This document shows positions 1 to 64,000 of a stretch of 64,000 bases of DNA, one piece after another. The stretch lies in the NCBI GenBank assembly GCA_964604885.1, contig CAZSAB010000003.1, forward strand, positions 28,335 through 92,334, read 5' to 3'. The notes beneath the pieces were generated by a model. That model made no database searches and was not told where the DNA came from. It worked only from the letters and a program-made list of their open reading frames with translations. How positions within the stretch are numbered: position 1 is the stretch's first letter; each line of letters opens with the position of its first letter. Source of the DNA: an uncultured archaeon. Lineage in GTDB: Archaea > Nanohalarchaeota > Nanosalinia > Nanosalinales > Nanosalinaceae. The translations under genes were made by a program, and so were the position numbers.

Positions 1-19
1 TGCGGGATAAACCTCGAAC

Positions 20-337
20 ATGGTCTCAGAACAAGAAGTCAAGGAAGCACTCAAAGAAGTAATCGACCCGGAACTGAATGTCAACATAGTCGACCTAGGT
101 TTAGTGTATGAAATAGAAGTAAAGGACGACGAAGTGGACATCTTGATGACCTTGACAACACCGGGATGTCCTTTCGGCAGTATATTCGATGAGATGGTGA
201 GGCAGGAAGTCGGAGCAATTCAGGGAATCAACAGGGTAGAAGTAGACCTGACCTTTGAACCTTCATGGACACCAGAAAAAATGAGTGACAAAGCCAAAGA
301 TGAAGTAGGACATCTACCAGGAATGGAAGGATTTTAG
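20..337 (+). CDS. sufT: SufT / MIP18 (DUF59) Fe-S cluster maturation protein
   Basis: Motifs DPELNVNIVDLGLVY, MTLTTPGCP and LTFEPSW are typical of DUF59/PaaD-like proteins. Confidence 0.85.
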   Translation: MVSEQEVKEALKEVIDPELNVNIVDLGLVYEIEVKDDEVDILMTLTTPGCPFGSIFDEMVRQEVGAIQGINRVEVDLTFEPSWTPEKMSDKAKDEVGHLPGMEGF

Positions 338-354
338 TTTAAACAGAATCAAAG

Positions 355-426
355 TGCGGCGTCCGGGATTTGAACCCGGGTCGCCGGCTTGGAAGGCCGG
401 AGTCTTAGCCACTGGACCAACGCCGC
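355..426 (-). tRNA. tRNA-Gly (anticodon TCC), CCA not encoded
   Basis: Reverse complement gives acceptor stem GCGGCGT/ACGCCGC, anticodon arm CCGGC-CTTCCAA-GCCGG, T-arm CCGGG-TTCAAAT-CCCGG, discriminator A. Confidence 0.97.
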
Positions 427-557
427 TTAAGGTTACGTGTTAAGGACTAAGAATTCACTCAGTGAGTGGCTTTTAGTAAATCTTCATTGTCAGGTTATTT
501 TCTTAAAATGGTTCTGTTGGTTTCGGTTTTTTGAATCTTGCATTGTATTTGTTTTGT

Positions 558-971
558 ATGGTTTCTGATTTTTTGAAGGATAGAGCGAAGAAGGCTGTTG
601 AGCAGTTGAGTGAAGGTGTTGATACAGAGAACCGTGGTGACAACACGTTCAAAGTTGACAAGAGAAATGAGTTCGATGAGAAGCTCGAGCAGGATCTGGA
701 CACTGATGAAGCGGTCTGGAGCCGTGAAGAGGTCGAGTATCTGGCGAATAACAGGCACAAGATGAGTAATGATGAGCTCAAGGATTTTATAAACCGTAAA
801 TCGGATTTTCAAGAGGGTGGTTTTGAGCGTTTTTCGGAGGCCGAAGAAGAACTTATAATGCGGAACTTTCCTATGCAGGATGTTGAAACTCTTTCTGAGA
901 AGTTGGATCGACCTGAGGACCAGGTAGAGAAAGTGGTGAAAATGCTGGGTCTAGGCAATAAGTTAGAATAA
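558..971 (+). CDS. Hypothetical acidic protein with two Myb/SANT-like W/F-S-x-x-E-E helix-turn-helix repeats
   Basis: ORF track starts at 531; likely ATG at 558. Repeats WSREEVEYL...ELKDFINR and FSEAEEELI...LSEKLDRP. Confidence 0.55.
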   Translation: MVSDFLKDRAKKAVEQLSEGVDTENRGDNTFKVDKRNEFDEKLEQDLDTDEAVWSREEVEYLANNRHKMSNDELKDFINRKSDFQEGGFERFSEAEEELIMRNFPMQDVETLSEKLDRPEDQVEKVVKMLGLGNKLE

Positions 972-975
972 TACA

Positions 976-1722
976 ATGGACAGAGAAGAAATAAGAAATA
1001 AAGCACTGGAGAGAACACGGAAAGAGATAGAGGAGACTGATAGGGTTCAGTTGATGGTCAAGGCGGTTAAGAGTCTTGATGAAGTCAAGAATTCTCAGAG
1101 AAACGAGATAGAGGCTTTCCGTGACTGGTACTCTCTGCACTTCCCTGAGTTTGAAAGAGAGATTGAGGACGACCAACATCTGATAAAGATTCTCTCAGGC
1201 GGTGTCAAGAAACAAAACTTGGATTCCTTTAAACAGTTGGCTGAAAACTCTACAGGAATGCAGGTTTCAGGTGAAGACTCTGATATTCTCGAAGAATTTG
1301 TGGATGCCTTGAAGTCTCAGCAAGATATTGTAGAGAAGCTTGAGGAATATATTAGGGATATTGCGAAGGAGGAAATGCATAACACGTCGGTGCTTCTAGG
1401 ACCTATATTGGCAGCAAGAATTGTAAATTTAGCTGGAGGACTAGAAGACTTAGCTAAAAAACCTGCTTCCACTGTACAGATGTTGGGAGCTGAAAAAGCA
1501 CTTTTCCGTCATTTGAGAAAAGGAGGAAATCCTCCAAAACATGGAATACTCTTCGAACATGACTTTGTAAGCCCATTGCATCCGGATCAGAGGGGAAAGA
1601 TGGCGCGGTTCATCGCAAACAAGACGGTTATGGCGGCAAGGATAGATCAGTATGGTGACAAGGATAAAGGAGAGGAACTTAAAGAAGAATGCAGACAAAA
1701 ATTTGAAGAATTGATAGAATAG
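976..1722 (+). CDS. nop5: Nop5/Nop56 family C/D box sRNP protein (short form)
   Basis: WYSLHFPE, LAKKPASTVQMLGAEKALFRHL and PKHG motifs of the Nop domain. Confidence 0.93.
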   Translation: MDREEIRNKALERTRKEIEETDRVQLMVKAVKSLDEVKNSQRNEIEAFRDWYSLHFPEFEREIEDDQHLIKILSGGVKKQNLDSFKQLAENSTGMQVSGEDSDILEEFVDALKSQQDIVEKLEEYIRDIAKEEMHNTSVLLGPILAARIVNLAGGLEDLAKKPASTVQMLGAEKALFRHLRKGGNPPKHGILFEHDFVSPLHPDQRGKMARFIANKTVMAARIDQYGDKDKGEELKEECRQKFEELIE

Positions 1723-1725
1723 ACT

Positions 1726-2582
1726 TCACTTAACTTCTTCTACTTCTAACCAAGGAACTTCAGTAAGGGCTGGTACTTGTGTTTCAATGTGGTGGCCCCA
1801 GACACCTTGTTCTCCATATGCTTCTCCATGGTCGGGAGTAATGATAACTTTTCCATCCGCCTCTTCAGCTATTTCCTGTGCGTACCTCATTACATACCTC
1901 AAATTTTCCTCATGGAAGTCAATTAATGTGCTTCTCAAGCCGTTATTCAAAACTTCCCACAGAGATCTTAAATCAAGATTTGCAAACAACCTAATTTCAT
2001 CGATATCTCCAGGTCTTCAGCCCTGCTTACAAAATTAGAAAAACTCAAATCAACAAAACGGTCCTCATCTTCCTTTTTAAAACTTCCATTTCTATCTACT
2101 AAGTCCAAAACCTTATTTTGGAGGTGATTATTTACTTTTCCTTTACCTCTTCCGATGAATGGTGCGTGTGGCTGCATGTAATGGATCACAGTTCTAGTAT
2201 CTTCATAATCTTCTAAATTCTCTAAAAATTCTCGAGTAATATTTTCCGCAGGCACGGTCCCTAAACTTCTATCTCATTCGTTTTTCCACAAATCTACTAT
2301 ATTAGAAAAGTGGTTGCAGGGTTAGGTGTCATAAAGAACAAAATCCAAATGCTTCATAGATATATCCGCACTATAAATAAATGGAACGACCGATAGATAA
2401 TTTATATCATACTCTCCTTGAATATTGTCAACTCATTCCATGGTAGCTGAGGCATTACTATTTCTTTTCTTCAAATCTCCCTTGAAATAGTCTCTATAAA
2501 CTCTCTTAAATACGTCATATCTTGCAGAATCCAATATTATAGCGTAATCCCAGTCCTCTTCGAAAAAATTTTGATCTTTCAC
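1726..2582 (-). pseudogene. Degraded copy of the neighbouring alkaline-phosphatase/sulfatase-superfamily gene
   Basis: Manual translation gives VKDQNFFEEDWDYAIILDSARYDVF, HYMQPHAPF and ITPDHGEAYGE, matching 2641-3501. Interrupted by TGA (~2433, ~2274), TAA (~2322) and at least two frameshifts. Confidence 0.88.
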
Positions 2583-2640
2583 ATCAATCTGAAGAGTACT
2601 TCAATTTAAAATACTCATTTATCGTAAGAAATTTCCTCTA

Positions 2641-3501
2641 TTATTTCACTTTCTCCACTTCCAACCAGGGTACTTCAACCAGTGCAGGAATATGTGTTTC
2701 AACGTGGTGTTCCCATACGCCCTGTTCGCCAAATGCCTCTCCATGATCTGACGTTATGACTACTTTGCCGTCAAGTTCTTCGGCTAATTCACTGGCATTC
2801 TCCAGAACCAGTCTCATATTTTCCCTATAATACTTCATGAGCGTCTCTCGTGTATCTCCACGTATCACCTCAAAAATGGATGCAGTATCAAGGCTGGACA
2901 TGAATCCTAGCTTCATGAAAGCCTCTGTCTCTTCTAGTTTCCCGATAAGATTAGGAATTCTCTCAGATATACTGCCAGGCATTCTTCCTCCATCTTCACC
3001 TTCTTCTTTCAACTTACTGAAGCTTTTCTGCAGTTGCTTGTTTATCCTGCTCTTGCCTCTTCCAACAAAAGGTGCATGGGGTTGCATGTAGTGAATAACG
3101 GTTCTCCTATCTCCCAGATGGTTAATTCTATCTTTAAATTCTCTGTTGACGTCTTCAGGGTGAACAGTTCCGCTTTCCTCATCCCAGACCTCATCCCAGA
3201 GATCCACTACATGTGCAATATGTTTTGAAGGAGTTTTATCGTAGTCCACAGCCCCAATTTCGTTTAGCGGGAGACCTATTCCATTGATGAAAGGATTTGC
3301 TGAGAACCAGTTGATGTTCTGCCGTCCTTCAAGAACTTTGTCAGCCCATTCAGGAGTTGCTGAGGCCTTGCTTTTTCTCTTTTCCAAGTTACCGGAAAAA
3401 TATTCTCCGTACATTTCCTCAAATACGTCGTAACGTGCTGAATCCAGGATAATTGCGTAGTCCCAGTCCTCTTCCAGAAAGTTTTGATCCTTCACACACA
3501 A
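2641..3501 (-). CDS. Alkaline phosphatase/sulfatase-like superfamily protein (haloarchaeal type)
   Basis: DWDYAIILDSARYD, HYMQPHAPF and ITSDHGEAFGE motifs; probable start GTG at 3495. Confidence 0.75.
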   Translation of the reverse strand: MCVKDQNFLEEDWDYAIILDSARYDVFEEMYGEYFSGNLEKRKSKASATPEWADKVLEGRQNINWFSANPFINGIGLPLNEIGAVDYDKTPSKHIAHVVDLWDEVWDEESGTVHPEDVNREFKDRINHLGDRRTVIHYMQPHAPFVGRGKSRINKQLQKSFSKLKEEGEDGGRMPGSISERIPNLIGKLEETEAFMKLGFMSSLDTASIFEVIRGDTRETLMKYYRENMRLVLENASELAEELDGKVVITSDHGEAFGEQGVWEHHVETHIPALVEVPWLEVEKVK

Positions 3502-3545
3502 AATTTAATCAGTGGATTTTAACTTTTTACCGAAGAAACTGAAAT

Positions 3546-4211
3546 ATGGAAGAAATTCAGCCGGGGATCTACAGAGGGAATGGAAATCTCTATACACATA
3601 ATTCAAATCCTGGAAAGAAAGTCTATGGAGAAGGATTATATGATAGAGAGGAAAAGGAGTTCAGGGCCTGGCACGGCAACAGGTCGAAGGCAGCGGCCGC
3701 AGTGTTGAATGGAATTGATATAGAGCTAGATCAGGATGATGAAGTTCTGTATCTTGGAGCGGCGTCAGGAACAACTGTGTCTCACTTCTCAGATATCTTG
3801 GAAGAAGGCTTTATTTACGCCGTCGAATACTCAGATACTGTAATTAGGGATCTAGTGGAACTGGCTGAAAAAAGGGACAACATAGCTCCGATACTGGGAG
3901 ATGCAAGAAATCCGGACGAATACAGTGATCTAGTGGAAGGAAGAGTGGATATTATTTTTCAGGATATATCGCAAAGTGACCAACCTGAGATTTTCCTTAA
4001 AAACAGTGAAAAGTTCCTTAAAAAAGGCGGTATAGGGCTTTTGGCAGTTAAGGCTCACTCTATATCAACTTCTAGGAACGAGGAAGAAGTATTTCAAGAA
4101 GTAAAAGAAAAATTAGTGGGAAAATTTGATTTAATCAGTGAGGCAAAGCTTGAGCCTTACGAGAAAAACCACTTATTTCTTAAACTTCGATTCAAAGGTG
4201 GAGAAAATTGA
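3546..4211 (+). CDS. flpA: Fibrillarin-like rRNA/tRNA 2'-O-methyltransferase
   Basis: RSKAAAA, VLYLGAASGTTVSHFSD, NIAPILGDA and QDISQ motifs. Confidence 0.96.
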   Translation: MEEIQPGIYRGNGNLYTHNSNPGKKVYGEGLYDREEKEFRAWHGNRSKAAAAVLNGIDIELDQDDEVLYLGAASGTTVSHFSDILEEGFIYAVEYSDTVIRDLVELAEKRDNIAPILGDARNPDEYSDLVEGRVDIIFQDISQSDQPEIFLKNSEKFLKKGGIGLLAVKAHSISTSRNEEEVFQEVKEKLVGKFDLISEAKLEPYEKNHLFLKLRFKGGEN

Positions 4212-4606
4212 AGACGGTGATGGCTCAAGGAACTTTTGATATTATACATCCTGGTCATATCCACTATCTAGAAAAATCTAGGGAGAAAGGTGATAAACTC
4301 TTTGTTGTCATAGCAAGGGATTCAAGAATTGAAGATCGGAAAAACCTTTTTTTCAGTGAAGAAGAAAGGAGAAAAATTGTCGGGTCGCTTGAAGCAGTTG
4401 ATAAAGCCCTTTTGGGAAGCAAGGACGACATTTACTCCACTGTAGAAAAAATTAATCCTGATCTAATTACCTTAGGAAGTGATCAGGATCACTCCGAGTC
4501 CGAGGTAAAGGAGATGGCTGAAAAAGCTACGGGGCATAGGGTTGAGGTAGTTAGATTATCGGAACTTGGAGATTACTCATCTTCAAAAATTAGAGAACGC
4601 CTTTGA
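4208..4606 (+). CDS. ribL: FAD synthase (cytidylyltransferase superfamily)
   Basis: GTFDIIHPGHIHYL (HxGH), VIARD, ITLGSDQ and SSSKI motifs. Confidence 0.8.
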   Translation: MKTVMAQGTFDIIHPGHIHYLEKSREKGDKLFVVIARDSRIEDRKNLFFSEEERRKIVGSLEAVDKALLGSKDDIYSTVEKINPDLITLGSDQDHSESEVKEMAEKATGHRVEVVRLSELGDYSSSKIRERL

Positions 4607-4649
4607 TATCACCCCTACAAGTTATAATCTGCCTCAAGAAATTTTTGAT

Positions 4650-5693
4650 GTGGGCTTTTGCAAAGGGCAAAGCGGTATAGAGTACTTAACAACGTATGGC
4701 TGGATGATTGTGGCTGCTAGTGTGGTCGGAGGAACAATGTACACTCAGATTGATACGGATACTTGTGGGCCGCGGGCTGATGGTTTTTCTGCTCCTTTTC
4801 CGACGGTTGAAGATGTTTACCGGTACGAAAACGGTACTGTTGTCTTGGATGTTAGGAATCCTGAGGACAGTTCAGTAGAAATTAACGAGATAGTAATCAG
4901 GGAAGATGGGGAAGAAGTCGGGATACTTGACTTAAACAAGCAAGTGAATGGTCAGGCCTCAGAGTTGATAAACACTAATAGGTTTAAGACCTCTGAAAGC
5001 TGCGAGACCAGAGACATTCAGATAAACTACGACTCAGGCACGCTCTCAGGGCTAACCGCTAACGGAACATTAACTGGAAGACTAGACCTTGTAAAGCTAA
5101 AAGCATTGTTTACTGTAAATCAAACCTTCCCGGCAACTAACGAACAGATCAAGTTCAACGCATCTGATACAGACGGAAAAAACAGTATAGAACACTACAA
5201 CTGGAGCTTTGGAGACGGAAACACAGCAAAAGGAAAAACAGTTACACACAACTACAGCCAACCAGGAATATACAATGCGGAGTTAGAATTAGAGGATACA
5301 GAAGGAATAATTGACTCAGAAACAGCTCAAATATTTGTAGGAGGGCTGCTGGAAAGAGGAGGGGACAACATATCATCCTTAAAAGTAGCTGACAGCCTGG
5401 TGATCAAGTGTGCAGGAGGAAAATGCGTCAAAGTTTCTGAAGACGATGAAACAGGAGTAAACGCAGAAGGGGATATAATGGAGGGCACCCTGTTCACAAA
5501 CAGGCTGGTGGTCAGAACCACAGACTACTGCGTAACAGACTACGCCTCCGAAGGCTCGGACGAAGGCTGCGACAGGTCTTTAGGGAATGCAGGAGGCAAA
5601 GTCTCCGAAGAGAACAACACTATGTACGGAAGCCTAAAAGTACCTACCGTAAAACCACTTCAAAATATGCTCTGCCTAGGCAGCAACTGCTGA
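4650..5693 (+). CDS. Class III signal peptide (type IV pilin-like) protein with PKD domain and Cys-containing C-terminus
   Basis: Likely GTG start at 4650 gives MGFCKG/QSGIEYL (E at +5) then a hydrophobic helix. PKD motif FNASD...YNWSFGDG...VTHNYSQPGIY. ORF track starts at 4566. Confidence 0.75.
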   Translation: MGFCKGQSGIEYLTTYGWMIVAASVVGGTMYTQIDTDTCGPRADGFSAPFPTVEDVYRYENGTVVLDVRNPEDSSVEINEIVIREDGEEVGILDLNKQVNGQASELINTNRFKTSESCETRDIQINYDSGTLSGLTANGTLTGRLDLVKLKALFTVNQTFPATNEQIKFNASDTDGKNSIEHYNWSFGDGNTAKGKTVTHNYSQPGIYNAELELEDTEGIIDSETAQIFVGGLLERGGDNISSLKVADSLVIKCAGGKCVKVSEDDETGVNAEGDIMEGTLFTNRLVVRTTDYCVTDYASEGSDEGCDRSLGNAGGKVSEENNTMYGSLKVPTVKPLQNMLCLGSNC

Positions 5694-5732
5694 TAAAAAC
5701 CAATTAAAACCACCAAAACAAAATACAAGTCA

Positions 5733-8303
5733 ATGAATTATAAAATTCCTATACACCTCTCCATAATACTTCTAACTGTAAGTTTATCCGCCGCCACACT
5801 CGACTTTAGAACCCAGAACCCTATCAACTTTCATTCCTCACTAGACATCAACAGCAACAATATAGACAATGTCAGCGAAATACTTAGAGACGGAACCACA
5901 AACCTGAAACTAAACAGTAACGGCAATGTAGAGGTGTCACAGGGAGACTTAAAGGTTTCAAGCGGTGAAATACTTATTCCATCCCAGTTCAAGATCTCCG
6001 ACACAGGAGTAATAGAATCAAGGAGATCAGATGATAACCTTTACCTAGACCTGGGAAGCGGAGGAACAGGCCAACTCAACGTGAGAGACTCAGGACGAAC
6101 AAATCTGTTGGTGGTGAAAGAGGATGGAGAAGTACTGGTAAAAGAAGGAACCCTAAACCTGACGAACAGCCGGATAACCGACGTCAACACACCACAAGAA
6201 GGAACCGATGCCGCAAACTTTGCATGGGTGGACAGCAACTTCGTAAACAGAAGCGGGGATACTATGAACGGTAACATAGACATGAATGGAAACAATATAA
6301 CAGACATAAGATACCTCAACATGACCTCAGGCCTGGAAATAGATGGAGACATAGACACCAACAGCGGAGCAATAGATACAGATGGAGGAAACGTGATACT
6401 CAGAGGAGGCTACATCTCCAACGACGGCGACAACGAAGGCCTACAAGTAAACGATTCAGGAGATGTGAATGTGCCAAGCGGAGATATAGGTGTTTCTGGT
6501 ACGACTGATGGTGTTGATATAGATAATCCTGGGAATGCTATTGTAATAAACAGTCAGAGATATGCGATTGCTGATGATTCAATTGGAGATGGAGAAATAG
6601 GTGAGGATGCAGTAGGAGACACTGAGTTGAACAATTCGCAGTCATTTGACGTAAGCGGGTTGACTACAACTGATTTGACAGCTACCGGTACGGTAAGTTT
6701 TCCTAACAATGCAATAAGCAATGCAGAGTTGGCCAACAGCAGTTTAACTGTTGCAGGCAACAGTGTTTCTCTTGGAAGCAGCACGGCAGTATCGATTAAT
6801 GACTTATCGGATGTTGACAGTGTATCTGAAAACGCTGGACAGGTCTTGATATGGGATGATAACAACGACCAGTACTCTAACGCCAAGATTACCTCGGGAA
6901 GCGGCCTAGGATCAAGTTCAGGAGATGCATCATATACATTGGATGTAAATACAGGCAACGGTATAGAGATCAACACAGATGACGTCAGAGTAAACCCTGA
7001 ACAGTTTGCAGGAGATGGATTAAAAGAGACTAGTGCAACCTCAATGGGTGTTGAGCCGGACGATATTGCGGGGAGCTACCTAAGCGATGATGGTGGCGAT
7101 GACCTGCAGGTGAACACAGGTTCTTACATTTCGGGAGATGGCTCAGACAATATCCAGGTCAACATAGATAATGGTTTACAGGGAGACGGATCCGACAATA
7201 TAGAAGTGGCCTGGGGTGACGCCAACGATTTAGGAAACAGCGGTGGTTTAAGCGATAATGTTGTGAACGGCGACGAACTTTCCGATTCTTTTTGTTCTTC
7301 GAGCCAAGTCCTTGTATTTGACGGGACGAATTGGGTTTGTGCAGATAGAGACAGTGTAGGGACGGACAGCCAGGATCTTTCCTCAGAAAATGCCTCAAAC
7401 CCTGACAGTATACCAAACGTAGTTCACAAGATTAAAATCACAAACGGCAGTAACACCGCAGTCAAAGACTACTACGAAAAAGATACTACCGCAGATGAAT
7501 ACAATAACTGGGATTGGTATATGGATGGAAGCAGCAAGAAAAGCGTGACAAGCGGCGGTACTGCAGGAATTGATTCGGGCAACGCCATCAGCCTAAGCTA
7601 CAATAATGGCCGTGATATTCAGGTAGATGTCTCAGCCTCTGACCTGGCTGGCAGCGAGTTAACAGACAACAGCGGAGCCCTGGACGTCAATCTGAAGACG
7701 TTAAGCAGTGATTCGAGTATCAGCGGCAGCGATTACGATGGTTCTAATAACAGGGATTGGAGTGTGGCTTGGGAAGATGCCAATGATTTAGGAAGTAAAG
7801 GCGGCCTCAGCGACAATGTAGTGAACGGCGACGAACTCTCCGACTCTATGTGTGGAACCGATAAGGTGCTAGTTTATGATGGGAATAACTGGGTGTGTGA
7901 ATCAAAATCCGCGGTTGGCACAGACGACCAAGGCCTCCCATCAGTCCTTGGAAACAATAATCAGGCAAACATGAGCATAGACATGAATGAGAAAAGGATC
8001 AAAAACGTTCCAAAACCTCAGGCCCAGGGAGACGCAGTAAACAAGTCTTACGTAGACAAGAAGGCCGGAGAAGCTGACAATAATGCCACACAGAACTTGG
8101 AGCAGGTGCTTGAAGAAGGAAACGGTGCAGGAGACGACAACATAAACATGGACAGCCAGAACATAAAAGACGCAGGAAAAATCGGGGTAGGAACAGCAAG
8201 TCCTTCGGAAGATTTGGATGTAGATGGCAGCGCAAGCGTCAGCTCCAGCGGAACCACAATGAAAGTCGAAAACAATGGCGACGTGGTGATAACCCTTGGA
8301 TAA
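5733..8303 (+). CDS. Secreted acidic repeat protein with phage tail-fibre / trimeric adhesin-like motifs (856 aa)
   Basis: Sec signal peptide. Motifs RITDVNTPQEGTDAANFAWVD, FVNRSGDTMNGNIDMNGN, RIKNVPKPQAQGDAVNKSYVD and IGVGTASPSEDLDVDG. No C-terminal membrane anchor. Confidence 0.7.
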   Translation: MNYKIPIHLSIILLTVSLSAATLDFRTQNPINFHSSLDINSNNIDNVSEILRDGTTNLKLNSNGNVEVSQGDLKVSSGEILIPSQFKISDTGVIESRRSDDNLYLDLGSGGTGQLNVRDSGRTNLLVVKEDGEVLVKEGTLNLTNSRITDVNTPQEGTDAANFAWVDSNFVNRSGDTMNGNIDMNGNNITDIRYLNMTSGLEIDGDIDTNSGAIDTDGGNVILRGGYISNDGDNEGLQVNDSGDVNVPSGDIGVSGTTDGVDIDNPGNAIVINSQRYAIADDSIGDGEIGEDAVGDTELNNSQSFDVSGLTTTDLTATGTVSFPNNAISNAELANSSLTVAGNSVSLGSSTAVSINDLSDVDSVSENAGQVLIWDDNNDQYSNAKITSGSGLGSSSGDASYTLDVNTGNGIEINTDDVRVNPEQFAGDGLKETSATSMGVEPDDIAGSYLSDDGGDDLQVNTGSYISGDGSDNIQVNIDNGLQGDGSDNIEVAWGDANDLGNSGGLSDNVVNGDELSDSFCSSSQVLVFDGTNWVCADRDSVGTDSQDLSSENASNPDSIPNVVHKIKITNGSNTAVKDYYEKDTTADEYNNWDWYMDGSSKKSVTSGGTAGIDSGNAISLSYNNGRDIQVDVSASDLAGSELTDNSGALDVNLKTLSSDSSISGSDYDGSNNRDWSVAWEDANDLGSKGGLSDNVVNGDELSDSMCGTDKVLVYDGNNWVCESKSAVGTDDQGLPSVLGNNNQANMSIDMNEKRIKNVPKPQAQGDAVNKSYVDKKAGEADNNATQNLEQVLEEGNGAGDDNINMDSQNIKDAGKIGVGTASPSEDLDVDGSASVSSSGTTMKVENNGDVVITLG

Positions 8304-9305
8304 AAAAATAATTGCATTAACATTGGCTCTACTATTATTTATAGGATCTGCCTCAGCCAAGGACTTTATCATAGAAGACAGCTCAAACAACAACCTCCTG
8401 GAAGTAAACGGAACGAGCCAAAATGTAGAAGTACCGAACGGAAACCTCAACCTCGGAAACAACAACCTCAATAATATAGGAGGCCTACAAAGCTGTGCGG
8501 ACAGCGATTATGTAGGCGGAGATGGAACATGTTACAGCGACAGCACAGCAGACGAATATGATGACTGGGACTGGTTCATGGATGGTTCCGAGCAGAAAAG
8601 TGTATCTAGCGGCCAGGACGCAGGAATTGATTCGGGCAATGCCATCAGCCTAAGCTACAACGATGCCAGAGACATACAAGTAGCCGTCTCAGCCTCTGGT
8701 TTGGATGGTAGTTATCTTTCTAGTGGTGGTGGTGAGTTGGATGTTTCTGATAGTTGGATTGATGAAGGATCTTCTGATGTTGATGGTTCTACTATTGAGT
8801 ATAGTTCTGGTACTTTGAATGTTGTTGATTCTGGTATCACTTCGACTCAGTTGGATGAGTCTGATACTTATAGTTTGGGTTGGAGTAATTTGGGTATTAG
8901 TCAGTCGGATGTTGGTCCTGGTGATATTCCGTTCAGTGGTAATACTGGTTGGAGTGACTTGGATATTTCTCAGTCTGATATTGATTACAGTGATATTCCT
9001 CTTTCCAATCATGCTGGCGACCAGATTACTTGGGACTCCAACAATAACGAGTACGATACTAATCTTAACTCTTTAAGCAGTGATTCGAGTATCAGCGGCA
9101 GCGATTACGACGGTTCTTCTAGTCGGACTTGGAGTGTGGCCTGGGGAGATGCCGATGATTTAGGAAGTAGTGGAGGATTGAATGATAATGTTGTGAACGG
9201 CGACGAACTCTCGGACTCATTTTGCCTAACTGATGAAGTCATGGTGTATGATGGGAATAACTGGGTGTGCGAATCGAAAACTGGTGTTGGAACAGACGAT
9301 CAAAA
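7200..9305 (+). repeat. Module C (SSDSSISGSDYDGS...WSVAW.DA.DLG..GGL.DNVVNGDELSDS.C...YDGNNWVCESK..VGTDDQ)
   Basis: Full copies at about 7701-7930 and 9073-9305, both starting ttaagcagtgattcgagtatcagcggcagcgattacga; partial copy at about 7200-7370. Confidence 0.88.
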
Positions 9306-9939
9306 TCTTCAGGAAGTACTTAATGAAGGGGATGATGCTGGTGGCAATCCAATGACAAATATTGGGTCAGGAAGCATCGATATCGATGGAAGCAGTGCTG
9401 GAAACATCAACTTGAATTCTGAGGAACTCAGGAATGGAGATATAGTTCATTCTAATGATATTGTGGTTGGTTCATATTCAACAGGCAGCAGCAGTGTAGA
9501 TGGGGGAGACATCTGGGTTAAAAACGATGTTGAGATCCAAGGAGATATCTTGGGTGCTGGAGCTGACGTAGCTGAAAAGATCAAAAGCGAATCAAGTCTG
9601 GATGCGGGAACAGTTGTGAAGATATCAGGCAACATGAGTGTAGACCGAACAAGTGAATCGAAAGACACAGACGTAGCTGGCGTGGTTTCAACAGATCCAG
9701 CAATGGTGATGGCAAAGGAAAGGGATGGGGTGCCTGTGGCAATGACCGGTACTGCACCAGTAAAAGTGACGATGGAAAATGGCAATATCAAACCCGGTGA
9801 CAAGTTAACCTCATCTTCGACCCCTGGAAAGGCAATGAAATGCAATGAGATCGACACATGTACCGGCGCTCTCATAGGTAAAGCACTTGAACCAGCAGAA
9901 AAACCCGGCGAAATTAAAATGTTGATATCGATGGGCTAA
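8296..9939 (+). CDS. Secreted tail-fibre-like protein with C-terminal Peptidase_G2-like intramolecular chaperone/autocleavage domain (547 aa)
   Basis: Signal peptide; TTG start overlaps the previous stop. C-terminus GADVAE...VAGVVSTDP...PVAMTGTAPVKV...IKPGDKLTSSSTPGKAMK...IGKALE. Confidence 0.75.
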   Translation: MDKKIIALTLALLLFIGSASAKDFIIEDSSNNNLLEVNGTSQNVEVPNGNLNLGNNNLNNIGGLQSCADSDYVGGDGTCYSDSTADEYDDWDWFMDGSEQKSVSSGQDAGIDSGNAISLSYNDARDIQVAVSASGLDGSYLSSGGGELDVSDSWIDEGSSDVDGSTIEYSSGTLNVVDSGITSTQLDESDTYSLGWSNLGISQSDVGPGDIPFSGNTGWSDLDISQSDIDYSDIPLSNHAGDQITWDSNNNEYDTNLNSLSSDSSISGSDYDGSSSRTWSVAWGDADDLGSSGGLNDNVVNGDELSDSFCLTDEVMVYDGNNWVCESKTGVGTDDQNLQEVLNEGDDAGGNPMTNIGSGSIDIDGSSAGNINLNSEELRNGDIVHSNDIVVGSYSTGSSSVDGGDIWVKNDVEIQGDILGAGADVAEKIKSESSLDAGTVVKISGNMSVDRTSESKDTDVAGVVSTDPAMVMAKERDGVPVAMTGTAPVKVTMENGNIKPGDKLTSSSTPGKAMKCNEIDTCTGALIGKALEPAEKPGEIKMLISMG

Positions 9940-9942
9940 AAT

Positions 9943-11157
9943 TTGATAATGATTAAGAATCTCCTGAAATTGCTTATCTTTGTAAATATCGGCTTTTTAG
10001 CAGCTTCTTTCCTAATAAATGTTCCTGAGGCGGAATGGAAAACCGAAGTAATTGCAGAGGATACCTACGGAAAATTCGTTAGTATAGACAGTTACGAAAA
10101 CAAGTTAGGAGTTGCATACGTCGACTCGATTAATTCAGGTCTTAGTTTTTTAGAGCATGATTATTCTAATTCACCTCTCGACTTGATTAAAATTGAAAAT
10201 AAGACTTGGAAGAAACAGAAGATAGATGGAAGAAAGGGGAGAGGTATGTACCCGTCACTGCGGTGGAAGAAAGAATCTCCAGCGATTGCTTACCAGGATG
10301 GAAGACTGGGTCAGGAAAACCTTTACTTTGCTCAAAGAAACCAGGCTGAGTGGCAGATCGAAGAAGTTGACAATGTTTCTAATGGAGGAGTTTCAGTAGG
10401 AATGTATAACTCCATGGCCTATCTTGAAAACCCTGTAATCTTTTACCATTCTCCTTCACAAGGGTTGAAGAAAGCAGAAAGGATAAATAACTGGACTACT
10501 GAAAGATTGGAATCCGATATGGGGTGGTTTACCTCCAGTTCTGAGTGTGAAGGTAAAATACTTGCTGCTTACTCTGGCCGGACGTCAGATAGTTTGATGA
10601 TCGGAGAGTATCCGAACTGGAGTTCCGAAAACACTTCGATCAACGTAAGATCAGATATTTCAATGGATACAAGGAACTGCAAACCACACTTCATTTATCT
10701 TGAAGATGACTCTGGCAATATCACCTATATGTCTCCCAGCGGTCAAAAGAAAATACTAGATAATGGGTTTTTTTCAAGAATGTCAATAGAAGCAGAAGAA
10801 AACATTCATTTAATATATCATAAGGAGGGAACAGGCCTAAAATACTTTAAAAAGGATGCTGAATGGAGCAATAGAACAGTTGCCGAAGGCTCAGATCTAG
10901 GAAGATATAACGATATTGAAGTTGATTCAAGTGGAAATATACATATCGCTTACCTTAACCAAACAACTCTCCATCACGCCATGTATAATTCAGGCCAAAC
11001 TGAGTTCAAAAAACAGTCCTTACATTATTTACGGATTATCAGCGGCTTATCTGCGTTAACACCGGCCTTCATACTGTTAATTATAATTTACGGGCGAGGA
11101 GACAATCCCGCCTCAAAAATTTCATCTCTAAAACAAAAAATTAAACCCGGAAATTAA
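9943..11157 (+). CDS. Membrane-anchored extracellular beta-propeller-like (BNR-type repeat) protein
   Basis: N-terminal hydrophobic segment; repeats such as PAIAYQD, W.IEEVD, IHLIYH and YNDIEVDSSGNIHIAY; C-terminal TM helix with basic tail. Confidence 0.55.
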   Translation: MIMIKNLLKLLIFVNIGFLAASFLINVPEAEWKTEVIAEDTYGKFVSIDSYENKLGVAYVDSINSGLSFLEHDYSNSPLDLIKIENKTWKKQKIDGRKGRGMYPSLRWKKESPAIAYQDGRLGQENLYFAQRNQAEWQIEEVDNVSNGGVSVGMYNSMAYLENPVIFYHSPSQGLKKAERINNWTTERLESDMGWFTSSSECEGKILAAYSGRTSDSLMIGEYPNWSSENTSINVRSDISMDTRNCKPHFIYLEDDSGNITYMSPSGQKKILDNGFFSRMSIEAEENIHLIYHKEGTGLKYFKKDAEWSNRTVAEGSDLGRYNDIEVDSSGNIHIAYLNQTTLHHAMYNSGQTEFKKQSLHYLRIISGLSALTPAFILLIIIYGRGDNPASKISSLKQKIKPGN

Positions 11158-11216
11158 GCGGAAAATAAATTATAACTCGAAAACCTTTAATCCCGCAGAA
11201 TTTCAACCTAAAAAAC

Positions 11217-11948
11217 ATGGAATCTGACCAAGAAATCAAGGAATTAATAAGGAGTAAATATAGGCAAGGAATCTCTGAGAAAAGACTGAAAGAAATAGTT
11301 GCAAAGGAAGGCTTTGACTCGGGTATAGTCGACGAAGTACTAGGTGAAAAACACAAAGAACCAGAAAATCAAGCAAGTAAAGATCAGAGTACCCGGTCTA
11401 ATGAGGTCCACAGTAAATCAACCGAGAAGACAGATAAAATGAATAATTCCTCAAAGGGAACGAAAAAGCGAAAAAGCATTTCAGCTGAAGACTCGGGTAG
11501 ACAAGTTGAGAAAATAGCCTCTAAAAAAAAGAAAAACACACATAAAAAGAGAAAACTGCTTCTTCCATCAGCATTAATTATACTAACAATCCTTGTAGGA
11601 GCAGCAATTCTTCCAATAACAGGAATAGTCAGTTTAGATAATTCAACAGATAATAATCAAGCCAGTCCCTCAAAGATTGAAGCAAACTCCAATTTTTCAG
11701 AGGAAGCTGAACTAAAAACTATAGTGCTTAAAGATGGTCTGGCCGACCCGGCTAGAGCCTCGGCCTCTTCCGGAGAAGAAATTCTTTTCGTAAACAGACA
11801 AACTGAAAAACTTGAAATAGAGTTTGACATCGGGAAAAAGATGATTTTAAATCCTGGTGAGAGAAAATCAAATTCATTTTCAACCATTACATACTACACT
11901 GCTGAAGGTAACACAACTGAGATAAAAGGATCAATATACGTTGAATAA
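11217..11948 (+). CDS. Single-pass membrane protein with small C-terminal beta domain (cupredoxin-like pattern, no Cu ligands)
   Basis: Charged N-terminus, TM helix LLLPSALIILTILVGAAILPI, C-terminal EILFVNRQTEKLEIEF...ILNPGE. Confidence 0.5.
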   Translation: MESDQEIKELIRSKYRQGISEKRLKEIVAKEGFDSGIVDEVLGEKHKEPENQASKDQSTRSNEVHSKSTEKTDKMNNSSKGTKKRKSISAEDSGRQVEKIASKKKKNTHKKRKLLLPSALIILTILVGAAILPITGIVSLDNSTDNNQASPSKIEANSNFSEEAELKTIVLKDGLADPARASASSGEEILFVNRQTEKLEIEFDIGKKMILNPGERKSNSFSTITYYTAEGNTTEIKGSIYVE

Positions 11949-12025
11949 GTCCGCCTATACCAATCCCTAACCTGTCTTCCAAAATAGTTTAAATGAGATG
12001 AAATGTAATATATATTTTAGAGGGT

Positions 12026-15000
12026 TTGATTTCCTTGAGTAGGCGATTTACTAAGATACTTGTGCCCTGTATACTCACAGTTTTCCTAGTTACGACAGCT
12101 TCATCCACGGATCTGCAAAACATTCTTTCTATAACCTCAGATGGATCAAAACCTATATACGTAAACGATTCTCTGAACTTGAACAGCAACGACTTGGATA
12201 ATCCAAATCTGGTTGATGGCGTAAACTTGGATCTTCCTGGAAACGCATTGAATCTTTCATCCAATCAGTACAATGTAGAACCTGACTCCATCAGTACCTC
12301 AGAACTTAACACAGGAGACGTTGACACACGCTACCTCAACAAAAACGGTGACAAGATGAATGGCAGCCTCAACATGGGAAACAACGACATAAACAATATT
12401 GGAGGCCTGCAAAGCTGCGGAAGCGATCAATATGTTGGAGGAGACGGTTCATGTAAAAACGACGACGGCGGCACCGACGACCAAAACCTCGGCTACAACA
12501 ATAAAAATTCTCCGACCGGCAACTACGTAAAACACGAGGTAACGATTACCGGCGGCTCCAACACAGATATCAGAGACTACTACGAAAGCGATACAACCGC
12601 TGATGAATACGGTAATTGGGACTGGTTTATGGATGGCACCGAGCAAAAAAGCGTGAGCAGTGGCCAGGATGCAGGTATTGATTCTGGTAATGCGATCAGC
12701 TTAAGCTACAATAATGGCCGTGATATTCAGGTTGGTGTTTCTGCTTCTGGTTTGGATGGTAGTTATCTTTCTAGTAGTGGCGGTGAGTTAGATGTTGATG
12801 CAGGAAGTGTTCTCGGCTCAGGAAATGATTTAGATAACAGTGGTAATGTAGGTGACTCGGATAAGGTGGACGGTGAGCAACTTACGGATATACTTAACGA
12901 TGAGAATGACGATGTAATTGGCGCAGACTGGAACACCCTGACAGAACCAGGAATACACGGGGTAAGCGGTTCATCTTGGAGTGGAAGCAATCAGCCAACC
13001 TCTGCCTATACCTATGGCCAATTGATTGTTACAGAAGGGGACAATGGGATTATGCAGATGTATGTTTCGCACCACTCAGCGAGAGATGGTTCGGTTTGGA
13101 TAAGGACTGGTTGGAAAGATGGTAGCTGGGACAATTGGCATGCAATGCCTACGAGAGAATGGGTGAACAACAATGATGCTAATAACCACGATGATCAGGA
13201 TATTTCTGCGAGTGTAAGCGGTCAAAGTATGGATATTTCTATAACTGAAGGTAGCGATGGTTCGGCGACAATTGATGACAACCACAATTTGGGAGATGTA
13301 CTTAACGATGGTGACTCAGCCAATCAAGACATCAATTTGGGTACGAATAACGGTATTCTGACGAATGGAGGCAATGATGGCAATCACGGTATAGCTCAAG
13401 GAGATGGCTCAAGCGGTTATACTGGAATTGATGGCCCGGATATTTTCGGATATGCAGGTGTTAATATTTACGGAACCAATTCAGGCCAGAAAATCGCTCA
13501 CTTTGATGATGGAGGTAATGTTGATATTCCAAACGGGAATCTTGACGCAAATGGATTCACCGAAGGAGGCAGCAACACTTTAAGTAATAACATCGGTGGT
13601 AGTGCTGATCAGCTAGATGGTAATGATGCTTCTTTTTTTGAGGAGGAGAGTCATGGTGGTGAGCATTCTGGTGACTATCTTTCTAACAGTGGTGACACTT
13701 TGAATGTAAATGCAGGAAGTGTTCTCGGTTCCGGTAATGATTTGGATTCGAGTGGTGATATAGTATCGAATGCGGTCGGCAACGACGAGATTAAAAATGG
13801 AAACACTTTCAATATGGATTCGATTCATTCCTTGACAGATACGAATGCTCTGGTGTTTGATGGAGGCGACCACAGGATTACAAATCATGATGGAAATGGA
13901 AATTTCAATATCAAGGCAGGGGTTGACGATAACAATAATATCGTGTCAGGGGATGGTGGTTCCCATTTACAGATGTCGGACGGCGGGGCTATATCTCTTA
14001 TGACGGATTCTTCCAGTAGTAGCAGTTTTTCAAGAGATGCCGAGCTGGAGATTAATAATGATGTTGAGGTAGAGAAAGGGCCGTTAAACATGCGGAACAA
14101 CGGCATCAATAATATAGGAGGCCTTCAGGGTTGTGGCGGGAACCAGTTTGTAGACGGTGATGGTAACTGTGAGACGGATGATTCAGGTAGTGACGATCAG
14201 AATCTGGGATACAACAATAAGAATTCTCCCACCAGCAATTACAAAACTCATGAAATTACTATTACTGGCGGCTCGAACACTGATATAAGAGACTACTATG
14301 ATCCGGATACCACTGCAGATGAATACGGAAGCTGGGACTTCTACACTGACAATACTAATAGAAAGAGTGTTTCCAGCGGACAGGATATAGGTATAGACTC
14401 AGGCAACGCCATAAACCTGAACTGGGATGGATCCCGAGATGTCTCAGTAGCTGTTTCTGCTTCTGGTTTGGATGGTAGTTATCTTTCTAGTGGGGGCGGT
14501 GAGTTGGATGTTGCCGCTGGTAGTGTTCTGGGTTCAGGTAATGATTTGGATTCGAGTGGTGATGTTTCTGGTTTGAGTGATGTTGATACTGATGATTTGT
14601 CTGAGGGCGGCAGTAATCTTTACTTTACTGATGAGCGTAGTCAGGATGCTGTTGGTACTATTATGAGTGGTAGTGGTGCTGCTTCTGTTACGTATAGTGA
14701 TGGGAGTGATTCGATTACTGTTGATGCTGATAATGCTCAGACTCTGTGCGGCGGCAAAGCTGTTTTGACTGGGGGTAATGGATGCCAGAGTCGATATACG
14801 TCTTGGGACTGGTACATGGATGGAGCTCAAGCAAAAGCTATTGATGGGGACGATAACGCAGGAATCGATTCGGGCAATGCCATCAGCCTAAGCTTTAACG
14901 ATAACAGAGATATTCAGGTTGCTGTTTCTGCTTCTGGTTTGGATGGTAGTTATCTTTCTAGTGGGGGCGGTGAGTTGGATGTTGCTGCTGGTAGTGTTCT

Positions 15001-17560
15001 CGGTTCCGGTAATGATTTGGATTCGAGTGGTGATGTTTCTGGTTTGACTGATGTTACTACCAGTGACTTGAGCGAGGGCAGTAATGAGTATCATACTGAT
15101 GGAAGAGTTCATGGAGCGGTGGAATCAGGTAATGTTGATAATGTCCAGTTTAGTAACATTGAGAGCGTAAGTAATGGTGAAATAGGCCGGGATAATAGTA
15201 TAGGGTTCCTTGCGGAGTGGGGAGGGAACGGCAATGCGGTTTTATGGGATGCATACAATGTCCAAACAAACGGAGGTATAAGCGTAACCGGAGGGACAGG
15301 TAATGAAGACAATCCAAAGATAAATCTGGCTGCTAACGATCTTGACGCCAGCGGCAACATTAATGATTGGAGCGGGGCTGACGACTTGGATGGTAGTGGT
15401 GATGTGAATAGTGGTGCTGCTGGCAGTTATTTGAGTGAGAGCGGAGGTTCTTTGGATGTTAATGTTGGTAGTGTTTTGGGGTCGGGTAATGATTTGGATA
15501 GTAGTGGTAACGTAAACCATGGAATTGGGGCTAGTCTGGGCGATGGGAGGGATGCTGGTTCGGACTATGTGACTTTTGCCAATAGCGGTGATTTTTACAT
15601 TGGAGGATCCAGTACTCCTGATGCATCAACCTCTGGGATACATGTTGAGGCAAACAGCAATCCTTCGAGCGGAAACCCGATTTTTACGGTTGAAAGCAGC
15701 GGAGGTTCAGAAAGGCTTAGAGTTGAACACGGTGGAGACCTCTACACATCAAACAATCTGGATGTAGATGGTGGAAACATTTATGACAGCGGAAGCAATT
15801 TTTTCGGAGGCTGTAGCTCAGGCGATTATGTTGAAAGTATAAATTCAGATGGTTCGGTTAATTGTGCAAACGACGACACAGGAGGAACCAGTTTGACAGG
15901 TGGAGACGGCATCGACCCTTCCAGCATCAGCAACGGCAATACCTTGAGTGCAGCCTGGGGCGACGCCAATGATCTGGACAGCAGCGGCAATGTTAACCCA
16001 TCTTCTTTAGATGGAATAGGTCTAGATTCTAACTCCACACATCTCGAATTTGGAGGATTTACAACTATAGTGTCAGGTGGTGCAGTAGCCAACTTTGTCA
16101 CTGATACCGCAGCCATAAATTATTGGGGTTCTGATAGCATGGAGGCTTCAACTATTTCCAATTATAATCTGCATGGAAAAACATATAGTGCGGCGACGCC
16201 GAGTGTAAGATGGAATGCTGCTGATGATTTGGATGCTAGCGGAAACCTGGATGATTTCGGGGATGCGAATGATCTAGATAGTAATGGAGATTTGAATAAC
16301 GTAGGATGGAGCGATTTTGATAACGCGGCTCAGTCGGATGTTGATTACAGTGATATTCCTCTTTCCAATCATGCTGGTGATCAGATTACTTGGGACTCCA
16401 ATAATAACGAGTACGATACTAATCTTAACGATTTAGTTGCTGGGAGTCATCTTAGTGGCAGTAATTATGATGGTTCTGGGTCTGTTACTTTTGATGTTAG
16501 TGATGACTGGATTGATGAAGGATCTGATGATGTAGGCGAGGGTCTGAGCTGGGTTTCACCTTCTAATGAGATTAAAGTTTCCTGGCAAGATGCTGAAGGT
16601 CTAAATCAGAACGGCTATATCAATACAGGAAACGGCCTCTCAAACAATCAAGGCGGTTCAGTTGATGTCGACTGGACGGACGCCAATGATTTGGACAGCA
16701 ACGGCAATGTTAACTGGGGCAATGCTGATGATCTGGATTCGAGTGGTGATTTGAATGCTTATAACTTTGCAAATCAAGGTTCGGCTCCGCAAAATGAGAT
16801 AATAACCGGTGACGCCAATGGAGATGGATGGATCAATAAAGAAGATATACAAATCATACAAAATGAAGCAGTTGGATTAACTCCAGACTGCGGCTCAAAT
16901 AGAATTGCAAGGTGTGATATTAACGGTGATGGAAGTGTGCAGACAAATGATATTCAATTACTTGCCAGATTCCTAAACGGCGATGAGGATCATTCTAGTA
17001 CTCAAATCCCAGTTGAAGGCCATATGATAAGGGATAGTAACAGTGAGGTCTCTGTTGATTTAGGTTCCAAACCCCAACAGATAGGAAATACAGGTAACAG
17101 CGGTGTTATTCAAACAGATTCAACGATGACCTATAATGATAAAGGAGACAGTGTGGAACTAGGTGTTAGTTCTGTGGATACTGGGCAGATAGACTCTCAA
17201 GCTGTAACTTCTAGTGAAACTACTGTCTTCAGTAGAAATACAGCTGACGAAGATGTATTTCACAGGAAAACTGCTGACTTAAATTCCGGGAATACTGATG
17301 ATGTATCCGACACCATTACCGCGCCGGAGGATCCTGGGAGTGGTAATGAAGCGGTGGTAAGAGTAACGTGGTCAATTGGAAGATATTGCAAATGGTTTTT
17401 GGGTACCTTCGGCAATGTGTATACAGTGGAGTCAGCAGGTGGTACTTGTGGTACCTCACAAGGCTCAAAAGATACTAACCTTTACCGTAGTGGCACTTCC
17501 TTTAAATTGGAAAATAATTTTGGCACCGATAATCGCTACATGCTTACAGCCTATAATTAA
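12026..17560 (+). CDS. Giant secreted acidic repeat protein (1844 aa) with tail-fibre motifs, pyocin-knob-like domain and dockerin-like domain
   Basis: Signal peptide; YLNKNGDKMNGSLNMG motif; knob-like DWNTLTEPGIHGV...GQLIV...QMYV...VWIRTG...WDNWH (~12926-13149); paired EF-hand-like GDANGDGWINKED / CDINGDGSVQTND (~16808-16980); many W.DA.DLD.SG repeats. Confidence 0.8.
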   Translation: MISLSRRFTKILVPCILTVFLVTTASSTDLQNILSITSDGSKPIYVNDSLNLNSNDLDNPNLVDGVNLDLPGNALNLSSNQYNVEPDSISTSELNTGDVDTRYLNKNGDKMNGSLNMGNNDINNIGGLQSCGSDQYVGGDGSCKNDDGGTDDQNLGYNNKNSPTGNYVKHEVTITGGSNTDIRDYYESDTTADEYGNWDWFMDGTEQKSVSSGQDAGIDSGNAISLSYNNGRDIQVGVSASGLDGSYLSSSGGELDVDAGSVLGSGNDLDNSGNVGDSDKVDGEQLTDILNDENDDVIGADWNTLTEPGIHGVSGSSWSGSNQPTSAYTYGQLIVTEGDNGIMQMYVSHHSARDGSVWIRTGWKDGSWDNWHAMPTREWVNNNDANNHDDQDISASVSGQSMDISITEGSDGSATIDDNHNLGDVLNDGDSANQDINLGTNNGILTNGGNDGNHGIAQGDGSSGYTGIDGPDIFGYAGVNIYGTNSGQKIAHFDDGGNVDIPNGNLDANGFTEGGSNTLSNNIGGSADQLDGNDASFFEEESHGGEHSGDYLSNSGDTLNVNAGSVLGSGNDLDSSGDIVSNAVGNDEIKNGNTFNMDSIHSLTDTNALVFDGGDHRITNHDGNGNFNIKAGVDDNNNIVSGDGGSHLQMSDGGAISLMTDSSSSSSFSRDAELEINNDVEVEKGPLNMRNNGINNIGGLQGCGGNQFVDGDGNCETDDSGSDDQNLGYNNKNSPTSNYKTHEITITGGSNTDIRDYYDPDTTADEYGSWDFYTDNTNRKSVSSGQDIGIDSGNAINLNWDGSRDVSVAVSASGLDGSYLSSGGGELDVAAGSVLGSGNDLDSSGDVSGLSDVDTDDLSEGGSNLYFTDERSQDAVGTIMSGSGAASVTYSDGSDSITVDADNAQTLCGGKAVLTGGNGCQSRYTSWDWYMDGAQAKAIDGDDNAGIDSGNAISLSFNDNRDIQVAVSASGLDGSYLSSGGGELDVAAGSVLGSGNDLDSSGDVSGLTDVTTSDLSEGSNEYHTDGRVHGAVESGNVDNVQFSNIESVSNGEIGRDNSIGFLAEWGGNGNAVLWDAYNVQTNGGISVTGGTGNEDNPKINLAANDLDASGNINDWSGADDLDGSGDVNSGAAGSYLSESGGSLDVNVGSVLGSGNDLDSSGNVNHGIGASLGDGRDAGSDYVTFANSGDFYIGGSSTPDASTSGIHVEANSNPSSGNPIFTVESSGGSERLRVEHGGDLYTSNNLDVDGGNIYDSGSNFFGGCSSGDYVESINSDGSVNCANDDTGGTSLTGGDGIDPSSISNGNTLSAAWGDANDLDSSGNVNPSSLDGIGLDSNSTHLEFGGFTTIVSGGAVANFVTDTAAINYWGSDSMEASTISNYNLHGKTYSAATPSVRWNAADDLDASGNLDDFGDANDLDSNGDLNNVGWSDFDNAAQSDVDYSDIPLSNHAGDQITWDSNNNEYDTNLNDLVAGSHLSGSNYDGSGSVTFDVSDDWIDEGSDDVGEGLSWVSPSNEIKVSWQDAEGLNQNGYINTGNGLSNNQGGSVDVDWTDANDLDSNGNVNWGNADDLDSSGDLNAYNFANQGSAPQNEIITGDANGDGWINKEDIQIIQNEAVGLTPDCGSNRIARCDINGDGSVQTNDIQLLARFLNGDEDHSSTQIPVEGHMIRDSNSEVSVDLGSKPQQIGNTGNSGVIQTDSTMTYNDKGDSVELGVSSVDTGQIDSQAVTSSETTVFSRNTADEDVFHRKTADLNSGNTDDVSDTITAPEDPGSGNEAVVRVTWSIGRYCKWFLGTFGNVYTVESAGGTCGTSQGSKDTNLYRSGTSFKLENNFGTDNRYMLTAYN

Positions 17561-17604
17561 TCAAATACTTAGGGAAAGTTCCTCAGGCGATTTAGTAATT
17601 TCTT

Positions 17605-18036
17605 TTATTTTCTTCTAATTATCATGCGACCAAAATTTTTAAATTCCTGTACCTCTGTACCCCTAGCTAGGAAGGCTATTTTCCTCTTATCCATTTTGTG
17701 TTCAATTAGTTTATATTGCGCGGATTCATTTGGTTCTATTGTCTCAGATTTCCTTTCTGTAATATTAAAGCTGATATTAACCGGGGTTTAAATCCGATTC
17801 TTTATACTTATTTCTTGGTTGTAAGTGATGTTTGCCTTCAAAACTGATCCTTCCCCATCTATATACATTTCCACTTCCGAGTCATTGATTTTTGGTTTTT
17901 CAGACTTTATTTCGTTAGCATTCTCAGGTGGCGTATTGATCTTTTCGAAAGCAAATCCCGATACAGCTACAATTAGTATTATCAATATTCCGAATATCGC
18001 TATTTCCTTCTTTCCACTCTTAATATTTCTTTCCAT
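17605..18036 (-). pseudogene. Paralog of 11217-11948 and 19063-19527 with one in-frame TAA at 17788-17790
   Basis: Reading through the TAA gives EISIKNRI*TPVNISFNITERKSETIEPNES, which aligns with the paralog motif; the frame stays open 60 more codons to a TAA at 17605-17607. Confidence 0.65.
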
Positions 18037-18156
18037 TATACTAACATGGTTTTTGGTTTGGTATAAAGTTTTCCAGAATGGAATCCTGGAAGGATTGTTG
18101 AGATTTGAGTCAGGATTTCAGCTTTATCATTAGCTTTTTATTACTTCTGTAATAAA

Positions 18157-18669
18157 TTGTATTACATGGTTGGTGTGGTGTTTGATGCCTCGGCCCTAAT
18201 ACTGATGGCAAAAATAGGGTTGCTGAAAGAGCTCTCAAAGGAAATCGATATACATACCACAGAAACCGTCTGCGAAGAAACAACCAGAGCAGAAACCTAT
18301 GACGCAGAAGTAATCCAGCAAAGATCAGAGAACAACCATTTTACCAGAGAAAAAGTTCCTGAAGAAAACATAGAAAAGATAATAGACAGATTCAACCTTG
18401 ACAAAGGAGAAGCATCAACAATAGCACTTCAAAGACAGATAAACGCAGATATAATCGCAACAGATGACAAACAAGCTATCAATGCCTGCAAAATACTGGA
18501 AATAAAATTTACAACAAGCTTAAAACTGCTTGGAAGAGCATATGAAAAAGAACTAATAAGCCAAGAAAAAGCCATGACTAAACTGAAAGAGCTTGACAAG
18601 CATGGCCGGTACAATGATAATCAGATAAAATCCACAGAACAAAACATTAGAGGTGAGAACCAAAAGTGA
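18157..18669 (+). CDS. PIN-domain protein (DUF3368-like), putative toxin
   Basis: VFDASALI, LDKGEASTIAL and IATDDKQA PIN acidic motifs. Confidence 0.85.
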   Translation: MYYMVGVVFDASALILMAKIGLLKELSKEIDIHTTETVCEETTRAETYDAEVIQQRSENNHFTREKVPEENIEKIIDRFNLDKGEASTIALQRQINADIIATDDKQAINACKILEIKFTTSLKLLGRAYEKELISQEKAMTKLKELDKHGRYNDNQIKSTEQNIRGENQK

Positions 18670-18962
18670 ACGATGTTGTAAGCTTCAGACTTTCCGAAAA
18701 AGAAAAACAGATTATAGAGGACATAGCTAGTGAAGAAGACAAGGACAAATCAGAAGTAGCAAGAGAACTTATAGATTACGGGGAAACCTTCAGAGCAGTA
18801 AAAAGATTCAAAGAGGGAAAAATATCAGTGGGGAAAATGGCTTCAGAACTTGACATAACTATTACCGAAGCCATGAGCCTACTAACCCGGCTAGGAATAG
18901 ACTCAGGAATAACACAAGAAGACCAGGTGGAAGCCAAAGAAAACTTGGAAGAAGTATGGTAA
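18666..18962 (+). CDS. UPF0175-family putative antitoxin with N-terminal ribbon-helix-helix
   Basis: VVSFRL...KSEVARELI; FKEGKISVGKMASELDITI. Confidence 0.8.
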   Translation: MNDVVSFRLSEKEKQIIEDIASEEDKDKSEVARELIDYGETFRAVKRFKEGKISVGKMASELDITITEAMSLLTRLGIDSGITQEDQVEAKENLEEVW

Positions 18963-19062
18963 AAAGCTTTCAAGGAGCTATCAAAGGTTCCTACCTCTCC
19001 TGTATTTGATTTCGAAGGGATGGGGCGACCAGTCGAAGGCCCGAGGAGTTGCCTGAAAAATA

Positions 19063-19527
19063 TTATTGGTTCTTCAAAATTATCTGTCCGGTTTCTTCTC
19101 CGTTTATTTTGAAGTAGTTGGCTCTTGGAAGCCGGGAATAGCCGCTGGGATTGAAGATGGTGGATTCTTCTGGACCAAGTTCAGCTTCTTTTTGTACATC
19201 ATTTGTCTCAAAGCTTAGTGAAACTGTTTCAGATCTTTGATTAACTATCTTGACAGTTTCGTTCTTTCTTATGCTTGTGCTGTACGGTTTGATTGTTTCT
19301 CCTATACTTATCTGCTTTTGATTCGGATCTTTGGATTCCTTTGAGTCGCCGAGGCCTAAATCAGGCGTAGCTATATTTATTTCCGACAAGCCAATTTTCT
19401 GCACTCCGTAAAAACCCCCAGATACTAACGGTACAGCGATTAAAGCTATTGCTGCGGCTTCTTTAAGCCTTCTCTTCCTTATACTTTTCTTCCTTAGTTC
19501 CTGTATCTGCTTTTTTTTCTCTTCCAT
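19063..19527 (-). CDS. Single-pass membrane protein, paralog of 11217-11948
   Basis: Basic N-terminus, TM helix, ETVKIVNQRSETVSLSF...ELGPEES. Confidence 0.5.
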   Translation of the reverse strand: MEEKKKQIQELRKKSIRKRRLKEAAAIALIAVPLVSGGFYGVQKIGLSEINIATPDLGLGDSKESKDPNQKQISIGETIKPYSTSIRKNETVKIVNQRSETVSLSFETNDVQKEAELGPEESTIFNPSGYSRLPRANYFKINGEETGQIILKNQ

Positions 19528-19610
19528 CTAGTTCAAAAATAGGGTTCCCGTGGTATAAATACTTTCCTCAATACTAAAACCGTTTAAAGATCACGGAAAC
19601 CATAATAATT

Positions 19611-21008
19611 ATGGCAGAGGAAATAGGAAAAAATCAGGAAAAATTCAACCATAAAACCACAGCAGACATAGAATACGATTCAGGGAAAGGCCTGACGGAA
19701 AAAGTAGTTAGAGAAATCTCAGAAGAGAAAGATGAGCCCGAATGGATGCTAAACAAGAGGCTTAAAGCATTTAAACATTTTAAAAATCGGCCGATGCCCG
19801 GATGGGGTCCAGACCTATCAGACCTAGACTTCTCAGATATAACACACTTTAAAACTGCTGAAGGAGAACAAGCCGAAGAATGGGATGAAGTACCGGAAGA
19901 AATCGAAGAAACATTCGACAAACTGGGGATTCCTGATGCCGAAAAAGAGGCACTGAGCGGAGTAGGAGCCCAATATGAGTCAGAAGTCGTTTACCAGAAC
20001 ATGAAAGAAAAATGGGAGGAAAAGGGAGTGATCTTCTGCGACATGGACAAAGCACTCCAAGAACACGAAGATCTCGTCAAAGAATACTTCATGAAAAGAT
20101 GTGTGCCTCCTCAGGACAATAAGTTCGCAGCATTACACGGAGCAGTATGGAGTGGAGGAAGTTTTGTCTACGTTCCTGAAGGCGTGGAAGTTGAAATCCC
20201 TGTTCAGGCTTATTTCAGGATGAACAGCAAAGGTATGGGACAGTTCGAACATACTTTGATTATAGCAGAGAAAAATAGCACTATCCACTATATTGAAGGA
20301 TGCTCCGCACCCCAGTACACGAGAAACAATCTTCACGCTGGTTGTGTCGAAGTATTCGTCAAAGAGAATGCTCATGTGCAGTATTCAACAGTTCAGAACT
20401 GGAGCAAGAACACTTACAACCTAAATACTAAGAGAGCTAAGGTAGACTCAGAAGGAGTCATGGAATGGGTTTCTGGCAGCATGGGGTCAAAAGTAACAAT
20501 GCTATACCCTTCTTCACATCTGAATGGTGAAGGCGCCAGAGCCAATCATATAACAATAGGGTTCGCAGGGAATGGTCAGAACATTGACACTGGGGCTAAA
20601 GTTGTGCATAATGCACCTAATACAAAATCCACAATTGAATCTAAATCTATTACGCAGGGAGATGGCCGAACCAACTATAGAGGGCTTGTTCGTGTTCCTG
20701 AGGGAAGCCATGGTAGTAAAGTCTCGATTGAATGTGATGCCCTCATGTTCTCAGATGAGGCAACTTCAGACACGGAGCCGTACATTGAGGTTAAGGAAGA
20801 CAATGTTGAGATGGCGCATGAAGCTACAGTCGGGAGGATCGGCGATGAAGAGATTCATTACATGCAGAGCAGAGGTATAGATGAGGAAGAAGCCAAGGAA
20901 ATGATTGTTAGAGGGTTTATCGAGCCAATTGCCAAGGAACTTCCTCTTGAGTATGCTGTTGAGTTGAATCGTTTGATTCAGCTGGAGATGGAGGGAAGTC
21001 TTGGATAG
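19611..21008 (+). CDS. sufB: Fe-S cluster assembly protein SufB
   Basis: GAQYESE, FAALHGAVWSGGSFVYVP, GQFEHTLIIA, YIEGCSAP and HEATVGRI motifs. Confidence 0.97.
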   Translation: MAEEIGKNQEKFNHKTTADIEYDSGKGLTEKVVREISEEKDEPEWMLNKRLKAFKHFKNRPMPGWGPDLSDLDFSDITHFKTAEGEQAEEWDEVPEEIEETFDKLGIPDAEKEALSGVGAQYESEVVYQNMKEKWEEKGVIFCDMDKALQEHEDLVKEYFMKRCVPPQDNKFAALHGAVWSGGSFVYVPEGVEVEIPVQAYFRMNSKGMGQFEHTLIIAEKNSTIHYIEGCSAPQYTRNNLHAGCVEVFVKENAHVQYSTVQNWSKNTYNLNTKRAKVDSEGVMEWVSGSMGSKVTMLYPSSHLNGEGARANHITIGFAGNGQNIDTGAKVVHNAPNTKSTIESKSITQGDGRTNYRGLVRVPEGSHGSKVSIECDALMFSDEATSDTEPYIEVKEDNVEMAHEATVGRIGDEEIHYMQSRGIDEEEAKEMIVRGFIEPIAKELPLEYAVELNRLIQLEMEGSLG

Positions 21009-21020
21009 AAGTGGTTAAAA

Positions 21021-22097
21021 ATGGAACTGGATAGTCTGCAAAAACCTTCACTGGAGCGATTGGAAATGCCGGAATCTATCAGGACACCTGGCAGAACATG
21101 GACACGCTACCCTGAAGACATACTTGACTTGGATGCTAAGGGAGTCATAGAACCGGAAATTGAGGTAGAAGGAGATATTAAAGTATTTAAAGGCGATGAA
21201 GCGTTTAGAGAGGCAGGGGAAAAGGCCTTCGATATGATCAAAACCGATGAGAACAAGTTGACTGCCTTACATGCGGCCAACCTTAACTCACTGATTTATG
21301 CAGAAGCATATGGACAGGCAGAAATCCACATCAGGTATGAGAGGGATGGACCGGTGCTCAGCCACTTAATCGTTACTGCAAAGGATAACTCAAATCTTAC
21401 TGTTACTGAGGAAACGGAGAGTGAAGAGTTCAATACATCATTCACAGAAATCTACGTGGGCGAAAACGCTTCTTTAGAATATGGTGCAGTTGAAAAACCA
21501 GGAAACTTTTCGTACAGCAGAAGAAAAGCGATAACAAAGAAATATGGGAAAATCAACTGGCTAAATGGAATGTTTACTGGTGATCTGAATAGGTCCAAGA
21601 TTGAAACTGTTCTGAAAGGGGATAACTCGGAGACGGAGATGAAAGGTGTCTGGTACCCAACAGACGAACAACACCACGATATTTCTCTGCATGTTAGGCA
21701 TATCGGCGACAATACGAAATGTGAAATGGATTCAAGAAGCGTTGTTGATCACAGGGCGAGAAGCCTTTATGAAGGGCTTCAAAAAGTTGAGGAGGAAGCT
21801 GTTGATACTTCCAGCTTCCAGGATCAGGAGTCACTGATGCTTTCTGATAATGCAGAGAGCGATGCCTCTCCCAAGTTGATGATTGAGGATCCAAATGTTG
21901 AGGCCAGTCACGCTGCGGCTGCTGGAACGGTAGAGAAGGATAAGCAGCACTATTTGGAGAGTAGAGGCCTGGACATGGAACAAGCTGAGAGACTGGTTGT
22001 CAAGGGTTTCTTCGAGCCAGTAATGGAACAGATTAAGGTGCCGCGAACCAAGAAGTCTATCAGGAGGGAAGTCCAGAGGAAGCTGGATGGGAAGTAG
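21021..22097 (+). CDS. sufD: Fe-S cluster assembly protein SufD
   Basis: SufBD beta-helix C-terminus ASPKLMI...EASHAAAAG...YLESRGL...LVVKGF. Confidence 0.9.
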   Translation: MELDSLQKPSLERLEMPESIRTPGRTWTRYPEDILDLDAKGVIEPEIEVEGDIKVFKGDEAFREAGEKAFDMIKTDENKLTALHAANLNSLIYAEAYGQAEIHIRYERDGPVLSHLIVTAKDNSNLTVTEETESEEFNTSFTEIYVGENASLEYGAVEKPGNFSYSRRKAITKKYGKINWLNGMFTGDLNRSKIETVLKGDNSETEMKGVWYPTDEQHHDISLHVRHIGDNTKCEMDSRSVVDHRARSLYEGLQKVEEEAVDTSSFQDQESLMLSDNAESDASPKLMIEDPNVEASHAAAAGTVEKDKQHYLESRGLDMEQAERLVVKGFFEPVMEQIKVPRTKKSIRREVQRKLDGK

Positions 22098-22099
22098 CT

Positions 22100-22657
22100 T
22101 CAATTTTTCTTTATTCGAATTTTGAGGTAATTCTCTAATTCCAATCTTAGATGGGTCTCTCTGCTTCCTGTGGCCTTAGCAAACATTGCTTCCTTGTTTA
22201 CGGCGTCTATAAAGGTGGCTGCAATTTCGGGGTTGAAATTGTCGTTGAATATTTCTTTTTTGCGGCCTTCTCTGAATATTTTTCTGAGTCTGTTCTTGTA
22301 GGTGTTTGAGAATTTATGAAATCTTTTTTTGTATTCTTCTTTTCTTACTGCCTGTGTACGGATCTCGGTCATGGCTTTGGCTGTCTCAATGTCTTGTTTG
22401 AATCCTATGAATGCTTTTTCCTCAAGTTCTGCTTCGGGTTTTTTCTCGGAGTCTCCCATACTGCATTCTGATAGTTCTTCGAGTTTATGATCCATAAAGT
22501 CTAAAAGTATCTCGTCTTTGCTATCGTAATGATGGTAGAGAAGTGACTTACTTTTGTCGAATTCATCGGCGATCTTCTGTATAGAGAGGCCGTTATAGCC
22601 GTGCTTTTTCAGGGCTGCATTAGTGGCGTTTATTATTTCCTGTTTTGATTCGTCCAT
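22100..22657 (-). CDS. TetR/AcrR family transcriptional regulator
   Basis: HGYNGLSIQKIADEFDKSKSLLYHHYDSKDEI helix-turn-helix. Confidence 0.92.
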   Translation of the reverse strand: MDESKQEIINATNAALKKHGYNGLSIQKIADEFDKSKSLLYHHYDSKDEILLDFMDHKLEELSECSMGDSEKKPEAELEEKAFIGFKQDIETAKAMTEIRTQAVRKEEYKKRFHKFSNTYKNRLRKIFREGRKKEIFNDNFNPEIAATFIDAVNKEAMFAKATGSRETHLRLELENYLKIRIKKN

Positions 22658-22709
22658 ACTGACTGAACGTTCATTCAGTTTTATAATGTTTCTGTTAACT
22701 TAATTATGC

Positions 22710-23810
22710 GTGAAGTATAACCCTTTAGATAAGTTGGCGGAAGCCCAGATAGAGAACACAAAGATAATATTAACTGCAGGTATTTTTTTGACTGCTCTGC
22801 TTGCTACAGGTCTTCCGAGTATTCAGTTGGAGACTGATTTTCAGTCAAGTCTTCCTGATGACCTAGCTCCTATACAGACTCAAGAAAAAGTCGAGTCTGA
22901 GTTTCGTTCTTCATCTTCAATAATAATCTTGTTTCAGGTTAATGATGAGTCGAAGGAGGAAAGCTTTGTCACAGATGTAAGAGATCAAAGGGTGATTAGG
23001 ATGCAGAGGGCCTTGGCTGATGAGCTTAGGGCTGAGAGTATTGTAGGCGAAGTAAGGTCAAGTGCTTCGATTTTTGATGAAATCCCTGAATCGAAGAAGC
23101 AGGTAAAGAGGAGGGTTGAAAGTTCCGGACAAGGTTCCCAGCTGTATAACCGGGATTTTACAGCTACTCAGATGTTTGTCACTTTGGATGAATCGATGAA
23201 TGAAGAAAATATAAGAAAGGCAAATCAGAAGATCAGGGAAAACCTTGAGCAGACACCTAAGCAGCCAGGAATAGATATTACGATTACAGGTAATCCTGTA
23301 ATAAGGACGGATATTGGTGATATCTTGGTCCAAGACTCTGTCACCACTATTAGCGCTGCCTCACTTCTAATCTTAACATTACTAACATTTACTCGTGGAA
23401 GAGTTTATGGACCTATTACTTTTTTGCCTTTGTTTGTAGGCTTGATCTGGACTTTAGGTACTATGGGGCTTGCATCTATTCCTTTAACTATTGCTACGAT
23501 AGCTCTTGGAGCGATGATTCTGGGATTGGGCGTTGAGTACGGTTCTTTTATAACTGAGAGGATACTGGAAGAGAAGAAAAAACAAGGATCTGTGGAAGAC
23601 GCAGTAAGAGAAGCAGTACCGACCACAGGTCTTGCTATACTTGGCTCATCCATGACGACGGTCGTGGGTTTTTCCGCACTTCTAATAGCTTCCATTTCAT
23701 TCATCAGGGATCTAGGCTTAACTTTGTCAATAGGTATTATTCTCACTCTCACCTCCGCACTTGTTTTAACACCCTCACTAATAATTGAATTCGAGAGGTG
23801 GAGAAGATGA
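22710..23810 (+). CDS. RND/MMPL family transporter (half-size)
   Basis: N-terminal TM, extracellular loop, ITGNPVI, six C-terminal TMs with LGLGVEYG. Confidence 0.85.
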   Translation: MKYNPLDKLAEAQIENTKIILTAGIFLTALLATGLPSIQLETDFQSSLPDDLAPIQTQEKVESEFRSSSSIIILFQVNDESKEESFVTDVRDQRVIRMQRALADELRAESIVGEVRSSASIFDEIPESKKQVKRRVESSGQGSQLYNRDFTATQMFVTLDESMNEENIRKANQKIRENLEQTPKQPGIDITITGNPVIRTDIGDILVQDSVTTISAASLLILTLLTFTRGRVYGPITFLPLFVGLIWTLGTMGLASIPLTIATIALGAMILGLGVEYGSFITERILEEKKKQGSVEDAVREAVPTTGLAILGSSMTTVVGFSALLIASISFIRDLGLTLSIGIILTLTSALVLTPSLIIEFERWRR

Positions 23811-24964
23811 TTGAAAAATTTATAGAGAGCTATTCCAGTAAAATAGTTGACCACCCGATTAAATTACTCGCTGCATTAATTATTTCAGCTATAGTTGTTG
23901 CTACGGGAGCTACAAATATTGAGAATGTAAGCCAAAATAATGAGGACTTCCTTCCAGATACTGTTGAGTCCGTGAAGGCTTTCGATGTTATAGGAGCCGA
24001 GTTCGGCCAGGGAGGAGGTGGAACCACCTACACAGTTCTGCTACAGGCTTCTCCTAACTATCCAGACTCCAATGAAATTAGAGACGTAAGAAGCCCAGAA
24101 ATGTTAAGGTATATAGAAACAATCTCAAATGATTTTGAGTCAATGGACAACGTGGTGACTGTAAATTCGGCGGCAGATCTTGTGGACAATCCTGCGAACA
24201 AGAGGGAGGCTAAAACTCAATTAAAGGAGTCGGGCACAGCTTCAAGATATATATCTGAGGACTACAGCTTCACAATATTGAGAATTTCATCGACGGACAT
24301 CAGCTCAAACGAGCAAAGTGAGTTGGCGAGCAGGATCAGGACTTCCGTTGAGAGAAATGATAAGCCCGCTGGAATCAAGGCGGGTTATACAGGTCAGCCT
24401 TTCATTAATCAGGCATTTCAAAGGGAGAGTCAAAGCACTCAAGGTCAAACATCATTGCTTTCTATCATAGGAGTATTTCTACTGGTTGTACTGCTTTTCA
24501 AGTCAGTCATTAAAGGCTTTACGTCTCTCTCCGCACTGATATTTGGTATTGTAACTGGTATAGGTGTCTTCGGCTGGCTGGGATTCAATCTTAGTCCTGC
24601 AACTTCTGGTTCTATTTCAATGGGTATGGGTATCGCTATAGACTTTGGCATACAGACCGTTTCTCGGTACAGAGATGAGAGGGAAAGGTTTGGAATTGAA
24701 CAGGCCTTGTCAAAAATGATACAAGGTGTAATCAATCCAATGACCATAGCACTTATAGCGGCAACAATAGGATTCACAGCCCTGTCATTCGGAAGAATCA
24801 CTTTCCTTTCTGAACTTGGAACGTTGCTTACCTTAACAACTTTATTCGCTTACATAGGGGCCCTAACACTTATCCCAATTCTACTAGTTCTGTATGATCA
24901 GAAGATATCAGGAAAAATGACAGAAAGCATTTACCAAAAAATACTAGGTGTAACACAACAATGA
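23798..24964 (+). CDS. RND/MMPL family transporter (half-size)
   Basis: Same layout as the upstream gene; YTGQPFI and MGIAIDFGIQ motifs. Confidence 0.85.
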   Translation: MEKMIEKFIESYSSKIVDHPIKLLAALIISAIVVATGATNIENVSQNNEDFLPDTVESVKAFDVIGAEFGQGGGGTTYTVLLQASPNYPDSNEIRDVRSPEMLRYIETISNDFESMDNVVTVNSAADLVDNPANKREAKTQLKESGTASRYISEDYSFTILRISSTDISSNEQSELASRIRTSVERNDKPAGIKAGYTGQPFINQAFQRESQSTQGQTSLLSIIGVFLLVVLLFKSVIKGFTSLSALIFGIVTGIGVFGWLGFNLSPATSGSISMGMGIAIDFGIQTVSRYRDERERFGIEQALSKMIQGVINPMTIALIAATIGFTALSFGRITFLSELGTLLTLTTLFAYIGALTLIPILLVLYDQKISGKMTESIYQKILGVTQQ

Positions 24965-26178
24965 AAACAAAAATTACAACGACATTAATGCTTGCAGCCT
25001 TTCTTACAGGCTTTGCAGCAACACAAACAACAACAGGACCATCGACAAATCTTGAAGCAACCTTTATAGACTCTGAACCAGACAAACTACAATCCGGTGA
25101 AGATGGAGATATCACATTTAAGCTTGTCAACAATGGAGATATTGAGGCAGAAAACGTACAAGTTCAGCTTGTGGACAACTATCCTTTCGAAGTCAAGCCA
25201 GATAGAAAAACTAACTACTCACTTGGCACGTTAAACCCAAGACAAGAGTATCAGATCTCCACTGAAGTGTTGGTGGCTGAAGATGCTCCAGACGGAGCCA
25301 ACAACTTTAGAATCAGGATAACGAATGGAGGCTTCAGTAAAACAGTGAATGTACCAGTGGAAGTTCAAAGCAAAAACATTGACTTGAACCTGGCGAATCT
25401 TCAGACACAGCCACAGCAGTTGATGCCTGACACAGAGAACAATGTATTGACAGTGGAGGTAGTGAACAATGGAGAGAAAACAGCAGAAAACACAGTCCTT
25501 GACCTACAGCTTCCAGATTACTTTGAAAGAACCTCCAGCTTCTCATCGCGCCAGGCTTTAGGAAACCTTGCAGCGGGAAAGGTTAAACCAGCTGAGTTCA
25601 ACTTTGACATCAGCGAGGATGCTCCATCTGGACTGAACACGATCCAAGGATCAATGACTTACACCTCGGGCGATTCAAGCTCAGATGTTACAGAAGATGT
25701 CAGCTTCGAGGTAAACATTGAGGGAAGACCGCAGTTCGAGATTAAAGGGGTTGAGAGCAGCCTTCAAACAGGTTCAAGTAGAGATTTAAGATTGAATGTC
25801 CAGAACACTGGAGAAGATGAATCATCATCAACCAGGATCAGGGTGCTAGACTCTTCGGATCAGCCGTTTACATATGACTCATCGAGCAAGTACATTGGTA
25901 CCTTGAAACCGAATCAGACGGGAACCGCAGTTTTCAATGTTGACACTGAATCAGCCGCCTCTGTAAAAGATTATTTGATCGACTTCGAAGTCAGAGGAGT
26001 CAAAGGCACAGAGGTATTCGTTGAAGACTCGACGATTGAAGCGTCGGTCAGTGACGGAGAATCGAATTCCTCGTCAGCAAACGGCGTGTTACCTGTGTTA
26101 GCAGCACTTGCAATATTGGGAGTCTTAGGATTTGTCTTCAGAGGCAGAATCAGGGAAAAACTCGATAGTGAGGGGTAG
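24961..26178 (+). CDS. COG1361-type S-layer-domain / Ig-like repeat protein with C-terminal TM
   Basis: Signal peptide; repeated V.N.G...A.N and LG.L.PG motifs; C-terminal TM; usual partner of archaeal RND pairs. Confidence 0.75.
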   Translation: MKTKITTTLMLAAFLTGFAATQTTTGPSTNLEATFIDSEPDKLQSGEDGDITFKLVNNGDIEAENVQVQLVDNYPFEVKPDRKTNYSLGTLNPRQEYQISTEVLVAEDAPDGANNFRIRITNGGFSKTVNVPVEVQSKNIDLNLANLQTQPQQLMPDTENNVLTVEVVNNGEKTAENTVLDLQLPDYFERTSSFSSRQALGNLAAGKVKPAEFNFDISEDAPSGLNTIQGSMTYTSGDSSSDVTEDVSFEVNIEGRPQFEIKGVESSLQTGSSRDLRLNVQNTGEDESSSTRIRVLDSSDQPFTYDSSSKYIGTLKPNQTGTAVFNVDTESAASVKDYLIDFEVRGVKGTEVFVEDSTIEASVSDGESNSSSANGVLPVLAALAILGVLGFVFRGRIREKLDSEG

Positions 26179-26210
26179 CGGGGTTGACCCCTCTACTTTA
26201 ACTATTTTTT
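26175..26210 (+). terminator. Possible hairpin plus T-tract after the RND operon
   Basis: gtag-c-ggggt-tg-acccc-t-ctac followed by an AT/T-rich tract. Confidence 0.4.
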
Positions 26211-26246
26211 AAATCTGTTAAAATATTTTAGAGTTCAGAAATAGCA

Positions 26247-27779
26247 ATGAAGCATAGTATAATTGTGGAAGTCTTTTCAGACCTCTTCTCCATCTTTAAA
26301 AACCAGTTTAAGTCTAAGGAAGAGCTTGATCTACTTAAAGGTCATGTAGGGAAGAATTTGTTCTATCTTTCTCTGCCTGTAATTGTAATCAATCTTTTAC
26401 AAGTAGCTTATAACTTGGCAGATACTTTCTGGCTTGGACAGTACAGTGGAGAGGCATTGACGGCTATCACTTTCGCCTTCCCGCTTGTATTTTTACTTGT
26501 TTCCCTAGGTATGGGTCTTGCTGTAGCAGGGAGCGTATTAGTAGCACAATTTGAGGGTTCTGGTGAAACGGATAAAAGAGATTACGCAGCTTCCCAAACT
26601 ATTGCTTTCTCTGCTCTGGCCTCTATTGTACTAGGTCTTTCTGGTTACTTTTTCATTGGCGACATCGTAGGCCTTCTCGGAGCCTCAGGACCTGTAGCGG
26701 CTTCCGCCTCTGGATACTTACAAATAATCTCGATAGGTCTGTTCTCATTGTTTGGATTCCTTGTATTCCAGTCGCTGATGAGAGGCTTCGGAGACACTGT
26801 TACACCGATGCTGCTGATGTTGGGCACGGTAATTCTGAATATTATAATTGATCCATTTTTTATTTTCGGCTGGTGGATTATCCCTGAGATGGGGGTAGAA
26901 GGTGCAGCAGTAGCCACAGTACTTGCAAGAACGCTCTCACTCTGCATAGGTATAGGTCTGCTTTTCAAAGGAGTTAGAGGCCCTCAGATCTCATTAGGCG
27001 AGATGAAACCTGACTTTGGTTTTTTTAAGAAGATGATGGCGATTGGTATACCGGCTACGGTGGAAGGGGCGGGACGCTCAATTTCAGTCAACGCATTGAC
27101 AGCAGTAGTAGGCTGGACATTTGCAGGTCCAGTAGTTGCAGGATTTGGAATTGGAGTTAGGATCTTCTCGATGATCTTCCTCCCGGCCGCTGCTGTAGGC
27201 AGAGGAGTCGAATCGATGACAGGTCAAAATCTGGGGGCAGGGAACTACGATAGGGCTGGGAAGACAGCGAGTGAGGGCGCAAAATACAGCTTCTTTATTG
27301 TAACATTGCTCGGAGTCTTGACATTCATCTTCGCTGACCAGATAGCAGGAGTATTTATTGGAAGCGGACAAGAAAACAGTGAATTAATTGCAAGCACCGG
27401 CGCAGAGTTTCTTAGATACGTTGCATTAAGTTTCGGGTTTATTGGAATACTAAGATCATATAATGGATCATTCAGAGGGGCAGGAAAAACAGTGACAGCA
27501 GCAATTATCTCAATTTCCACTCTAGGCGTAATCAGATTGCCAATAGCCTACTGGGGAGCAATAAATATAGGGACAAAAGGGGTCTGGGCTGCATTCTTTA
27601 TTTCTAATATCGCAGGAGCAGCGATCGCCTATCTGTGGTACCAAAGAGGCACATGGAGACAGTCAATCACAGAAGATGACAAGGCAAAAGGTGATATAGC
27701 AGAGGAAAATGAAGGATTCAGGGAGAACCTCATAGAAAAATTAGGCCTGAAAAATCTCTGCCCTGATTTCCTCAAATGA
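26247..27779 (+). CDS. MATE family efflux transporter
   Basis: LQVAYNLADTFWLG, MRGFGDTVTPM, GVEGAAVATV and GQNLGAG motifs. Confidence 0.93.
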   Translation: MKHSIIVEVFSDLFSIFKNQFKSKEELDLLKGHVGKNLFYLSLPVIVINLLQVAYNLADTFWLGQYSGEALTAITFAFPLVFLLVSLGMGLAVAGSVLVAQFEGSGETDKRDYAASQTIAFSALASIVLGLSGYFFIGDIVGLLGASGPVAASASGYLQIISIGLFSLFGFLVFQSLMRGFGDTVTPMLLMLGTVILNIIIDPFFIFGWWIIPEMGVEGAAVATVLARTLSLCIGIGLLFKGVRGPQISLGEMKPDFGFFKKMMAIGIPATVEGAGRSISVNALTAVVGWTFAGPVVAGFGIGVRIFSMIFLPAAAVGRGVESMTGQNLGAGNYDRAGKTASEGAKYSFFIVTLLGVLTFIFADQIAGVFIGSGQENSELIASTGAEFLRYVALSFGFIGILRSYNGSFRGAGKTVTAAIISISTLGVIRLPIAYWGAINIGTKGVWAAFFISNIAGAAIAYLWYQRGTWRQSITEDDKAKGDIAEENEGFRENLIEKLGLKNLCPDFLK

Positions 27780-27810
27780 AGATAAAAGAATCACTCTAGA
27801 AACTTGGATC

Positions 27811-28992
27811 ATGAACACAGAGAAAATCAGGGAGGACTTTCCAGTATTCCAAGAAAGAGAGAACTTGGTCTATTTGGATAACGCAGCTACTAGCCAAAAA
27901 CCCGGGCAGGTAATACAGGCAATTCAGAACTTCTACCAAAAAAATAATTCTAATGTGGGTAGAGGGCTTTACGACCTGGCTAATGATTCGACGCAGGAGT
28001 ATAAGAAGGCTAGGAGAGTGGTTGCGGATTTTATCGGGGCTTCAAGCTCTGAGATAGTCTTTGTCAGGAATACGACAGAGGCTGAGAACCTGCTAGCTCA
28101 CTCGCTGGATTTTGAAGGCAATGTTGTTCTCAGCGAAATGGCTCATCACAGCGAACAGCTTCCTTGGAGGAGGAAAGCAGAGCGGGAAGGGGACGAAATT
28201 AGTTATTTGGAAACTGTAGATGGTAGAATTTCTCCGGATTCAGTTCAGAAAAAGATAACAGAAGACACAGGCCTTGTCGCAGTATCTCATATTTCAAATG
28301 TTTTTGGTGCAGAAAATCCTGTGAAAGAGATTGTGGAAATTGCTCATAAAAAGAATGCAATGGTTGTATTGGATGCTGCTCAGAGCAGTCCACATATGTC
28401 AATAGATGCGAGGGAGTTAGATGTTGATTTCCTCTGCTTCTCTGGACATAAGATGCTTGGTCCATCAAGTATTGGAGTACTTTATGGCAAAAGAGAACTG
28501 CTTCAGGATATGAAACCGTATCAGGTTGGTGGAGGAATGATTAAGTCCGTAAAGCAAGATTCAATTGATTATGAGGCTGCTCCGGAAAAATTTGAAGCAG
28601 GTACAGAAAATGTTGCAGGTGCTGTGGGACTCGCGGCTGCGATAGAATATTTGGAGGAAGTCGGTCTAGATCAAATCTACGCTCACGATAAGCATTTAGC
28701 TGAAATGGTGATTGAAAGTCTCAAGGGTATCAAAGGAGTTGATGTCCTTTCTCCTGAAGTTGCAAGCCTGGTTTCTTTCACTGCTGACTGGGCGCATCCG
28801 CATGACATAGCAGAAGTTTTGAATCAGCATGGAGTTGCTGTAAGGGCAGGCAACCATTGTGCTCAGCCACAGATGGCGGAACTTGGCATAACCGGTACTA
28901 CTCGGGTAAGTCCTTACCTGTATAACACTGAGGAAGATGTGAAGAAATTTTTGGAAGCGGTTAGAGAGGCCAAAGATGCTTTTGATACTTGA
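27811..28992 (+). CDS. sufS: Cysteine desulfurase SufS
   Basis: YLDNAATSQKP, DAAQS, FSGHKMLGP (PLP Lys) and RAGNHCAQP (catalytic Cys). Confidence 0.96.
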   Translation: MNTEKIREDFPVFQERENLVYLDNAATSQKPGQVIQAIQNFYQKNNSNVGRGLYDLANDSTQEYKKARRVVADFIGASSSEIVFVRNTTEAENLLAHSLDFEGNVVLSEMAHHSEQLPWRRKAEREGDEISYLETVDGRISPDSVQKKITEDTGLVAVSHISNVFGAENPVKEIVEIAHKKNAMVVLDAAQSSPHMSIDARELDVDFLCFSGHKMLGPSSIGVLYGKRELLQDMKPYQVGGGMIKSVKQDSIDYEAAPEKFEAGTENVAGAVGLAAAIEYLEEVGLDQIYAHDKHLAEMVIESLKGIKGVDVLSPEVASLVSFTADWAHPHDIAEVLNQHGVAVRAGNHCAQPQMAELGITGTTRVSPYLYNTEEDVKKFLEAVREAKDAFDT

Positions 28993-28993
28993 T

Positions 28994-30403
28994 TCAGCTG
29001 AGGGTGTAGCTTCTGCCGGCCATGGGGCTCAATAGCTTCTCTACCGGTGCGTAGTCATCTGTTAAAATCTGTGCACTTTCTGCGTCTCTCTTTTCCAGGT
29101 TTTTTACTTCATCTGACAAGTTTCGAAGCGTGAAGTTCTCCGCTCTGTCTTCAAGTTCTTCTTGGGACAACTTAGGGCTTTTGCTGCCTAATATTTCTAT
29201 ATTCTGAATTGAGGAGCTGTTTTGTGTTTTGAAGTAGTACATTGACGGGAACTCTTCATTCATTGTTTTGTAGTATGATTTACTGAATCTTGATGCCGGC
29301 CCAAGAGGTGCTGAAATAATATTAGATGCTACAACTCCGTCTTCATCGGTTTTTCTGTAAGCCAGGTCGAAGAATTCCTGGGTTGTCATGTGGAAAGGTA
29401 CTTTGTCTTTCCTGTAGGCGTCGAGTACGATAAGGTCATAGGTATTGTTGGTTTGTTCGAGGAACTCTCGGCCGTCCATGGTGTAGACGGACAGGTTTTC
29501 GGTTTCTGACAGGTTGAAGTGTTTTTCAGCTGCTTTGACAACACCAGGATCTAATTCGACAGCATCGACTTTTACTCCGTTCTCCGCAAACTGTTGTGGG
29601 CTTAAAAATCCCCCTCCACCAATAAATAATGCATTTTCAATGTTTTCGCGCATTAAATAAGGCAGATAGAAGTATTCTGGGTAGTCTGAAGGCGTCTGTG
29701 TAGAATTAATGTATTTTCTTGTCTGGGGCTGTCCTTCAAGATAAAGAGTGTTTATACTGTTTTCTTGAGTTACCTTCAAGCTCTGATAAGGTGTTTCGTC
29801 CTCATAGATTACATTTTTGGCTGATACAGGGTTTTGGCTCATTGTCACTCCGAATATCACTATTGCTGGCAAGAAGTATGCCCGGAGTGTGATGCTGCTC
29901 TTGATCAGTGGGAGTGCTGTGAGTCCTGCAAAAAGTATGTAGATCTGATTAACTGGTAGGTTCGGTATCAAGAGGAATGTTGTTCCAAATGCTCCTATTA
30001 TGCTTCCTGCGGTCCCAATGGCGTAGAAGTGCCCGCTGGCTTCTCCTTTAGTCTCTTTTTGAGATAGTTGTGCTGCATAAGGACTGATGTATCCAAGAAA
30101 GTATGTTGGCGGCCCGAAAAGCAGGGTGACAGGAATAATCGGAGCATAAATAGGACTTATTGGTATGGCTGATGTTTGAAGCAGTATTTGTTCTCCAAAG
30201 TACATTATAAAAAGTATATAGCCTGAGGTAAAAACCAGATACCTTTCCAAATCCTTTATACCGGCTTTCTGAGAGGTTTTACCTCCGGTATGGTATCCCA
30301 GGCTGAGTGCAAGCATTGAAACTCCTATTATGCTTCCCCATGTGTAAATACTCGATCCAAACTCCGGAGCAATAATCCTCCCTGCCAATATCTCCAAACC
30401 CAT
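28994..30403 (-). CDS. Fused membrane domain / spermidine synthase-like methyltransferase
   Basis: N-terminal TMs (SMGLEILAGR, GSIIGAF); C-terminal LFIGGGG, VELDPGVV, DGREFL and DLIVLDAY. Confidence 0.85.
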   Translation of the reverse strand: MGLEILAGRIIAPEFGSSIYTWGSIIGVSMLALSLGYHTGGKTSQKAGIKDLERYLVFTSGYILFIMYFGEQILLQTSAIPISPIYAPIIPVTLLFGPPTYFLGYISPYAAQLSQKETKGEASGHFYAIGTAGSIIGAFGTTFLLIPNLPVNQIYILFAGLTALPLIKSSITLRAYFLPAIVIFGVTMSQNPVSAKNVIYEDETPYQSLKVTQENSINTLYLEGQPQTRKYINSTQTPSDYPEYFYLPYLMRENIENALFIGGGGFLSPQQFAENGVKVDAVELDPGVVKAAEKHFNLSETENLSVYTMDGREFLEQTNNTYDLIVLDAYRKDKVPFHMTTQEFFDLAYRKTDEDGVVASNIISAPLGPASRFSKSYYKTMNEEFPSMYYFKTQNSSSIQNIEILGSKSPKLSQEELEDRAENFTLRNLSDEVKNLEKRDAESAQILTDDYAPVEKLLSPMAGRSYTLS

Positions 30404-30505
30404 TGAAACAACGCCAGAAATTATGACTGACAGTTCGACTCGAGAAAAATAACTTGGAGTTGGGAAAATTTCATATGTTTAAACTTGTGTTGCGAAAACT
30501 TAAGC

Positions 30506-30859
30506 ATGTATAGAGAAGAAATCATGGATCATTACAAGAGACCCAGAAATACTGGCAAACTGAAAAAAGGTGTTGAGGCCGAAGGAGAGAATGCTAGCTG
30601 TGGTGACAAGGTCCATGTGTACGCTGAAGTTGATAATGGAGAAATTTCCGACTTCAAACATGAGACAGAGGGCTGCGCAATCTGTACAGCAGCTACATCG
30701 ATACTTTCGGAAAAAGTTCAAAGCATGAATACTGAAAAACTTGCCTCTTTGGACCGTGACTGGATTGTCGATGAGTTAGGTATTGATGTTTCTCCGATGC
30801 GTGTGAAGTGTGCTGTCCTTGGGTTGAAGACTTTGCAGGATGCAGTTGATCAGGATTAA
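30506..30859 (+). CDS. sufU: SufU/IscU-type Fe-S scaffold / sulfur-transfer protein
   Basis: [23 protein letters not shown] and RVKCA (three conserved Cys); ATG at 30506. Confidence 0.9.
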
Positions 30860-30884
30860 GAAGATTATTGCCAACTCTTTGTAT

Positions 30885-31634
30885 ATGGCACTTGAAGTAA
30901 AAGAGTTGAAGGTTTCAGTTGAAGAAGAAGATATTGTTCGAGGAGTTTCTATAAATGTTGAGCCAGGTGAGATCCACGTTATCATGGGTCCAAACGGATC
31001 GGGAAAAAGTACTCTATGCAAATCCTTGATGGGTAATCCGGTCTATAAAATTGATGGAGGAAGCATCCTAGTCGATGGTGAGGACGTTACTGATGAAGAA
31101 ACTCATGAGAGAGCACAGGAAGGTCTATTCTTAGGTTTCCAGTATCCTGCAGAAGTCTCTGGCATTAAGGTTTCAGAGTTTCTGAAGGAAGCAGTTGACG
31201 CCCAGAGAGAGGAAAAAGAGGAAGATCCAATGCCTCAGAGTGAGTTCAATGAGCTTCTACGGGAAAAGCTCGACCTTCTAGATATGGAAGAGGACTACGC
31301 GAGAAGATACCTAAACGAAGGATTTTCAGGTGGAGAGAAGAAGAGAAACGAGATTCTCCAGATGGCAGTACTTAATCCCAAGTATGCAATCCTCGATGAA
31401 ATCGACTCAGGCCTCGATATAGATGCACTTAAGGTTGTAGCCAAGGGAATCAATGCTTTGGCAAACGATGAAAGAGGGATTTTAATGATTACACACTACC
31501 AGAGAATTCTAGATCATGTTAAACCTGATCACGTGCATGTAATGGTAGAAGGCCAAATTGTGGAAAGTGCAGGGCCAGAACTAGCCCATAAACTGGAAGA
31601 CGAAGGTTATGAATGGGCCAAGGAGTTAGCTTAG
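30885..31634 (+). CDS. sufC: Fe-S cluster assembly ATPase SufC
   Basis: [40 protein letters not shown] and ITHYQR; ATG at 30885. Confidence 0.96.
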
Positions 31635-33454
31635 CTCCTGTCAAAGAATTTTTCTATCTCCTGCCACGGTGCCTTTGTCTTCTTTAAATTTATGTCGGGG
31701 GGAAAGACTTTCCTGTAGTTGCTCCAGCTGTAGCGTTTGTCCATGTAGATGATAACTCCTTTATCCTCTTTTGAACGTATGCAGCGCCCAGCTGCCTGTA
31801 TTGCACGATTCATCGCAGGATAGCTGTACCCGTAATCCCAGCCCTTGCCAAATCGCTCGTCCAAAAAGTCTATCAGGGCTTTGGTTTCAAGATTAGGCCT
31901 CTGTAGAGGGAGTCCGACGATAAATGCTGCCTTCAATATTTCTCCTGGGAAATCTATGCCTTCTCCGAATGACCCGGCAGCTACTCCTAGAAGCAGCCCA
32001 TCTCCATCTTCTGACCTGTTTTTAAACTGCCTAAGTGTGTCCTGCTTTTCCTCTTTGCCCATTCTGCGTGTCTCGGTGTAGATATTTCGTTCCGTTTTTT
32101 CTTTCAATTCTTGTCTAATCTCTTTCAAAATATTATAACTTGGGAAGAACACTGCAGCGTTTCCTGGTACTGCTTCTAGGGATTTACTTATTATCCAGGC
32201 GTATTTCTGAGTCATAGAGTCTCCTCTCTCCTCATACTTTGTTGTCAGGCTTGGAATAACTAGTTCCTCCTTATTTTCCTGAGGGAAAGGTGAACCAAAC
32301 TCCTGCATATGCGTTAAGTTGTCTTTCAGTCCAAGAAGATCGACATACATCTTTGGAGGCGTCAAGGTTCCCGACATCAAGATGCTGGAATGGGAAGCAT
32401 TCAAGGGTTTCTCCGTCGATATCTGAGGATTGAGGCAGCTGTACTGTACTTTAACCTCTTCTTTTTCTCTCTTAATGCAGCGGACGAATCCTTCGTCTTT
32501 TCCCGACCATTTATCCATGGATTCTTCCAGCTGACGACAAAAGCTTTTCTCCCTTTCCTGTTCAACCTCTTCAGCAAGATCACGCAACTCAACTTTCAAC
32601 TCCTCGAAACTATGGAAGTCATCAACTAATGTTACCAAATCTCGCTTTGAGATTTCCTTCTCGAAACTATCCTGGCCTAGCTCTTTTCTGCTCATCCTGA
32701 AGAGCTCTTCCCTGAATTGGTCTAGATACTCTTGCTCCTGATAGTATCCGAACTTTTCTGTCTCTGTCTTACAGCGCTCTAGAAGGCCTGTAGAGATGGT
32801 AGCTGAGAAGAGTGATCGGGTTCTGGAAGGCATGTTGTGAGCCTCATCAACCACCATAATCGAGTTCTCTAACTTGGTCTCAGCCTTCTCAAGTAAAATA
32901 TCTCTAACAGCAGGGTGGAAAACATGGAAGTAGTCTCCGATAATCAGGTCAGCCTCCTTAGTCATATGCAGAAGAATCTGGTAGGGGCAGACTGCTTTAC
33001 ACTCCCTCTTAACCTGTTCAGCAGATAAATTCCTATACTTCAAATTATCTAGCTTTTTCTGGGCTCTCTCTGTCAACTGGTGGTTGTTCAAAGTGGACTC
33101 GTGCCTTGGACAGTCTGGTCCTTTACCGCTCCGTGTCGAGGAATCTGCTTCACACAAGTGGTCTTTTCCGATCAGATCAACAGCTATCAAGTTTTCTCCA
33201 TGTCTCTCATTAATGTTCCGTACTGTTTCCAATGCAATTTCGTGTTGAGAATTTCTAGGCGTCAGGAAAAAAGTTTTCTTGTCGTTTCTGAGTCTTTCCT
33301 CAAGTGCGGGCGTCAATGCGGCAGCTGTCTTTCCAAGGCCAGTGGGAGCGTGTGTTACCAGATTCTCGCAGTTTTCTATTACTTCTTCTACTTTCTTCAG
33401 CATTTCTTCTTGTTTTTCCCTTTTCTCTGTGAATGGGAAGAGGTCAATATCCAT
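31631..33454 (-). CDS. xpd: XPD/Rad3/DinG family 5'-3' DNA helicase
   Basis: [26 protein letters not shown] and QAAGRCIR helicase motifs; Cys in the Fe-S region. Confidence 0.9.
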
Positions 33455-33534
33455 GTTTCTGGGTTGGTGTGAAGTAATAAAAATCGGAGATAACTATCCA
33501 AATAGTTTAAAATGGTTCTTTCTTAAGCCAAACC

Positions 33535-34428
33535 ATGTCACTGAACGCAGTCGAAAAGATTGAAGATGCAATGGAAAGGTCTAAGGACATACTTCTTCCT
33601 TTTGAGTTCAAAACTTGGTCCAGGTTAGCCATTATCACAGTTTTCCTAGGAGGCTTCGGCTTTTCGAACATTTTCTTCAATATACCTTTCCCTTCGGGAG
33701 AATACAGTTCCTCAGGAACAAACGCGATGACTGGAATAATGCCTTCAGCTCTAGGTATAGCAGCTTTAGGCTTGGTTTCAGCTATTATCTTAATTCTGGT
33801 AGGCTTTATGTACCTGAGCGCTACTTTTAAATTCGTAATGTTTAGCAGTTTGAGAGATAGAGAGGTAAGAATCAGGAGAAATATCGCAAGAAATTATGTC
33901 AACGGGTTTAAATACTTCCTCTTCCAGCTGCTGATGTTTGCGGCAGGCATAAGTCTATTTATAGGATGGATAGGTTCTTTTATGGTCTCTCCACTTCTAG
34001 GCCTGTTATTGGTTCTCCCAGCTATCCCTATAGCAGTTCTTTTTGCTGTGTTTTCGGGTATAGTCCATGATTTTGCGTTGCAAGAGGTCATAGAAGAAGA
34101 GAAAGACTTCATTTCTGCCGTCAAAACCGCTTTATATTCGGTGACTGCTAGCTGGAAACAGTTTGGAGGTTATTTACTCTTCAGATTGATAATTTCAATG
34201 GCAATAGGTGTTATGAGCTTCTTCTTGTTGCTAGTAGGTACCTTGGTTGTAGCCATTCCTTTTGTGGCTGCAGGTTTGCTTGCGGCATCTATTAATTCAC
34301 TTCTAGGTATAATAGTTGGCTTAGTAGGTGTAATGGTATGGATAATAGTAATGCTATACTTAAACGCGCCTTTCAGAGTATATATGTATAGCTACTTTGT
34401 AGAGATGTACGATGTATTCATGGAATAG
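33535..34428 (+). CDS. Multi-pass membrane protein of unknown function
   Basis: About 7 hydrophobic helices; N-terminus resembles a widespread archaeal membrane family. Confidence 0.6.
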   Translation: MSLNAVEKIEDAMERSKDILLPFEFKTWSRLAIITVFLGGFGFSNIFFNIPFPSGEYSSSGTNAMTGIMPSALGIAALGLVSAIILILVGFMYLSATFKFVMFSSLRDREVRIRRNIARNYVNGFKYFLFQLLMFAAGISLFIGWIGSFMVSPLLGLLLVLPAIPIAVLFAVFSGIVHDFALQEVIEEEKDFISAVKTALYSVTASWKQFGGYLLFRLIISMAIGVMSFFLLLVGTLVVAIPFVAAGLLAASINSLLGIIVGLVGVMVWIIVMLYLNAPFRVYMYSYFVEMYDVFME

Positions 34429-34430
34429 TT

Positions 34431-35612
34431 TTAGAAATCCCGAATGCTGGACTGGCGGCCACCCAACATTTTCGATTTCTTCTTTATTCTCTTATACAGA
34501 AACTTGAACTCATTTCCAATTCTGAACTTCACATCTTTGAAGCGGTCAACGTAATCTCCATCATTGAAGCTGTTTCTGACTGTCTCTCGAATCACCCAGA
34601 CTCCAAGTGGCGCCCAGTAATCCGGTTTTACTTCTCTTACTACAAGCGCCTTTGCTTGTCTCTTTCTGCTTTTTAGGTGTTCCGTTATGCCTAGTCTGGT
34701 TGCGTAGAATGCTCCAGCTGTCTCCTCAGCATAGTCTGTCCTCCCGCTGTACGGTTCGTAGTTCTGAGCTACATAGGTGTTTGCAGCGCCGTTCCATACT
34801 GAACCAGGCCTTTTCAGCTCCATTAGTTCGTATTCCCATTTGCCTGGAATCAGGAAGATGTGAAACTTATTTCCTATGTATTCGTTATTGTAGTATTCGA
34901 TCTGTCCGATCTTCTGAAAGTCTTTGACTTCTTGGCGCATTTTCTGAGATATAATGTCGTCTGTTGCAGTTATACTCCATCTGGTAGGAACTAATTCTTT
35001 ATTTTCGCCTTCTCCTAATAATCCAGCTGTAAAACTCTGCTGAATCTTGTAATTATCGACTCCCTTTCCGTGTAACTCCTGAACTGCTTTCTCAGCCTTC
35101 AAATCATTGTCGTAGAACGCCTTCTCAACCTTCCTCTCAACAGAAGGATTCTCGTTCAGAACTAGTTTGTTTAGGTCTCCAGAAGCTGAAACAGGCTTTA
35201 CTCTACCAGCAGATATACCTTTTCCTGGAGCGCTTTCTAACTCAACTTCTATATCCACGGGCTTCCTAGCCATCGCCACCTCTTGAGTATTGCTTAGAAA
35301 ACCAGTCTTTACCTTTCTCTTACTCTTTTTCTTGGAGTTAACAAGTGAAGTTCTCAGGGAAGCAACTCGCTCAATACTGAAACCCTTTTGGTACCACTTC
35401 TGGGGAGAATCCATTAATTCAGGATTTCCGAAATGCTGTGGTGAAAGCACCCCGGTACTGACATCAGGATAATTATGACTTCCAACAAAGATGCTCGGAG
35501 TCTTGCCTCTGAAGTTTTGCTTTCGCTTATGCTGGGGCATCACACTCTGTAATTTTCTCCTTGCTTCTTCCTCAGAAACATCTTTCGCGAGTTTACCGTA
35601 TCCCATGCACAA
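34431..35612 (-). CDS. nreA: Nre family DNA repair protein with C-terminal PIP box
   Basis: PSIFVG..YP.V, LVPTRWSITATDD, GAFYATRL and terminal QSSIRDF. Confidence 0.9.
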   Translation of the reverse strand: MCMGYGKLAKDVSEEEARRKLQSVMPQHKRKQNFRGKTPSIFVGSHNYPDVSTGVLSPQHFGNPELMDSPQKWYQKGFSIERVASLRTSLVNSKKKSKRKVKTGFLSNTQEVAMARKPVDIEVELESAPGKGISAGRVKPVSASGDLNKLVLNENPSVERKVEKAFYDNDLKAEKAVQELHGKGVDNYKIQQSFTAGLLGEGENKELVPTRWSITATDDIISQKMRQEVKDFQKIGQIEYYNNEYIGNKFHIFLIPGKWEYELMELKRPGSVWNGAANTYVAQNYEPYSGRTDYAEETAGAFYATRLGITEHLKSRKRQAKALVVREVKPDYWAPLGVWVIRETVRNSFNDGDYVDRFKDVKFRIGNEFKFLYKRIKKKSKMLGGRQSSIRDF

Positions 35613-35675
35613 TTAATGGGATTCCCAAAGATAAGAATCAGAACCTTTTTCACATTCCCAACTGAATCGTAATAT

Positions 35676-36185
35676 ATGCTAAGAGAAACACTCCAAAAAC
35701 TCGCACCGCTCATTGGAGTGATCTCGTTCGTCACAATTTCAACAGCAATAATCACTTTCCTCAGAAACGATTACGCCATAATGTCGATAGGTAAGACATT
35801 TATGGGAGCTTTCTTCTTGACCTTCGGCGGTTTCAAAGTCTACAACCTAGAAAGATTCAAGGAAGCTTTCAAAATGTACGACATACTCGCAGAAAAATTT
35901 GATCTATACGCATCAGCCTATCCATTCATCGAACTGGGTCTAGGCGTACTCTACATCTCACTGCTATTCATCAACTCCATACCTCTTAAAATCTTCACTC
36001 ACTCAGCCGCAATACTAGTAATGGGTATCGGAGGTTTAGGGGTACTCAATGCGCTCAGAGAAGGCCGAGACCTCAAATGCGCCTGCCTCGGAAACGTCTT
36101 TAACGTACCAATGACCACAGTAACACTAATAGAAGATTTAGGAATGGCAGTAATGGCGCTCTGGATGCTCCTTAACCTGGTTTAA
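35676..36185 (+). CDS. MauE/DoxX family membrane protein
   Basis: YPFIELGLG and LKCACLG motifs; 5 TMs. Confidence 0.8.
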   Translation: MLRETLQKLAPLIGVISFVTISTAIITFLRNDYAIMSIGKTFMGAFFLTFGGFKVYNLERFKEAFKMYDILAEKFDLYASAYPFIELGLGVLYISLLFINSIPLKIFTHSAAILVMGIGGLGVLNALREGRDLKCACLGNVFNVPMTTVTLIEDLGMAVMALWMLLNLV

Positions 36186-39100
36186 TTATCCTATCTTCCA
36201 ATGCGGGTTCTTTTCGTCTTTTATCTTTACTATTTCTTCCAGCACTGATTTTTCTCCTTCTGAAAGCAAATCTTCTAACTCTTGGAGTCTTTTATGATCT
36301 CTCTGTGGTACGTCTGTGAGCATGACTTGGCTTTTTTCCAGATCCCTGCCTATCGTAGGGCCTTGAATTGAAGCAGCTACTTGGCTTCCTCTTTCTGCTT
36401 CCTCTATTTTCTCGTGTTCTTCTTGGATTGATTTTAGTGTGCCTATTTTTTCTCCATTTTCGTCCATTAGAGTGCATCCTGGAGTGAGTACCCCTTCGAG
36501 TACTTTTACTCCAATTACTGCCGGGTCGTTCTTTCTGAATACGTTATCTGGCATTGCTTGTATCTTTGCTGGTCTCGTGACTGCTTTCAAGGCTTTTTCT
36601 CTCTGTTCTTCTTGAAGTTCTCTCTGCCAGATGTTGTAGTTGTCGATAATCTCGTAGATCACGTCGCTTGAGAAGACAGGTATGTCTTTTTCTTGATCTA
36701 TTTCTGCAGCTTGATCTGTCATTCCTGTGTTAAATGACAATACTGATCTGTACTCCGGTTCCTCATTTTGGACTTCAATTAAATCGCCTTTTGTGACTTT
36801 TCCGACTTCTGCCTTCTGTGCAGGTATTTCCGATTTTTCAACTTCTCGCATCATTGCTTCCAGAGAGCCAAGTGAGTCGGCTTTGACTACTACTCCTTCT
36901 TTCATCGTTTGGAACTCTTTGGTCTCCAGTTCTTCTCTGACTTCTTGTTTGGCCTCTTCCAGCTCTTCTTCACTAGCTGTTCGGATCGGTGAACCGGAGA
37001 TGACTCCTTCAAGGTCTTTGCCCGATATTTTTACTCCTGCCGCTGGCGTTATTTCATCTACTTCCTGGTATTGTTTGTCAAGCCGGATCTCTTCCAGAGG
37101 CCTTGGTTCCAGAAGTGCTCTTATATCCGTCACCTTCAACCCATCGCTTGTTCCGTATACAAGTTTGTCTTCTTTCCTAGCCTTTCCATCGTAGATTATG
37201 GCGTTGATTGTTGTACCCAGGCCTTTCTGCTGAGTTACTTCTAGAACTGTCCCCTTGCCTATTCCTTCATGGACTTCCAGTTTGTCAGCCAGGTAGTTCT
37301 GAGAAAGTCCTGAGAGCACCATCAACAGTTCTGGCATTCCCTCGCCTGTAACAGCTGATGTAGGCACCATAGCAACCTTTTCCTGGAAGCTGTCAATCCT
37401 GTCGAACCTGTCGGCCACTATGTCGTATTTGTTGAGCTCTCCCATTAGCTCGTATATCTTTTCGTCAAGTTTTTCCTTCACTTTATCCGACTGAGCTTTG
37501 ATATTTCTGGTGAAGCACTCGTCACCGGTCGTCCATCCCGGAAGTCTATCGATCTTGTTCAATGCGACGACAAACGGAGTATTGGACTGCTTAAGTATCT
37601 TGATAGCCTCTTCAGTCTGAGGCTGCACTCCTTCCTCTATGTCAATCACGAGTACTGCTATGTCTGATATACTTCCCCCTCTCTTTCTCAGAGATGAGAA
37701 GGCTGCGTGGCCTGGAGTATCGATGAACAACAGGCCGGGAATCGACAGGTCAGTTTCAAGGAGGTCCAGAAGGTCTCCACAGACATCTTCAACTGTCTGA
37801 AGCGGTACCTCGGTGGCCCCGATCATCTGTGTGATGCCGCCAGCCTCACTCCCCACAATCCTCGACTCCCTGATCTCATCCAGGATCGTGGTATTGTGGA
37901 CGACAATATCTTCTGCTATGAACGTTTCTGCTTCTGTCGTGAAGTCGTAGACTGTGCCGCCCTCATTTTCTCTTATATCGCCTACTTCAATGAACTTGAG
38001 GTCAGACTCTGCTATCTTCTCAAGTTTCTGAAGTTTCTCTGCCCTGTCTTCTCTCCATTTTTCCAGTATATTTTCTCCTCTCTGTGTTATCTGTATCTTT
38101 TCATCTGTTCTATCTATAAAATCCTGACTTTCCAGTGAGAGAAGATGGTTAAGCAGTCTTGGATGATCTATGCTTTCTTCTCCGTATATCTCTTCCCTTC
38201 TGCATGACTCCCTCTTCAGTCTCTCAAGTATATCTGTTTTTTCATCTTTGTTCAGTTTGAACTCAGGACTATCTCTCGCTTCATTAATCTTCTTCACGAA
38301 TTCTTTGAGGTAAGCCTTTGAGACTCTGTCGTACTCCTCATATCTTCTCTGGTATGGAATATTGATTTCTGTATGGCTTGCCCCTGCTTCCTGCCTTGAT
38401 TCCTTGACCTCACTCCCTTTGACAGGTGTTTGGCCGGTTACAGGATTTCTATTCGAATTTTCTCTGTGTTTCTGGAATCTCTCCTTCTTTTCAGGATGTC
38501 TGAAGCCTATTTGTGTAAATTTTTCCAGGTTTTCCTTACCGGTGATATATATAGTGTGGTATTCTTCGTCCTGTGAGGCATACGCTGATATTCCGAACTG
38601 TTTAAGCACGGTTTTCAGAGAATCTATCATCTCACTGCTTGCTGAAGTAGCTTGAACGCCGCCTTTCTTGTTTACATAGCCATCTGCATCGAAGTAGCCA
38701 GATATAAGGTTGGCTAGGATGTTTTTCGGCAGTCTCTGTGCGTAATTACTCAGTTTGATTGATTGAGATTTTTGCTCTATCGGGAAGTCGAACAGTATCT
38801 CGAAGAACTTGGAAAGCCTCTTACCGCATTTAACGTAGACTTCGTCGACCTCTTCTTCATAAGTATTAACTTGTGTCTCCACTCCTGCAGCACTCTCTAT
38901 CTTTCCCTTGAACTCAGTTCTAAGTACTTCTGAATTATTGTAAAGGTTTCTGGCTTCTCTGCTTCCATCTCCCAGCATAATTCCAACTGAATAGGCCAGG
39001 TCTTCAAACTCGCTTTCTGTAGACGGAAGCTCCATCCTCTTGCTGGTTGAACCTGCTCTCTGCTTCAAAGTAGACTGCTTGAAGCTTACTATATTTTCGT

Positions 39101-39749
39101 AAGCCTCTTTTAAATCAATGCCTTTGTTCCGGCATATAGCCACTATGTCCTGAAGCCTGAACCTGTTATTATTCCGGCAGTCTCTTAGATGGTTTGTCAA
39201 GAGCTTTTCACTGATTTTTTCTCCATGCATCTTTAGTTCTTCGGAGAAATCAGGAGTGGTCAAACACAATATTCTCTCACTTTCTGACAAGATTTCCAGA
39301 GTATCCTGCTTCAATTCATTCAAACTTTTCTCATCTTTAGGCAACTTCTCTGGAACAGCAACCATATCAGACTCAACAAGCTCATCTGCAGGTTTAAACT
39401 TCAGCTCCGAACCTTCCACAGTTAGAAAAGGATGCTCAGGTGTAACCTCTACCTCGGAGCCATCTGATAGTTCAAATTCGAGCAGTTTGTCTTTCTCAAG
39501 TTTCCATATATTCTCTGCCCTACAGCTTACTATCTCTCCATCTTCCACACCCAAAAGTTCCGGGCCTTTTTCCAGGCTGTAGACCTCTCCTTCTTCATCT
39601 TCCAATCTTTCTCCATCCGCTCTATATTCCTCAAATAGTTTCTCTGCTTTTATTGTAGAGCCGTCAGAAAGCTGAATCTGCGTATCTGGAGCTACACATT
39701 TTCCAGAATCGACGTGCCCAAGTACAGATAGAATGGGTTGGCGCGGCAT
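36186..39749 (-). CDS. infB: Translation initiation factor aIF5B/IF2, intein-containing
   Basis: GHVDSGK|intein|TT, GGITQMIGA, FIDTPGHAAF and NKID motifs; exteins about 585 aa. Confidence 0.97.
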   Translation of the reverse strand: MPRQPILSVLGHVDSGKCVAPDTQIQLSDGSTIKAEKLFEEYRADGERLEDEEGEVYSLEKGPELLGVEDGEIVSCRAENIWKLEKDKLLEFELSDGSEVEVTPEHPFLTVEGSELKFKPADELVESDMVAVPEKLPKDEKSLNELKQDTLEILSESERILCLTTPDFSEELKMHGEKISEKLLTNHLRDCRNNNRFRLQDIVAICRNKGIDLKEAYENIVSFKQSTLKQRAGSTSKRMELPSTESEFEDLAYSVGIMLGDGSREARNLYNNSEVLRTEFKGKIESAAGVETQVNTYEEEVDEVYVKCGKRLSKFFEILFDFPIEQKSQSIKLSNYAQRLPKNILANLISGYFDADGYVNKKGGVQATSASSEMIDSLKTVLKQFGISAYASQDEEYHTIYITGKENLEKFTQIGFRHPEKKERFQKHRENSNRNPVTGQTPVKGSEVKESRQEAGASHTEINIPYQRRYEEYDRVSKAYLKEFVKKINEARDSPEFKLNKDEKTDILERLKRESCRREEIYGEESIDHPRLLNHLLSLESQDFIDRTDEKIQITQRGENILEKWREDRAEKLQKLEKIAESDLKFIEVGDIRENEGGTVYDFTTEAETFIAEDIVVHNTTILDEIRESRIVGSEAGGITQMIGATEVPLQTVEDVCGDLLDLLETDLSIPGLLFIDTPGHAAFSSLRKRGGSISDIAVLVIDIEEGVQPQTEEAIKILKQSNTPFVVALNKIDRLPGWTTGDECFTRNIKAQSDKVKEKLDEKIYELMGELNKYDIVADRFDRIDSFQEKVAMVPTSAVTGEGMPELLMVLSGLSQNYLADKLEVHEGIGKGTVLEVTQQKGLGTTINAIIYDGKARKEDKLVYGTSDGLKVTDIRALLEPRPLEEIRLDKQYQEVDEITPAAGVKISGKDLEGVISGSPIRTASEEELEEAKQEVREELETKEFQTMKEGVVVKADSLGSLEAMMREVEKSEIPAQKAEVGKVTKGDLIEVQNEEPEYRSVLSFNTGMTDQAAEIDQEKDIPVFSSDVIYEIIDNYNIWQRELQEEQREKALKAVTRPAKIQAMPDNVFRKNDPAVIGVKVLEGVLTPGCTLMDENGEKIGTLKSIQEEHEKIEEAERGSQVAASIQGPTIGRDLEKSQVMLTDVPQRDHKRLQELEDLLSEGEKSVLEEIVKIKDEKNPHWKIG
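37893..39698 (-). mobile_element. Intein (602 aa) with LAGLIDADG homing endonuclease in the IF2 P-loop
   Basis: Starts CVAPDT, block B VTPEHPF, LAGLIDADG blocks GIMLGDG and GYFDADG, ends VYDF...VVHN followed by Thr. Confidence 0.95.
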
Positions 39750-39833
39750 CTACACTCACCTTAAACTTGTTGGCCGCTTGAAAAGTTAAATACTTCGCTT
39801 GTCAAAATGGAGAAAAAAATGGACTAGTCCGGA

Positions 39834-39986
39834 TTACTCTTCTTTCCTGTATTCGTGGCTTCTACCTTTCTCGTGGTTCTTTTCACATTTCGAGGAGCAG
39901 AAGTAGAGTTTCTCTCCTGAGTTCAAGACAAGCATTTTGCCTCCTGTCTTGCCCAGTTCTTCGCCGCAATAATTGCACTCTGCCAT
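39834..39986 (-). CDS. rpl24e: 50S ribosomal protein L24e (not in ORF track)
   Basis: Manual translation MAECNYCGEELGKTGGKMLVLNSGEKLYFCSSKCEKN... Confidence 0.93.
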   Translation of the reverse strand: MAECNYCGEELGKTGGKMLVLNSGEKLYFCSSKCEKNHEKGRSHEYRKEE

Positions 39987-39992
39987 TTTGAG

Positions 39993-40169
39993 TCACCCTT
40001 CCATCTCCGTTTCTTTGATGTGGACGATGTCATCTTCTCTGATGGGTCCTCGAGAGTTTCTGACTAGAATCTTTCCTTCTTCGTTGCCCTCGATGACTCT
40101 GCACCGTATTTTTCGGACTGTGCGGTGTCCTGTGTCGTCCATTACTTCGATTACTTTTGCTGCTGGCAT
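39993..40169 (-). CDS. rps28e: 30S ribosomal protein S28e (not in ORF track)
   Basis: Manual translation MPAAKVIEVMDDTGHRTVRKIRCRVIEG...VRNSRGPIREDDI. Confidence 0.92.
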   Translation of the reverse strand: MPAAKVIEVMDDTGHRTVRKIRCRVIEGNEEGKILVRNSRGPIREDDIVHIKETEMEG

Positions 40170-40187
40170 TAGATTTTCACCTGGTTT

Positions 40188-40571
40188 TTATTCTTCTTCG
40201 TCTTCTTCAGCGTCCAGAAGTTCTGCTGTTTTCTGCTGTACGTCTTCGATTTCGTCTTCTGCGTTTCCTGTCTTGGTTACAGCGATTGCTGCACTCTGGA
40301 CTGTGATTCCTGCTGCAAGACCAAGCTCCTCTTTGTCAGGGACGAAAGTGTAACTGATGTCTTTCTCGTCTGCAAGTGGAGGAATGTGCATCACAATTTC
40401 TTCTGGAGAAACATCGCCTGCGATAACTACTAGTTCTGCCTCGTTTCTTTCGATCGCCTTCGTTACTTCGTTTGTACCGATCCTTACTTCGCCGGTGTCT
40501 GCAGCGGTTTCGATTGCGTTATAGGTTTTCTCTCCTAAAGATTCGTTTGTTTCAAATTTCTGGTATGCCAT
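40188..40571 (-). CDS. rpl7ae: Ribosomal / sRNP protein L7Ae
   Basis: IGTNEVTKAIERNEAELVVIAGDVSPEEIVMH; ATG at 40571 with GGTGA SD. Confidence 0.96.
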   Translation of the reverse strand: MAYQKFETNESLGEKTYNAIETAADTGEVRIGTNEVTKAIERNEAELVVIAGDVSPEEIVMHIPPLADEKDISYTFVPDKEELGLAAGITVQSAAIAVTKTGNAEDEIEDVQQKTAELLDAEEDEEE

Positions 40572-40580
40572 TTTTGTATT

Positions 40581-40643
40581 CACCTTTCACAAAACCTTGG
40601 ATCATCAAGGTATATTCGTAAAACTGGCGAGAACTTTTTTATA
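40581..40643 (-). promoter_or_regulatory. rpl7ae TATA box and candidate K-turn leader covering the SD
   Basis: TATAAAAAA at 40643-40635; leader ACCUU-GAU-GAUC...GUGA-AAGGU(G) at 40611-40581. Confidence 0.55.
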
Positions 40644-40672
40644 CCATCAAACTAAGTGGCCTGATTAATAAA

Positions 40673-40900
40673 TTATTGTCGTTCTGGATCAAATTCTGCT
40701 AGTTTTTCGTTTTCTATCCAGTCGAGTTCTTCTTCTATTTCTCGAATTATGAGGTTGAGTTCGTGTCTCTGGCTGTCTGTGCCTGCATGTTTGTTTTCCA
40801 GATGTTTGATGAGTTCGTCTTTCAGTAGCTGAATTAGTTTCTGTTCGGAGTTTGCGTCTCCGTATTCTTCTAGAACTTCGATTACTTCTTGTCTTTCCAT
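40673..40900 (-). CDS. Hypothetical acidic helical protein
   Basis: ORF with host-like composition. Confidence 0.6.
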   Translation of the reverse strand: MERQEVIEVLEEYGDANSEQKLIQLLKDELIKHLENKHAGTDSQRHELNLIIREIEEELDWIENEKLAEFDPERQ

Positions 40901-40926
40901 GGAAAACTTTTTTTCTCAGAATTCTT

Positions 40927-41676
40927 TTAGTTTTGTTTCAATGTTTCCTCAATGTTGTTTCTCCGTGTCTGGAATTCCTGAATTACCTGTCCTGCCTCCT
41001 TGACTGTCTCCTGATCTTCTTCTACCCCGACTACAAGGTGCTCCATTATGTCGTCCATTTCCGTAGTCAGGTAATGCATCTCTTCCACCATTTCCCTGAT
41101 ATCTTCAAAGCTCTCCACGTCTAGGAAGAGTGGCTGTTCTTCTCTTCTCTGCTTTTTTTCTTCCTCCTCTCTTTCCTGATTTATTTCCTTGACGTCTTCT
41201 TTAATGCTTCTGTTGCTTCTACCCTTCTCTATGGAACTTATATGATCTTCTATCTCATCCTTCAGTTCTTTGACCTCGTCTCTTCCTCTTTCATCAGGGA
41301 CTGGCTGAGAACTCCTGGTTTGAGTTGTATTGATGGATTCTTCGGCTTCTGTTTCCTGAACCTGTTCCTTTATAGGTTCTTCCTCTTGTGGTTCAGGTTT
41401 CTGTTCTTCGACGTTCTGCTGGACCTGTGACTGAAGATTTTCGAGGTCGTTCTGCATCCCATCGACTTCAGGAGTTTCATTTTCATCTTGCTGTAAGTCC
41501 TGATCAGGTTCTGGCTGGTCAAATCCTTCTAGATCGCCCACAGAATCTTTCTCTTGTTCTTTTGATTCCTCATCAACTACTTCTTCAGGTTCATCTTTAC
41601 TTTCGTTGACCAGTTGCTTGATTTCCTCCATGTTTTCCTCAAGCTTTTCCTTGTCATCGCCGCCGATATTAAACAT
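40927..41676 (-). CDS. Hypothetical highly acidic coiled-coil protein
   Basis: E/Q/D-rich low complexity followed by a C-terminal PLFLDVESF helical domain. Confidence 0.7.
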   Translation of the reverse strand: MFNIGGDDKEKLEENMEEIKQLVNESKDEPEEVVDEESKEQEKDSVGDLEGFDQPEPDQDLQQDENETPEVDGMQNDLENLQSQVQQNVEEQKPEPQEEEPIKEQVQETEAEESINTTQTRSSQPVPDERGRDEVKELKDEIEDHISSIEKGRSNRSIKEDVKEINQEREEEEKKQRREEQPLFLDVESFEDIREMVEEMHYLTTEMDDIMEHLVVGVEEDQETVKEAGQVIQEFQTRRNNIEETLKQN

Positions 41677-41765
41677 GTGAAAAAGTTACACGCGGCCTTG
41701 TTTAAAGTATTCGATCTTTCTAAAACTGAGATTAAACTAAATAGAGACAAAATTTGGAAAAGCAC

Positions 41766-42380
41766 TTATTCTTCAGCTTCTTCCTCTTCGACAGGCTCGG
41801 ACTGGAAGTCATCCAATTCAACTTCGTAGTCTTCTCCTCCTTCATCTCCCAGTTCACGGGCTAGAAGATAGTAAACCATTCCGAGAGACTTTGCAGACTT
41901 ATTATTTGCTGGAATCGCAAGATCAACTCCTTCAAGCTCGTTTTCGGAGTCAGCAATCGCGATTACATATTTATTGGTCTGATTTGCTTCAACTATTGCC
42001 TGTGCATCTGTTTCCGGGTCTGTAACCAGTACAAGCTCTGGTTCTGTAAAGCTGTCCGACTGGGGATTGGTTAAAGTGCCCGGCATGAAACGGCCGATGA
42101 CAGAACTTACTCCTGTCACGTTTGAGAACTCATTCAAGGCCTCCATGACCTCTTCTTTCCGCCCTACTACTAGTATGTCTTCAGGTTCGTATTCAGCAAG
42201 TTTTTCAGCCGCCTTCCTGATCTGCTTGTCTGTATCCTCCAGGTTCAGGACAGCCAACTGGTTTTTCTTTACATGGAAAATATAGTCTTCCATATCTTTG
42301 TGCTGAGATTTGGTTCCGATATGCACACCGTGTGCTAGATAGTTCTCACGGTCTATCAAGAGTTCTTCATCGTCGCTCAT
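41766..42380 (-). CDS. rps2: 30S ribosomal protein uS2
   Basis: YLAHGVHIGTK, GRFMPGTLTNP and AIPANNK; ATG at 42380. Confidence 0.96.
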   Translation of the reverse strand: MSDDEELLIDRENYLAHGVHIGTKSQHKDMEDYIFHVKKNQLAVLNLEDTDKQIRKAAEKLAEYEPEDILVVGRKEEVMEALNEFSNVTGVSSVIGRFMPGTLTNPQSDSFTEPELVLVTDPETDAQAIVEANQTNKYVIAIADSENELEGVDLAIPANNKSAKSLGMVYYLLARELGDEGGEDYEVELDDFQSEPVEEEEAEE

Positions 42381-42428
42381 AGAAAAATTTTTTAAGAACA
42401 AAAGTTAAATACGGCCCGACAGATTTCC

Positions 42429-43553
42429 CTATCTGAAGCTTATTTCAGGGTTTTCTGACCTGTCCCATAGCCGTGTCAGCTTGTTAAGCTTAGCTATCCT
42501 GATATCTGCGATTCCGGCCTTGATTATTGGACACTTCCACTCCAGTGCCAGATCTGAGATAGTTGAATCGCAAGTTTCCCCGGATCTGTGTGAGATTACT
42601 GATGTGTAATCGTTTTCTTTGGCTAGATCAACTGTTTCTTTGGCATCACTCACTGTACCAATTTGGTTGGGCTTGACGATCAGTGAGTTGCCGGCTTCCA
42701 TGTCGATTCCTTCTTGAAGTCTATCCTTGTTGGTAGTAAATAGGTCGTCTCCACAGATCAATGTGTCAGGGTTCTCTGCCACAAGTTTAGCATGATTTCT
42801 GAAGTCCTCCTCGTCGAAAGGATCTTCCACATACACCAGATTGTACTCATCGATCAGATTCTGAACAAATTCAAGCTGCTGCGGAGATGAATTTACTTCC
42901 CCAAGCGATTCCATCCTGTACTTTCCGTTTTCAAAGAACTCTGAAGCCGCAATATCCAGACCAATCCTTGCACCAAACTCTTCAGCTACTTCTTTCAGCT
43001 TTTCCAAAGTCTCAATATCGTCCATAGAAGTAATCAGGGCGCCTTCATCGTTCATGCCTTTTATCTTGTAGCCGTACCTGTTCTGAAGCTCTTGGTATAT
43101 CCTGATATTTGTTTTCAAGGCCTCTGGAAATGTATCAGCGTTCGCAGGTAGTACAAGAAACTCTTGGATGCTTGTTCGGCCGCCGTGTTCTCCTCCTCCT
43201 ATTACATTGCTTAGAGGAAGTGGAAACTCTTCTGAGTGATCAAATCCGTACGCGTTCTTGAATGCAAAGCTTGAAGCAATCGCTGCAGCTCCGAGTCTCG
43301 AAAAATCGCTAGAACCGTCTATCTCTTTTAATTCTGAATCGAATTCTCTCTGAGTTAGATCTCGGCCCTCGAACCTGTTCTTCATCAGTTCCTCTACTTC
43401 TTCAAGGTGTTCGGGTACGTGGCATTTGGACTCGTGTTCTCCTGTAGAGGCTCCTGACGGCGCTTTTCCGAAGTTTCCATTTATCTCGGCTTCAATTGTT
43501 GGCTGTGTTCTGGAATCTATTATCTCTCTGAGTTGAAGTGACTCTATCCTCAT
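42429..43553 (-). CDS. eno: Enolase (compact)
   Basis: APSGASTG, IQEF, DEG, GLDIAASEF, VEDPF, GDDL, VKPNQIGT and SHRSGET. Confidence 0.94.
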   Translation of the reverse strand: MRIESLQLREIIDSRTQPTIEAEINGNFGKAPSGASTGEHESKCHVPEHLEEVEELMKNRFEGRDLTQREFDSELKEIDGSSDFSRLGAAAIASSFAFKNAYGFDHSEEFPLPLSNVIGGGEHGGRTSIQEFLVLPANADTFPEALKTNIRIYQELQNRYGYKIKGMNDEGALITSMDDIETLEKLKEVAEEFGARIGLDIAASEFFENGKYRMESLGEVNSSPQQLEFVQNLIDEYNLVYVEDPFDEEDFRNHAKLVAENPDTLICGDDLFTTNKDRLQEGIDMEAGNSLIVKPNQIGTVSDAKETVDLAKENDYTSVISHRSGETCDSTISDLALEWKCPIIKAGIADIRIAKLNKLTRLWDRSENPEISFR

Positions 43554-43603
43554 ATTTACTCTATCGATTCCTCAATTAAAGAAGTAATGAAGAAAAAATT
43601 GGG

Positions 43604-43768
43604 TTACTGTCTTACAGTGATAGGGAGTTTTTCCTGATTCATTTCTCTTTCCGCGATATCCATCGGCTTCTCATCTCCCTCTATATCAACGAATGCCGGT
43701 GCGCCCATCGCCAACTGGAGGCTTCTTGCCCCCAAGATTCTTGCTCGTTCGTAACGCGTATAACTCAT
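43604..43768 (-). CDS. rpoK: RNA polymerase subunit Rpo6 (RpoK) (not in ORF track)
   Basis: Manual translation MSYTRYERARILGARSLQLAMGAP...LPITVRQ. Confidence 0.95.
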   Translation of the reverse strand: MSYTRYERARILGARSLQLAMGAPAFVDIEGDEKPMDIAEREMNQEKLPITVRQ

Positions 43769-43778
43769 AATATTGTTT

Positions 43779-44543
43779 TCACCCTATATAGCCAAGATCT
43801 GAACTCTGGCTTTGGTCTTCTTCAGGTTTCTGTGATTTCTTCAAATTTTGAAGTTTTTTAAGTACTTCCTGGCTTTCCTCAACTTTCTCGTCAAGCTGAG
43901 AATAGTCAAGCTCCAACTCCAAAACATTCTCAAGAACCTTCAGTACTGCTTCCGTACTCTTTGGGTCGCTCAGCAGGAAGCCTGGTGTCTCGCCTAGCAA
44001 ACATAATCCGTCCATTTCTCGGTCCTGAGCCAGTCCGATCAGTAGTCCGGAGATGCCGACTACCTGGCCGACATCGTGCTCGAACTCGATATCTGCATCG
44101 TACTTATCCTTTATCTCCTCTGTGGAAACTGCTCCGAAGACGCTTGGACTCTCTACAACGTCGCCTGTACCGTATCCTCCGACAGTTATGATCTCTTCTG
44201 CTTCCTGGTCTTCGATAAAGTTTATGACTTTTTCAGCGACTTCGTGGTGGCCTTCAGGCGTTCCTGCCTGGGCGTTACCCTCGAGAAGGATTATGTCTCT
44301 TCCTTCATCTCTGCTGAGGGCGTAAATCTTGTTTTTAATTGATTCGACTGTTTTATCATTATTTACTATCGTATGTGGTGGGAAGTGGTGGCTTGTTATC
44401 TCTCCTACCTGTTCTGCTCCGGTTTCATCTGCTATATAGCTTACTGTATTACGGCCTATGTGTCCGATTCCAGCCAGTCCCTCTACGAATACTGGGTTTT
44501 CAGTTTCAATTTCCTCTTCGATCTCGATCTTTGTCTTCTCCAT
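43779..44543 (-). CDS. PAC2 family proteasome assembly chaperone (COG2047)
   Basis: VEGLAGIGHIGR, ITVGGY, GISGLLIG, CLLGET and DLGYIG; start ATG at 44543 (the longer track ORF overlaps nop10). Confidence 0.88.
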   Translation of the reverse strand: MEKTKIEIEEEIETENPVFVEGLAGIGHIGRNTVSYIADETGAEQVGEITSHHFPPHTIVNNDKTVESIKNKIYALSRDEGRDIILLEGNAQAGTPEGHHEVAEKVINFIEDQEAEEIITVGGYGTGDVVESPSVFGAVSTEEIKDKYDADIEFEHDVGQVVGISGLLIGLAQDREMDGLCLLGETPGFLLSDPKSTEAVLKVLENVLELELDYSQLDEKVEESQEVLKKLQNLKKSQKPEEDQSQSSDLGYIG

Positions 44544-44553
44544 ATCTATCACC

Positions 44554-44700
44554 TTAATCTCCGCCTTTTTTGGCTTTACGCCTGTACTTCCCATACTTGT
44601 CCGGGAAAGAAAACTTCGGTGGCCTAGCCTTCTCCGAACTCTCTTCACAGTGCTCCTCTTTCAAAGTAAAGCTGCCGCACTCAACACACTTTCGAATCAT
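44554..44700 (-). CDS. nop10: H/ACA RNP protein Nop10 (not in ORF track)
   Basis: Manual translation MIRKCVECGSFTLKEEHC...PPKFSFPDKYGKYRRKAKK. Confidence 0.93.
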   Translation of the reverse strand: MIRKCVECGSFTLKEEHCEESSEKARPPKFSFPDKYGKYRRKAKKGGD

Positions 44701-44702
44701 CT

Positions 44703-45458
44703 TTATGCACGTGTGAACTCGAATCTTCCATCTTTTTCATCCGCTCTTTCATGGATCATGTCTACTGCTTCATCCATCCGCTTCTTAGCCAGATCCTGAG
44801 TACGGCCCCAAGAAGTAATCGAGTAATCCGGTGCGGAAACATACTTTACCTCGACGCCGTCGCCCAGATCTTCGAAACAGTCTCTGATCTTTTCGATACC
44901 GTTCGCGGACATGAACTCAAGCTCTATCTCGCCCTCAAACTTTTCCTGCTTCAAATCAATATTTTCCTTGGCAACTTCCTGAATCTTCTTTACAATATCT
45001 TCGTCCAAGAACTCTTTCAAGCGTTCTTCTTCAGCTGTAGATATTTCAAAGCCGTGGAAAGCAGAGCCTAGTTTGCTCTGCATAGGGAAGACCACTTCCT
45101 CGTACATTTCGTCTTCACTCATTTCCAGATCTTCCAGAAGGTCTTCGATAAACTTCTCCGCCTTCTGCTCCTTGTTCCAGCGGCCCATAGCCTCCTTCTT
45201 ATTATTCTCGTTTACACGCTTCAACGAAAGCGTAACGGTATCATCATCAGCATCGATCACCTGGGCAACATTCTTCTCTCCCTGATCAATCTCTTTAGTT
45301 AAGTCTTCAACCCAGCTACGCGACGCCTCACTGATATGAATCAAACCACTAACATCTTCATACTCATCAAGATCCGCGTAAGCCGAGTTCTTATCAACAT
45401 CCGAAATCGTGACAACAACCAAGTCGCCCTCATCCGGCCTATCTTTGTACCAACGCAT
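44703..45458 (-). CDS. eif2a: Translation initiation factor aIF2 alpha
   Basis: S1 domain PDEGDLVV...GLIHISEASRSW, VTLSLKRV and YVSAPDY. Confidence 0.95.
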   Translation of the reverse strand: MRWYKDRPDEGDLVVVTISDVDKNSAYADLDEYEDVSGLIHISEASRSWVEDLTKEIDQGEKNVAQVIDADDDTVTLSLKRVNENNKKEAMGRWNKEQKAEKFIEDLLEDLEMSEDEMYEEVVFPMQSKLGSAFHGFEISTAEEERLKEFLDEDIVKKIQEVAKENIDLKQEKFEGEIELEFMSANGIEKIRDCFEDLGDGVEVKYVSAPDYSITSWGRTQDLAKKRMDEAVDMIHERADEKDGRFEFTRA

Positions 45459-45550
45459 ACTAAAAATGTTAAAAGTGATTCTTAAAAGACCTATTTAACA
45501 TACTCTAGACAACCACAATCTCTTTAACTACAAGGTTACAAATAACCCAC

Positions 45551-46693
45551 ATCAGTGAGAAAGATTTCGTCTTTGCAGCAGACCGCCACGGTAGAGAAGA
45601 CGATGCCGAAGGAGATATCTACATCGGAGCTGGAGATGAAATTTATGCAGTAGATGCTGGTGAAGATGCTGGTGGAATAGAAGATCATGAGACAGGCCTC
45701 TATGGAAATGCGGAGAATGAGGAAGAGGTAGCTGAGTACGCGGCAGGAGAACTAGATGAAAGATTCGCTAAACTAAGCGAGGAATATGAGGAAGTCTATC
45801 TCGGACTTGGTAATCACGAAGATCATTTATTGCCTGATGGAATAGTCCACCAGGTTGCTCAAAACTATGATAATGTAAATATTGTACAGGATGATCTGAA
45901 ACAGATTGAAGGCCGTAACTTCTACTTTGGAGGTTCTTTCCAGCAAAATAGTCAGGTAGAACAAATTTATGATAATGAAGTTTCTGCTGCTGAGGCAGGT
46001 TATGAAGAAGATGATATTGAAGCTATTGGTGATGCACTAGAGAAGGATGCTGAAGAAGTTAAATGTAGTGATGTTGACCAGATCCTCGAAGGAGAAATAG
46101 AGATGGACGATTCTACTGAAGATTCTGGTCCGGGCATCAGAAAAAAGCTAGAGGGCCTACCATATGTTGGAGAAAAAGTATTCCAGCCACTTTACAGCTT
46201 AAAAGACAAGTACTTTGGAAGTAGCGATGAATCTGAAGAAGTAGAACTGCCTGAAATAGAGAAGACGGAACAACATGAAGAGATGGATCAAGCTCAAGAG
46301 CAGTACGAAGATATGCTTGAGGAAAAGGCAGATATAATTGACGATGCAGATGGAGAAGTGACTTTTGTGGCGCATGGCCAACCTCAGACAGAAGAAAAAC
46401 CGTTTGCCAGTATTGAGACTAGAGAACTTCTTGAAAGAACAGAGAATATAGGAGCTGCATATGTAGGTCACTTCCACGGTGGATTTGAAGAAGAACAAGA
46501 AGCAGAAATTGTAGGAGTAGATGTAATCAATCCGATGGAAGGATATACTGTAGATGAATCTGGAGGAGCTCTTGAAGATTATGAGACTCACCAATTTGAA
46601 GGCGATAGAACAGCGACTGCAAATCAAATTGAATTAGAGCAACCAGAACAAGGACAGGCTCAAAGACAAACTGAAGATGATTTAACAGCGTAA
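45551..46693 (+). CDS. Highly acidic calcineurin-like metallophosphoesterase lacking a canonical start codon (possible pseudogene)
   Basis: The frame of track ORF 45830-46693 is open from 45509 and contains ADRHG, GAGDE, GNHE, AHG and GHFHG, but no ATG/GTG/TTG before 45830. Confidence 0.65.
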   Translation: MSEKDFVFAADRHGREDDAEGDIYIGAGDEIYAVDAGEDAGGIEDHETGLYGNAENEEEVAEYAAGELDERFAKLSEEYEEVYLGLGNHEDHLLPDGIVHQVAQNYDNVNIVQDDLKQIEGRNFYFGGSFQQNSQVEQIYDNEVSAAEAGYEEDDIEAIGDALEKDAEEVKCSDVDQILEGEIEMDDSTEDSGPGIRKKLEGLPYVGEKVFQPLYSLKDKYFGSSDESEEVELPEIEKTEQHEEMDQAQEQYEDMLEEKADIIDDADGEVTFVAHGQPQTEEKPFASIETRELLERTENIGAAYVGHFHGGFEEEQEAEIVGVDVINPMEGYTVDESGGALEDYETHQFEGDRTATANQIELEQPEQGQAQRQTEDDLTA

Positions 46694-46851
46694 GAGGGTC
46701 AGAGAGCTTAGGAAATATTTGGGGAAGCAAGAGAACAAGCTGATAATACTCAAGAGGCACTGCGATCTCAAAGAATGCAGCAGGAAGGCATCCAAACTTA
46801 AATTACAACTATTCTTTACTTAAATAAATGAATTAGAGAAATAAGGAGTTT

Positions 46852-47025
46852 TTATTCTGCTTCCAGTGTCTCGATGATATCCGCATTCAACTCTGCTTTG
46901 CCGCCTGTTGGCTTTGCGATTGCTGTGCTGCAGATCATGCAGTCTACCTGTGTTGCGGTCCGTGAGAAAACTGTTTGTTCATTACCACATTCGCCGCATG
47001 AGACTCTGTAAAAATTTCGTGCCAT
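46852..47025 (-). CDS. rps27e: 30S ribosomal protein S27e (not in ORF track)
   Basis: Manual translation MARNFYRVSCGECGNEQTVFSR...CMICSTAIAKPTGGKA. Confidence 0.95.
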   Translation of the reverse strand: MARNFYRVSCGECGNEQTVFSRTATQVDCMICSTAIAKPTGGKAELNADIIETLEAE

Positions 47026-47043
47026 AATTATTTTTTTCCTCCT

Positions 47044-47346
47044 TTATCTTTCTATTTCGAATTTTGCTGCTCTTGGCTGGTTTCTAGGCTTCCAACTCTT
47101 TCCACACTCCTTACAGCTGAACTGAAGGTCGTGCTTACTGGATGTTGGATTACTTTTTCCTCTGGCTAGGTGTGATGGGTCTTCGAACGGGAAGCTTCCG
47201 TATCCGTTATCAATCTTTCTTTGCCTCTTTCTGTGCTTCTTACTCCAAGGTGAAGCACTTTGATTCGTCGCCTCTTTCACAGTTTGGTCCGTGTGCTCAT
47301 CACAGGCCGGACAGTAACGACGCTGCTCTTTCGGAATCTTTACCAT
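47044..47346 (-). CDS. rpl44e: 50S ribosomal protein L44e
   Basis: MVKIPKEQRRYCPAC..H...CKECGK; ATG at 47346. Confidence 0.92.
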   Translation of the reverse strand: MVKIPKEQRRYCPACDEHTDQTVKEATNQSASPWSKKHRKRQRKIDNGYGSFPFEDPSHLARGKSNPTSSKHDLQFSCKECGKSWKPRNQPRAAKFEIER

Positions 47347-47384
47347 GTAAATTGAATCTCTGTTAAACTTTAAAAACACTCTAC

Positions 47385-47843
47385 TCAAGAAGAACATTTC
47401 TCAATCGCTTTCAGTGCTGACTGTCTAACATTTTCCGGCATCTCATAATTTTCTGATTCTAACTCCTCTTTGGAAAGCCATTTGATATCTTCGTCGCTGT
47501 ACTCGTAATCATCTTTCTCGCCAACTATCTCGACCAAATATTGGAAGTCGCAGTGCCAGTGACCTCTCTCAATCTCATGCAAGTTAATGTTGAATGGCAT
47601 CGGAAGATCTACTGCCGAAAAACCATCAAAACTTTCCTCTCCATCGATACACTCTACTTTGAGACCAGTCTCTTCTAATGTTTCTCTAATAGCTGTCTCA
47701 TCAGGAGTCTCGCCTGGCTCAACATGTCCGCCGGGCATTAGCCACATATCCAATTTCTTGTGGTTTAGGAAAAGAATTTCTTCATCTTCGACAATGAATG
47801 CTCCAGCGACAAAATCTCGGTCAGCTTCATCAGGAACTCTCAT
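47385..47843 (-). CDS. NUDIX hydrolase
   Basis: GGHVEPGETPDETAIRETLEETG Nudix box. Confidence 0.92.
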   Translation of the reverse strand: MRVPDEADRDFVAGAFIVEDEEILFLNHKKLDMWLMPGGHVEPGETPDETAIRETLEETGLKVECIDGEESFDGFSAVDLPMPFNINLHEIERGHWHCDFQYLVEIVGEKDDYEYSDEDIKWLSKEELESENYEMPENVRQSALKAIEKCSS

Positions 47844-47853
47844 AATTTTAGTT

Positions 47854-48264
47854 TTATCTGCTTAATTCTATTATTTCTTCTGTGATTTTAGCCTCTATTT
47901 TTTGTTGTTGATGTAGGTCTTGGTCATCGCTCCATATTTCATATCCTTTATGCAAGGCTACTGCTAGAAAAGGCACATCCTTGATGTCTTCGTTTCCGAT
48001 CAAATCTTCGGCCTTGTCCAGCTTATCCTCATAGCTTTCGATTGGTAGAATTTCTATTTCGACTAGAACGATGTTTAGAAGTGTTTCAACTTCACTTTCC
48101 TTTAAATTGAATTTCTCTTTGATTAGGTCTTCGTATTTTTCTATTTCGGTTCTTAGAAACTCTGGTGCGTAGAATCTGTGGTTGGAGTCTAGGATTATTT
48201 TTCTGGTCAAGCTGTCTCTGATCAGTGCTGAGATAATTATGTTGCTGTCAACTACGAGTTCCAT
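47854..48264 (-). CDS. PIN-domain toxin (VapC-like)
   Basis: VVDSNIIISAL, DIKDVPFLAVAL and IWSDD. Confidence 0.88.
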   Translation of the reverse strand: MELVVDSNIIISALIRDSLTRKIILDSNHRFYAPEFLRTEIEKYEDLIKEKFNLKESEVETLLNIVLVEIEILPIESYEDKLDKAEDLIGNEDIKDVPFLAVALHKGYEIWSDDQDLHQQQKIEAKITEEIIELSR

Positions 48265-48267
48265 TAG

Positions 48268-48489
48268 TTATAGACCGTGTTTTTCGGCTATTCCTTCCTT
48301 GACTTTTTCTCCAATCTCTTGTACATCATCTTCCGTCAATTCACTCTCTGAAGATATGGAGTCGGCTAGTTCAAGTTTCTTAATTTCCTCTCTGAAAGCC
48401 TCTCTAGCTATTTCGCTCCAGTTAATTTTTCCATGCTTTTCCATCGATTTCTTTAACTCGTCTGGGACTCTGACTGAAACCTTAGACAT
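48268..48489 (-). CDS. Ribbon-helix-helix antitoxin (VapB-like)
   Basis: SVRVPDELKKSM...INWSEIAREA; lies directly upstream of the PIN gene. Confidence 0.82.
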   Translation of the reverse strand: MSKVSVRVPDELKKSMEKHGKINWSEIAREAFREEIKKLELADSISSESELTEDDVQEIGEKVKEGIAEKHGL

Positions 48490-48571
48490 AGTATATACAT
48501 GTATGGACATAAATTTAAATCTTGTTTATTTTGGTGTTAGGTCTATTAGATTGTTTTTCGTAAATTGGGTT

Positions 48572-49543
48572 ATGGTGGGTAAAGGCGCAGTTGAAGAAGC
48601 AGTTCGTTGTTTTGATTCTAGTCTCAGAATTGTGGAGATATCCGATATTTCGGGTCATAACAGGGAGACATTTGATGTTGAACTTTCTTCTGGAGAGCAC
48701 CTGATTTGCTGTTTTAACGAAGATAAGCCGGAATGGTTTAAGCTAGAAGAAGAATTGATTGAACAGGTAGATAATAAGACGGATATACCTACTCAGAATA
48801 TAATTTATTCATACTTTTCGAAGGAAGAGGTTCCTAAGCTTTTTCATATTGACGAGAAAATTGAAGGTTCTAAATCTGAAGAGAAATACGATGACCTTTC
48901 AATAGATCAAAAAGAGGAAATTGTTCGTCAAATCGGCCGATACCTGGCTCAGATACATAAAAATATTCAATTTGAGTCTTTCGGCAGACTTAGATACAAC
49001 AGAGAGTCTATAGAGATCGAAGAGTACAGTTGGAAGGAAATAGTTCAGGAGATTGCTGAGGATTATATAACCGAGATGAAGGATACCCGTTTTGAAGATT
49101 TACAGCAAGAGTTTAGAGATTATGTTCAGAAGAACTTGCATTTACTTGATGAGTCCAATCCTGTGCTTGTCCACTACGATGTTGCCGTAGATAACATTAT
49201 CAGACAAGGAACAGAGGCGAAGGCAGTTCTTGACTGGGAGAGAGCCTTTGCTGGTCGGCCAGAATGGGATCTATCTCATTCAGAAGTCAGGTTTATACTC
49301 CAGTTTGTTGAAGATCAAGAGAAAGTTGAAAGACTGAAAAATGCGTTTTATGACTCCTATCAAGAAGTCAGATCTTTGGAAAAGGGCTGGAAAACACGAA
49401 AAGAATACTATGGAATGATCCAGCTTTTCCACTGCATGAAATACTTTGAAAACTGGACCGAAAGACAGAACTACTCAAGTAAAGAAAAAAGAGAAGAGGA
49501 ACAAGGGCACAGAGTATATTATAAGAAATTAACAAAAAGCTAA
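48572..49543 (+). CDS. Aminoglycoside phosphotransferase / choline kinase-like protein
   Basis: YLAQIH, LVHYDVAVDNII and AVLDWE...PEWDL; the 5' extension of the track ORF overlaps the TA pair. Confidence 0.85.
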   Translation: MVGKGAVEEAVRCFDSSLRIVEISDISGHNRETFDVELSSGEHLICCFNEDKPEWFKLEEELIEQVDNKTDIPTQNIIYSYFSKEEVPKLFHIDEKIEGSKSEEKYDDLSIDQKEEIVRQIGRYLAQIHKNIQFESFGRLRYNRESIEIEEYSWKEIVQEIAEDYITEMKDTRFEDLQQEFRDYVQKNLHLLDESNPVLVHYDVAVDNIIRQGTEAKAVLDWERAFAGRPEWDLSHSEVRFILQFVEDQEKVERLKNAFYDSYQEVRSLEKGWKTRKEYYGMIQLFHCMKYFENWTERQNYSSKEKREEEQGHRVYYKKLTKS

Positions 49544-49544
49544 A

Positions 49545-50186
49545 CTATTGATTGGAGACAATAATGGTTCCTTCAGTATCTTCAGGGTTTTCCAGGTTCT
49601 CAATTGTTCCTTCCATGACTTTGGTTGAAATATTCGACCTTTTAATAATATTTAGGGCAGTCTTATCAATCAATTCGTAGCTTCCTGCCTCGCTGCTGTT
49701 GCCGCTGACGATTTCTCTTAGTTCCGGGATTGAGACTTCGTCCAGTTTTTCTGCTTCTTCCTTTGAAGGGTCTTCGGTGTATACTCCGTCGATGTTTGTT
49801 ACTATGTATAGTTCTGCGTTTAGTAGTTCTGCTGTGATTGCTGCTACTGCGTCTGTTGAGAATCCTGGGTTGATTCCTCCCATGACTAGGTCTTGTCCGG
49901 TCTGTTTTATTTCTTTGATTTTTTCGGTGGTTTCTGGTATTTTTGGGTGAGCTTCCATCTGCGTGGCCAGTGTCTTGGCGTTCAGCCTTGTTGCCTGGAT
50001 GCCTATCAGGTCCTTGTCGCCTTCTGATGCTTCGACTGCGTTTATGTTTTCTTTGAGTTTTCCTGCGCCGACCACTACCGCTACAGGAGAATGATTCTGT
50101 AGTGCTTCCGCTATTTCAGGTGTTTTTTCTAGGTTGGCTGTGTATATTGAGCCGCCGACTGCGAAAACCTTATCGTAATTTTTCAT
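49545..50186 (-). CDS. pyrH: UMP kinase
   Basis: AVGGS, VVVGAG, GIQATRLNA, PGFSTDAVAA and TNIDGVYTEDP. Confidence 0.93.
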   Translation of the reverse strand: MKNYDKVFAVGGSIYTANLEKTPEIAEALQNHSPVAVVVGAGKLKENINAVEASEGDKDLIGIQATRLNAKTLATQMEAHPKIPETTEKIKEIKQTGQDLVMGGINPGFSTDAVAAITAELLNAELYIVTNIDGVYTEDPSKEEAEKLDEVSIPELREIVSGNSSEAGSYELIDKTALNIIKRSNISTKVMEGTIENLENPEDTEGTIIVSNQ

Positions 50187-50192
50187 GTGTTT

Positions 50193-50879
50193 TCAGCTTA
50201 GTTGTTCTGCGTTTCCCCGGTTTACGAGGATTTCTGCGTTGTCTTCAGGTATTTCAGCTTCTTCTCCTTCTTCGAATGGCCCGTATGCTTCCAGATCTGT
50301 ACCCATGAACTCCGGTACTTCTGAGGTGATTTCCACTACTTCATATCCTTCTTCAGGATTGTACTTATCTTCTGCTTCTTGATCTTCTTTCTCATCAGTG
50401 CTTTCTTCATCTATTTCTTCGGTTTTAGCGTCATTTGCTGAAACTTCCTCTACTGTTGCTTCTTCTCTTCTTTTTTCTGCTGACTCCTGTATTCCTGGCT
50501 CTGTGTTGTCTGTTTCGATTGCTTGGCCTTCAGTTACTTCTTCTACTCTGTCTCTGTGCTGGTTAAATTGTTTCTTCATGTCTCTGAAAAGCTCTTCTTC
50601 ACGTGGCAGCATGTTGAGTTCGGAGGGCCGTATGTCGGACTTCAGGCTGAGACGGGAGTTCTTCACTATCTTGTCTTCTCTGAGGCTGAGTATTTTTCTG
50701 AATATTCTTTTTGCGTTCTTGTATTCTCTGCTGTTTTGGTCAACTTCTTTTTTTCTTTCTAGGTAGTCTCTGACCTTTAGGAAGAAATTCTGGTCTATTT
50801 CTGATAGTTCTTCTTGTCTTCTCTCTGTCTTTTGGATTTTTCTCAGTTTTGAGAACGTCAGTGCTTCTTCGTCACTCAT
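50193..50879 (-). CDS. GINS complex protein (Gins51/Gins15 type)
   Basis: N-terminal helical domain (ERRQEELSEIDQNFF); C-terminal PEFMGTDLEAYGPF...NAEILVNRG. Confidence 0.85.
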   Translation of the reverse strand: MSDEEALTFSKLRKIQKTERRQEELSEIDQNFFLKVRDYLERKKEVDQNSREYKNAKRIFRKILSLREDKIVKNSRLSLKSDIRPSELNMLPREEELFRDMKKQFNQHRDRVEEVTEGQAIETDNTEPGIQESAEKRREEATVEEVSANDAKTEEIDEESTDEKEDQEAEDKYNPEEGYEVVEITSEVPEFMGTDLEAYGPFEEGEEAEIPEDNAEILVNRGNAEQLS

Positions 50880-50920
50880 CTACCTGTGTTTTTCCAAAGA
50901 AATCTTTTATTCTATCAAGT

Positions 50921-52306
50921 TCAACTTATTTTCTTCACGTTGCCACCGCCGTCGCATTCTTGGACGTGCTGCTTGTAGTAGTGCTCGCTCTTGTAATCCT
51001 TCCCACAGTAAGGACAAACCATTTCATCCTTATCCTCGGTTTCTTCAGAACTATCTCCGGTTCTATTAGCTTTCCTAAACGCATAGCTTACAGGGTTGGG
51101 AACCTGTTCTTCTAGATTATCTTCTTCATACACCTGCATATCTTTATAGTATCCGTTTGCATCGTAGTTTGGAGGAGGAACGTCTTCGTCCCTGTTTTCA
51201 TGCCAGCGAAGCTGAGATTTGACATAAGCCTCCCGTAGCGGCTCTTTGTTTTCATCGTTCCATGCCCAGACCTTCGACCTGATCTCCTCCCAGGAATAAC
51301 CTAGGCACCTGAGGAAGTTGATCAGAATAAATAACCCGCGTTTACGGCCGTCTTCAAGCCCTTCAAGAATATTATTTATAGTAGGAGGGAAGTACTTCTC
51401 CGGTATCGCATCTTCTGGTCTCTCAAAATCCCTGTCTTTCTCGATTCGTTCCTCCTTTTTTTCTTTCCTCCTAGACTCAATGAAGTCCATGGCCTGAATC
51501 GCCAGATTAGCTGCTTCACCTTCCTCATACTCTTTCAGAAAACTCTCCTCAAAACTAATTTCATCCATTTCTGCCTCAACCTTCTCAAACTCCTTGATCC
51601 TTTCTGGCTTGATAGGTTTGGAAACCAGCCACGAACCATCGTGAAGGCTGTAAGGCATCCTGAAAAGATGTCTCTGACCCCAGTCATTCTCCAGGTCAGC
51701 GACTTGGTAAGGGTCCTTACCTTCCTCGGTACTCATCTCCTCTTCAAAGCCGTACTCCTCCACTTTTCGAATTAAATCGTCTTTCAAGTTGTCTCGAATA
51801 TAGTCGACGATCCCTCTTCCTAGATTAGGGTATAACTGGGAGAAATCTTCTCCCCCAATTTCATCTGGAAATGCTTCACCTCTCACACCTATGTGAAATC
51901 CTCTGTTTCCCGAAAACTTCACACTAATATAATCTATTCCATGCTGACGCAACTCTTCAACAACTAGGACAGCAGCTTCCTTTGAAAGCTCGAAACTCTC
52001 GTCACAGTCGATGTCAATTACTAGGTCCCAGTTTTCCCTCAAATCATCTAAGTCAGAAACATTATCAATTAACAAAGGGTTCCTCCACCGCTCAACCGAG
52101 GAGTGAAAAGCCACAGCACCATTATTAACAAAATCTAGGAAATCGCCGGGAAAGTTTATGGCATCCGGCCTTTTGCCGTATCCATTCGGGTAAGTAGGGG
52201 CTACTTCACGGTACTCAGCGGTTTCAACGAAAATCTGGACTATTTCATCCTGTTCGTAATACTGTCGGATTTTCCAGTCCTGTGGTTTGTCACCCATCTC
52301 CCCCAT
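50921..52306 (-). CDS. priS: Fused DNA primase (PriS catalytic domain + PriL-CTD-like domain + C-terminal CxxC/His zinc finger)
   Basis: WDLVIDID, SGNRGFH and RMPYSLH; then FPPT...GRKR...PPNY; terminal CPYC...H...H/C. Confidence 0.9.
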   Translation of the reverse strand: MGEMGDKPQDWKIRQYYEQDEIVQIFVETAEYREVAPTYPNGYGKRPDAINFPGDFLDFVNNGAVAFHSSVERWRNPLLIDNVSDLDDLRENWDLVIDIDCDESFELSKEAAVLVVEELRQHGIDYISVKFSGNRGFHIGVRGEAFPDEIGGEDFSQLYPNLGRGIVDYIRDNLKDDLIRKVEEYGFEEEMSTEEGKDPYQVADLENDWGQRHLFRMPYSLHDGSWLVSKPIKPERIKEFEKVEAEMDEISFEESFLKEYEEGEAANLAIQAMDFIESRRKEKKEERIEKDRDFERPEDAIPEKYFPPTINNILEGLEDGRKRGLFILINFLRCLGYSWEEIRSKVWAWNDENKEPLREAYVKSQLRWHENRDEDVPPPNYDANGYYKDMQVYEEDNLEEQVPNPVSYAFRKANRTGDSSEETEDKDEMVCPYCGKDYKSEHYYKQHVQECDGGGNVKKIS

Positions 52307-52337
52307 ACATGGAATTGGCTTGGAAACTCCTATATTG

Positions 52338-52754
52338 TTAGTCCCTGTCCAGGTAGTTCTTGATGAAGTCTCTGGTGCTATCGTTCAATTCAAGCGTTTT
52401 AAGGGCTTCTTCAGGTTCAATCCATTTGTACTCTTTCGCCTCCCTCTGATCAAGCTCAACCTCTCCACTAGATTTTCTGCACACAAAATTCAGGAAGATA
52501 AAGTGAGTATCTCTTTTGAAGTCATCAGGATTGCCACCATCTTTAGTATTCAGAAACCATATGTCAGTTACCTCTAGATTAGTTTCTTCCTTGATTTCCT
52601 TCCTGACAGTCGCTTTCATTGAGTCTCCTTTCTCAAGTTTACCACCGGGAACCAGACATTGATTATCCCACTTCGGAGACTTCATCAGGAAATTTTCATT
52701 ATCTTCGTTTAGAATTAATGCGCCAGTAGCCGGAACTGCATATTCTTCAGACAT
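52338..52754 (-). CDS. NUDIX hydrolase
   Basis: PGGKLEKGDSMKATVRKEIKEETNL. Confidence 0.9.
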   Translation of the reverse strand: MSEEYAVPATGALILNEDNENFLMKSPKWDNQCLVPGGKLEKGDSMKATVRKEIKEETNLEVTDIWFLNTKDGGNPDDFKRDTHFIFLNFVCRKSSGEVELDQREAKEYKWIEPEEALKTLELNDSTRDFIKNYLDRD

Positions 52755-52825
52755 AGAAACATTTCAAAAAGGAATTCTCAAATCACTTTTGGATTAGAAA
52801 TGTGGAAAAGTTAAGAAGATGAAAT

Positions 52826-53590
52826 TTAGTCTTCTTCGATTCTTGGCGCTAGTACGAAGTTGAGTTCTGCTTGGTCTGGTTGTTCGAATTCGAGTCGCAT
52901 TGGGAAGTCCTTTCCTAGTTTTACTGTTACTGTGTCTGCTAGTTTTTTGGCTCCGATCATCTTGGAGAGGTAGTCCAATGAGAACATTGATTTGGCGTCG
53001 CTTCCGTTCATTTCGTGGACTCCTTCTGCTCCGCTTTCTACTGTGAAGTCGACTCCTGATTGGTCTCCTTCAGCGGATATTCCTAAAGAGTTGCCGTCGG
53101 CTGTTATTGTGACTGCGTCGCTTACTACCATTGCGTCTTTTATGGCTCCTTCTAGTACGGAGGTGTCTAGGTCTGCGTTGAATGTGAATTGGTCTAGGTC
53201 TCCGACTGAAGGAATATCATCCTCGGACAAATTGAGAATTGGTAGTGAGAAGTCTCTTGTTGAGTAGTTGACCATTTCGATTTTGAATTTTGAGGTGTCT
53301 TCGTCGACGCTTAGTGTTATTGTGTCGCCGCTGTTGGCTCTTCTTAGGATTGAGTATAGGTTTTCGATGTTTAGCCCTACTTTGGTTTCATCATCGATTT
53401 CGAATGTTTCGAATACTTCTTCTTTGAGTGTGAAGTCGACTAGTCCGACCATTGCGGGGTCCGCTGCTACGAGCTGGATTCCGTCTTCTGTTAGCTGGAG
53501 TAGTCCCTCGCTGATGAGGTCGCTGATGGTTTTCATTGAGTCTTTGAGAAGGCCGACTTCTTCTATTTCTGCTTTAAACATTTTGACCAC
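52826..53590 (-). CDS. pcn: DNA polymerase sliding clamp PCNA
   Basis: AADPAMVGLV, SMFSLDYL, LGKDFPM and FVLAPRIEE. Confidence 0.97.
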   Translation of the reverse strand: MVKMFKAEIEEVGLLKDSMKTISDLISEGLLQLTEDGIQLVAADPAMVGLVDFTLKEEVFETFEIDDETKVGLNIENLYSILRRANSGDTITLSVDEDTSKFKIEMVNYSTRDFSLPILNLSEDDIPSVGDLDQFTFNADLDTSVLEGAIKDAMVVSDAVTITADGNSLGISAEGDQSGVDFTVESGAEGVHEMNGSDAKSMFSLDYLSKMIGAKKLADTVTVKLGKDFPMRLEFEQPDQAELNFVLAPRIEED

Positions 53591-53595
53591 TTATG

Positions 53596-53925
53596 TTACT
53601 GAGTAGTGTTAACTACTTTTTTAACTCTGTCGTGAAGCTCCTGATCAACACCGGAGAAGTCCTGTACGATCTCTCCCTGGATCTCAAAGCTGTCAGGTGT
53701 TGGTAGTACTCTCCCGAGGACTCGGATTCTCTGGCTTTCCTCTATCTCGTCCATGTTTTCTTCCTCTAAGAATACTTCGACTGTACCTGATCCGTCGTCT
53801 AGGCTGACTGAGTCTTGTTCGATTGATAGTATTGTTCCTGTGATTCTTACTCTGATGTCGCTTTGAGGGTCGATCTCCTTAATCTTTTTCGGCCTTGCAG
53901 GGGCTCTTCGTTGATCTTCTGGCAT
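53596..53925 (-). CDS. Small OB-fold protein, RPA subunit-like
   Basis: RVRITGTI...LDDGSGTVEV...RVLGRV single OB fold. Confidence 0.7.
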   Translation of the reverse strand: MPEDQRRAPARPKKIKEIDPQSDIRVRITGTILSIEQDSVSLDDGSGTVEVFLEEENMDEIEESQRIRVLGRVLPTPDSFEIQGEIVQDFSGVDQELHDRVKKVVNTTQ

Positions 53926-53972
53926 AGAAAATAATTATGTCTATAATGTTTTAACTTCAATGTAAATTTTCC

Positions 53973-54317
53973 TCATACAATCAGGAATGCCGCATAGAGC
54001 ACCGAGGCTATGATGACTATGACAGCGAATAATACGGCGAAGCGTGGTGTAGCTTCTACATCGATCCTATTATATTTTTCTCTAGGTTCGAAATCGATCT
54101 CCTCTGAGCCTTCTTCAGAATCTTCTTCAGGGTCTACAGAAGGCATTAATCCGGAGTATTCACATTCTCTGCAGTACCATTCATTAGGGTTTCCGCCAAA
54201 AGTCGCTGTAGCCCATCTGTTGGAGGTATCAGGTTCTACATGAGTTGAACCACAGTTAGGGCAGAATTTCTCCTCCATATCCCGGACTGTAGACTGATGA
54301 CAATTAAAGGTTGCCAA
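53973..54317 (-). CDS. Zinc-ribbon membrane protein
   Basis: CPNCGS and CRECEY with a C-terminal TM; likely start at MEEKF. Confidence 0.65.
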   Translation of the reverse strand: MATFNCHQSTVRDMEEKFCPNCGSTHVEPDTSNRWATATFGGNPNEWYCRECEYSGLMPSVDPEEDSEEGSEEIDFEPREKYNRIDVEATPRFAVLFAVIVIIASVLYAAFLIV

Positions 54318-54896
54318 GGTTTGAAGTACCGGTTCCTCAATATAAACTATATGGACTTTTTCGGAAAGGAGGGTGAAAAAGCGGCGGAAGCAGTTCAGAA
54401 TCTTTCAAACAGGATGGAAGACATGGAATCACATATTGCTGCTGTTGATAACGCTGTACAGGATTTACGGCAGGAGTCTCGAGAGACAGATATTCAGGTT
54501 GCTGAAGAGAACAGGGAGAGATTGAAGGATCTTGAACAATTGATGATGAAGCTTACAGAGGTTCAGAAGAAGAAATTGAAGGACATAGAAGCTGAGGAAA
54601 GCAGAGAAGTAAGGTTAAGAGACAAAGTTGACGCTCTCGATCAGAGGCTGAAGAGAACGCGTGAAGAGCAGAAAATGCTTCAGGAACAGATCGATGAAGT
54701 AGAGGAAAAACTTTTCGATGTCGAGGACGAGCTGACGTCAGGGACGGAGCTGAATAAGAGTAAGATTCATTCACGAGTTACTGAAGAGCATTTTGAGAGA
54801 GATATGGGCGATGTTAAAGAGGAGGTCTCCAAGTTGAAGACTTCTTTGAATGCCATTGCAGATGAACTGGACGATGACAGGATAAAAGTTGAATGA
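54297..54896 (+). CDS. Hypothetical coiled-coil protein
   Basis: Heptad-rich acidic sequence; likely start at MDFFG. Confidence 0.65.
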   Translation: MTIKGCQGLKYRFLNINYMDFFGKEGEKAAEAVQNLSNRMEDMESHIAAVDNAVQDLRQESRETDIQVAEENRERLKDLEQLMMKLTEVQKKKLKDIEAEESREVRLRDKVDALDQRLKRTREEQKMLQEQIDEVEEKLFDVEDELTSGTELNKSKIHSRVTEEHFERDMGDVKEEVSKLKTSLNAIADELDDDRIKVE

Positions 54897-54900
54897 TAAT

Positions 54901-55233
54901 TTAATCGTATTCTTTGTGGACGTTTCCACAGTCTGTACATCTGTAGAATCTTGTCGGTGGTTCGTCCGATGCTCTTGTCTGTTCCATCCAGAACTCGTGT
55001 TTCATGTTCCCACAATCAGGACACTCCTTCTCAGTAGTTGGATGAGTGCTTTCTTCAGCGCCTTCCTCGTTTACATTTAAGCGGTCCATAGGATCTTCTT
55101 CCTTTTCTTCCGTCACCTTCATGTCCTCTGCTTCCACATCTTGATATTCTCCACAGCTGCGGCACTTCATAACTGATTCTCCATCTTTCTTCTCGGAGAC
55201 AAGCATGCCTCCACATTCATCACAGAACTCCAT
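54901..55233 (-). CDS. tfs: Transcription factor S (TFS)
   Basis: Two zinc ribbons; QTRASDEPPTRFYRC with the DE catalytic hairpin. Confidence 0.93.
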   Translation of the reverse strand: MEFCDECGGMLVSEKKDGESVMKCRSCGEYQDVEAEDMKVTEEKEEDPMDRLNVNEEGAEESTHPTTEKECPDCGNMKHEFWMEQTRASDEPPTRFYRCTDCGNVHKEYD

Positions 55234-55271
55234 GTTTGAGACCCTTTTACATGAAGAGTTAAAAAGGGAAC

Positions 55272-55997
55272 CTACCTACAAGGACGGTAACGATCAATTA
55301 CTAATGGCTTGTCCCCCTGGAAACCAACTAAATCCATGGCCAAGATCTTCACAACTCCCAGTCTAGGTATCTTAAAGGCTGTAGTGCCGTGAATCTGGAA
55401 AGGCCTCACATCTGACTCAAAATCAAGCTGAGCATTATTGGCATCCCCCTTGGTTTGAAGAGAATGCTCACCTTTCTCAATTACTCTGTGGACAACCGGA
55501 ATCGGCATGCTTGAAATCCTCTCTACTTCTATTTCAGTTCCTGAAACAGTAAGTGCATCTCCATCCCGAACCGTCACCTTATCTCCCCCCACTGATAAGA
55601 CCGCAGCGTCATTCCCATTACTCAGATCAGGCTGAACATTCATCAACTCAACTTGGCCAATACCTGTTTCAGCTGATTCGTCATTGATTGGCGAGTTCTT
55701 CTCCAGCGTGTACTCATTGCCTTTCATTGAAAAGTCGATTCTGTCTGGCACACGATAAATAACAACATCATCAACTTCAATATCGCCGTAATCTTGACCG
55801 TTTACGATCAGAATATCTCCTTTATGGTATTCGGGATACATGGAACAGGAAACAACAGACACAACCGGTTTATCAGTGTTGAGAACAGTTCCAGTTGTCG
55901 TGATCGTTCCAAATGCCAGAATCAATGCAAGAGCTAGAAAGTAAAACCATTCAAAGGCCTCATTCTCCCCGTCTCTAATGCTCTTCAGAAAATCCAT
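55272..55997 (-). CDS. sec11: Signal peptidase I (Sec11 type) with internal insertion
   Basis: VVSCSMYP, GDILIV, VVHRV, TKGDAN and IPRLG. Confidence 0.88.
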   Translation of the reverse strand: MDFLKSIRDGENEAFEWFYFLALALILAFGTITTTGTVLNTDKPVVSVVSCSMYPEYHKGDILIVNGQDYGDIEVDDVVIYRVPDRIDFSMKGNEYTLEKNSPINDESAETGIGQVELMNVQPDLSNGNDAAVLSVGGDKVTVRDGDALTVSGTEIEVERISSMPIPVVHRVIEKGEHSLQTKGDANNAQLDFESDVRPFQIHGTTAFKIPRLGVVKILAMDLVGFQGDKPLVIDRYRPCR

Positions 55998-56139
55998 AAC
56001 TTGACTTCATCGCCCACAATTTAAAGCTCTCCCCCAATGTCGCCAACCGTGTAAACTCAGTAATCCGTCAATTGGCTAAATTATAATCTCTGAGGAACCT
56101 GATGAAATCTGTTACCTCAGAGAATTATTAGAGAAAAAT

Positions 56140-56382
56140 TTAGACTTGATCTTCCAGGTCGTCCATCCACTCTCTGGCGGTCTCGATAGCATCTTCTAGA
56201 GTATCTTCAGGATTCTCCCCTTTTATAATCAGGTTGGATTCGTCGCCTAACGGGTGGCCTTTGTCGTAGCCGGCTTCTCCGTCGTTAGCCCAGATCGCCT
56301 TCCGGATTAGGTTGGCAAGTGTGTGGTTTTGATTCATGTCGACTATAAGCCGGTCATCCTTTTCTACAGTTTCAAGCTCCAT
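56140..56382 (-). CDS. rpoL: RNA polymerase subunit Rpo11 (RpoL)
   Basis: NHTLANLIR...AGYDKGHPL. Confidence 0.9.
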   Translation of the reverse strand: MELETVEKDDRLIVDMNQNHTLANLIRKAIWANDGEAGYDKGHPLGDESNLIIKGENPEDTLEDAIETAREWMDDLEDQV

Positions 56383-56384
56383 AA

Positions 56385-56975
56385 TTATTTTCTCCTCGTG
56401 ATTATCAGGTCTACAGGTGTTTCACGGCCTTCCTCTGTGTGAAAGCCGTAACTCGGTGGAAGCACGATATCGTACTTCTGCACGCCCTCAAGCTTATGAT
56501 TAGAACTTCGGACCAAACTTTTTATACTGTCACGGGCGCCCATAGGAGAAATCCCATAAACAGCGTCACCGACCTCTATAGCCTTCTCCCAGAAAGAAAG
56601 CCCGATATCCGAATGAACAGAGAACGGAGGGTTCATCACGACAGTATCTGCTTTTTCAGTAAAATTTTCAACACCCTCCTCTATAAACTCTATCTCAGCC
56701 TCTTTTTCCTCCGCATTTTCTCTAGCTAGTTTAACTGCGTCAGCATCTTTCTCTACAGCGGTAACTTCTCCACCGATCTTTGCCGCTCCGATCGCCAAGA
56801 TGCCTGTTCCTGCTCCAAGATCGACAACTTTCTTCCCTTCTATATCCTGTTGCATGTATGCCGTGTAGATCAGATCAGCTGCAAGAGCTGGAGGGGTTAT
56901 GTACTGTTCCAGCTTGATCTTCGGGTCTTCAAAGTCCTTGATCTGTGAAAGAATTCTCCTAAGTTCGTTTTTCAT
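56385..56975 (-). CDS. METTL5-family N6-adenine methyltransferase
   Basis: KLEQYITP, DLGAGTGIL and MNPPF. Confidence 0.9.
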   Translation of the reverse strand: MKNELRRILSQIKDFEDPKIKLEQYITPPALAADLIYTAYMQQDIEGKKVVDLGAGTGILAIGAAKIGGEVTAVEKDADAVKLARENAEEKEAEIEFIEEGVENFTEKADTVVMNPPFSVHSDIGLSFWEKAIEVGDAVYGISPMGARDSIKSLVRSSNHKLEGVQKYDIVLPPSYGFHTEEGRETPVDLIITRRK

Positions 56976-57040
56976 CTGGTTCTTCGTGGCTTGATTCGGT
57001 TTATTGACTGTTTTAAAGCTTTGTATCTAACGGTTGAGGC

Positions 57041-58660
57041 ATGCCAGACGAAAACTTGGAGGACCTTTCTAAGGACGAGTTAATCGAGAAAATCCAGAAT
57101 CAGGTAGTATTTTTTGAGCCACAGCGTGAAATAATACTTTCCAACCCGGACCGCGAGACCTTGAACGAGGTCTCTTCGCTAGCCCACATGGAGACTTCCT
57201 CGGGTGAGCACTATAAATTCGAAGTCCAGGAGATGGATATCTGGAACAGTGACAAGTCCTTGGAAGAAATAAAAGAAGTATACACACGTGTCGTAGGAAG
57301 CTATCCGCGTTTCCTGGAGTGGCTAGAAAGAACTTACACTAAGCAGGAGATGTTCAGCATTGAGCACCGCGGCCGGTACCACTCTCTGGTGGCCGAGGAT
57401 CCGGAGAGGATGGACTGGGCGCGGAGCATCGACGATGTAAGGCAGAACCTTTCTGTCGACCTTTCCGACACGGAATCTCGTATCGCGATGGGGTCCAAGA
57501 GTCGTGCAGAGATCAAGGAAGCACTGCTGAAGAAAGGTTATCCGGTCAAGGACAATTCCAAGTTCAGGGAATCTGACGAGAAGATCGGTGCAGATCTGGC
57601 TGAAGGTATCGAGCTGAGAGACTATCAGAAAGAGTATGTTGAGAAGGCACATGAGAAGAAGGCTGCAGTACTTGCTAACCCTGCAGGATCCGGTAAAACG
57701 GTTACTTCCATCGGACTGATGGCGAAGATAGATGCACCGACACTTATCCTCGTCCCGCAACGAAATCTTGTTGGACAGTGGAAGAGAGAGCTTCTTGATA
57801 AGACAACTTTGACGGAAGATCAGATCGGTGAATATCACGGCGATGAGAAGAAGATGAATGATGTAACGATTGCTACATATCACATGGCTGGTGAGAAAAC
57901 CAATATATTCAGGAAGGAATGGGGGCTGATAATCTTCGATGAAGTACACCATATCCCGTCCAAACTGTTCAGGAAAACGGCGGATTTACAGAGTACAAGG
58001 CGTATCGGTCTTTCAGCTTCTCCTGTAAGAGAAGATTCGAAGGAAAGAGAGATCTTCGCTCTTATCGGCCAGGAGATAGGCAGCGACTGGGCTCGTTTCT
58101 TTGCCGAGGGTCACGTCGTGAAGCCTGATGTTGAGATACAGCTAGTTGACTGGGCATCCGATCACTACAGACACAAGTATGAAGAGGCCTCAGGTATCAA
58201 GAAGGCGATTATCGCATCCAAGAACCCAGCCAAGAAGCAGAACCTTGAGAATATCCTTGAAAAGCATCAAGAAGAGAAGACTATCATTTTCTGTGACTGG
58301 ATCGATCAAGGGGAAACACTCTCAGAAGAGTATGACATCCCCTTTGTTTCTGGAGAGACAGACTTTGAGGATAGAGAAGACTACTTCGAGAAGTTTAGGA
58401 ACGATGAATTAAAGACGATTATTGTCTCGCGAATCGGCGACGAAGGACTTGATCTTCCTGACGCAGAGATCGGTATAGTCATGTCAGGTCAGGGAGGAAG
58501 CAGGAGACAGGCAACACAGCGAGCAGGAAGAGTAATGCGTCCATTTGGCGATGCACAGGTCTATATGGTTGCAACGAAGGGAAGTAATGAAGAAGACTTC
58601 GTTAAGCAGCAGGTTGAACTTCTTAAAGAGAAGGGTGTACCGGTGACTATTAAAGAATGA
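57041..58660 (+). CDS. xpb: XPB/Rad25 family SF2 helicase
   Basis: LRDYQ, PAGSGKT, IFDEVHH, GLSASPVRED, DEGLDLP and QRAGRVMR. Confidence 0.9.
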   Translation: MPDENLEDLSKDELIEKIQNQVVFFEPQREIILSNPDRETLNEVSSLAHMETSSGEHYKFEVQEMDIWNSDKSLEEIKEVYTRVVGSYPRFLEWLERTYTKQEMFSIEHRGRYHSLVAEDPERMDWARSIDDVRQNLSVDLSDTESRIAMGSKSRAEIKEALLKKGYPVKDNSKFRESDEKIGADLAEGIELRDYQKEYVEKAHEKKAAVLANPAGSGKTVTSIGLMAKIDAPTLILVPQRNLVGQWKRELLDKTTLTEDQIGEYHGDEKKMNDVTIATYHMAGEKTNIFRKEWGLIIFDEVHHIPSKLFRKTADLQSTRRIGLSASPVREDSKEREIFALIGQEIGSDWARFFAEGHVVKPDVEIQLVDWASDHYRHKYEEASGIKKAIIASKNPAKKQNLENILEKHQEEKTIIFCDWIDQGETLSEEYDIPFVSGETDFEDREDYFEKFRNDELKTIIVSRIGDEGLDLPDAEIGIVMSGQGGSRRQATQRAGRVMRPFGDAQVYMVATKGSNEEDFVKQQVELLKEKGVPVTIKE

Positions 58661-58983
58661 CAGATGAATACAGGGAACTTTACTTCTTTTTGAATGACGA
58701 ATTTGACAACTTGGATAACTTGAGAGATGTTCTCAAAGGTCTCGGAGACCAGAAGGAGACTGAGACCTCTCTGAGACAGCTAATGGATTGTTACGTGAGT
58801 AACTCTAACCCAGAATACTCTGAGGTGATTCAGAGAGATGAATATAGGCTTGGGGAAGAATCCGAAGCGGCTATATTTGAAACTGACCAAGGCATATTTG
58901 TCTTTTCCAATTCTAATTATTTAGATCGGAACTCGCGATCTATACCTTCTAGAAGTACTAAAAGCATTGTGAGACAGGTATAG
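58657..58983 (+). CDS. Hypothetical protein
   Basis: ORF overlapping the xpb stop (ATGA); no motif recognised. Confidence 0.5.
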   Translation: MTDEYRELYFFLNDEFDNLDNLRDVLKGLGDQKETETSLRQLMDCYVSNSNPEYSEVIQRDEYRLGEESEAAIFETDQGIFVFSNSNYLDRNSRSIPSRSTKSIVRQV

Positions 58984-59024
58984 TATTCTGAAGCTATTAA
59001 GAAGTATTGTAGAAAATACTAATT

Positions 59025-60011
59025 ATGGCGCTAATAAAAGCAGAAAACTTATCCAAAGATTTCCGCATATACCAGAGAGGTGACGGAATCAAAGGTTATC
59101 TCAAATCCTTCATCAAAAGAGAATACGAAAAAGTCCAAGCAGTAGAAAATCTTAACTTGCAAATTGATGAAGGGGAAATGATTGGGTACATAGGATCAAA
59201 CGGAGCAGGGAAAAGTACTACTGTCAAGATGCTGACCGGGATTCTCGAACCAAGTTCTGGGAAGATAGAAGTCGACGGCAGAAATCCGCATAAAAAGAGA
59301 AAGAAAAACGCGATGAATATCGGCGTAGTATTCGGCCAGAAAACACAGCTTTGGTGGGACCTTCCGGTTAAAGAAAGCTTCAAACTCCTCAAAGAGATCT
59401 ACGAAGTAAGTGATGCGGATTATGACGACAGGATCGAAGAGTTTGATGATGTCCTTCAGCTCAGTGATTTTTGGGATCAGCCTGTGAGGAAACTAAGCCT
59501 CGGCCAGAAGATGAGATGTGAATTGGCTGCTGCTTTCCTGCACCATCCAAAAATAGTATATCTGGACGAGCCTACGATAGGACTGGATGTGGCCGTGAAG
59601 GAGCGTATCAGAGACTTCATCAAGAAGATGAATCGTGAGGAGAACATCACAGTCATGCTTACAACGCACGACATCGGCGACATCGAAGACCTGTGTGAAC
59701 GGGTGGTGGTTCTCGATGAGGGGAAGAAGATCTATGATGGAGATCTGGATTCACTCGTCAACCGGTTCACCTCTAGAAGGCTAGTAATGGACATCAGAAA
59801 CGGTGATAGCTTCCAAATAGAGATGGAGGGTATTCAGGAAATAGAGAAGGATGATGGTCATGTCGAAATAGTGTTTGACCGAGAAAAGATCTCTGCCTCA
59901 GACCTTATGAGAGAAGTACTGGAAAACTATGATGTCCTCGACTTCCAGATCAAGGAGCCAAATATCGAATCAGTGGTCAAAAAAGTGTATAATGAAGGAT
60001 TGGAGGATTAG
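59025..60011 (+). CDS. ABC transporter ATP-binding protein
   Basis: GSNGAGKST, LSLGQ and LDEPTIGLD. Confidence 0.95.
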   Translation: MALIKAENLSKDFRIYQRGDGIKGYLKSFIKREYEKVQAVENLNLQIDEGEMIGYIGSNGAGKSTTVKMLTGILEPSSGKIEVDGRNPHKKRKKNAMNIGVVFGQKTQLWWDLPVKESFKLLKEIYEVSDADYDDRIEEFDDVLQLSDFWDQPVRKLSLGQKMRCELAAAFLHHPKIVYLDEPTIGLDVAVKERIRDFIKKMNREENITVMLTTHDIGDIEDLCERVVVLDEGKKIYDGDLDSLVNRFTSRRLVMDIRNGDSFQIEMEGIQEIEKDDGHVEIVFDREKISASDLMREVLENYDVLDFQIKEPNIESVVKKVYNEGLED

Positions 60012-60013
60012 TT

Positions 60014-60796
60014 GTGAAATTGGCTAAGTATCTTTCTCTTACAAGAGTTGGCCTTAGGGAAGGTCTACAGTATAGAGGCAACACTCTGGCCGGGATTGGA
60101 GCTAGCCTAATCTCACTGACTCTATTCTATTATATATGGAAAGCTATTGCTGCTTCAGGTGAACTTGCAACACCTTTTTCCTCGATTATTGCTTATGTGG
60201 CGTTGGCAAGGGTTATCAGCAATGCTACTTCTGCAAATATTGAAGAATGGGTTGGAGAAAAGATTAGGAAAGGAACAATAGTCAATGAATTAAAGAAACC
60301 TGTTTCGCTGAAATTACAGCTCTATTTTTATGAGCTAGGTAGATCATCGTTCAAAATGATAATAAGAGGAGTTCCAGCACTCCTAATAGGAATATTGTTC
60401 CTGAATGTTGGTATCCCTGGATTGCTGAATGGATCTCTTTTTCTCTTATCTTTATTTTTTACTATTAATCTTGCTCTGGTGTTATCTTACTTGACTTCGA
60501 TGTTTGTCTTTTGGACGAAGGTAGCTTGGAGTCTAAGGATGATGCGGACGATGCTGGCCGGCCTTTTTTCGGGGGCTATGATTCCGCTTTATCTAGTTCC
60601 TGAAAATATCAGAGCTGTATTCTACTTGACGCCCTTCCCACACATGGTTGATGCGCCTATATCGATTTACCAAGGTACAGCTGAAAGCGTGCTTCAAGTA
60701 TTCGGAATGCAGCTTGCTTGGATACTGCTTCTCTCAATCTTGGCTGAACTTGTCTGGAGAAAAGCAAAGACTAAACTGACTGTCCAAGGAGGTTAA
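60014..60796 (+). CDS. ABC-2 family permease (DUF990-like)
   Basis: Six TMs; GTIVNELKKP and AMIPL motifs. Confidence 0.85.
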   Translation: MKLAKYLSLTRVGLREGLQYRGNTLAGIGASLISLTLFYYIWKAIAASGELATPFSSIIAYVALARVISNATSANIEEWVGEKIRKGTIVNELKKPVSLKLQLYFYELGRSSFKMIIRGVPALLIGILFLNVGIPGLLNGSLFLLSLFFTINLALVLSYLTSMFVFWTKVAWSLRMMRTMLAGLFSGAMIPLYLVPENIRAVFYLTPFPHMVDAPISIYQGTAESVLQVFGMQLAWILLLSILAELVWRKAKTKLTVQGG

Positions 60797-60800
60797 AAAG

Positions 60801-61616
60801 ATGTATAGGCAGAAAATCAAGGTTTTAAAGAAATACTTGAGCTTTTACTGGCTTTATTTTGTCCAGTACTGGAAATCCAGACTTGTTTATAAAACCGACT
60901 TTCTTCTAGGAGCTACAAGTCAATCTATCAGCATGGCAGTTTCTTTGGCATTCCTAACTCTTGTCTTCACCAATATTACTGATCTTCAGGGCTGGACATT
61001 TAATGAAATGCTTTTTTTGGCTGGTTTTGGAGGCACAGTGCTCTTCACTCAGAACATGTTCCTATTTAATATCATTAGGTTGGGGGAAAGCTATATACTC
61101 TCTGGAGATATGGATAGAGTGCTTTTAAGACCTCTAAATCCATTATTCCAGATTTATGCTGACGATGTACACGACAATAATCTTCCCAAAGTAATCGCAA
61201 ATATTGCTCTAATGATCTATGCAGTCTCTCAAATAGGACTAAGTATTTCATTTATTGATTTAGTTTACGCGGCAGTATCTATGTCCAGCGGAATTCTCGT
61301 GATAGCTTCAATTTATTTACTTTTCTCAACCACGGCTTTCTGGACAGGAACTTCTAGAAGCGCAGTCTGGCTATTCTTTAGAGTCAGCAACTTCAGAAAA
61401 TACCCGTTTGAAATCTTTTCAATTCCGATACAAGCTGTTCTAGTCACTCTTATACCGATAGCATTTGCTTCATACTTCCCAGCTAGCTTTCTTTTAGGCA
61501 AAGAAGGATTTGAAGTATGGAAAGCCGCTACACCCTTACTAGGACCTGTATTTTACTTAATAGCCTATAAATTCTGGCTTTTTGGCTTATCCAGATATTC
61601 GAGTACCGGAAGCTAA
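60801..61616 (+). CDS. ABC-2 family permease (DUF990-like)
   Basis: GDMDRVLLRPLNPL, KYPFEIF and YFPASFLL. Confidence 0.88.
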   Translation: MYRQKIKVLKKYLSFYWLYFVQYWKSRLVYKTDFLLGATSQSISMAVSLAFLTLVFTNITDLQGWTFNEMLFLAGFGGTVLFTQNMFLFNIIRLGESYILSGDMDRVLLRPLNPLFQIYADDVHDNNLPKVIANIALMIYAVSQIGLSISFIDLVYAAVSMSSGILVIASIYLLFSTTAFWTGTSRSAVWLFFRVSNFRKYPFEIFSIPIQAVLVTLIPIAFASYFPASFLLGKEGFEVWKAATPLLGPVFYLIAYKFWLFGLSRYSSTGS

Positions 61617-62128
61617 GGCACTATATTGCCGTCTACCTTGACGTTGCCGTTTCCTTTTTTCTTTATTGTAATATCGTATGTATATCCTGACTCTTCGGCT
61701 ATGACATAGGGATCAGATCCTTCCAAAGGCTGTCCCATCCATGTCATGTTGACGCTGCATCCATGCTGTACACATCCATGGTGCTTGTCTTCGAAGCTCA
61801 TGCATACATATCTTCCTAAGCTCGTATCTGAATCTGCAATTTTCACCGGCGATTCCGTAGGCGCCTCAGATTGATTTTCCGCGGCAAAGATACCTTTCAC
61901 ACCGTTGAGATTTGCTTCTGTAGACTCCTGTCCTCCACGTGCCTGTCTACAAATATTTTCTATATCACTGTTTAGTCCTTGAAAATCCTGTACAACGTTC
62001 TGTCTATCTGTCTGCTCCCAAAGCTGAAACAGAGATCCCTGTGCTACCAGTATAAGCAATGAGGCAGTTATTACACCTCCTATTATCCAAATCCAGATGC
62101 TCATACTCTCGCCTTTCATCCCTGACAC
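61613..62128 (-). CDS. Pilin-like secreted protein with N-terminal hydrophobic helix
   Basis: MKG/ESMSIWIWIIGGV N-terminus; four Cys. Confidence 0.5.
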   Translation of the reverse strand: MSGMKGESMSIWIWIIGGVITASLLILVAQGSLFQLWEQTDRQNVVQDFQGLNSDIENICRQARGGQESTEANLNGVKGIFAAENQSEAPTESPVKIADSDTSLGRYVCMSFEDKHHGCVQHGCSVNMTWMGQPLEGSDPYVIAEESGYTYDITIKKKGNGNVKVDGNIVP

Positions 62129-62574
62129 ACCCTCAGCGTCTCTGTACCATTAAGCATTATTTTCTCCTCGAAATCGGCCAACGTTTCCGAACTACTTTTT
62201 TCCACGATAATTCCATTAAAGCCGGGTAAATTGCTGCAGTCATTTCTATAGAGGACTTCAGGATCATCAGATAAACTAGAAGTCAGGTCGTTAATATATT
62301 CCTTATCTACCCTGAATCTAGGTTTTACCCTATTTTTCTGAGATTCACATACCCCAAGATGCCGAGCGTAGAATAAGGTTCTAAATCCTTCCTTTCCTAC
62401 AACCTGCTCTTCCTCAAATTCCTGACACACAGGGTAATCGCTGTTCCTGATGGAGTCCTCAACAGGATGCATATCATTGTCTTGTCTATCGACGCTGAAT
62501 AAAATGCCTGTGCCAACTCCTACAGCTATCAACGTAAGAACCAAGAAACCCATTTTCTCTAAAGTAAAACTCAT
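62116..62574 (-). CDS. Small N-terminally anchored protein, pilin-like
   Basis: N-terminal hydrophobic helix; four Cys; coupled to neighbouring genes. Confidence 0.45.
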   Translation of the reverse strand: MSFTLEKMGFLVLTLIAVGVGTGILFSVDRQDNDMHPVEDSIRNSDYPVCQEFEEEQVVGKEGFRTLFYARHLGVCESQKNRVKPRFRVDKEYINDLTSSLSDDPEVLYRNDCSNLPGFNGIIVEKSSSETLADFEEKIMLNGTETLRVCQG

Positions 62575-62990
62575 TATTCCACCACGATCATACCCCGGTC
62601 TGAACTATATCTTACGACTACAGTGTTGGAGCTATATTCAGAAGCAACCTCTGTCACTTCATTTACATCCTCTGAAAGACTTCCTTCCAAATCTGAACCA
62701 GTAAAACTTATCTCCGAATCAGAAGAAGCTATAAAACAAACATAGTCTTCCAAACTATTCTCCAAGTACCTATTGTAACAAGAATCTACCAGAGAAGCAA
62801 TCTCCTGTACTGATTGACTCCCCGAAATTTCAACCGTTTCTGCACCCTTTGGATCATCATTGCTCCCGCCCAACATATTATTTACGCTCGAAGAAATATC
62901 AGATTGGAAACCCAGTATCAATCCTGTGGCCACAGCTATCATTATCGTAATCAAAATAAATTTACCGGTCATATCTAGGCTTAAACTCAT
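62574..62990 (-). CDS. Small N-terminally anchored protein, pilin-like
   Basis: N-terminal hydrophobic helix; SCY...CF Cys pair. Confidence 0.45.
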   Translation of the reverse strand: MSLSLDMTGKFILITIMIAVATGLILGFQSDISSSVNNMLGGSNDDPKGAETVEISGSQSVQEIASLVDSCYNRYLENSLEDYVCFIASSDSEISFTGSDLEGSLSEDVNEVTEVASEYSSNTVVVRYSSDRGMIVVE

Positions 62991-63554
62991 CTACTTCACC
63001 TCTACGAAACCCGAACCCGTTGAGTTGTACCCAACTAGTATGAAACTGCTTTCTTTTATTTCATCCAGACGAAATCTAATTTGATTTTCGGAACCACAAA
63101 CATTACTACTGCTTGGATCAGTGGTACTGAACTCCAAATCCGAGTTCTGAATAAGTTCAGGGCAAATGCTGTTTTCAGACATTTTCTGATTTAGATATGA
63201 CTCATCAACAGCCTCGTCTAACTCAGGTACACTCCAGGCCTCACATCTCCTGAAGTCGACGTTATAACCTCTGAACTCGTCCCAACACTCCTGAACACCA
63301 ACAGCTAACTTCAGACTAAATTCATCTGGATCACTGGTATCTACTTTCTCATAATTAATATTGGCCTCCTCCGAACACCCTGCCACTGTAGGTGTCACGG
63401 AATCCGGAAGGGAAGGATTAAGACTATTATAAACACCGCAGAAACCTGACTCAGAATCCAAAGGTGAGAGATCAGTGAAAAGACCTATCATAACAGTTAC
63501 TCCCACCAAGGCCAAAACCACGCTTCCAATCACTGTAACACTGACTCCTTTCAT
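62991..63554 (-). CDS. Pilin-like secreted protein
   Basis: MKG/VSVTVIGSVVLAL N-terminus; QECW...C motif; six Cys. Confidence 0.5.
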   Translation of the reverse strand: MKGVSVTVIGSVVLALVGVTVMIGLFTDLSPLDSESGFCGVYNSLNPSLPDSVTPTVAGCSEEANINYEKVDTSDPDEFSLKLAVGVQECWDEFRGYNVDFRRCEAWSVPELDEAVDESYLNQKMSENSICPELIQNSDLEFSTTDPSSSNVCGSENQIRFRLDEIKESSFILVGYNSTGSGFVEVK

Positions 63555-63601
63555 TCAACTAATTCAAATTAGATATTTCTAATAAAAAATCCTTGTATTC
63601 C

Positions 63602-64000
63602 TCAAATATCACTCCAGAAAATCACTGCAACTAATCCGGCAATCAAGACTCCAACCAGAATGTACGTCCACTGAAAACTGCTTCCATCCTCCCCTTCCTT
63701 ATCTGAAGGCTCTGTATTCTCAACTGATGAAGTCGAACAATCATCTGAACACAACTCCGCATTTTCATGCTCTTGACAAACACCGTCTCCACAGGTACAA
63801 TCAATGTCCACTCCTCTTTCCTTGCAGTATGCAGAGCATTTTCGATCATACTCACATAGCTGATCCTCCAAGCTTATGGAAATCAGGCTTTGACCATTTT
63901 TTCTCAGCTCTAACCGAGTAATATTTTTGTTATAAGGTATACTAAAGCTTTGTATCTTGTTATCTAATTCTGTTGGAGGCTGGGTAAAAAGAAAGAAGTT
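63602..64000 (-). CDS. 3' part of a membrane-anchored Cys-rich surface protein (truncated by window edge)
   Basis: The frame of track ORF 63602-63871 is open to base 64000; CGDGVCQEHENAELCSDDC motif, Ser/Glu linker, C-terminal TM. Confidence 0.7.
   Translation of the reverse strand, partial: NFFLFTQPPTELDNKIQSFSIPYNKNITRLELRKNGQSLISISLEDQLCEYDRKCSAYCKERGVDIDCTCGDGVCQEHENAELCSDDCSTSSVENTEPSDKEGEDGSSFQWTYILVGVLIAGLVAVIFWSDI

What the first reader, a model, noticed from the sequence alone, without database searches (positions are those of the whole stretch)
4650..17560. Candidate archaeal host-attachment system built from phage tail-fibre parts and exported by Sec/pilin signals
Seen: a co-oriented run of genes. 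(1) A class III signal (pilin-like) PKD protein. (2) Two translationally coupled, signal-peptide proteins with tail-fibre/trimeric-adhesin motifs, the second ending in a Peptidase_G2-like chaperone. (3) A TM-anchored propeller-like protein. (4) A small membrane protein. (5) An 1844-aa fibre-like protein with a pyocin-knob-like domain and a dockerin. No capsid, terminase, portal, sheath or integrase gene is visible, and every fibre-like gene has a cleavable signal peptide. Established: these modules normally build receptor-binding fibres of phages and tailocins, and Nanohaloarchaeota depend on contact with haloarchaeal hosts. Inference: a domesticated, cell-surface trimeric fibre apparatus for host recognition, held by pilin, propeller or cohesin partners because the fibres have no anchor of their own. 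I do not know of this combination being described as one system.
Basis: partly seen in the sequence, partly recalled or inferred. Interest (0 to 1): 0.88.

Follow-up and report, generated by a model that had tools for sequence, protein, structure and literature searches.

The report
Phage-fibre-like surface adhesin operon, Nanohaloarchaea
A tiny salt-loving symbiotic archaeon carries a chromosomal operon of exported fibre proteins built from phage tail-fibre modules, paired with a membrane-anchored propeller, that most likely recognises and binds its host cell and is reshuffled between closely related strains.

Summary
All six genes and their modules are real. I confirmed the PKD and dockerin domains (Pfam), an R-pyocin-type knob (profile against PDB, E 5e-6) and a phage Peptidase_G2-type C-terminal domain with an invariant D-x-A-E motif and a phage-type predicted fold. 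I also confirmed a propeller with a membrane helix at each end (AlphaFold pLDDT 85), a pilin-like class III signal, and an 8-nt overlap between P2 and P3. The flanks are housekeeping genes. Neither a large terminase nor an HK97 capsid gene was found in this genome or in two complete relatives, so this is not a provirus.

The core of IMC-fibre, propeller and small bitopic protein recurs in 7 of 70 Nanohaloarchaea genomes (5 genera). The propeller gene always lies directly after the fibre gene.

A near-identical strain carries P6 cassettes inserted into P3 at a shared 107-nt repeat, which shows directly that modules are shuffled.

The homologous operon of Ca. Nanohalococcus occultus was already proposed as a host-recognition operon (Reva 2023) and is transcribed in co-culture. 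The idea is therefore only partly new. The IMC domain, the fibre-propeller pairing and the cassette exchange are new.

No cohesin exists in this genome. Trimer formation, self-cleavage, surface location and host binding remain inferred.

The parts
4650..5693 (+). P1: type IV pilin-like protein. It has a class III-type signal (KG/QSGIEYL plus a hydrophobic helix), one PKD domain, and a Cys-rich C-terminal part with G-D-x-M-x-G-x-L motifs that ends in CLGSNC.
   Evidence: Pfam PKD_4 E 3e-17. The N-terminal motif is shared with 4 genomic paralogs, two of them next to T2SSE ATPases. An ortholog (40% identity) sits at the syntenic site of the complete same-genus genome G047. A TATA-like TTATAA lies about 25 nt upstream of the GTG.
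5733..8303 (+). P2: 856-aa exported fibre-like protein rich in D/S/G/N. It has a class-specific conserved N-terminal peptide (LDFRTxxPI) and a conserved C-terminal end (VENNGDVVITLG).
   Evidence: Only an N-terminal hydrophobic segment. It is a mosaic paralog of P3 and P6. Homologs are found only in Nanohaloarchaea; one relative carries YadA_head repeats. Conserved termini are seen in G047 and G050. The only phage link is a weak tail-fibre motif hit (E 0.18).
8296..9939 (+). P3: 547-aa exported fibre-like protein. Its start overlaps the stop of P2 by 8 nt, which suggests translational coupling.
   Evidence: The overlap is read directly from the sequence. The same overlapping arrangement (4-10 nt) occurs in G047, G050 and the strain contig L021. 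The signal peptide reads MDKKIIALTLALLLFIGSASA/KDF.
9562..9939 (+). C-terminal domain of P3 (aa 423-547): a phage-type Peptidase_G2-like intramolecular chaperone or trimerisation (beta-tulip) domain that starts with A-D-V-A-E.
   Evidence: Family alignment A1 has invariant D and E residues. Of 24 members, 12 hit PF11962. The profile hits the phi29 gp12 C-terminal domain. AF2 pLDDT is 94-98. Foldseek PDB and BFVD matches are all viral. tblastn hits virion structural proteins of PA5oct-type jumbo phages (41% identity, E 3e-8).
9943..11157 (+). P4: a beta-propeller held in the membrane by an N-terminal and a C-terminal helix. It is the most conserved protein of the operon and is always encoded directly after the IMC fibre.
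   Evidence: AF2 pLDDT 85, pTM 0.83. Foldseek top hits are the propeller lectins PHL/PLL (E 2e-10) and sialidases. The family has 13 proteins, and every one that carries an organism name is a nanohaloarchaeon. It is present in 7 of 70 genomes of the class and in all 7 is adjacent to the closest P3-type IMC domain.
11217..11948 (+). P5: small bitopic membrane protein. It has a cytoplasmic N-terminal helical domain, a K/S-rich linker, one TM segment, and a C-terminal domain of about 100 aa that may be cupredoxin-like.
   Evidence: TM segment at aa 112-141. Weak Cupredoxin_1 hit, E 0.1. Homologs lie in the same position in G047, G050, G067 and the strain contig L022.
12026..17560 (+). P6: 1844-aa exported mosaic fibre-like protein with a class-specific N-terminal peptide (TDLQNIxSIT).
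   Evidence: It has only an N-terminal hydrophobic segment. It contains internal repeats and repeats shared with P2 and P3. The N-terminal peptide is conserved in G047 and G050.
12926..13149 (+). R-pyocin / phage tail-fibre knob-like domain of P6 (about aa 301-375).
   Evidence: HMMER search of 1.8 billion representatives gave 191 hits. Family profile A3 hits R1/R2 pyocin fibres 6cl5, 6cl6 and 6ct8 at E 5e-6 to 7e-4, aligned on their knob region. Other members carry BppU_N or Peptidase_S74.
16808..16978 (+). Type I dockerin-like domain of P6 (aa 1595-1651).
   Evidence: Pfam Dockerin_1 E 1.6e-7, 31.9 bits against a cut-off of 22.9. PDB dockerins of CelD and Xyn10B match at E 2e-6 to 3e-4. No cohesin is found in the genome.
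8969..9075 (+). 107-nt cassette in P3, 93% identical to P6 positions 16329-16435. It is a recombination junction.
   Evidence: the repeat finder family D6. In strain contig L021, colinearity with the window (92% identity) ends at 9068 and continues into P6-type cassettes beginning at the copy at 16329.
16329..16435 (+). The partner copy, in P6, of the 107-nt cassette.

Best explanation
This is a chromosomal operon for an exported, cell-borne fibre adhesin set in a Nanohalobium-like nanohaloarchaeon. It is organised like phage receptor-binding proteins.

Shown:
- Three mosaic paralogous proteins (P2, P3, P6) each carry a Sec-type signal and no membrane anchor.
- P3 ends in a phage-type G2/beta-tulip trimerisation and auto-processing domain.
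- P6 carries a pyocin-type knob domain and a dockerin.
- Each class keeps its own conserved N-terminal peptide, while the shafts are shuffled between genes and between strains.
- The gene for P4, a propeller with a membrane helix at each end, always follows the IMC fibre gene.
- A pilin-like PKD protein heads the operon.
- The homologous operon is transcribed in a co-cultured relative.

Inferred:
- The fibres are secreted unfolded. They trimerise outside the cell, nucleated by the C-terminal domain, which probably cuts itself at Ala423/Asp424 of P3.
- They are held on the cell by the conserved partners. These are the P4 propeller, and possibly P5 and the pilin-like P1, binding either the conserved N-terminal adaptor peptides or the C-terminal domain.
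- The knob and other lectin-like modules then bind glycans or S-layer glycoproteins of the haloarchaeal host.
- Cassette recombination changes which hosts are recognised.
For: Module identities.

Export signals and absence of anchors.

Not viral: the flanks are Nop56/58, fibrillarin, a cytidylyltransferase and SufBD. There is no Terminase_6N or HK97 capsid in G000, G047 or G050. No close relative exists in IMG/VR.

Conservation: ordered synteny holds in two complete genomes of two genera, and a minimal P3-P4-P5-fibre version is found in G067. P4 is present in 7 of 70 genomes and is always adjacent to the closest IMC domains.

Diversification: DNA cassettes are shared among P2, P3 and P6. Strain contig L021 is 92% identical and colinear, but about 1.7 kb of P6-type cassettes are inserted into P3 at the 107-nt repeat. 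Strain contig L022 keeps P4 and P5 colinear while P6 diverges after about aa 127.

The island is variable. At the syntenic site, G047 has only P1 plus a short P2-like gene, and G048 has neither.

Expression: in Reva 2023 Table S1, SVXNc_0798-0805 have RPKM values of 440-4200, similar to tRNA synthetases. The same paper proposes that operon as a mediator of host attachment.
Against: - There is no direct evidence for trimers, cleavage, surface location or host binding.
- AF2 could not model the shafts (pLDDT below 50 for aa 15-307 of P3).
- P3 itself does not reach the Pfam Peptidase_G2 threshold.
- From memory of Xiang et al. 2009, release of the phi29 gp12 chaperone needs ATP, which is absent outside the cell. 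The domain may therefore stay attached.
- The operon is patchy (7 of 70 genomes), so it cannot be the general attachment device of the class.
- No cohesin partner exists for the dockerin.
- The prepilin peptidase hit is weak (E 6e-4, below the Pfam cut-off).
- Expression data come from a relative, not from this genome.
Confidence: 0.6

Rival explanations
1. The genes are a decayed provirus or tailocin remnant. They would be left-over tail-fibre genes of a tailed archaeal virus with no current cellular role.
For: The IMC domain and the knob domain are most common in phage tail fibres. The island occupies different chromosomal sites in congeneric genomes.
Against: - Every fibre has a Sec-type signal peptide.
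- All frames are intact.
- Gene order is conserved across 5 genera, with a cellular membrane propeller as an obligate neighbour.
- There is no terminase or capsid gene in three genomes, and no integrase or tRNA was noted in the housekeeping flanks.
- The homologous operon is transcribed at housekeeping levels.
Confidence: 0.04
2. The proteins form a surface apparatus that binds polysaccharide particles or extracellular matrix (chitin, xylan, biofilm) rather than the host cell. This would be a non-catalytic, cellulosome-like set of lectin, PKD and dockerin proteins.
For: PKD and dockerin domains are typical of polysaccharide-degrading systems. The propeller resembles sugar-binding lectins and glycosidases. 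In G050 LamG and fibrinogen-C lectin proteins share the operon. Cultivated relatives live in chitin- or xylan-degrading consortia (PMC7443923, PMC10266531).
Against: - No glycoside hydrolase or carbohydrate-binding-module domain was found in the six proteins.
- No cohesin scaffold exists.
- Strain-level cassette shuffling fits a variable biological target better than a uniform polymer.
Confidence: 0.15
3. These are general envelope or self-interaction proteins of the nanohaloarchaeon. They would serve as S-layer-associated fibres, mediate symbiont-to-symbiont aggregation, or act as decoys against the organism's own viruses, with no role in host choice.
For: The composition (acidic, rich in S/T/N/G) is typical of halophilic surface glycoproteins. 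There is no functional evidence for host binding.
Against: The patchy distribution (7 of 70 genomes; absent from congeneric G048 and G049 for P4) argues against a core envelope role. The receptor-binding-type knob module and the rapid cassette exchange point to a variable external target.
Confidence: 0.12

Closest known systems
SVXNc_0798-0807 operon of Ca. Nanohalococcus occultus (Reva et al. 2023, Front Microbiol, PMC10266531)
   Same: It is the true homolog. It has the same order: P2-like, overlapping fibre, a 1693-aa fibre with the same C-terminal domain (65% identity), a P4 propeller (45% identity), a P5-like protein, a P6-like protein, and a knob-bearing fibre. It was proposed to mediate host recognition, and it is transcribed.
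   Different: The paper annotates SVXNc_0803 as 'trimeric autotransporter adhesin-like'. It does not mention the G2-type IMC domain, the propeller partner, the pilin-like gene or cassette exchange. That operon also holds three LamG proteins, which are absent here. The window's P6 adds a dockerin.
Phage phi29 gp12 pre-neck appendage and related tail fibres or spikes with a C-terminal Peptidase_G2 intramolecular chaperone
   Same: Both have a C-terminal domain of about 125-160 aa that begins with D-x-A-E, with remote sequence and fold similarity. Both follow an elongated, repeat-rich fibre. The domain is expected to nucleate trimers and then cut itself off.
   Different: P3 is exported by a signal peptide and must fold outside the cell without ATP. 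It is not part of a virion. Similarity to the Pfam model is only transitive. The predicted fold is at least as close to trimeric cement and head-fibre bases such as phi29 gp8.5, Pam3 gp6 and the HFTV1 decoration protein.
R-type pyocin / myophage tail-fibre knob domains (PA0620; PDB 6cl5, 6cl6, 6ct8)
   Same: A profile-level match covers the knob (E 5e-6), with a shared W-N-x-L-x-x-P-G...Y-G-x-L-x-V...Q-x-Y...R...W-x-x-W pattern.
   Different: In pyocins the knobs sit near the distal C-terminus of a fibre of about 700 aa attached to a baseplate. Here one knob lies about 300 aa into an 1844-aa secreted protein.
Giant SPEARE-type surface proteins and PKD/LamG adhesins of DPANN archaea
   Same: Both are large, secreted, lineage-specific surface proteins thought to mediate host contact in Nanohaloarchaeota (PMC7443923, PMC10266531).
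   Different: The domain content and organisation are unrelated. SPEARE proteins are single giant membrane-anchored Ig-repeat proteins. This locus is a multi-gene set with phage receptor-binding-protein architecture and a dedicated propeller.

Membership tests
Peptidase_G2 intramolecular-chaperone (IMC) autoproteolytic domain (PF11962) | Significant match to the Pfam model | tested here: inconclusive
   P3 itself gives no hit at E <= 0.1 or at E <= 1 for the isolated domain (member 1). Of 24 aligned homologs, 12 hit PF11962, best E 6e-7. Membership is therefore transitive.
Peptidase_G2 intramolecular-chaperone (IMC) autoproteolytic domain (PF11962) | D-x-A-E at the start of the domain (cleavage site and catalytic Asp/Glu) | tested here: met
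   D424 and E427 of P3 are invariant in all 24 aligned sequences. They align with residues 1-4 of the released phi29 gp12 C-terminal domain 3gqh.
Peptidase_G2 intramolecular-chaperone (IMC) autoproteolytic domain (PF11962) | Fold of the phi29 gp12 C-terminal autochaperone | tested here: met
   The AF2 domain has pLDDT 94-98. Foldseek hits 3suc at E 1.8e-3 and BFVD 'preneck appendage protein' models at E 2.6e-11 and 7.7e-11. Trimeric phage cement and head-fibre bases score equally well or better.
Peptidase_G2 intramolecular-chaperone (IMC) autoproteolytic domain (PF11962) | Trimer-dependent self-cleavage | not testable with these tools
   This needs expression and mass spectrometry.
R-pyocin / tail-fibre knob domain | Sequence-profile similarity to solved knob domains | tested here: met
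   Profile A3 hits 6cl5 at E 5e-6, 6cl6 at 1e-4 and 6ct8 at 7e-4.
R-pyocin / tail-fibre knob domain | Position at the distal (C-terminal) end of a baseplate-attached fibre | tested here: not met
   The knob is at aa 301-375 of 1844. There is no baseplate or virion.
Type I dockerin | Pfam match above the gathering score, with two Ca-binding loop-helix repeats | tested here: met
   31.9 bits against a cut-off of 22.9. The alignment to the CelD dockerin covers both DxNxDGxxN-type loops.
Type I dockerin | A cohesin partner encoded in the same organism | tested here: not met
   PF00963 gives no hit at E <= 0.1 in the 97%-complete genome.
Archaeal type IV pilin-like protein (class III signal) | [KR][GA] followed by Q/A/S and a hydrophobic helix of about 20 aa at the N-terminus | tested here: met
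   The sequence is K-G/Q-S-G-I-E-Y-L-T-T-Y-G-W-M-I-V-A-A-S-V-V-G-G. The FlaFind-type pattern was recalled from memory. The Pfam Class_IIIsignal model gave no hit.
Archaeal type IV pilin-like protein (class III signal) | Assembly machinery and prepilin peptidase in the genome | tested here: inconclusive
   There are five T2SSE ATPase hits, two of them next to P1 paralogs. Peptidase_A24 hits only at E 6e-4, below the cut-off.
Tailed-virus or tailocin structural module | Linkage to capsid, terminase, portal or sheath genes | tested here: not met
   The flanks are housekeeping genes. There is no Terminase_6N or Phage_capsid in G000, G047 or G050. Portal and sheath models were not searched.
Trimeric autotransporter adhesin (published annotation of the SVXNc_0803 homolog) | C-terminal YadA-type beta-barrel membrane anchor | tested here: not met
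   No YadA_anchor is found in P2, P3, P6 or the G047 and G050 homologs. The C-terminus is the IMC domain. Only one distant P2 homolog has YadA_head repeats.
Beta-propeller lectin (PLL/PHL/AAL type), for P4 | Six- to seven-bladed propeller fold | tested here: met
   AF2 pLDDT 85. Foldseek hits 6fhy at E 2e-10 with TM-score 0.56/0.66. Sequence identity is only 10-12%.
Beta-propeller lectin (PLL/PHL/AAL type), for P4 | Conserved sugar-binding pockets between blades | not tested
   Conserved motifs such as NVSNGGVSVGMY and YHSPSQGLK were not mapped onto the lectin sites.

The most novel reading that the evidence does not exclude
The operon would encode a virion-independent 'cell-borne tail fibre'. 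The P4 propeller, with a membrane helix at each end, would be the dedicated dock or assembly platform for the G2/beta-tulip C-terminal trimer of P3. P2 would join P3 end-to-end, and the pilin-like P1 and P5 would complete the base. The symbiont would re-target different haloarchaeal hosts by recombining shaft and knob cassettes among P2, P3 and P6. In short, an archaeal ectosymbiont would choose its host with the same modular logic that phages use for host range.
Probability: 0.3. Interest if true: 0.8.

Novelty: new variant of a known kind. Interest (0 to 1): 0.56.

Why it matters
How DPANN archaea find and hold the right host is an open question, and no attachment apparatus has been defined at the molecular level. 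This locus offers a small, conserved and testable candidate: a fibre with a self-processing phage-type domain, an obligately linked membrane propeller, and natural strain variants that differ by defined cassette swaps.

Two cultivated relatives carry the operon: Nanohalobium constans with Halomicrobium, and Nanohalococcus occultus with the genetically tractable Haloferax volcanii as host. Binding, localisation and host-range predictions can therefore be tested directly.

The locus also widens the known use of phage receptor-binding modules (G2 IMC domain, pyocin knob) to exported archaeal cell-surface proteins.

Tried and rejected
- Pfam, PHROGs and NCBIfam scans of the six proteins gave only PKD, dockerin and two weak PHROG hits. 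The other modules needed family profiles.
- phmmer of P3 against PDB gave nothing.
- tblastn of P6 against 50,697 phage records gave no match.
- IMG/VR held no close relative of the P3 C-terminal domain.
- A link to a diversity-generating retroelement was rejected. This genome has no reverse transcriptase, and the one in G047 lies about 240 kb from its cluster.
- The cohesin partner was rejected.
- Provirus was rejected.
- AF2 on full-length P3 failed for the shaft (pLDDT below 50), so a fibre or trimer fold could not be assessed.
- Supplementary proteomics of La Cono 2020 and the transcriptome tables of the 2025 iScience paper are not held.
- Sigma-70 promoter and terminator scans were no better than shuffled sequence and are irrelevant for an archaeon.
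- Earlier scan notes held no look-alike stretches in other genomes.

Full report
**Anatomy**

Six co-oriented ORFs fill window positions 4650-17560. Upstream lie Nop56/58, fibrillarin and a cytidylyltransferase. Downstream lie small ORFs, a UPF0175 antitoxin-like gene and SufB/SufD. GC content does not stand out. The window is part of a 114.8-kb contig of a 1.29-Mb genome that is 97% complete. The closest protein homologs are named Candidatus Nanohaloarchaea or Nanohalobium.

**P1 (4650-5693)**

P1 has a PKD domain (E 3e-17). Its N-terminus reads MGFCKG/QSGIEYLTTYGWMIVAASVVGG. Four paralogs in the genome share the (K/R)(G/A)QSxxEYLxTYGW motif. Two of them lie 2-3 kb from T2SSE pilus ATPases, so the family behaves as type IV pilin-like proteins. 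The only candidate prepilin peptidase is weak (E 6e-4), and the Pfam class III signal model did not hit.

**P2, P3 and P6: exported mosaic fibres**

P2 (856 aa), P3 (547 aa) and P6 (1844 aa) are acidic proteins rich in S/T/N/G. Each has a single N-terminal hydrophobic segment and no other TM helix. They are mosaic paralogs of one another and have no paralogs elsewhere in the genome. P3's TTG start overlaps P2's stop by 8 nt.

**The C-terminal domain of P3**

The last 125 aa of P3 matched proteins that carry phage tail-fibre N-termini (T7-tail-fibre and T4 gp9/10 Pfam domains). They also matched signal-peptide proteins with FG-GAP/VCBS domains.
- An alignment of 24 such domains has invariant D and E residues in a D-x-A-E motif at its start.
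- Twelve of the 24 members hit Pfam Peptidase_G2, best E 6e-7. P3 itself does not hit.
- The profile aligns D-x-A-E to residue 1 of the released phi29 gp12 C-terminal domain (3gqh, E 0.06).
- AlphaFold models this domain at pLDDT 94-98, while the shaft is unmodelled.
- Foldseek returns only viral trimeric modules: the phi29 head-fibre base, Pam3 cement, the Haloferax tailed virus 1 decoration protein and pre-mature gp12 3suc.
- BFVD returns Caudovirales proteins, including 'preneck appendage' and tail-fibre models, down to E 4.5e-15. One match has 1.6 A rmsd over 128 columns.
- tblastn against phage genomes hits virion structural proteins of PA5oct-type jumbo phages.

**The knob and dockerin of P6**

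A 139-aa stretch of P6 found 191 proteins among 1.8 billion representatives. A profile of 30 of these hits R1/R2 pyocin fibres at E 5e-6 to 7e-4, aligned on their knob region. Other members carry BppU_N or Peptidase_S74, so they are phage receptor-binding proteins. The dockerin match is above the Pfam cut-off. The genome has no cohesin. The remainder of P6 and all of P2 have no phage homologs.

**P4 and P5**

P4 is confidently predicted as an N-terminal TM helix, a beta-propeller and a C-terminal TM helix (pLDDT 85, pTM 0.83). It is closest in fold to seven-bladed propeller lectins and to sialidases. Its family has 13 members among 5.8 billion proteins, and those with an organism name are nanohaloarchaeal. 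P5 has one TM helix and a weakly cupredoxin-like ectodomain.

**Comparative evidence**

Proteins with a P3-like C-terminal domain occur in 22 of 70 genomes of the class. P4 occurs in 7 of 70 genomes, in 5 genera. In all seven, P4 lies immediately downstream of the seven best IMC matches.

Ordered synteny is kept in two complete genomes. The order is pilin-like gene, P2-class fibre, overlapping fibre ending in the IMC domain, P4, P5-like gene and P6-class fibre.
- G047 is 973,463 bp and belongs to the same genus.
- G050 is Ca. Nanohalococcus occultus. This assignment rests on the name attached to P0050 and on matching gene lengths.
The flanks differ in each genome and are housekeeping genes. 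G067 holds a minimal version: P3, P4, P5 and one fibre.

Each fibre class keeps its own N-terminal peptide directly after the signal peptide and its own C-terminal end, while the middle differs. This is the layout of phage receptor-binding proteins.

At the site syntenic to the window, G047 has only a P1 ortholog plus a 279-aa P2-like gene. G048 has neither. The fibre block is therefore a variable island.

None of the three genomes searched has a Terminase_6N or HK97 capsid gene.

**Direct evidence for shuffling**

P2, P3 and P6 share DNA cassettes. One is a 107-nt repeat that is 93% identical between P3 (8969-9075) and P6 (16329-16435).

A metagenomic contig from a close strain (L021) is 92% identical and colinear with window positions 6468-9068. 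Exactly at that repeat it switches into about 1.7 kb of P6-type cassettes (88-90% identity, in a different order). It then returns to P3 sequence (97% identity). That strain's P3 is longer than 877 aa.

A second strain contig (L022) keeps the end of P3, P4, P5 and the start of P6 colinear at 85% identity. It then diverges within P6.

**Literature**

Reva et al. 2023 (PMC10266531) describe the G050 operon as three LamG proteins together with two other proteins. One is a 'trimeric autotransporter adhesin-like' SVXNc_0803. [quoted passage not shown] They propose these as mediators of host contact.

Their Table S1 lists values labelled RPKM of 443-4199 for SVXNc_0798-0805. These are comparable to tRNA synthetases. 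The values track gene length, so the normalisation is uncertain.

La Cono et al. 2020 mention only PKD and LamG secreted proteins. I found no description of the IMC domain, the propeller pairing or the cassette exchange.

**Interpretation**

These are cellular, exported proteins organised like receptor-binding proteins, with two true phage-type modules, and they are not a provirus.

The most likely mechanism is extracellular trimerisation nucleated by the C-terminal domain. Conserved membrane partners, with P4 as the prime candidate, would then retain the fibres, and lectin-like modules would recognise the host surface. Recombination of cassettes would vary specificity.

Trimerisation, cleavage, anchoring and the binding target are inferences. 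A polysaccharide or matrix target remains a real rival. The dockerin has no self-encoded partner. The direction of module flow between viruses and cells is unresolved, because the same C-terminal domain also occurs in signal-peptide proteins that lack phage N-termini.

Noticed in passing
window 5670-5693 (P1 C-terminus); L019:6599-7438; L015:15835-17433; L016:21388-22596 (minus strand): Several proteins end in the same short C-x-G-x-x-C tail: P1 (CLGSNC), its G047 ortholog (CIGPETNC), and several fibre proteins of relatives (CMGQYC, CAGNRC, CLGDRCA). It may be a terminal disulfide loop or a shared attachment or sorting tag.
   Followed up: partly
window 19063-19527 (minus strand): A 154-aa bitopic protein just downstream of the operon resembles P5-type proteins. 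It has a weak Cupredoxin_1 hit (E 0.011) and homologs beside the clusters or at the syntenic site in G047.
   Followed up: partly
L018 / L016 (flanks of the G047 and G050 clusters): Both relatives carry, next to the fibre clusters, pairs of Tat-signal proteins (RRxFLKxLGAGA) followed by 'glycine-rich domain' proteins (MxxHxLxGP...VPxGVTxVxxECWGGEGGDG). This suggests another conserved surface module. None was seen in the first 26 kb of the window.
   Followed up: no
window 36186-39749 (minus strand): The aIF5B/IF-2 GTPase gene carries an intein with a LAGLIDADG homing-endonuclease domain (Pfam Intein_splicing, LAGLIDADG_3).
   Followed up: no
L020:5561-8086 (G048, same genus): At the syntenic site the SufB homolog is an 841-aa ORF, and only its last 238 aa match SufB. 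This may be an intein or an N-terminal fusion. The pilin and fibre genes are absent there.
   Followed up: no
window 22100-26178: A TetR regulator, two MMPL/RND-type membrane proteins and a secreted CARDB/NPCBM_assoc protein form a conserved block, also present in G048.
   Followed up: no
window 18666-18962: A UPF0175/DUF6290 antitoxin-like gene, with a 170-aa ORF upstream that overlaps it by 4 nt, lies between the fibre operon and SufBD. It may be a toxin-antitoxin pair marking the edge of the island.
   Followed up: no
L023:7231-11318 (G050, about 8 kb beyond the cluster): A run of four genes has short class III-like N-termini (MKGQS..., MAMKGF......EKGQAF..., MKGASQ...). This suggests a pilin-like gene set close to the Nanohalococcus adhesin operon.
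   Followed up: no

Follow-up and report, generated by a model that had tools for sequence, protein, structure and literature searches.

Background

Tail-fibre and receptor-binding proteins of phages are known mosaics: exchangeable modules occur in fibre-like proteins, breakpoints lie in conserved nucleotide blocks, and the exchange takes place between phage genomes. A second kind of variation, segmental gene conversion, is known from Neisseria (pilE/pilS), Mycoplasma genitalium (MgPa/MgPar), Borrelia (vlsE) and Anaplasma (msp2), where short stretches pass non-reciprocally from one paralogous cassette to another, one expression site being served by silent donors. DPANN archaea, Nanohaloarchaeota among them, live as obligate ectosymbionts and, to our knowledge, the way in which DPANN archaea recognise their hosts is largely unknown. 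In the searchable literature, no account was found of surface variation driven by gene conversion in DPANN archaea, nanohaloarchaea included. A related case of surface variation is a module of hypervariable Ig-domain genes in Thermococcales (PMC8416519).

The present study deals with a locus in a window of 64,000 nucleotides, i.e. the whole stretch of DNA that was analysed and to which all positions below refer. A previous, sequence-only reading of this window had proposed that several fibre genes share DNA cassettes and that recent recombination between these genes builds new fibre combinations. Our results make it highly probable that ongoing homologous recombination among shared in-frame cassettes diversifies three fibre-like surface proteins of an accessory island.

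Genomic setting and gene content of the island

The source genome (1.29 Mb) belongs to Candidatus Nanohaloarchaea, a name also carried by the nearest database matches to the window, which sits on contig C3. Genes g0-gA-gB-gC-gD-gE compose a 13-kb accessory chromosomal island, all on the + strand, as are all features described below. A Pfam scan identified its flanks as fibrillarin, cytidylyltransferase and SufB/SufBD genes. Genomes G003 and G017 displayed a counterpart of the island at the syntenic position, with conserved ends and unrelated centres. Marker gene gC was found in 7 of the 70 genomes of the class and its occurrence was patchy inside genus and family.

The first island gene, g0 (4566..5693), codes for a PKD-domain protein (Pfam PKD_4, E 3e-17) with a pilin-like N-terminus, and a weak homologue was observed in G003 at the syntenic position. 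Genes gA (5733..8303, 856 aa, assigned from its ORF, translation and cassette map), gB (8296..9939, 547 aa) and gE (12026..17560, 1844 aa) are full-length ORFs for secreted, very acidic, fibre-like proteins, each with an N-terminal signal sequence; all cassettes lie inside these three genes. Gene gC (9943..11157, 404 aa) codes for a conserved membrane protein sharing 45-49% identity with its syntenic copies in G003, G017 and G067. Gene gD (11217..11948, 243 aa) codes for a single-pass membrane protein with a weak syntenic homologue, and an identical copy of its product was present on Logan contig L035.

Scans of gA, gB, gC, gD and gE against Pfam, PHROGs and NCBIfam retrieved no family, apart from a dockerin in gE and weak PHROG matches at the gB C-terminus. 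The dockerin (Dockerin_1, PF00404; nt 16808-16978, aa 1595-1651) scored 31.9 bits against a Pfam cut-off of 22.9 (E 1.6e-7), and no cohesin (PF00963) was found as its partner in the source genome. A search of 1.84 billion representative proteins gave 17 relatives for the cassette region, to which homology searches via P0045 and gE added almost none. Metagenome scans with gE protein patterns and with a 35-nt exact module-B pattern gave no match in a collection that may lack near relatives; in an exact look-up, neither the 38-aa product of the B|C junction nor a 170-aa ORF (18157-18669) was on record. At the sequence level, the cassettes are new domain families. A search of the source genome itself found no cassettes elsewhere, their occurrence being confined to the fibre locus.

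The sequence-only reading had likened the fibre genes to mosaic phage tail fibres. They are not phage genes; the locus belongs to a nanohaloarchaeal chromosome and only the C-terminal domain of gB is phage-like. Provirus or viral tail-fibre gene status was rejected for gA, gB and gE in view of their cellular flanks and lack of virion-gene neighbours: Pfam and PHROG scans of the neighbourhood found no capsid, portal, terminase or tail genes, PHROG structural matches in the 10 scanned ORFs of the locus and its upstream region were limited to weak tail-fibre matches at the gB C-terminus, and none of the viral contigs of IMG/VR carried the cassettes.

The C-terminal domain of gB

The phage-like stretch of gB was restricted to its last ~125-150 aa, the cassettes having no phage homologues. 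A tblastn search with aa 423-545 matched jumbo-phage structural proteins (E 3e-8), again at their C-terminus. The domain (9490..9936) gave an AF2 model with a pLDDT of 88; full-length gB, modelled without an alignment, reached a pLDDT of 37 and was unusable. Foldseek gave moderate matches (E 1e-4 to 1e-2, TM 0.5-0.6) of the domain with cement proteins of phages, with the base of phi29 gp8.5 and with the C-terminus of phi29 gp12, the best matches being capsid cement or decoration proteins and not gp12; the fold match to the gp12 C-terminus (3suc/3gqh) had a TMq of 0.60. Peptidase_G2 (PF11962) was matched by 7 of 19 aligned homologues (best E 6e-7), gB itself remaining below the Pfam threshold. 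Searching the PDB with the gB sequence yielded no match, and the domain profile placed phi29 gp12 first, with a weak E of 0.07 and an alignment at the DxAE motif, the D-x-A-E-like motif of gB being GADVAE. This is probably a trimerisation or autochaperone domain.

The cassette repertoire

Genes gA, gB and gE have conserved ends, and the centre of each is an in-frame string drawn from a shared pool of cassettes, K, P, A, D, W, B and C. Their order is C'-P-A-C in gA, K-A-W-B-C-CTD in gB and K-P-A-D...K-P-A-D...A-D...B-X-W-dockerin in gE. The sequence-only reading had listed five copies of module A across three genes, an 89-nt module B repeat, near-identical starts of module C and a Cys-pair module at three sites, in an order that changes from gene to gene; our cassette map confirmed each of these observations.

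The five copies of module A are in register over 7417-7654, 8474-8711, 12525-12762, 14241-14478 and about 14783-15079. One belongs to gA (7417..7654, the form with a t2 tail), one to gB (8474..8754, holding a strain-variable conversion tract at ~8577-8700) and three to gE, namely A1 (12525..12850, the donor-type sequence for the gB tract of strain L032, see below), A2 (14241..14640) and A3 (14783..15101). A 40-nt block encoding VSASGLDGSYLSS (12736..12775) is identical in A1, A2 (14452) and A3 (14923) and 32 nt of it are also present in gB (8695), which makes it a candidate homology anchor.

Module B occurs in gB (8981..9069) and in gE (16341..16429), exactly as previously delimited, and its three mismatches are all synonymous third-position changes (dN 0, dS 0.22). 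The gA (7689..7931) and gB (9061..9303) copies of module C displayed 81% identity, including a 38-nt exact match at the starts noted earlier at 7701 and 9073. The gB copy begins inside module B, sharing its last 9 nt (AATCTTAAC), and part of the gA copy (7725-7800) varies between strains toward the gB copy. A short third copy, C', is located in gA (7206..7386) and its dS was saturated with respect to the other C copies. The Cys-pair module, K, was found in gB (8423..8541) and at 12358-12463 and 14061-14170, its motif beginning at nt 8470, 12392 and 14108, respectively. All repeats of the locus are direct and in frame; the longest exact one measures 40 nt between genes and 65 nt inside gE.

Comparison of strains

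Strain evidence came from two short metagenome contigs of a single sample, L032 and L037 (the latter a JGI contig). L032 was 92% identical to the window over 6468-9068, with divergence concentrated in the cassettes. Along a ~130-nt tract of its gB module A, 30 of the 32 strain-differing sites carried the base of window gE_A1 (binomial P ~2e-8, calculated by hand from site counts), whereas control paralogs agreed at merely 10-15 of the 32. The tract displayed 97% identity (156/161) to window gE_A1 versus 80% to the orthologous window gB. Likewise, 10 of 13 strain differences in module C of the L032 gA gene corresponded to the base of window gB_C. In each conversion event, either copy may have been the donor.

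The architecture of L032 differed as well. Its sequence is gB-like before module B and gE-like after it, the switch lying within the block, which places a crossover inside the gB copy (8981..9069). Beyond it came ~1.7 kb of gE-like cassettes in another order, after which the sequence reverts to module C of gB (97% identity). One L032 copy of module A, L_gB3, was a hybrid, with a 5' part 93% identical to gE_A2 and a 3' tail of gA type.

L037 was 98.3% identical to the window and, unlike L032, kept its architecture. The dS between L037 and the window amounted to 0.082 in gA and 0.118 in gB, versus 0-0.035 in four flanking genes, i.e. the fibre genes displayed 5-7 times the dS of the flanks. The three differences between the gB and gE paralogs in module B were polymorphisms segregating among gB alleles. 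Three-way sites were block-mosaic, L037 siding either with L032 or with the window depending on the block. These comparisons support a genuine recombination between cassettes of different genes, still under way on the timescale of strain divergence.

Part of this picture could also result from import. Divergent alleles or islands acquired from other strains or species would then be the main source of diversity, exchange between paralogs of the same genome being minor. The block-mosaic sites, the patchy island within genus and family and the raised dS of the fibre genes are consistent with import, and so are two hot patches of L032 (6468-6599 and 7188-7310) for which no donor was found within the window. 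Yet the clearest tracts matched paralogs of the same locus at an identity (97%) typical of orthologs, the paralog differences segregate, and gB-, gE- and gA-type neighbourhoods are joined in the hybrid cassettes and at the crossover in module B. Import as the dominant process is improbable, although it overlaps with the explanation retained here and both processes probably operate. The earlier claim that exchange between genes builds the combinations held for the paralog tracts, but inter-strain allelic exchange, visible in the block-mosaic sites, contributes too.

Soundness of the assemblies

Every sequence compared is a short-read metagenome assembly, and the shuffling might have been produced by chimeric joins at repeats, in the window or in L032 and L037. 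Both contigs derive from the same sample and terminate at window position 9202; over ~600 nt (7968-8567), every site at which either departs from the window is common to both, so that phasing across identical blocks such as this one is uncertain. Moreover, Logan unitigs (k=31) break at each exact repeat.

Nevertheless, Logan unitigs of run SRR8816319 independently reproduced window positions 9081-12731 at 100% identity. Unitigs covering 7709-8724, 15018-16370 and 16348-17877 displayed exact products and the predicted ends, i.e. the positions of exact repeats of at least 31 nt, and unitigs terminated exactly at the gE copy of module B. Since independent assemblies reproduce the window and exact intergenic repeats do not exceed 40 nt, which is below the typical read length or final k-mer, the repeats are unlikely to be assembly artefacts. 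As for the strain contigs, the left edge of the L032 tract has only ~11 nt in common with the donor-type copy, an overlap too short to give rise to a de Bruijn chimera. The L032 sequence following module B is only 78-90% identical to window gE and differently ordered, thus not a jump into orthologous gE, and the tail of L_gB3 matches the gA copy of L032 itself at no more than 79% identity. Diagnostic SNPs across module B distinguish L032 from L037, and the window-type B|C junction of gB was independently present in L037. Chimeric assembly is quite an improbable origin for the shuffling.

Age of the cassette copies

The dS of cassette pairs extended from the value of module B up to saturation. 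Most pairs were saturated, with dN of 0.07-0.34, and in some pairs identical codons did not exceed chance level, as in 7425 versus 14249 with 17 for 16 expected. A PHI test applied to the five copies of module A gave P values of 0.03-0.06 and was null with third positions alone; in view of this marginal outcome, tests on identical-codon runs and the strain comparison were used instead. Taken together with the weak PHI test, these values are those anticipated from old domain duplications, held similar by purifying selection on the protein without any continuing exchange.

Such an origin is nonetheless very unlikely for the locus as a whole. Identical codons exceeded expectation in module B (25/28 vs 11.4), module C (44/63 vs 22.7) and A2/A3 (42/54 vs 16.6). 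A run of 16 identical codons, holding the VSASGLDGSYLSS block, stood amid a saturated background (P 0.0005), and A2 and A3 had a run of 21 in common (P 0.011). Old duplication also conflicts with the strain data, where differences equalled the paralog base at the 30/32 and 10/13 sites reported above, paralog differences doubled as allelic polymorphisms, architectures differed and fibre-gene dS lay above that of the flanks. Judged by their synonymous sites, most cassette pairs are old, and module B and the embedded identical-codon runs are young. The recombination claimed by the sequence-only reading was retained, on the strength of the 97% gE_A1-type tract, the B crossover and the segregating paralog differences, but the word recent fits only a minority of the tracts, most cassette pairs being saturated in dS.

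Proposed mechanism and significance

Under continuing recombination among shared cassettes, the explanation favoured here, short tracts of ~40-130 nt pass non-reciprocally between paralogous copies (gene conversion), crossovers within shared blocks insert, delete or reorder whole cassette arrays, and alleles of co-occurring strains recombine as well. The outcome is cassette copies of graded age, mostly old, with young identical patches embedded in them. General recombination by RadA, the gene of which is present in the source genome, may act on conserved nucleotide blocks, the candidates being the 40-nt VSASGLDGSYLSS block and the 89-nt module B.

Diversity-generating retroelements are reported from some DPANN archaea, and sharply bounded identical blocks do recur beside variable segments at the locus; yet a dedicated programmed system, be it a retroelement of this kind, an invertase as in shufflons or a nuclease specific for the cassettes, can practically be dismissed, since no reverse transcriptase (RVT_1) was found in the 96.8%-complete source genome, no inverted-repeat pairs in 5000-18500 and, in family scans, neither a recombinase domain in the genes of the locus nor any nuclease domain in g0, gC and gD, and since variant sites copy entire paralog haplotypes and are not adenine-targeted. 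A retroelement and a shufflon or other invertible segment were both rejected on these grounds. With RadA present, this agrees with the previous proposal that the locus works without a dedicated recombinase.

The proteins of gA, gB and gE may form trimeric fibres, for which the evidence is indirect, the C-terminal fold of gB being similar to phage cement proteins and phi29 gp12. Their diversification might alter surface binding or presentation by the symbiont, for instance in haloarchaeal host recognition or virus escape; the effect on host range suggested by the sequence-only reading is conceivable. In a more far-reaching and rather doubtful scenario, the island would be a cassette variation system for DPANN host-contact fibres, the archaeal equivalent of antigenic-variation loci in bacteria but lacking silent cassettes, in which three expressed, phage-derived genes act as mutual donors and RadA, operating at anchor blocks, continually produces new fibre architectures, altering the hosts that are bound or virus adsorption. 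The locus supplies candidate host-contact proteins, secreted and fibre-like, one of them with a phage-type C-terminal domain and another with a dockerin. Moreover, it offers a nucleotide-resolution view of how fibre centres diversify as cassettes pass between the three neighbouring paralogs and between strains that occur together. Should the fibres be the means of host contact, the evolution of host specificity in these symbionts becomes testable.

Comparison with known systems

The autochaperone of the phi29 gp12 pre-neck appendage (PF11962) is comparable to the gB domain in its location at the extreme C-terminus, in the GADVAE motif and in the fold match. Differences are the score of gB below the Pfam threshold, the weak profile match to the PDB and the higher ranking of cement proteins over gp12; self-cleavage of the gB domain is putative.

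The hypervariable cell-surface "metagenomic islands" of hypersaline microbes and the Thermococcales Ig-domain module (PMC8416519) have in common with our locus a patchy accessory island, secreted surface proteins, conserved neighbours and variable centres. In contrast, the nanohaloarchaeal island displayed a defined pool of in-frame cassettes, donor tracts at the nucleotide level and three adjacent paralogs, with no wholesale gene replacement.

Phage tail-fibre mosaicism is similar in its exchangeable modules within fibre-like proteins, its breakpoints in conserved nucleotide blocks, the different architectures of close relatives and the presence of the gB C-terminal fold in phage proteins. 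Yet the island genes are chromosomal in an archaeon, their cassettes lack phage homologues, and exchange takes place largely among three paralogs of one locus instead of between phage genomes.

Segmental gene conversion systems differ from the island in having one expressed locus and silent promoterless donors, where the latter has three complete ORFs and no cassettes elsewhere. Another difference is that the organism is an archaeal symbiont of other archaea, so that selection by an adaptive immune system is excluded. On the other hand, non-reciprocal copying of short tracts was observed at the locus, in the 30/32 and 10/13 sites, the polymorphic paralog differences and the codon runs. The island further shares with these systems the conserved blocks around variable segments, the involvement of surface proteins, a small genome of host-associated life and the presumed use of general homologous recombination.

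Genes and genomic context of the island

Six genes, all on one strand, occupied window positions 4566-17560: g0 (4566-5693, a PKD protein), gA (5733-8303, 856 aa), gB (8296-9939, 547 aa), gC (9943-11157, 404 aa), gD (243 aa) and gE (12026-17560, 1844 aa). The locus belongs to an archaeal chromosome and not to a phage, since it is flanked by fibrillarin and cytidylyltransferase genes upstream and by SufB and SufD downstream, the closest database proteins to the window are labelled Candidatus Nanohaloarchaea, and the window itself (contig C3:28335-92334) lies in a 1.29-Mb, 96.8%-complete genome. The N-terminus of g0, the first gene of the island, combined the sequence KGQSGIEY with a hydrophobic helix behind it and resembled an archaeal class III (pilin-type) signal; the C-terminus was Cys-rich. 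Directly downstream of gE, a small ORF (18666-18962) was ribbon-helix-helix or UPF0175-like (Pfam E 2.7e-5, below cut-off) and possibly represents an antitoxin-like gene. Breaks in the Logan unitigs of two runs at 18400 and 18490, also downstream of gE, hint that strains are polymorphic there.

The order g0-gA-gB-gC-gD-gE was also observed in two relatives, G003 from the same genus and G017 from another genus. Conservation concerned gC, the gB C-terminal domain, the gA C-terminus and the gE N-terminus, while the centres of the fibre genes were unrelated to those of the window. Of 70 genomes of the class, just 7 carried gC. They all belonged to one family, and within the genus the gene was patchy; the locus is thus an accessory island. 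The conserved gC protein, the best marker of the island, matched no known family and has hydrophobic segments at both termini and about seven repeated strand-like motifs, possibly forming a beta-propeller. In G003, a weak homologue of g0 was found at the syntenic position. The locus of G017 (L030) contained six copies of a Cys-pair cassette of its own, IGGLQNCG..NEFVNGNGNCE, spread over several fibre genes (5010-19022, 66-85% nt identity), as well as a 90-nt direct repeat outside the fibre genes (1932-2021 and 3634-3723, 91% identical) covering an apparent gene start and its upstream sequence.

Nature of the fibre-like proteins

Proteins gA, gB and gE displayed hydrophobic, signal-like N-termini and an extreme excess of D, S, G and N. 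Comparison with Pfam, NCBIfam and PDB sequences returned no family except a type I dockerin in gE (aa 1595-1651, window 16808-16978), above the Pfam threshold. No cohesin (PF00963) was found in the genome, and the dockerin partner could be host-encoded.

The gB C-terminal domain (window 9490-9936, aa ~398-547) shared 65-70% identity with its relatives, and 7 of 19 aligned homologues matched Pfam Peptidase_G2. In a PDB profile search, phi29 gp12 ranked first, at its DxAE motif (GADVAE in gB, DFAE in gp12), with an E of only 0.07. An AF2 model computed with the alignment was confident (pLDDT 88) and matched phage cement/decoration proteins, including that of Haloferax tailed virus 1, as well as the phi29 gp8.5 base and the phi29 gp12 C-terminus (autochaperone), all with TM 0.5-0.6. 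Against phage records, matches were confined to aa 423-545 of gB and came from jumbo-phage structural proteins. The cassette region was nearly unique: a search of 1.84 billion representative proteins gave 17 relatives, and IMG/VR gave none. The 'fibre' label is therefore reasonable but indirect.

Shared cassettes

The sequence-only reading had described modules shared between the three fibre genes in differing orders, and our results recovered all of them in place. Module B (8981-9069 and 16341-16429) spanned 89 nt with three mismatches, all synonymous, and module A occurred in five copies, in register, over the three genes. The two longer copies of module C (7689-7931 and 9061-9303) were 81% identical and opened with a 38-nt exact match at 7701/9073; a third, shorter copy lay at 7206-7386. 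The Cys-pair module started at nt 8470, 12392 and 14108. Module order was indeed unlike from gene to gene. Every cassette repeat was direct and in frame, no inverted repeats were found in the locus, and within their own genome the cassettes were confined to it. A 40-nt block encoding VSASGLDGSYLSS was identical across the three gE copies of module A, with 32 nt recurring in gB; in the adjacent 30-nt windows, A1 and A2 matched at only 13-24 of 30 positions. A 43-nt unit (family D4) encoding WGDANDLDSSGNVN-like peptides was present in 10 copies in gA, gB and gE (7211-16756), and might serve as a structural repeat while also offering short homology for recombination.

The modules of the window are unlikely to be an assembly artefact. 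The longest exact repeat measured 40 nt between genes and 65 nt within gE, and break points for a k=31 assembly were predicted from exact repeats of at least 31 nt. The predicted partial products were on record among Logan unitigs of SRR8816319 (7709-8724, 9081-12731, 15018-16370 and 16348-17877), with lengths exactly as predicted. The unitig at 9081-12731, located via gD, was 100% identical to the window, and the junction between modules B and C in gB was carried independently by the related-strain JGI contig L037.

Age of the cassette copies

Cassette ages were heterogeneous. Most pairs were old duplicates under purifying selection, with dS (Nei-Gojobori) saturated or nearly so (0.9 to infinity) and dN of 0.07-0.34. 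Lower values were recorded for module B (dS 0.22, dN 0), A2 and A3 of gE (dS 0.43) and the gB copy of module A against A3 (dS 0.64). At sites with identical amino acids, and with expectations taken from the codon usage of the genes themselves, identical codons were in large excess for B (25/28, 11.4 expected), C (44/63, 22.7 expected) and A2/A3 (42/54, 16.6 expected); no excess was found in the oldest pairs. Identical codons also clustered within pairs: A1 and A2 of gE shared a run of 16 identical codons (12737-12787, P 0.0005) on a saturated background, and A2/A3 a run of 21 (P 0.011). The PHI test for recombination was only marginal.

Recombination evidence from related strains

The decisive evidence for recombination comes from related strains, represented by two short contigs of one metagenome (JGI sample 3300042552): L032 (Ga0466667_0015133, 4477 nt) and L037 (6554 nt). 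L032 aligned to window 6468-9068 at 92% identity with a net indel of zero; background dS was 0.08-0.11 in gB and 0.14-0.36 in gA, and three patches were far more diverged. In module A of gB (8560-8720), 32 of 161 sites differed, and at 30 of these L032 carried the base of window gE_A1, the first gE copy. Identity to gE_A1 over this tract thus reached 156/161 for L032 against 128/161 for window gB, while the other three paralogs matched at only 10-15 of the 32 sites (binomial P ~2e-8 against the highest control rate, calculated by hand). A de Bruijn chimera is implausible here because only ~11 nt are common with the donor type at the left edge. Likewise, in module C of gA (7725-7800), 10 of 13 L032 differences were the base of the gB copy.

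Past module B, L032 left gB and tracked the sequence downstream of module B in gE; the gB/gE crossover appears to sit inside the common module B block. About 1.7 kb of gE-like cassettes followed (78-90% identity), in an order absent from the window, before L032 returned to module C of gB at 97% identity, the frame remaining open over 877 aa. This stretch included a hybrid A copy that joined a 5' part 93% identical to gE_A2 with a gA-type 3' tail (t2). The 9-nt AATCTTAAC was common to the B|C junction of the window and the t2|C junction of L032, which suggests deletion or insertion at short homology. Between L032 and the window, patches 6468-6599 and 7188-7310 were highly diverged (dS 0.82 and 2.16); they had no donor in the window genome and may derive from cassette copies existing only in other strains.

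L037 displayed the window architecture over 2649-9202 (98.3% identity); since L032 is rearranged and stems from the same sample, two gB architectures coexist in one brine sample. Between L037 and the window, dS was 0-0.035 in flanking genes, 0.082 in gA and 0.118 in gB. The comparison with flanks proposed from the sequence alone thus revealed excess synonymous divergence in the fibre genes, the outcome to be expected from an import of diverged sequence through recombination. The three module B sites separating gB from gE (9018, 9021 and 9042) were polymorphic among gB alleles, with gE-type bases at 3/3 in L037 and 1/3 in L032. Site patterns among window, L032 and L037 were blockwise: in block 7968-8567, 20 sites united L037 with L032 against the window and no site contradicted this, and in blocks 7068-7967 and 8568-8867 the window agreed with L037 and L032 differed. 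Alleles therefore recombine between strains too.

Possible mechanism and known parallels

That no dedicated recombinase is involved, as previously proposed, agreed with our searches: no reverse transcriptase was found in the 96.8%-complete genome, and neither inverted repeats nor a recombinase domain in the locus and its genes, and RadA was present in the genome. In the simplest model, general homologous recombination would act on conserved nucleotide blocks, yielding gene-conversion tracts of ~40-130 nt and, through occasional crossovers, insertion, deletion or permutation of cassette arrays. Such exchange between fibre genes might conceivably affect host range. Our literature search returned no description of such a process in Nanohaloarchaeota or DPANN. 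A similar process is known from phage tail-fibre mosaicism, the difference being that the genes are cellular here, and from segmental gene conversion of bacterial surface proteins, from which the present locus is distinguished by the lack of silent donor cassettes, three complete genes serving as mutual donors.

Follow-up and report, generated by a model that had tools for sequence, protein, structure and literature searches.

The leader of the rpl7ae gene in this Nanosalinaceae genome raises the question of whether the RNA ahead of the start codon forms one structure, a K-turn that would let L7Ae repress its own translation, or two structures that exclude each other and decide together whether the Shine-Dalgarno (SD) sequence is free. 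The window, by which we mean the whole stretch of 64,000 nt that was analyzed, comes from a family that also includes Nanosalina, SG9 and M3_22, and its closest public records are the Candidatus Nanohalobium MAGs. The initial annotation had proposed the second possibility, namely a feedback switch sensing L7Ae and controlling rpl7ae, rps28e and rpl24e together. All features discussed below are located on the minus strand (Table 1).

Read directly, the minus strand from 40611 to 40581 is ACCUU-GAU-GA-UC-CAAGGUUUU-GU-GA-AAGGU-G, and it carries the K-turn signature of a Watson-Crick C helix, a 3-nt bulge and tandem G.A/A.G. In fold 1 the C helix is built from A40611-U40582, C40610-G40583, C40609-G40584, U40608-A40585 and U40607-A40586, and the bulge consists of G40606, A40605 and U40604. 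On the NC side, G40603.A40587 and A40602.G40588 occupy the tandem sheared positions, continued by U40601.U40589 and C40600-G40590 and closed by a 9-nt loop (40599-40591). The whole element is situated between the TATA box TATAAAAA and the AUG of a PF01248 protein, and its 3' strand AAGGU overlaps the SD GGUGA, 9 nt ahead of the rpl7ae AUG (40571-40569, 9 nt past G40581). The sequence, both folds and the distance to the AUG are therefore as they had been quoted on this strand. The claim that fold 1 buries the GGUG of the SD was slightly too wide, since the GGU of GGUGA is covered while the following G lies outside the paired AAGGU. The anti-SD of the 16S rRNA is taken here from general archaeal knowledge as our assumption, and a search of the assembly did not find the 16S rRNA 3' end.

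Table 1. Features of the rpl7ae leader and of the downstream genes, in coordinates of the window.
Feature	Position	Strand	Basis
TATA box TATAAAAA, inside conserved GGTATAAAAAAGTTC at 40645-40631	40636..40643	-	Sequence; conserved spacing
Predicted transcription start, most likely ~40613	40611..40616	-	Calibrated on the TATA-to-ATG spacing of leaderless-type genes in this genome
ACCUU: 5' (bulged) strand of the K-turn C helix, anti-SD; with G40606 also the 5' arm of fold 2	40607..40611	-	Sequence, folding
GAU: three-nucleotide K-turn bulge, L1-L3	40604..40606	-	Sequence; invariant across family and order
G1b A2b of the tandem sheared G.A/A.G	40602..40603	-	Sequence; invariant among relatives
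CAAGGU: SD decoy inside the K-turn terminal loop (40591-40599); 3' arm of fold 2	40594..40599	-	Folding, conservation, enrichment
G4n U3n G2n A1n: non-bulged strand of the NC helix, box-D-like GUGA	40587..40590	-	Sequence
AAGGUGA: 3' strand of the C helix AAGGU (40586-40582) overlapping the SD GGUGA (40584-40580)	40580..40586	-	Sequence
rpl7ae CDS, 127 aa, AUG 40571-40569	40188..40571	-	Pfam PF01248, E = 8e-27; relatives share the start AUG
rps28e, own SD; aaaccaGGTGAaaatctaATG	39993..40169	-	Pfam PF01200
rpl24e, own SD overlapping the rps28e stop codon; GGTGActcaaaATG	39834..39986	-	Pfam PF01246
Likely operon terminator: palindrome GGACTAGTCC followed by T7	39812..39831	-	Inferred from the oligo-T termination signal of archaea

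The gene order of rpl7ae followed by rps28e and rpl24e was borne out by the Pfam matches (PF01248, PF01200, PF01246). Oligo-T is a known archaeal termination signal, and it is on this ground that the likely operon terminator was placed. The common control of the three genes did not stand, since a separate GGUGA precedes the AUG of rps28e, of rpl24e and of the next gene, aIF5B, by 6-8 nt. Blocking the l7ae SD would not suffice to silence the two genes rps28e and rpl24e, so it would act on l7ae alone and their direct control is not supported by the sequence; effects on rps28e and rpl24e through mRNA stability may occur. Regarding the protein, L7Ae was found in 60 of the 61 related genomes, and PDB structures of L7Ae match the rpl7ae product of the window (E = 4.5e-38). 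Its recognition helix GTNEVTKAIER aligns with GTNETTKAVER of the solved structures, and the N, E, K and R of N-E-x-x-K-x-x-x-R are the K-turn recognition residues named by Huang et al. (2019; PMC6298567).

The position of the transcript start was estimated from the promoter. Among the first-ATG long ORFs of the same genome, the distances from the first T of TATAAAA to the ATG cluster tightly at 27-32 nt (mode 30), as is characteristic of leaderless genes. In most family genomes 32-35 nt separate the TATA box from the CC of the motif, and longer spacings carry an extra upstream hairpin. This mode and the conserved TATA-CC spacing together place the start at about 40613; the predicted range extends from 0 to 5 nt upstream of A40611, and the K-turn is thus expected within a few bases of the 5' end.

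Such an arrangement is well described in other archaea. In Sulfolobus, RIP-seq and reporters documented that L7Ae recognizes a K-turn in the 5' UTR of its own mRNA and represses its translation, and candidate Kt-b and Kt-n strands were reported for the majority of 121 l7ae leaders from archaea (Daume et al., 2017, mBio, PMC5539422). Six l7ae leaders that share a GAU bulge and a -1b:-1n pair other than C:G were studied by Huang, Ashraf and Lilley (2019, RNA, PMC6298567); that of A. fulgidus is unstructured without protein, and L7Ae folds it into a standard K-turn in which the SD joins the C helix. The leader presented here belongs to the same gene, has the same TATA-to-AUG position, GAU bulge and tandem G.A/A.G, and shares a -1b:-1n pair other than C:G (U:A here), with U.U at 3b:3n. 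Moreover, the SD is built into the C helix (as in Figure 6 of PMC6298567) and the cognate L7Ae bears the N-E-x-x-K-x-x-x-R recognition helix. Because the K-turn part matches every sequence-level feature of the published class, we regard it as a member of the archaeal L7Ae autoregulatory leaders, and it is very likely that it acts as a K-turn autoregulatory leader of rpl7ae, ordinary in kind. It differs from the published leaders in lineage, as it comes from the Nanohaloarchaeota, mesophilic salt-in DPANN archaea.

A single sequence would be weak evidence, since loose matches are common. The loose K-turn descriptor (xAUGA...GA, C stem of 4 bp or more) has a chance of about 1% to match in a 40-nt leader and gave 698 matches in the 1.29-Mb genome, and it was rejected as too unspecific for finding an L7Ae regulon genome-wide. 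The pattern GATGA-N3-20-GARAGGT has three occurrences in the window. On the other hand, the strict pattern CCTYGATGA-N3-20-GARAGGT is present in 45 of the 50 family genomes, where it is essentially single-copy and located at the l7ae leader; only three additional matches appeared in the family genomes, against six for the reversed-pattern control. Among the five genomes without the strict pattern, three carry a shorter ACC-GAU-GA...GA-GGU and Nanosalinarum J07AB56 is without the motif. The short CC-GAU-GA...GA-GG form occurs in most sister-family genomes of the order and in several outgroups; one sister family adds a G+C-rich extension of the NC arm, and in another the element is a minimal K-loop whose loop counts three bases. 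The initial annotation had made its proposal depend on conservation of the motif, which is kept family-wide and, in the shorter form, order-wide. Judged by sequence, the element is more than chance, and it is the family conservation that settles the matter.

Similar motifs were also detected in l7ae leaders of Iainarchaeum, Micrarchaeia, Aenigmatarchaeota, Heimdallarchaeota, Hadarchaeota and others. The remark that such a leader had not been described for DPANN agrees with the l7ae-leader papers cited here, although K-turn-like l7ae leaders occur in many other DPANN lineages and the K-turn itself is consequently ordinary. Nanohaloarchaeota were not found by name in the 2017 supplement, in which the alignment uses locus tags, so that their absence from it is unproven. 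A pattern scan of metagenomes returned at least 120 matches; those listed were unrelated, and none of them was beside an L7Ae gene.

What sets the leader apart lies in the terminal loop. In fold 2, A40611-G40606 pair with C40599-U40594 (ACCUUG/CAAGGU, 6 bp) around an AUGAUC loop, with a predicted energy of -6.7 kcal/mol (RNAfold) compared to -3.1 kcal/mol for the C stem alone. ACCUU has two possible partners, 40586-40582 in fold 1 and 40598-40594 in fold 2, and the sharing of this one strand renders the two folds mutually exclusive. The predicted protein-free ensemble of the window's leader is dominated by fold 2 (P = 0.99, against 0.006-0.011 for the C stem), unlike the unstructured free leader of Huang et al. 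(2019), and the proposal of a hairpin that excludes the K-turn and leaves the SD free was upheld as a prediction. When the loops of this leader were shuffled, the median P of the C stem rose to 0.96 compared to 0.011 for the natural loop; hence, without the decoy, the 5-bp C stem is predicted to close the SD on its own at 37°C. The predicted free-leader decoy hairpins range from -5.5 to -9.2 kcal/mol, in nearest-neighbour energies that refer to 37°C and 1 M NaCl and leave K-turns, protein and multi-molar KCl outside the model. In the published model the terminal loop is without a role, whereas here it contains an SD decoy.

A decoy, counted where a helix of 4 bp or more includes all four bases of the anti-SD, occurs in 30 of the 38 distinct CCUY leaders, compared to 6.2 expected from composition-preserving shuffles of the loops, and at the genus level in 14 of 18 against 3.4 expected. 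An ensemble test that needs no decoy definition pointed in the same direction, with a median P of the C stem of 0.064 in the real leaders and 0.66 with shuffled loops, while the genus-mean rank of this probability among the shuffled loops was 0.24 (Wilcoxon p = 1.3e-5 over 20 genera); these shuffle tests take each genus as an independent case, although the presence of CCAAGG is in large part due to inheritance. Across 26 distinct leaders from 11 genera CCAAGG is kept, while free variation is seen in the 5' flank, in the spacer ahead of G4n and in that between SD and AUG. CCUU is identical in 25 of the 26 distinct aligned decoy-bearing leaders, preceded by a variable A, and becomes CCUC in the remaining one (G036). 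The GA of the GUGA strand is invariant, and 4b:4n is C-G in 24 of the 25 leaders, out of 26 aligned, that have letters at both positions.

Where CCAAGG is absent, decoys were found at other positions, as CCGAGGC, UCAAGG(GC), CACAGAGGC, CAGAGGC (together with CCUC) and GAGGUU, and further forms are AAAGGU, CGAGG and a GAGG overlapping G2n. Most genera of the family thus keep the decoy or have re-created it. The leader of G036, with a CCUC anti-SD, has GAGG in both the decoy and the SD, and by its sequence would be the single informative case for the pairing. The CCAAGG type is scattered over the L7Ae tree, which is poorly resolved, and this scatter suggests an old feature with several replacements. 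The decoy is not universal, as a full one is missing from eight CCUY leaders and from each of the family's three CC-type leaders, and in some decoy-bearing leaders (g7, g16, g3 and g8) the C stem is still predicted to form about half the time. The CC-type leaders of this family and of the sister families, whose C stem has 2-3 bp, have no decoy with one exception; its absence from such short stems would fit the logic of the decoy, but is confounded with phylogeny.

Column covariation across relatives, which the initial annotation had suggested as a check, did not reach significance for either fold over the 26 distinct family leaders; shuffles were as good in 109-128 of 500 for fold 2 and in 33 of 500 for fold 1. 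The near invariance of the columns accounts for this result, and little covariation is expected at such a site, since the 16S rRNA dictates the SD, which in turn constrains the anti-SD, and the anti-SD constrains the decoy. When the 26 aligned leaders were given to RNAalifold, it returned the stem of fold 1 and did not return fold 2.

Taken together, the folding predictions and the distribution among relatives make plausible a two-state leader, with the K-turn as the OFF state and the SD-decoy hairpin as the ON state, and we give this reading a probability of about 0.55. The two-state feedback switch of the initial annotation thus keeps its footing in the two folds, both of which can be drawn from the sequence, and in the enrichment of the decoy, while covariation lends it no significant backing. 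In such a leader, the rpl7ae transcript would start just upstream of A40611 and, during transcription, the 6-bp 5' hairpin ACCUUG/CAAGGU would form first, so that the SD is single-stranded and l7ae is translated. When free L7Ae accumulates it would capture the K-turn conformer, as in the published class, the C helix would form and the SD would become occluded. Melting of the decoy would cost about 3.6 kcal/mol relative to the C stem (6.7 in absolute terms), which would raise the amount of L7Ae needed for repression. The decoy hairpin would accordingly be the default state that L7Ae must outcompete, setting a threshold, and it probably keeps l7ae on until L7Ae is in excess.

A simpler account is that of an ordinary single-state K-turn OFF switch, in which the CCUUG/CAAGG hairpin is incidental, or serves as a 5'-terminal guard against 5'-3' exonucleases, and has no part in L7Ae sensing. 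The K-turn and SD layout alone would fit the published mechanism, the covariation of fold 2 is not significant, several lineages of the family as well as the sister families do without the decoy, and the hairpin, 0-5 nt from the predicted 5' end, is at a plausible spot for a protective stem-loop. We nevertheless consider this account rather unlikely, because a terminal loop without a role would not hold CCAAGG while its flanks drift, nor would it gain substitute SD-like decoys elsewhere, and a purely protective hairpin need not involve the anti-SD strand. The predicted occlusion of the SD is also far lower with natural than with shuffled loops.

The inverted repeat CCTTG-N6-CAAGG could alternatively be a DNA operator for a dimeric transcription factor, which would make the control transcriptional. 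It overlaps the predicted start, a classic position for an archaeal repressor, and is conserved in many genera; however, its half-sites do not stay symmetric among relatives, with CCTTG/CGAGG (a U.G wobble) in three genomes of two genera, its spacing is variable and the 3' half shifts position. U.G wobbles and loops of about 3 to 15 nt speak for an RNA feature rather than a DNA one, and GATGA...GA-RAGG is conserved order-wide without the palindrome, which leaves the operator highly improbable. Less credible still is a transcription attenuator or premature terminator formed in the leader by the hairpin and the U-run (CAAGGUUUU). A U4-U5 run does follow the hairpin in the window's genus and in one other genome, but most genera have only UU, or no U, at this point, U4 is short for archaeal termination, and the terminator scan did not flag the site. 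Its logic would also be inverted, with low L7Ae leading to the hairpin, to termination and to a gene that is off. No better placed than the attenuator is a long hairpin with 20 extra upstream bases (UCGCC/GGUGA plus UUUUACGAA/UUUGUGAAA, -21.8 kcal/mol) as the real SD-sequestering structure. Despite a z-score of -3.9 and similar pyrimidine-rich upstream tracts in 24 of 45 relatives, its upstream arm falls in the stretch from the TATA box to the predicted start and would be untranscribed from that promoter. Its complementarity to the SD is no better than in composition-matched shuffles (median rank 0.70, with 0 of 42 leaders at or below 0.1). We rejected it on both counts, the arm being upstream of the predicted start and the complementarity only compositional. 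The leader with a K-turn OFF state and a decoy ON state was retained as the preferred reading.

Comparison with other systems helps to delimit this two-state reading. The AUGAUC...GUGA core, with AU at L2-L3, G.A, A.G and U.U, resembles the K-turn of box C/D sRNAs (box C RUGAUGA, box D CUGA), which is bound by the same protein, L7Ae, as would by analogy be the case here. The 4b:4n pair is inverted, C-G instead of G-C, and unlike box C/D sRNAs the element lies in an mRNA leader, its GAUGA and GUGA are only 13 nt apart, and it lacks both a guide and a C'/D' pair. A box C/D sRNA identity was consequently rejected, as the class has a guide of at least 10 nt and usually C'/D' boxes. An Rfam scan of 39500-41500 (E ≤ 10) returned nothing on the leader, CD-box models included, and only weak unrelated matches elsewhere. 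Bacterial ribosomal-protein leaders and riboswitch expression platforms use mutually exclusive helices. As in those, two pairings compete here for one strand and the ligand would favor the SD-sequestering one; unlike in those, the ligand would be a K-turn-binding protein, the sensor is a K-turn and not an rRNA mimic or a metabolite pocket, and the system is archaeal. Bacterial S15 autoregulation is mentioned in PMC6298567. Yeast L30e, which the same paper cites, offers a likeness in that an L7Ae-family protein represses its own expression via a K-turn near the start of its pre-mRNA/mRNA. It differs in being eukaryotic, in acting on splicing and translation, and in having no SD, and it is not known to have a decoy hairpin.

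Elsewhere in the genome, fibrillarin and Nop5 are present; no K-turn is visible in the leader of nop5, a gene tightly coupled to the preceding ORF. A box C/D-like motif in the SepF leader was dismissed as chance, since none of the six family matches inspected (two of them from the same genus) was a sepF leader. L7Ae is common to the ribosome, box C/D RNPs, H/ACA RNPs and RNase P, and because several RNPs draw on it the free pool must be metered. The published mechanism explains the OFF state, and the ON state relies there on a leader too unstable to fold alone. Should the decoy prove irrelevant, the leader would be one more member of a known autoregulatory class. What appears new relative to that class is a family-conserved SD decoy in the loop of a K-turn that is itself of an already known kind. 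Its design is simple and portable, and could serve synthetic L7Ae/K-turn switches, which are already widely used. In this family the SD-occluding stem would be stable even without protein, which makes the family a natural case for testing how the ON state is maintained and the threshold adjusted. The decoy is proposed to replace the unstructured leader of thermophiles because the 5-bp C stem would otherwise close the SD spontaneously. At what we would call even odds, Nanosalinaceae l7ae leaders may be protein-sensing, riboswitch-like two-state elements, in which the loop decoy would set the threshold for free L7Ae, as an adaptation to a mesophilic cytoplasm of multi-molar salt.

In RNAfold predictions, the Shine-Dalgarno (SD) sequence GGUG of the l7ae leader (40581–40584, minus strand) was repeatedly paired with a UACC (40560–40563) lying within codons 3–4 of the gene (GCA UAC CAG, Ala-Tyr-Gln). 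This pairing was predicted in the window and in most of its relatives, with a probability of about 0.4 in the window leader, and may be a mere consequence of the conserved M-A-Y-Q codons. In the l7ae promoters of the family, the segment that separates the TATA box from the predicted start is about 65% pyrimidine. Due to this bias it appears complementary to the purine-rich SD; the complementarity in these promoters was, however, no better than that of shuffled controls.

A different arrangement was found in a sister family of the same order (f3; loci L036, L040, L041 and L047), where the non-canonical arm of the l7ae K-turn is extended by a G+C-rich stem of 4–6 bp (e.g., GCCCG/CGGGC and CCCUC/GAGGG), the sequence of which varies from genus to genus. 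This extension stabilizes the K-turn fold, the opposite design to the l7ae leader of the window, which carries a decoy copy of the SD in the terminal loop of its K-turn.

Features annotated around the l7ae unit and elsewhere in the genome (window coordinates unless a contig is named)
Feature	Position	Strand	Remarks
Palindrome GGACTAGTCC followed by T7	39812–39831	-	Immediately after rpl24e stop codon
TATA-to-predicted-start stretch	40617–40635	-	Pyrimidine-rich; equivalent position in relatives
Small ORF	40673–40900	-	75 aa; stop 30 nt upstream of l7ae TATA box
Acidic ORF	40927–41676	-	249 aa; between rps2 and the 75-aa ORF
aIF5B/IF2	36186–39749	-	1187 aa
Nop5	976–1722	+	
Fibrillarin	3546–4211	+	
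SepF leader	C5:6947–6998	+	Outside the window; gene matches PF04472

The palindrome and its T7 tract are likely the terminator of the l7ae-s28e-l24e unit. Neither ORF upstream of l7ae had a match in Pfam. The longer one is rich in E, Q and D and extremely acidic. Codons for the C-terminus of the shorter one, EFDPE(Q/R)Q, are discernible directly upstream of l7ae in many genomes of the family and therefore it encodes a conserved, syntenic small protein. Downstream of the unit, aIF5B/IF2 owes its length to an intein (Pfam Intein_splicing, residues 66–619) inserted close to the N-terminus of the GTPase domain and bearing a LAGLIDADG homing endonuclease domain (Pfam LAGLIDADG_3, residues 345–413).

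A box C/D-like pair located directly on the SD was also detected in the SepF leader (CUGAUGA-AGUUUAA-CUGA-GAGGU). Since none of six retrieved occurrences of this pattern in the family (two from the same genus) lies in a sepF leader, the motif probably arose by chance. No K-turn was visible in the nop5 leader. The genes of Nop5 and fibrillarin are not adjacent, being separated by approximately 1.8 kb with other ORFs; as both are encoded, the box C/D methylation machinery is represented in this organism by its core proteins.
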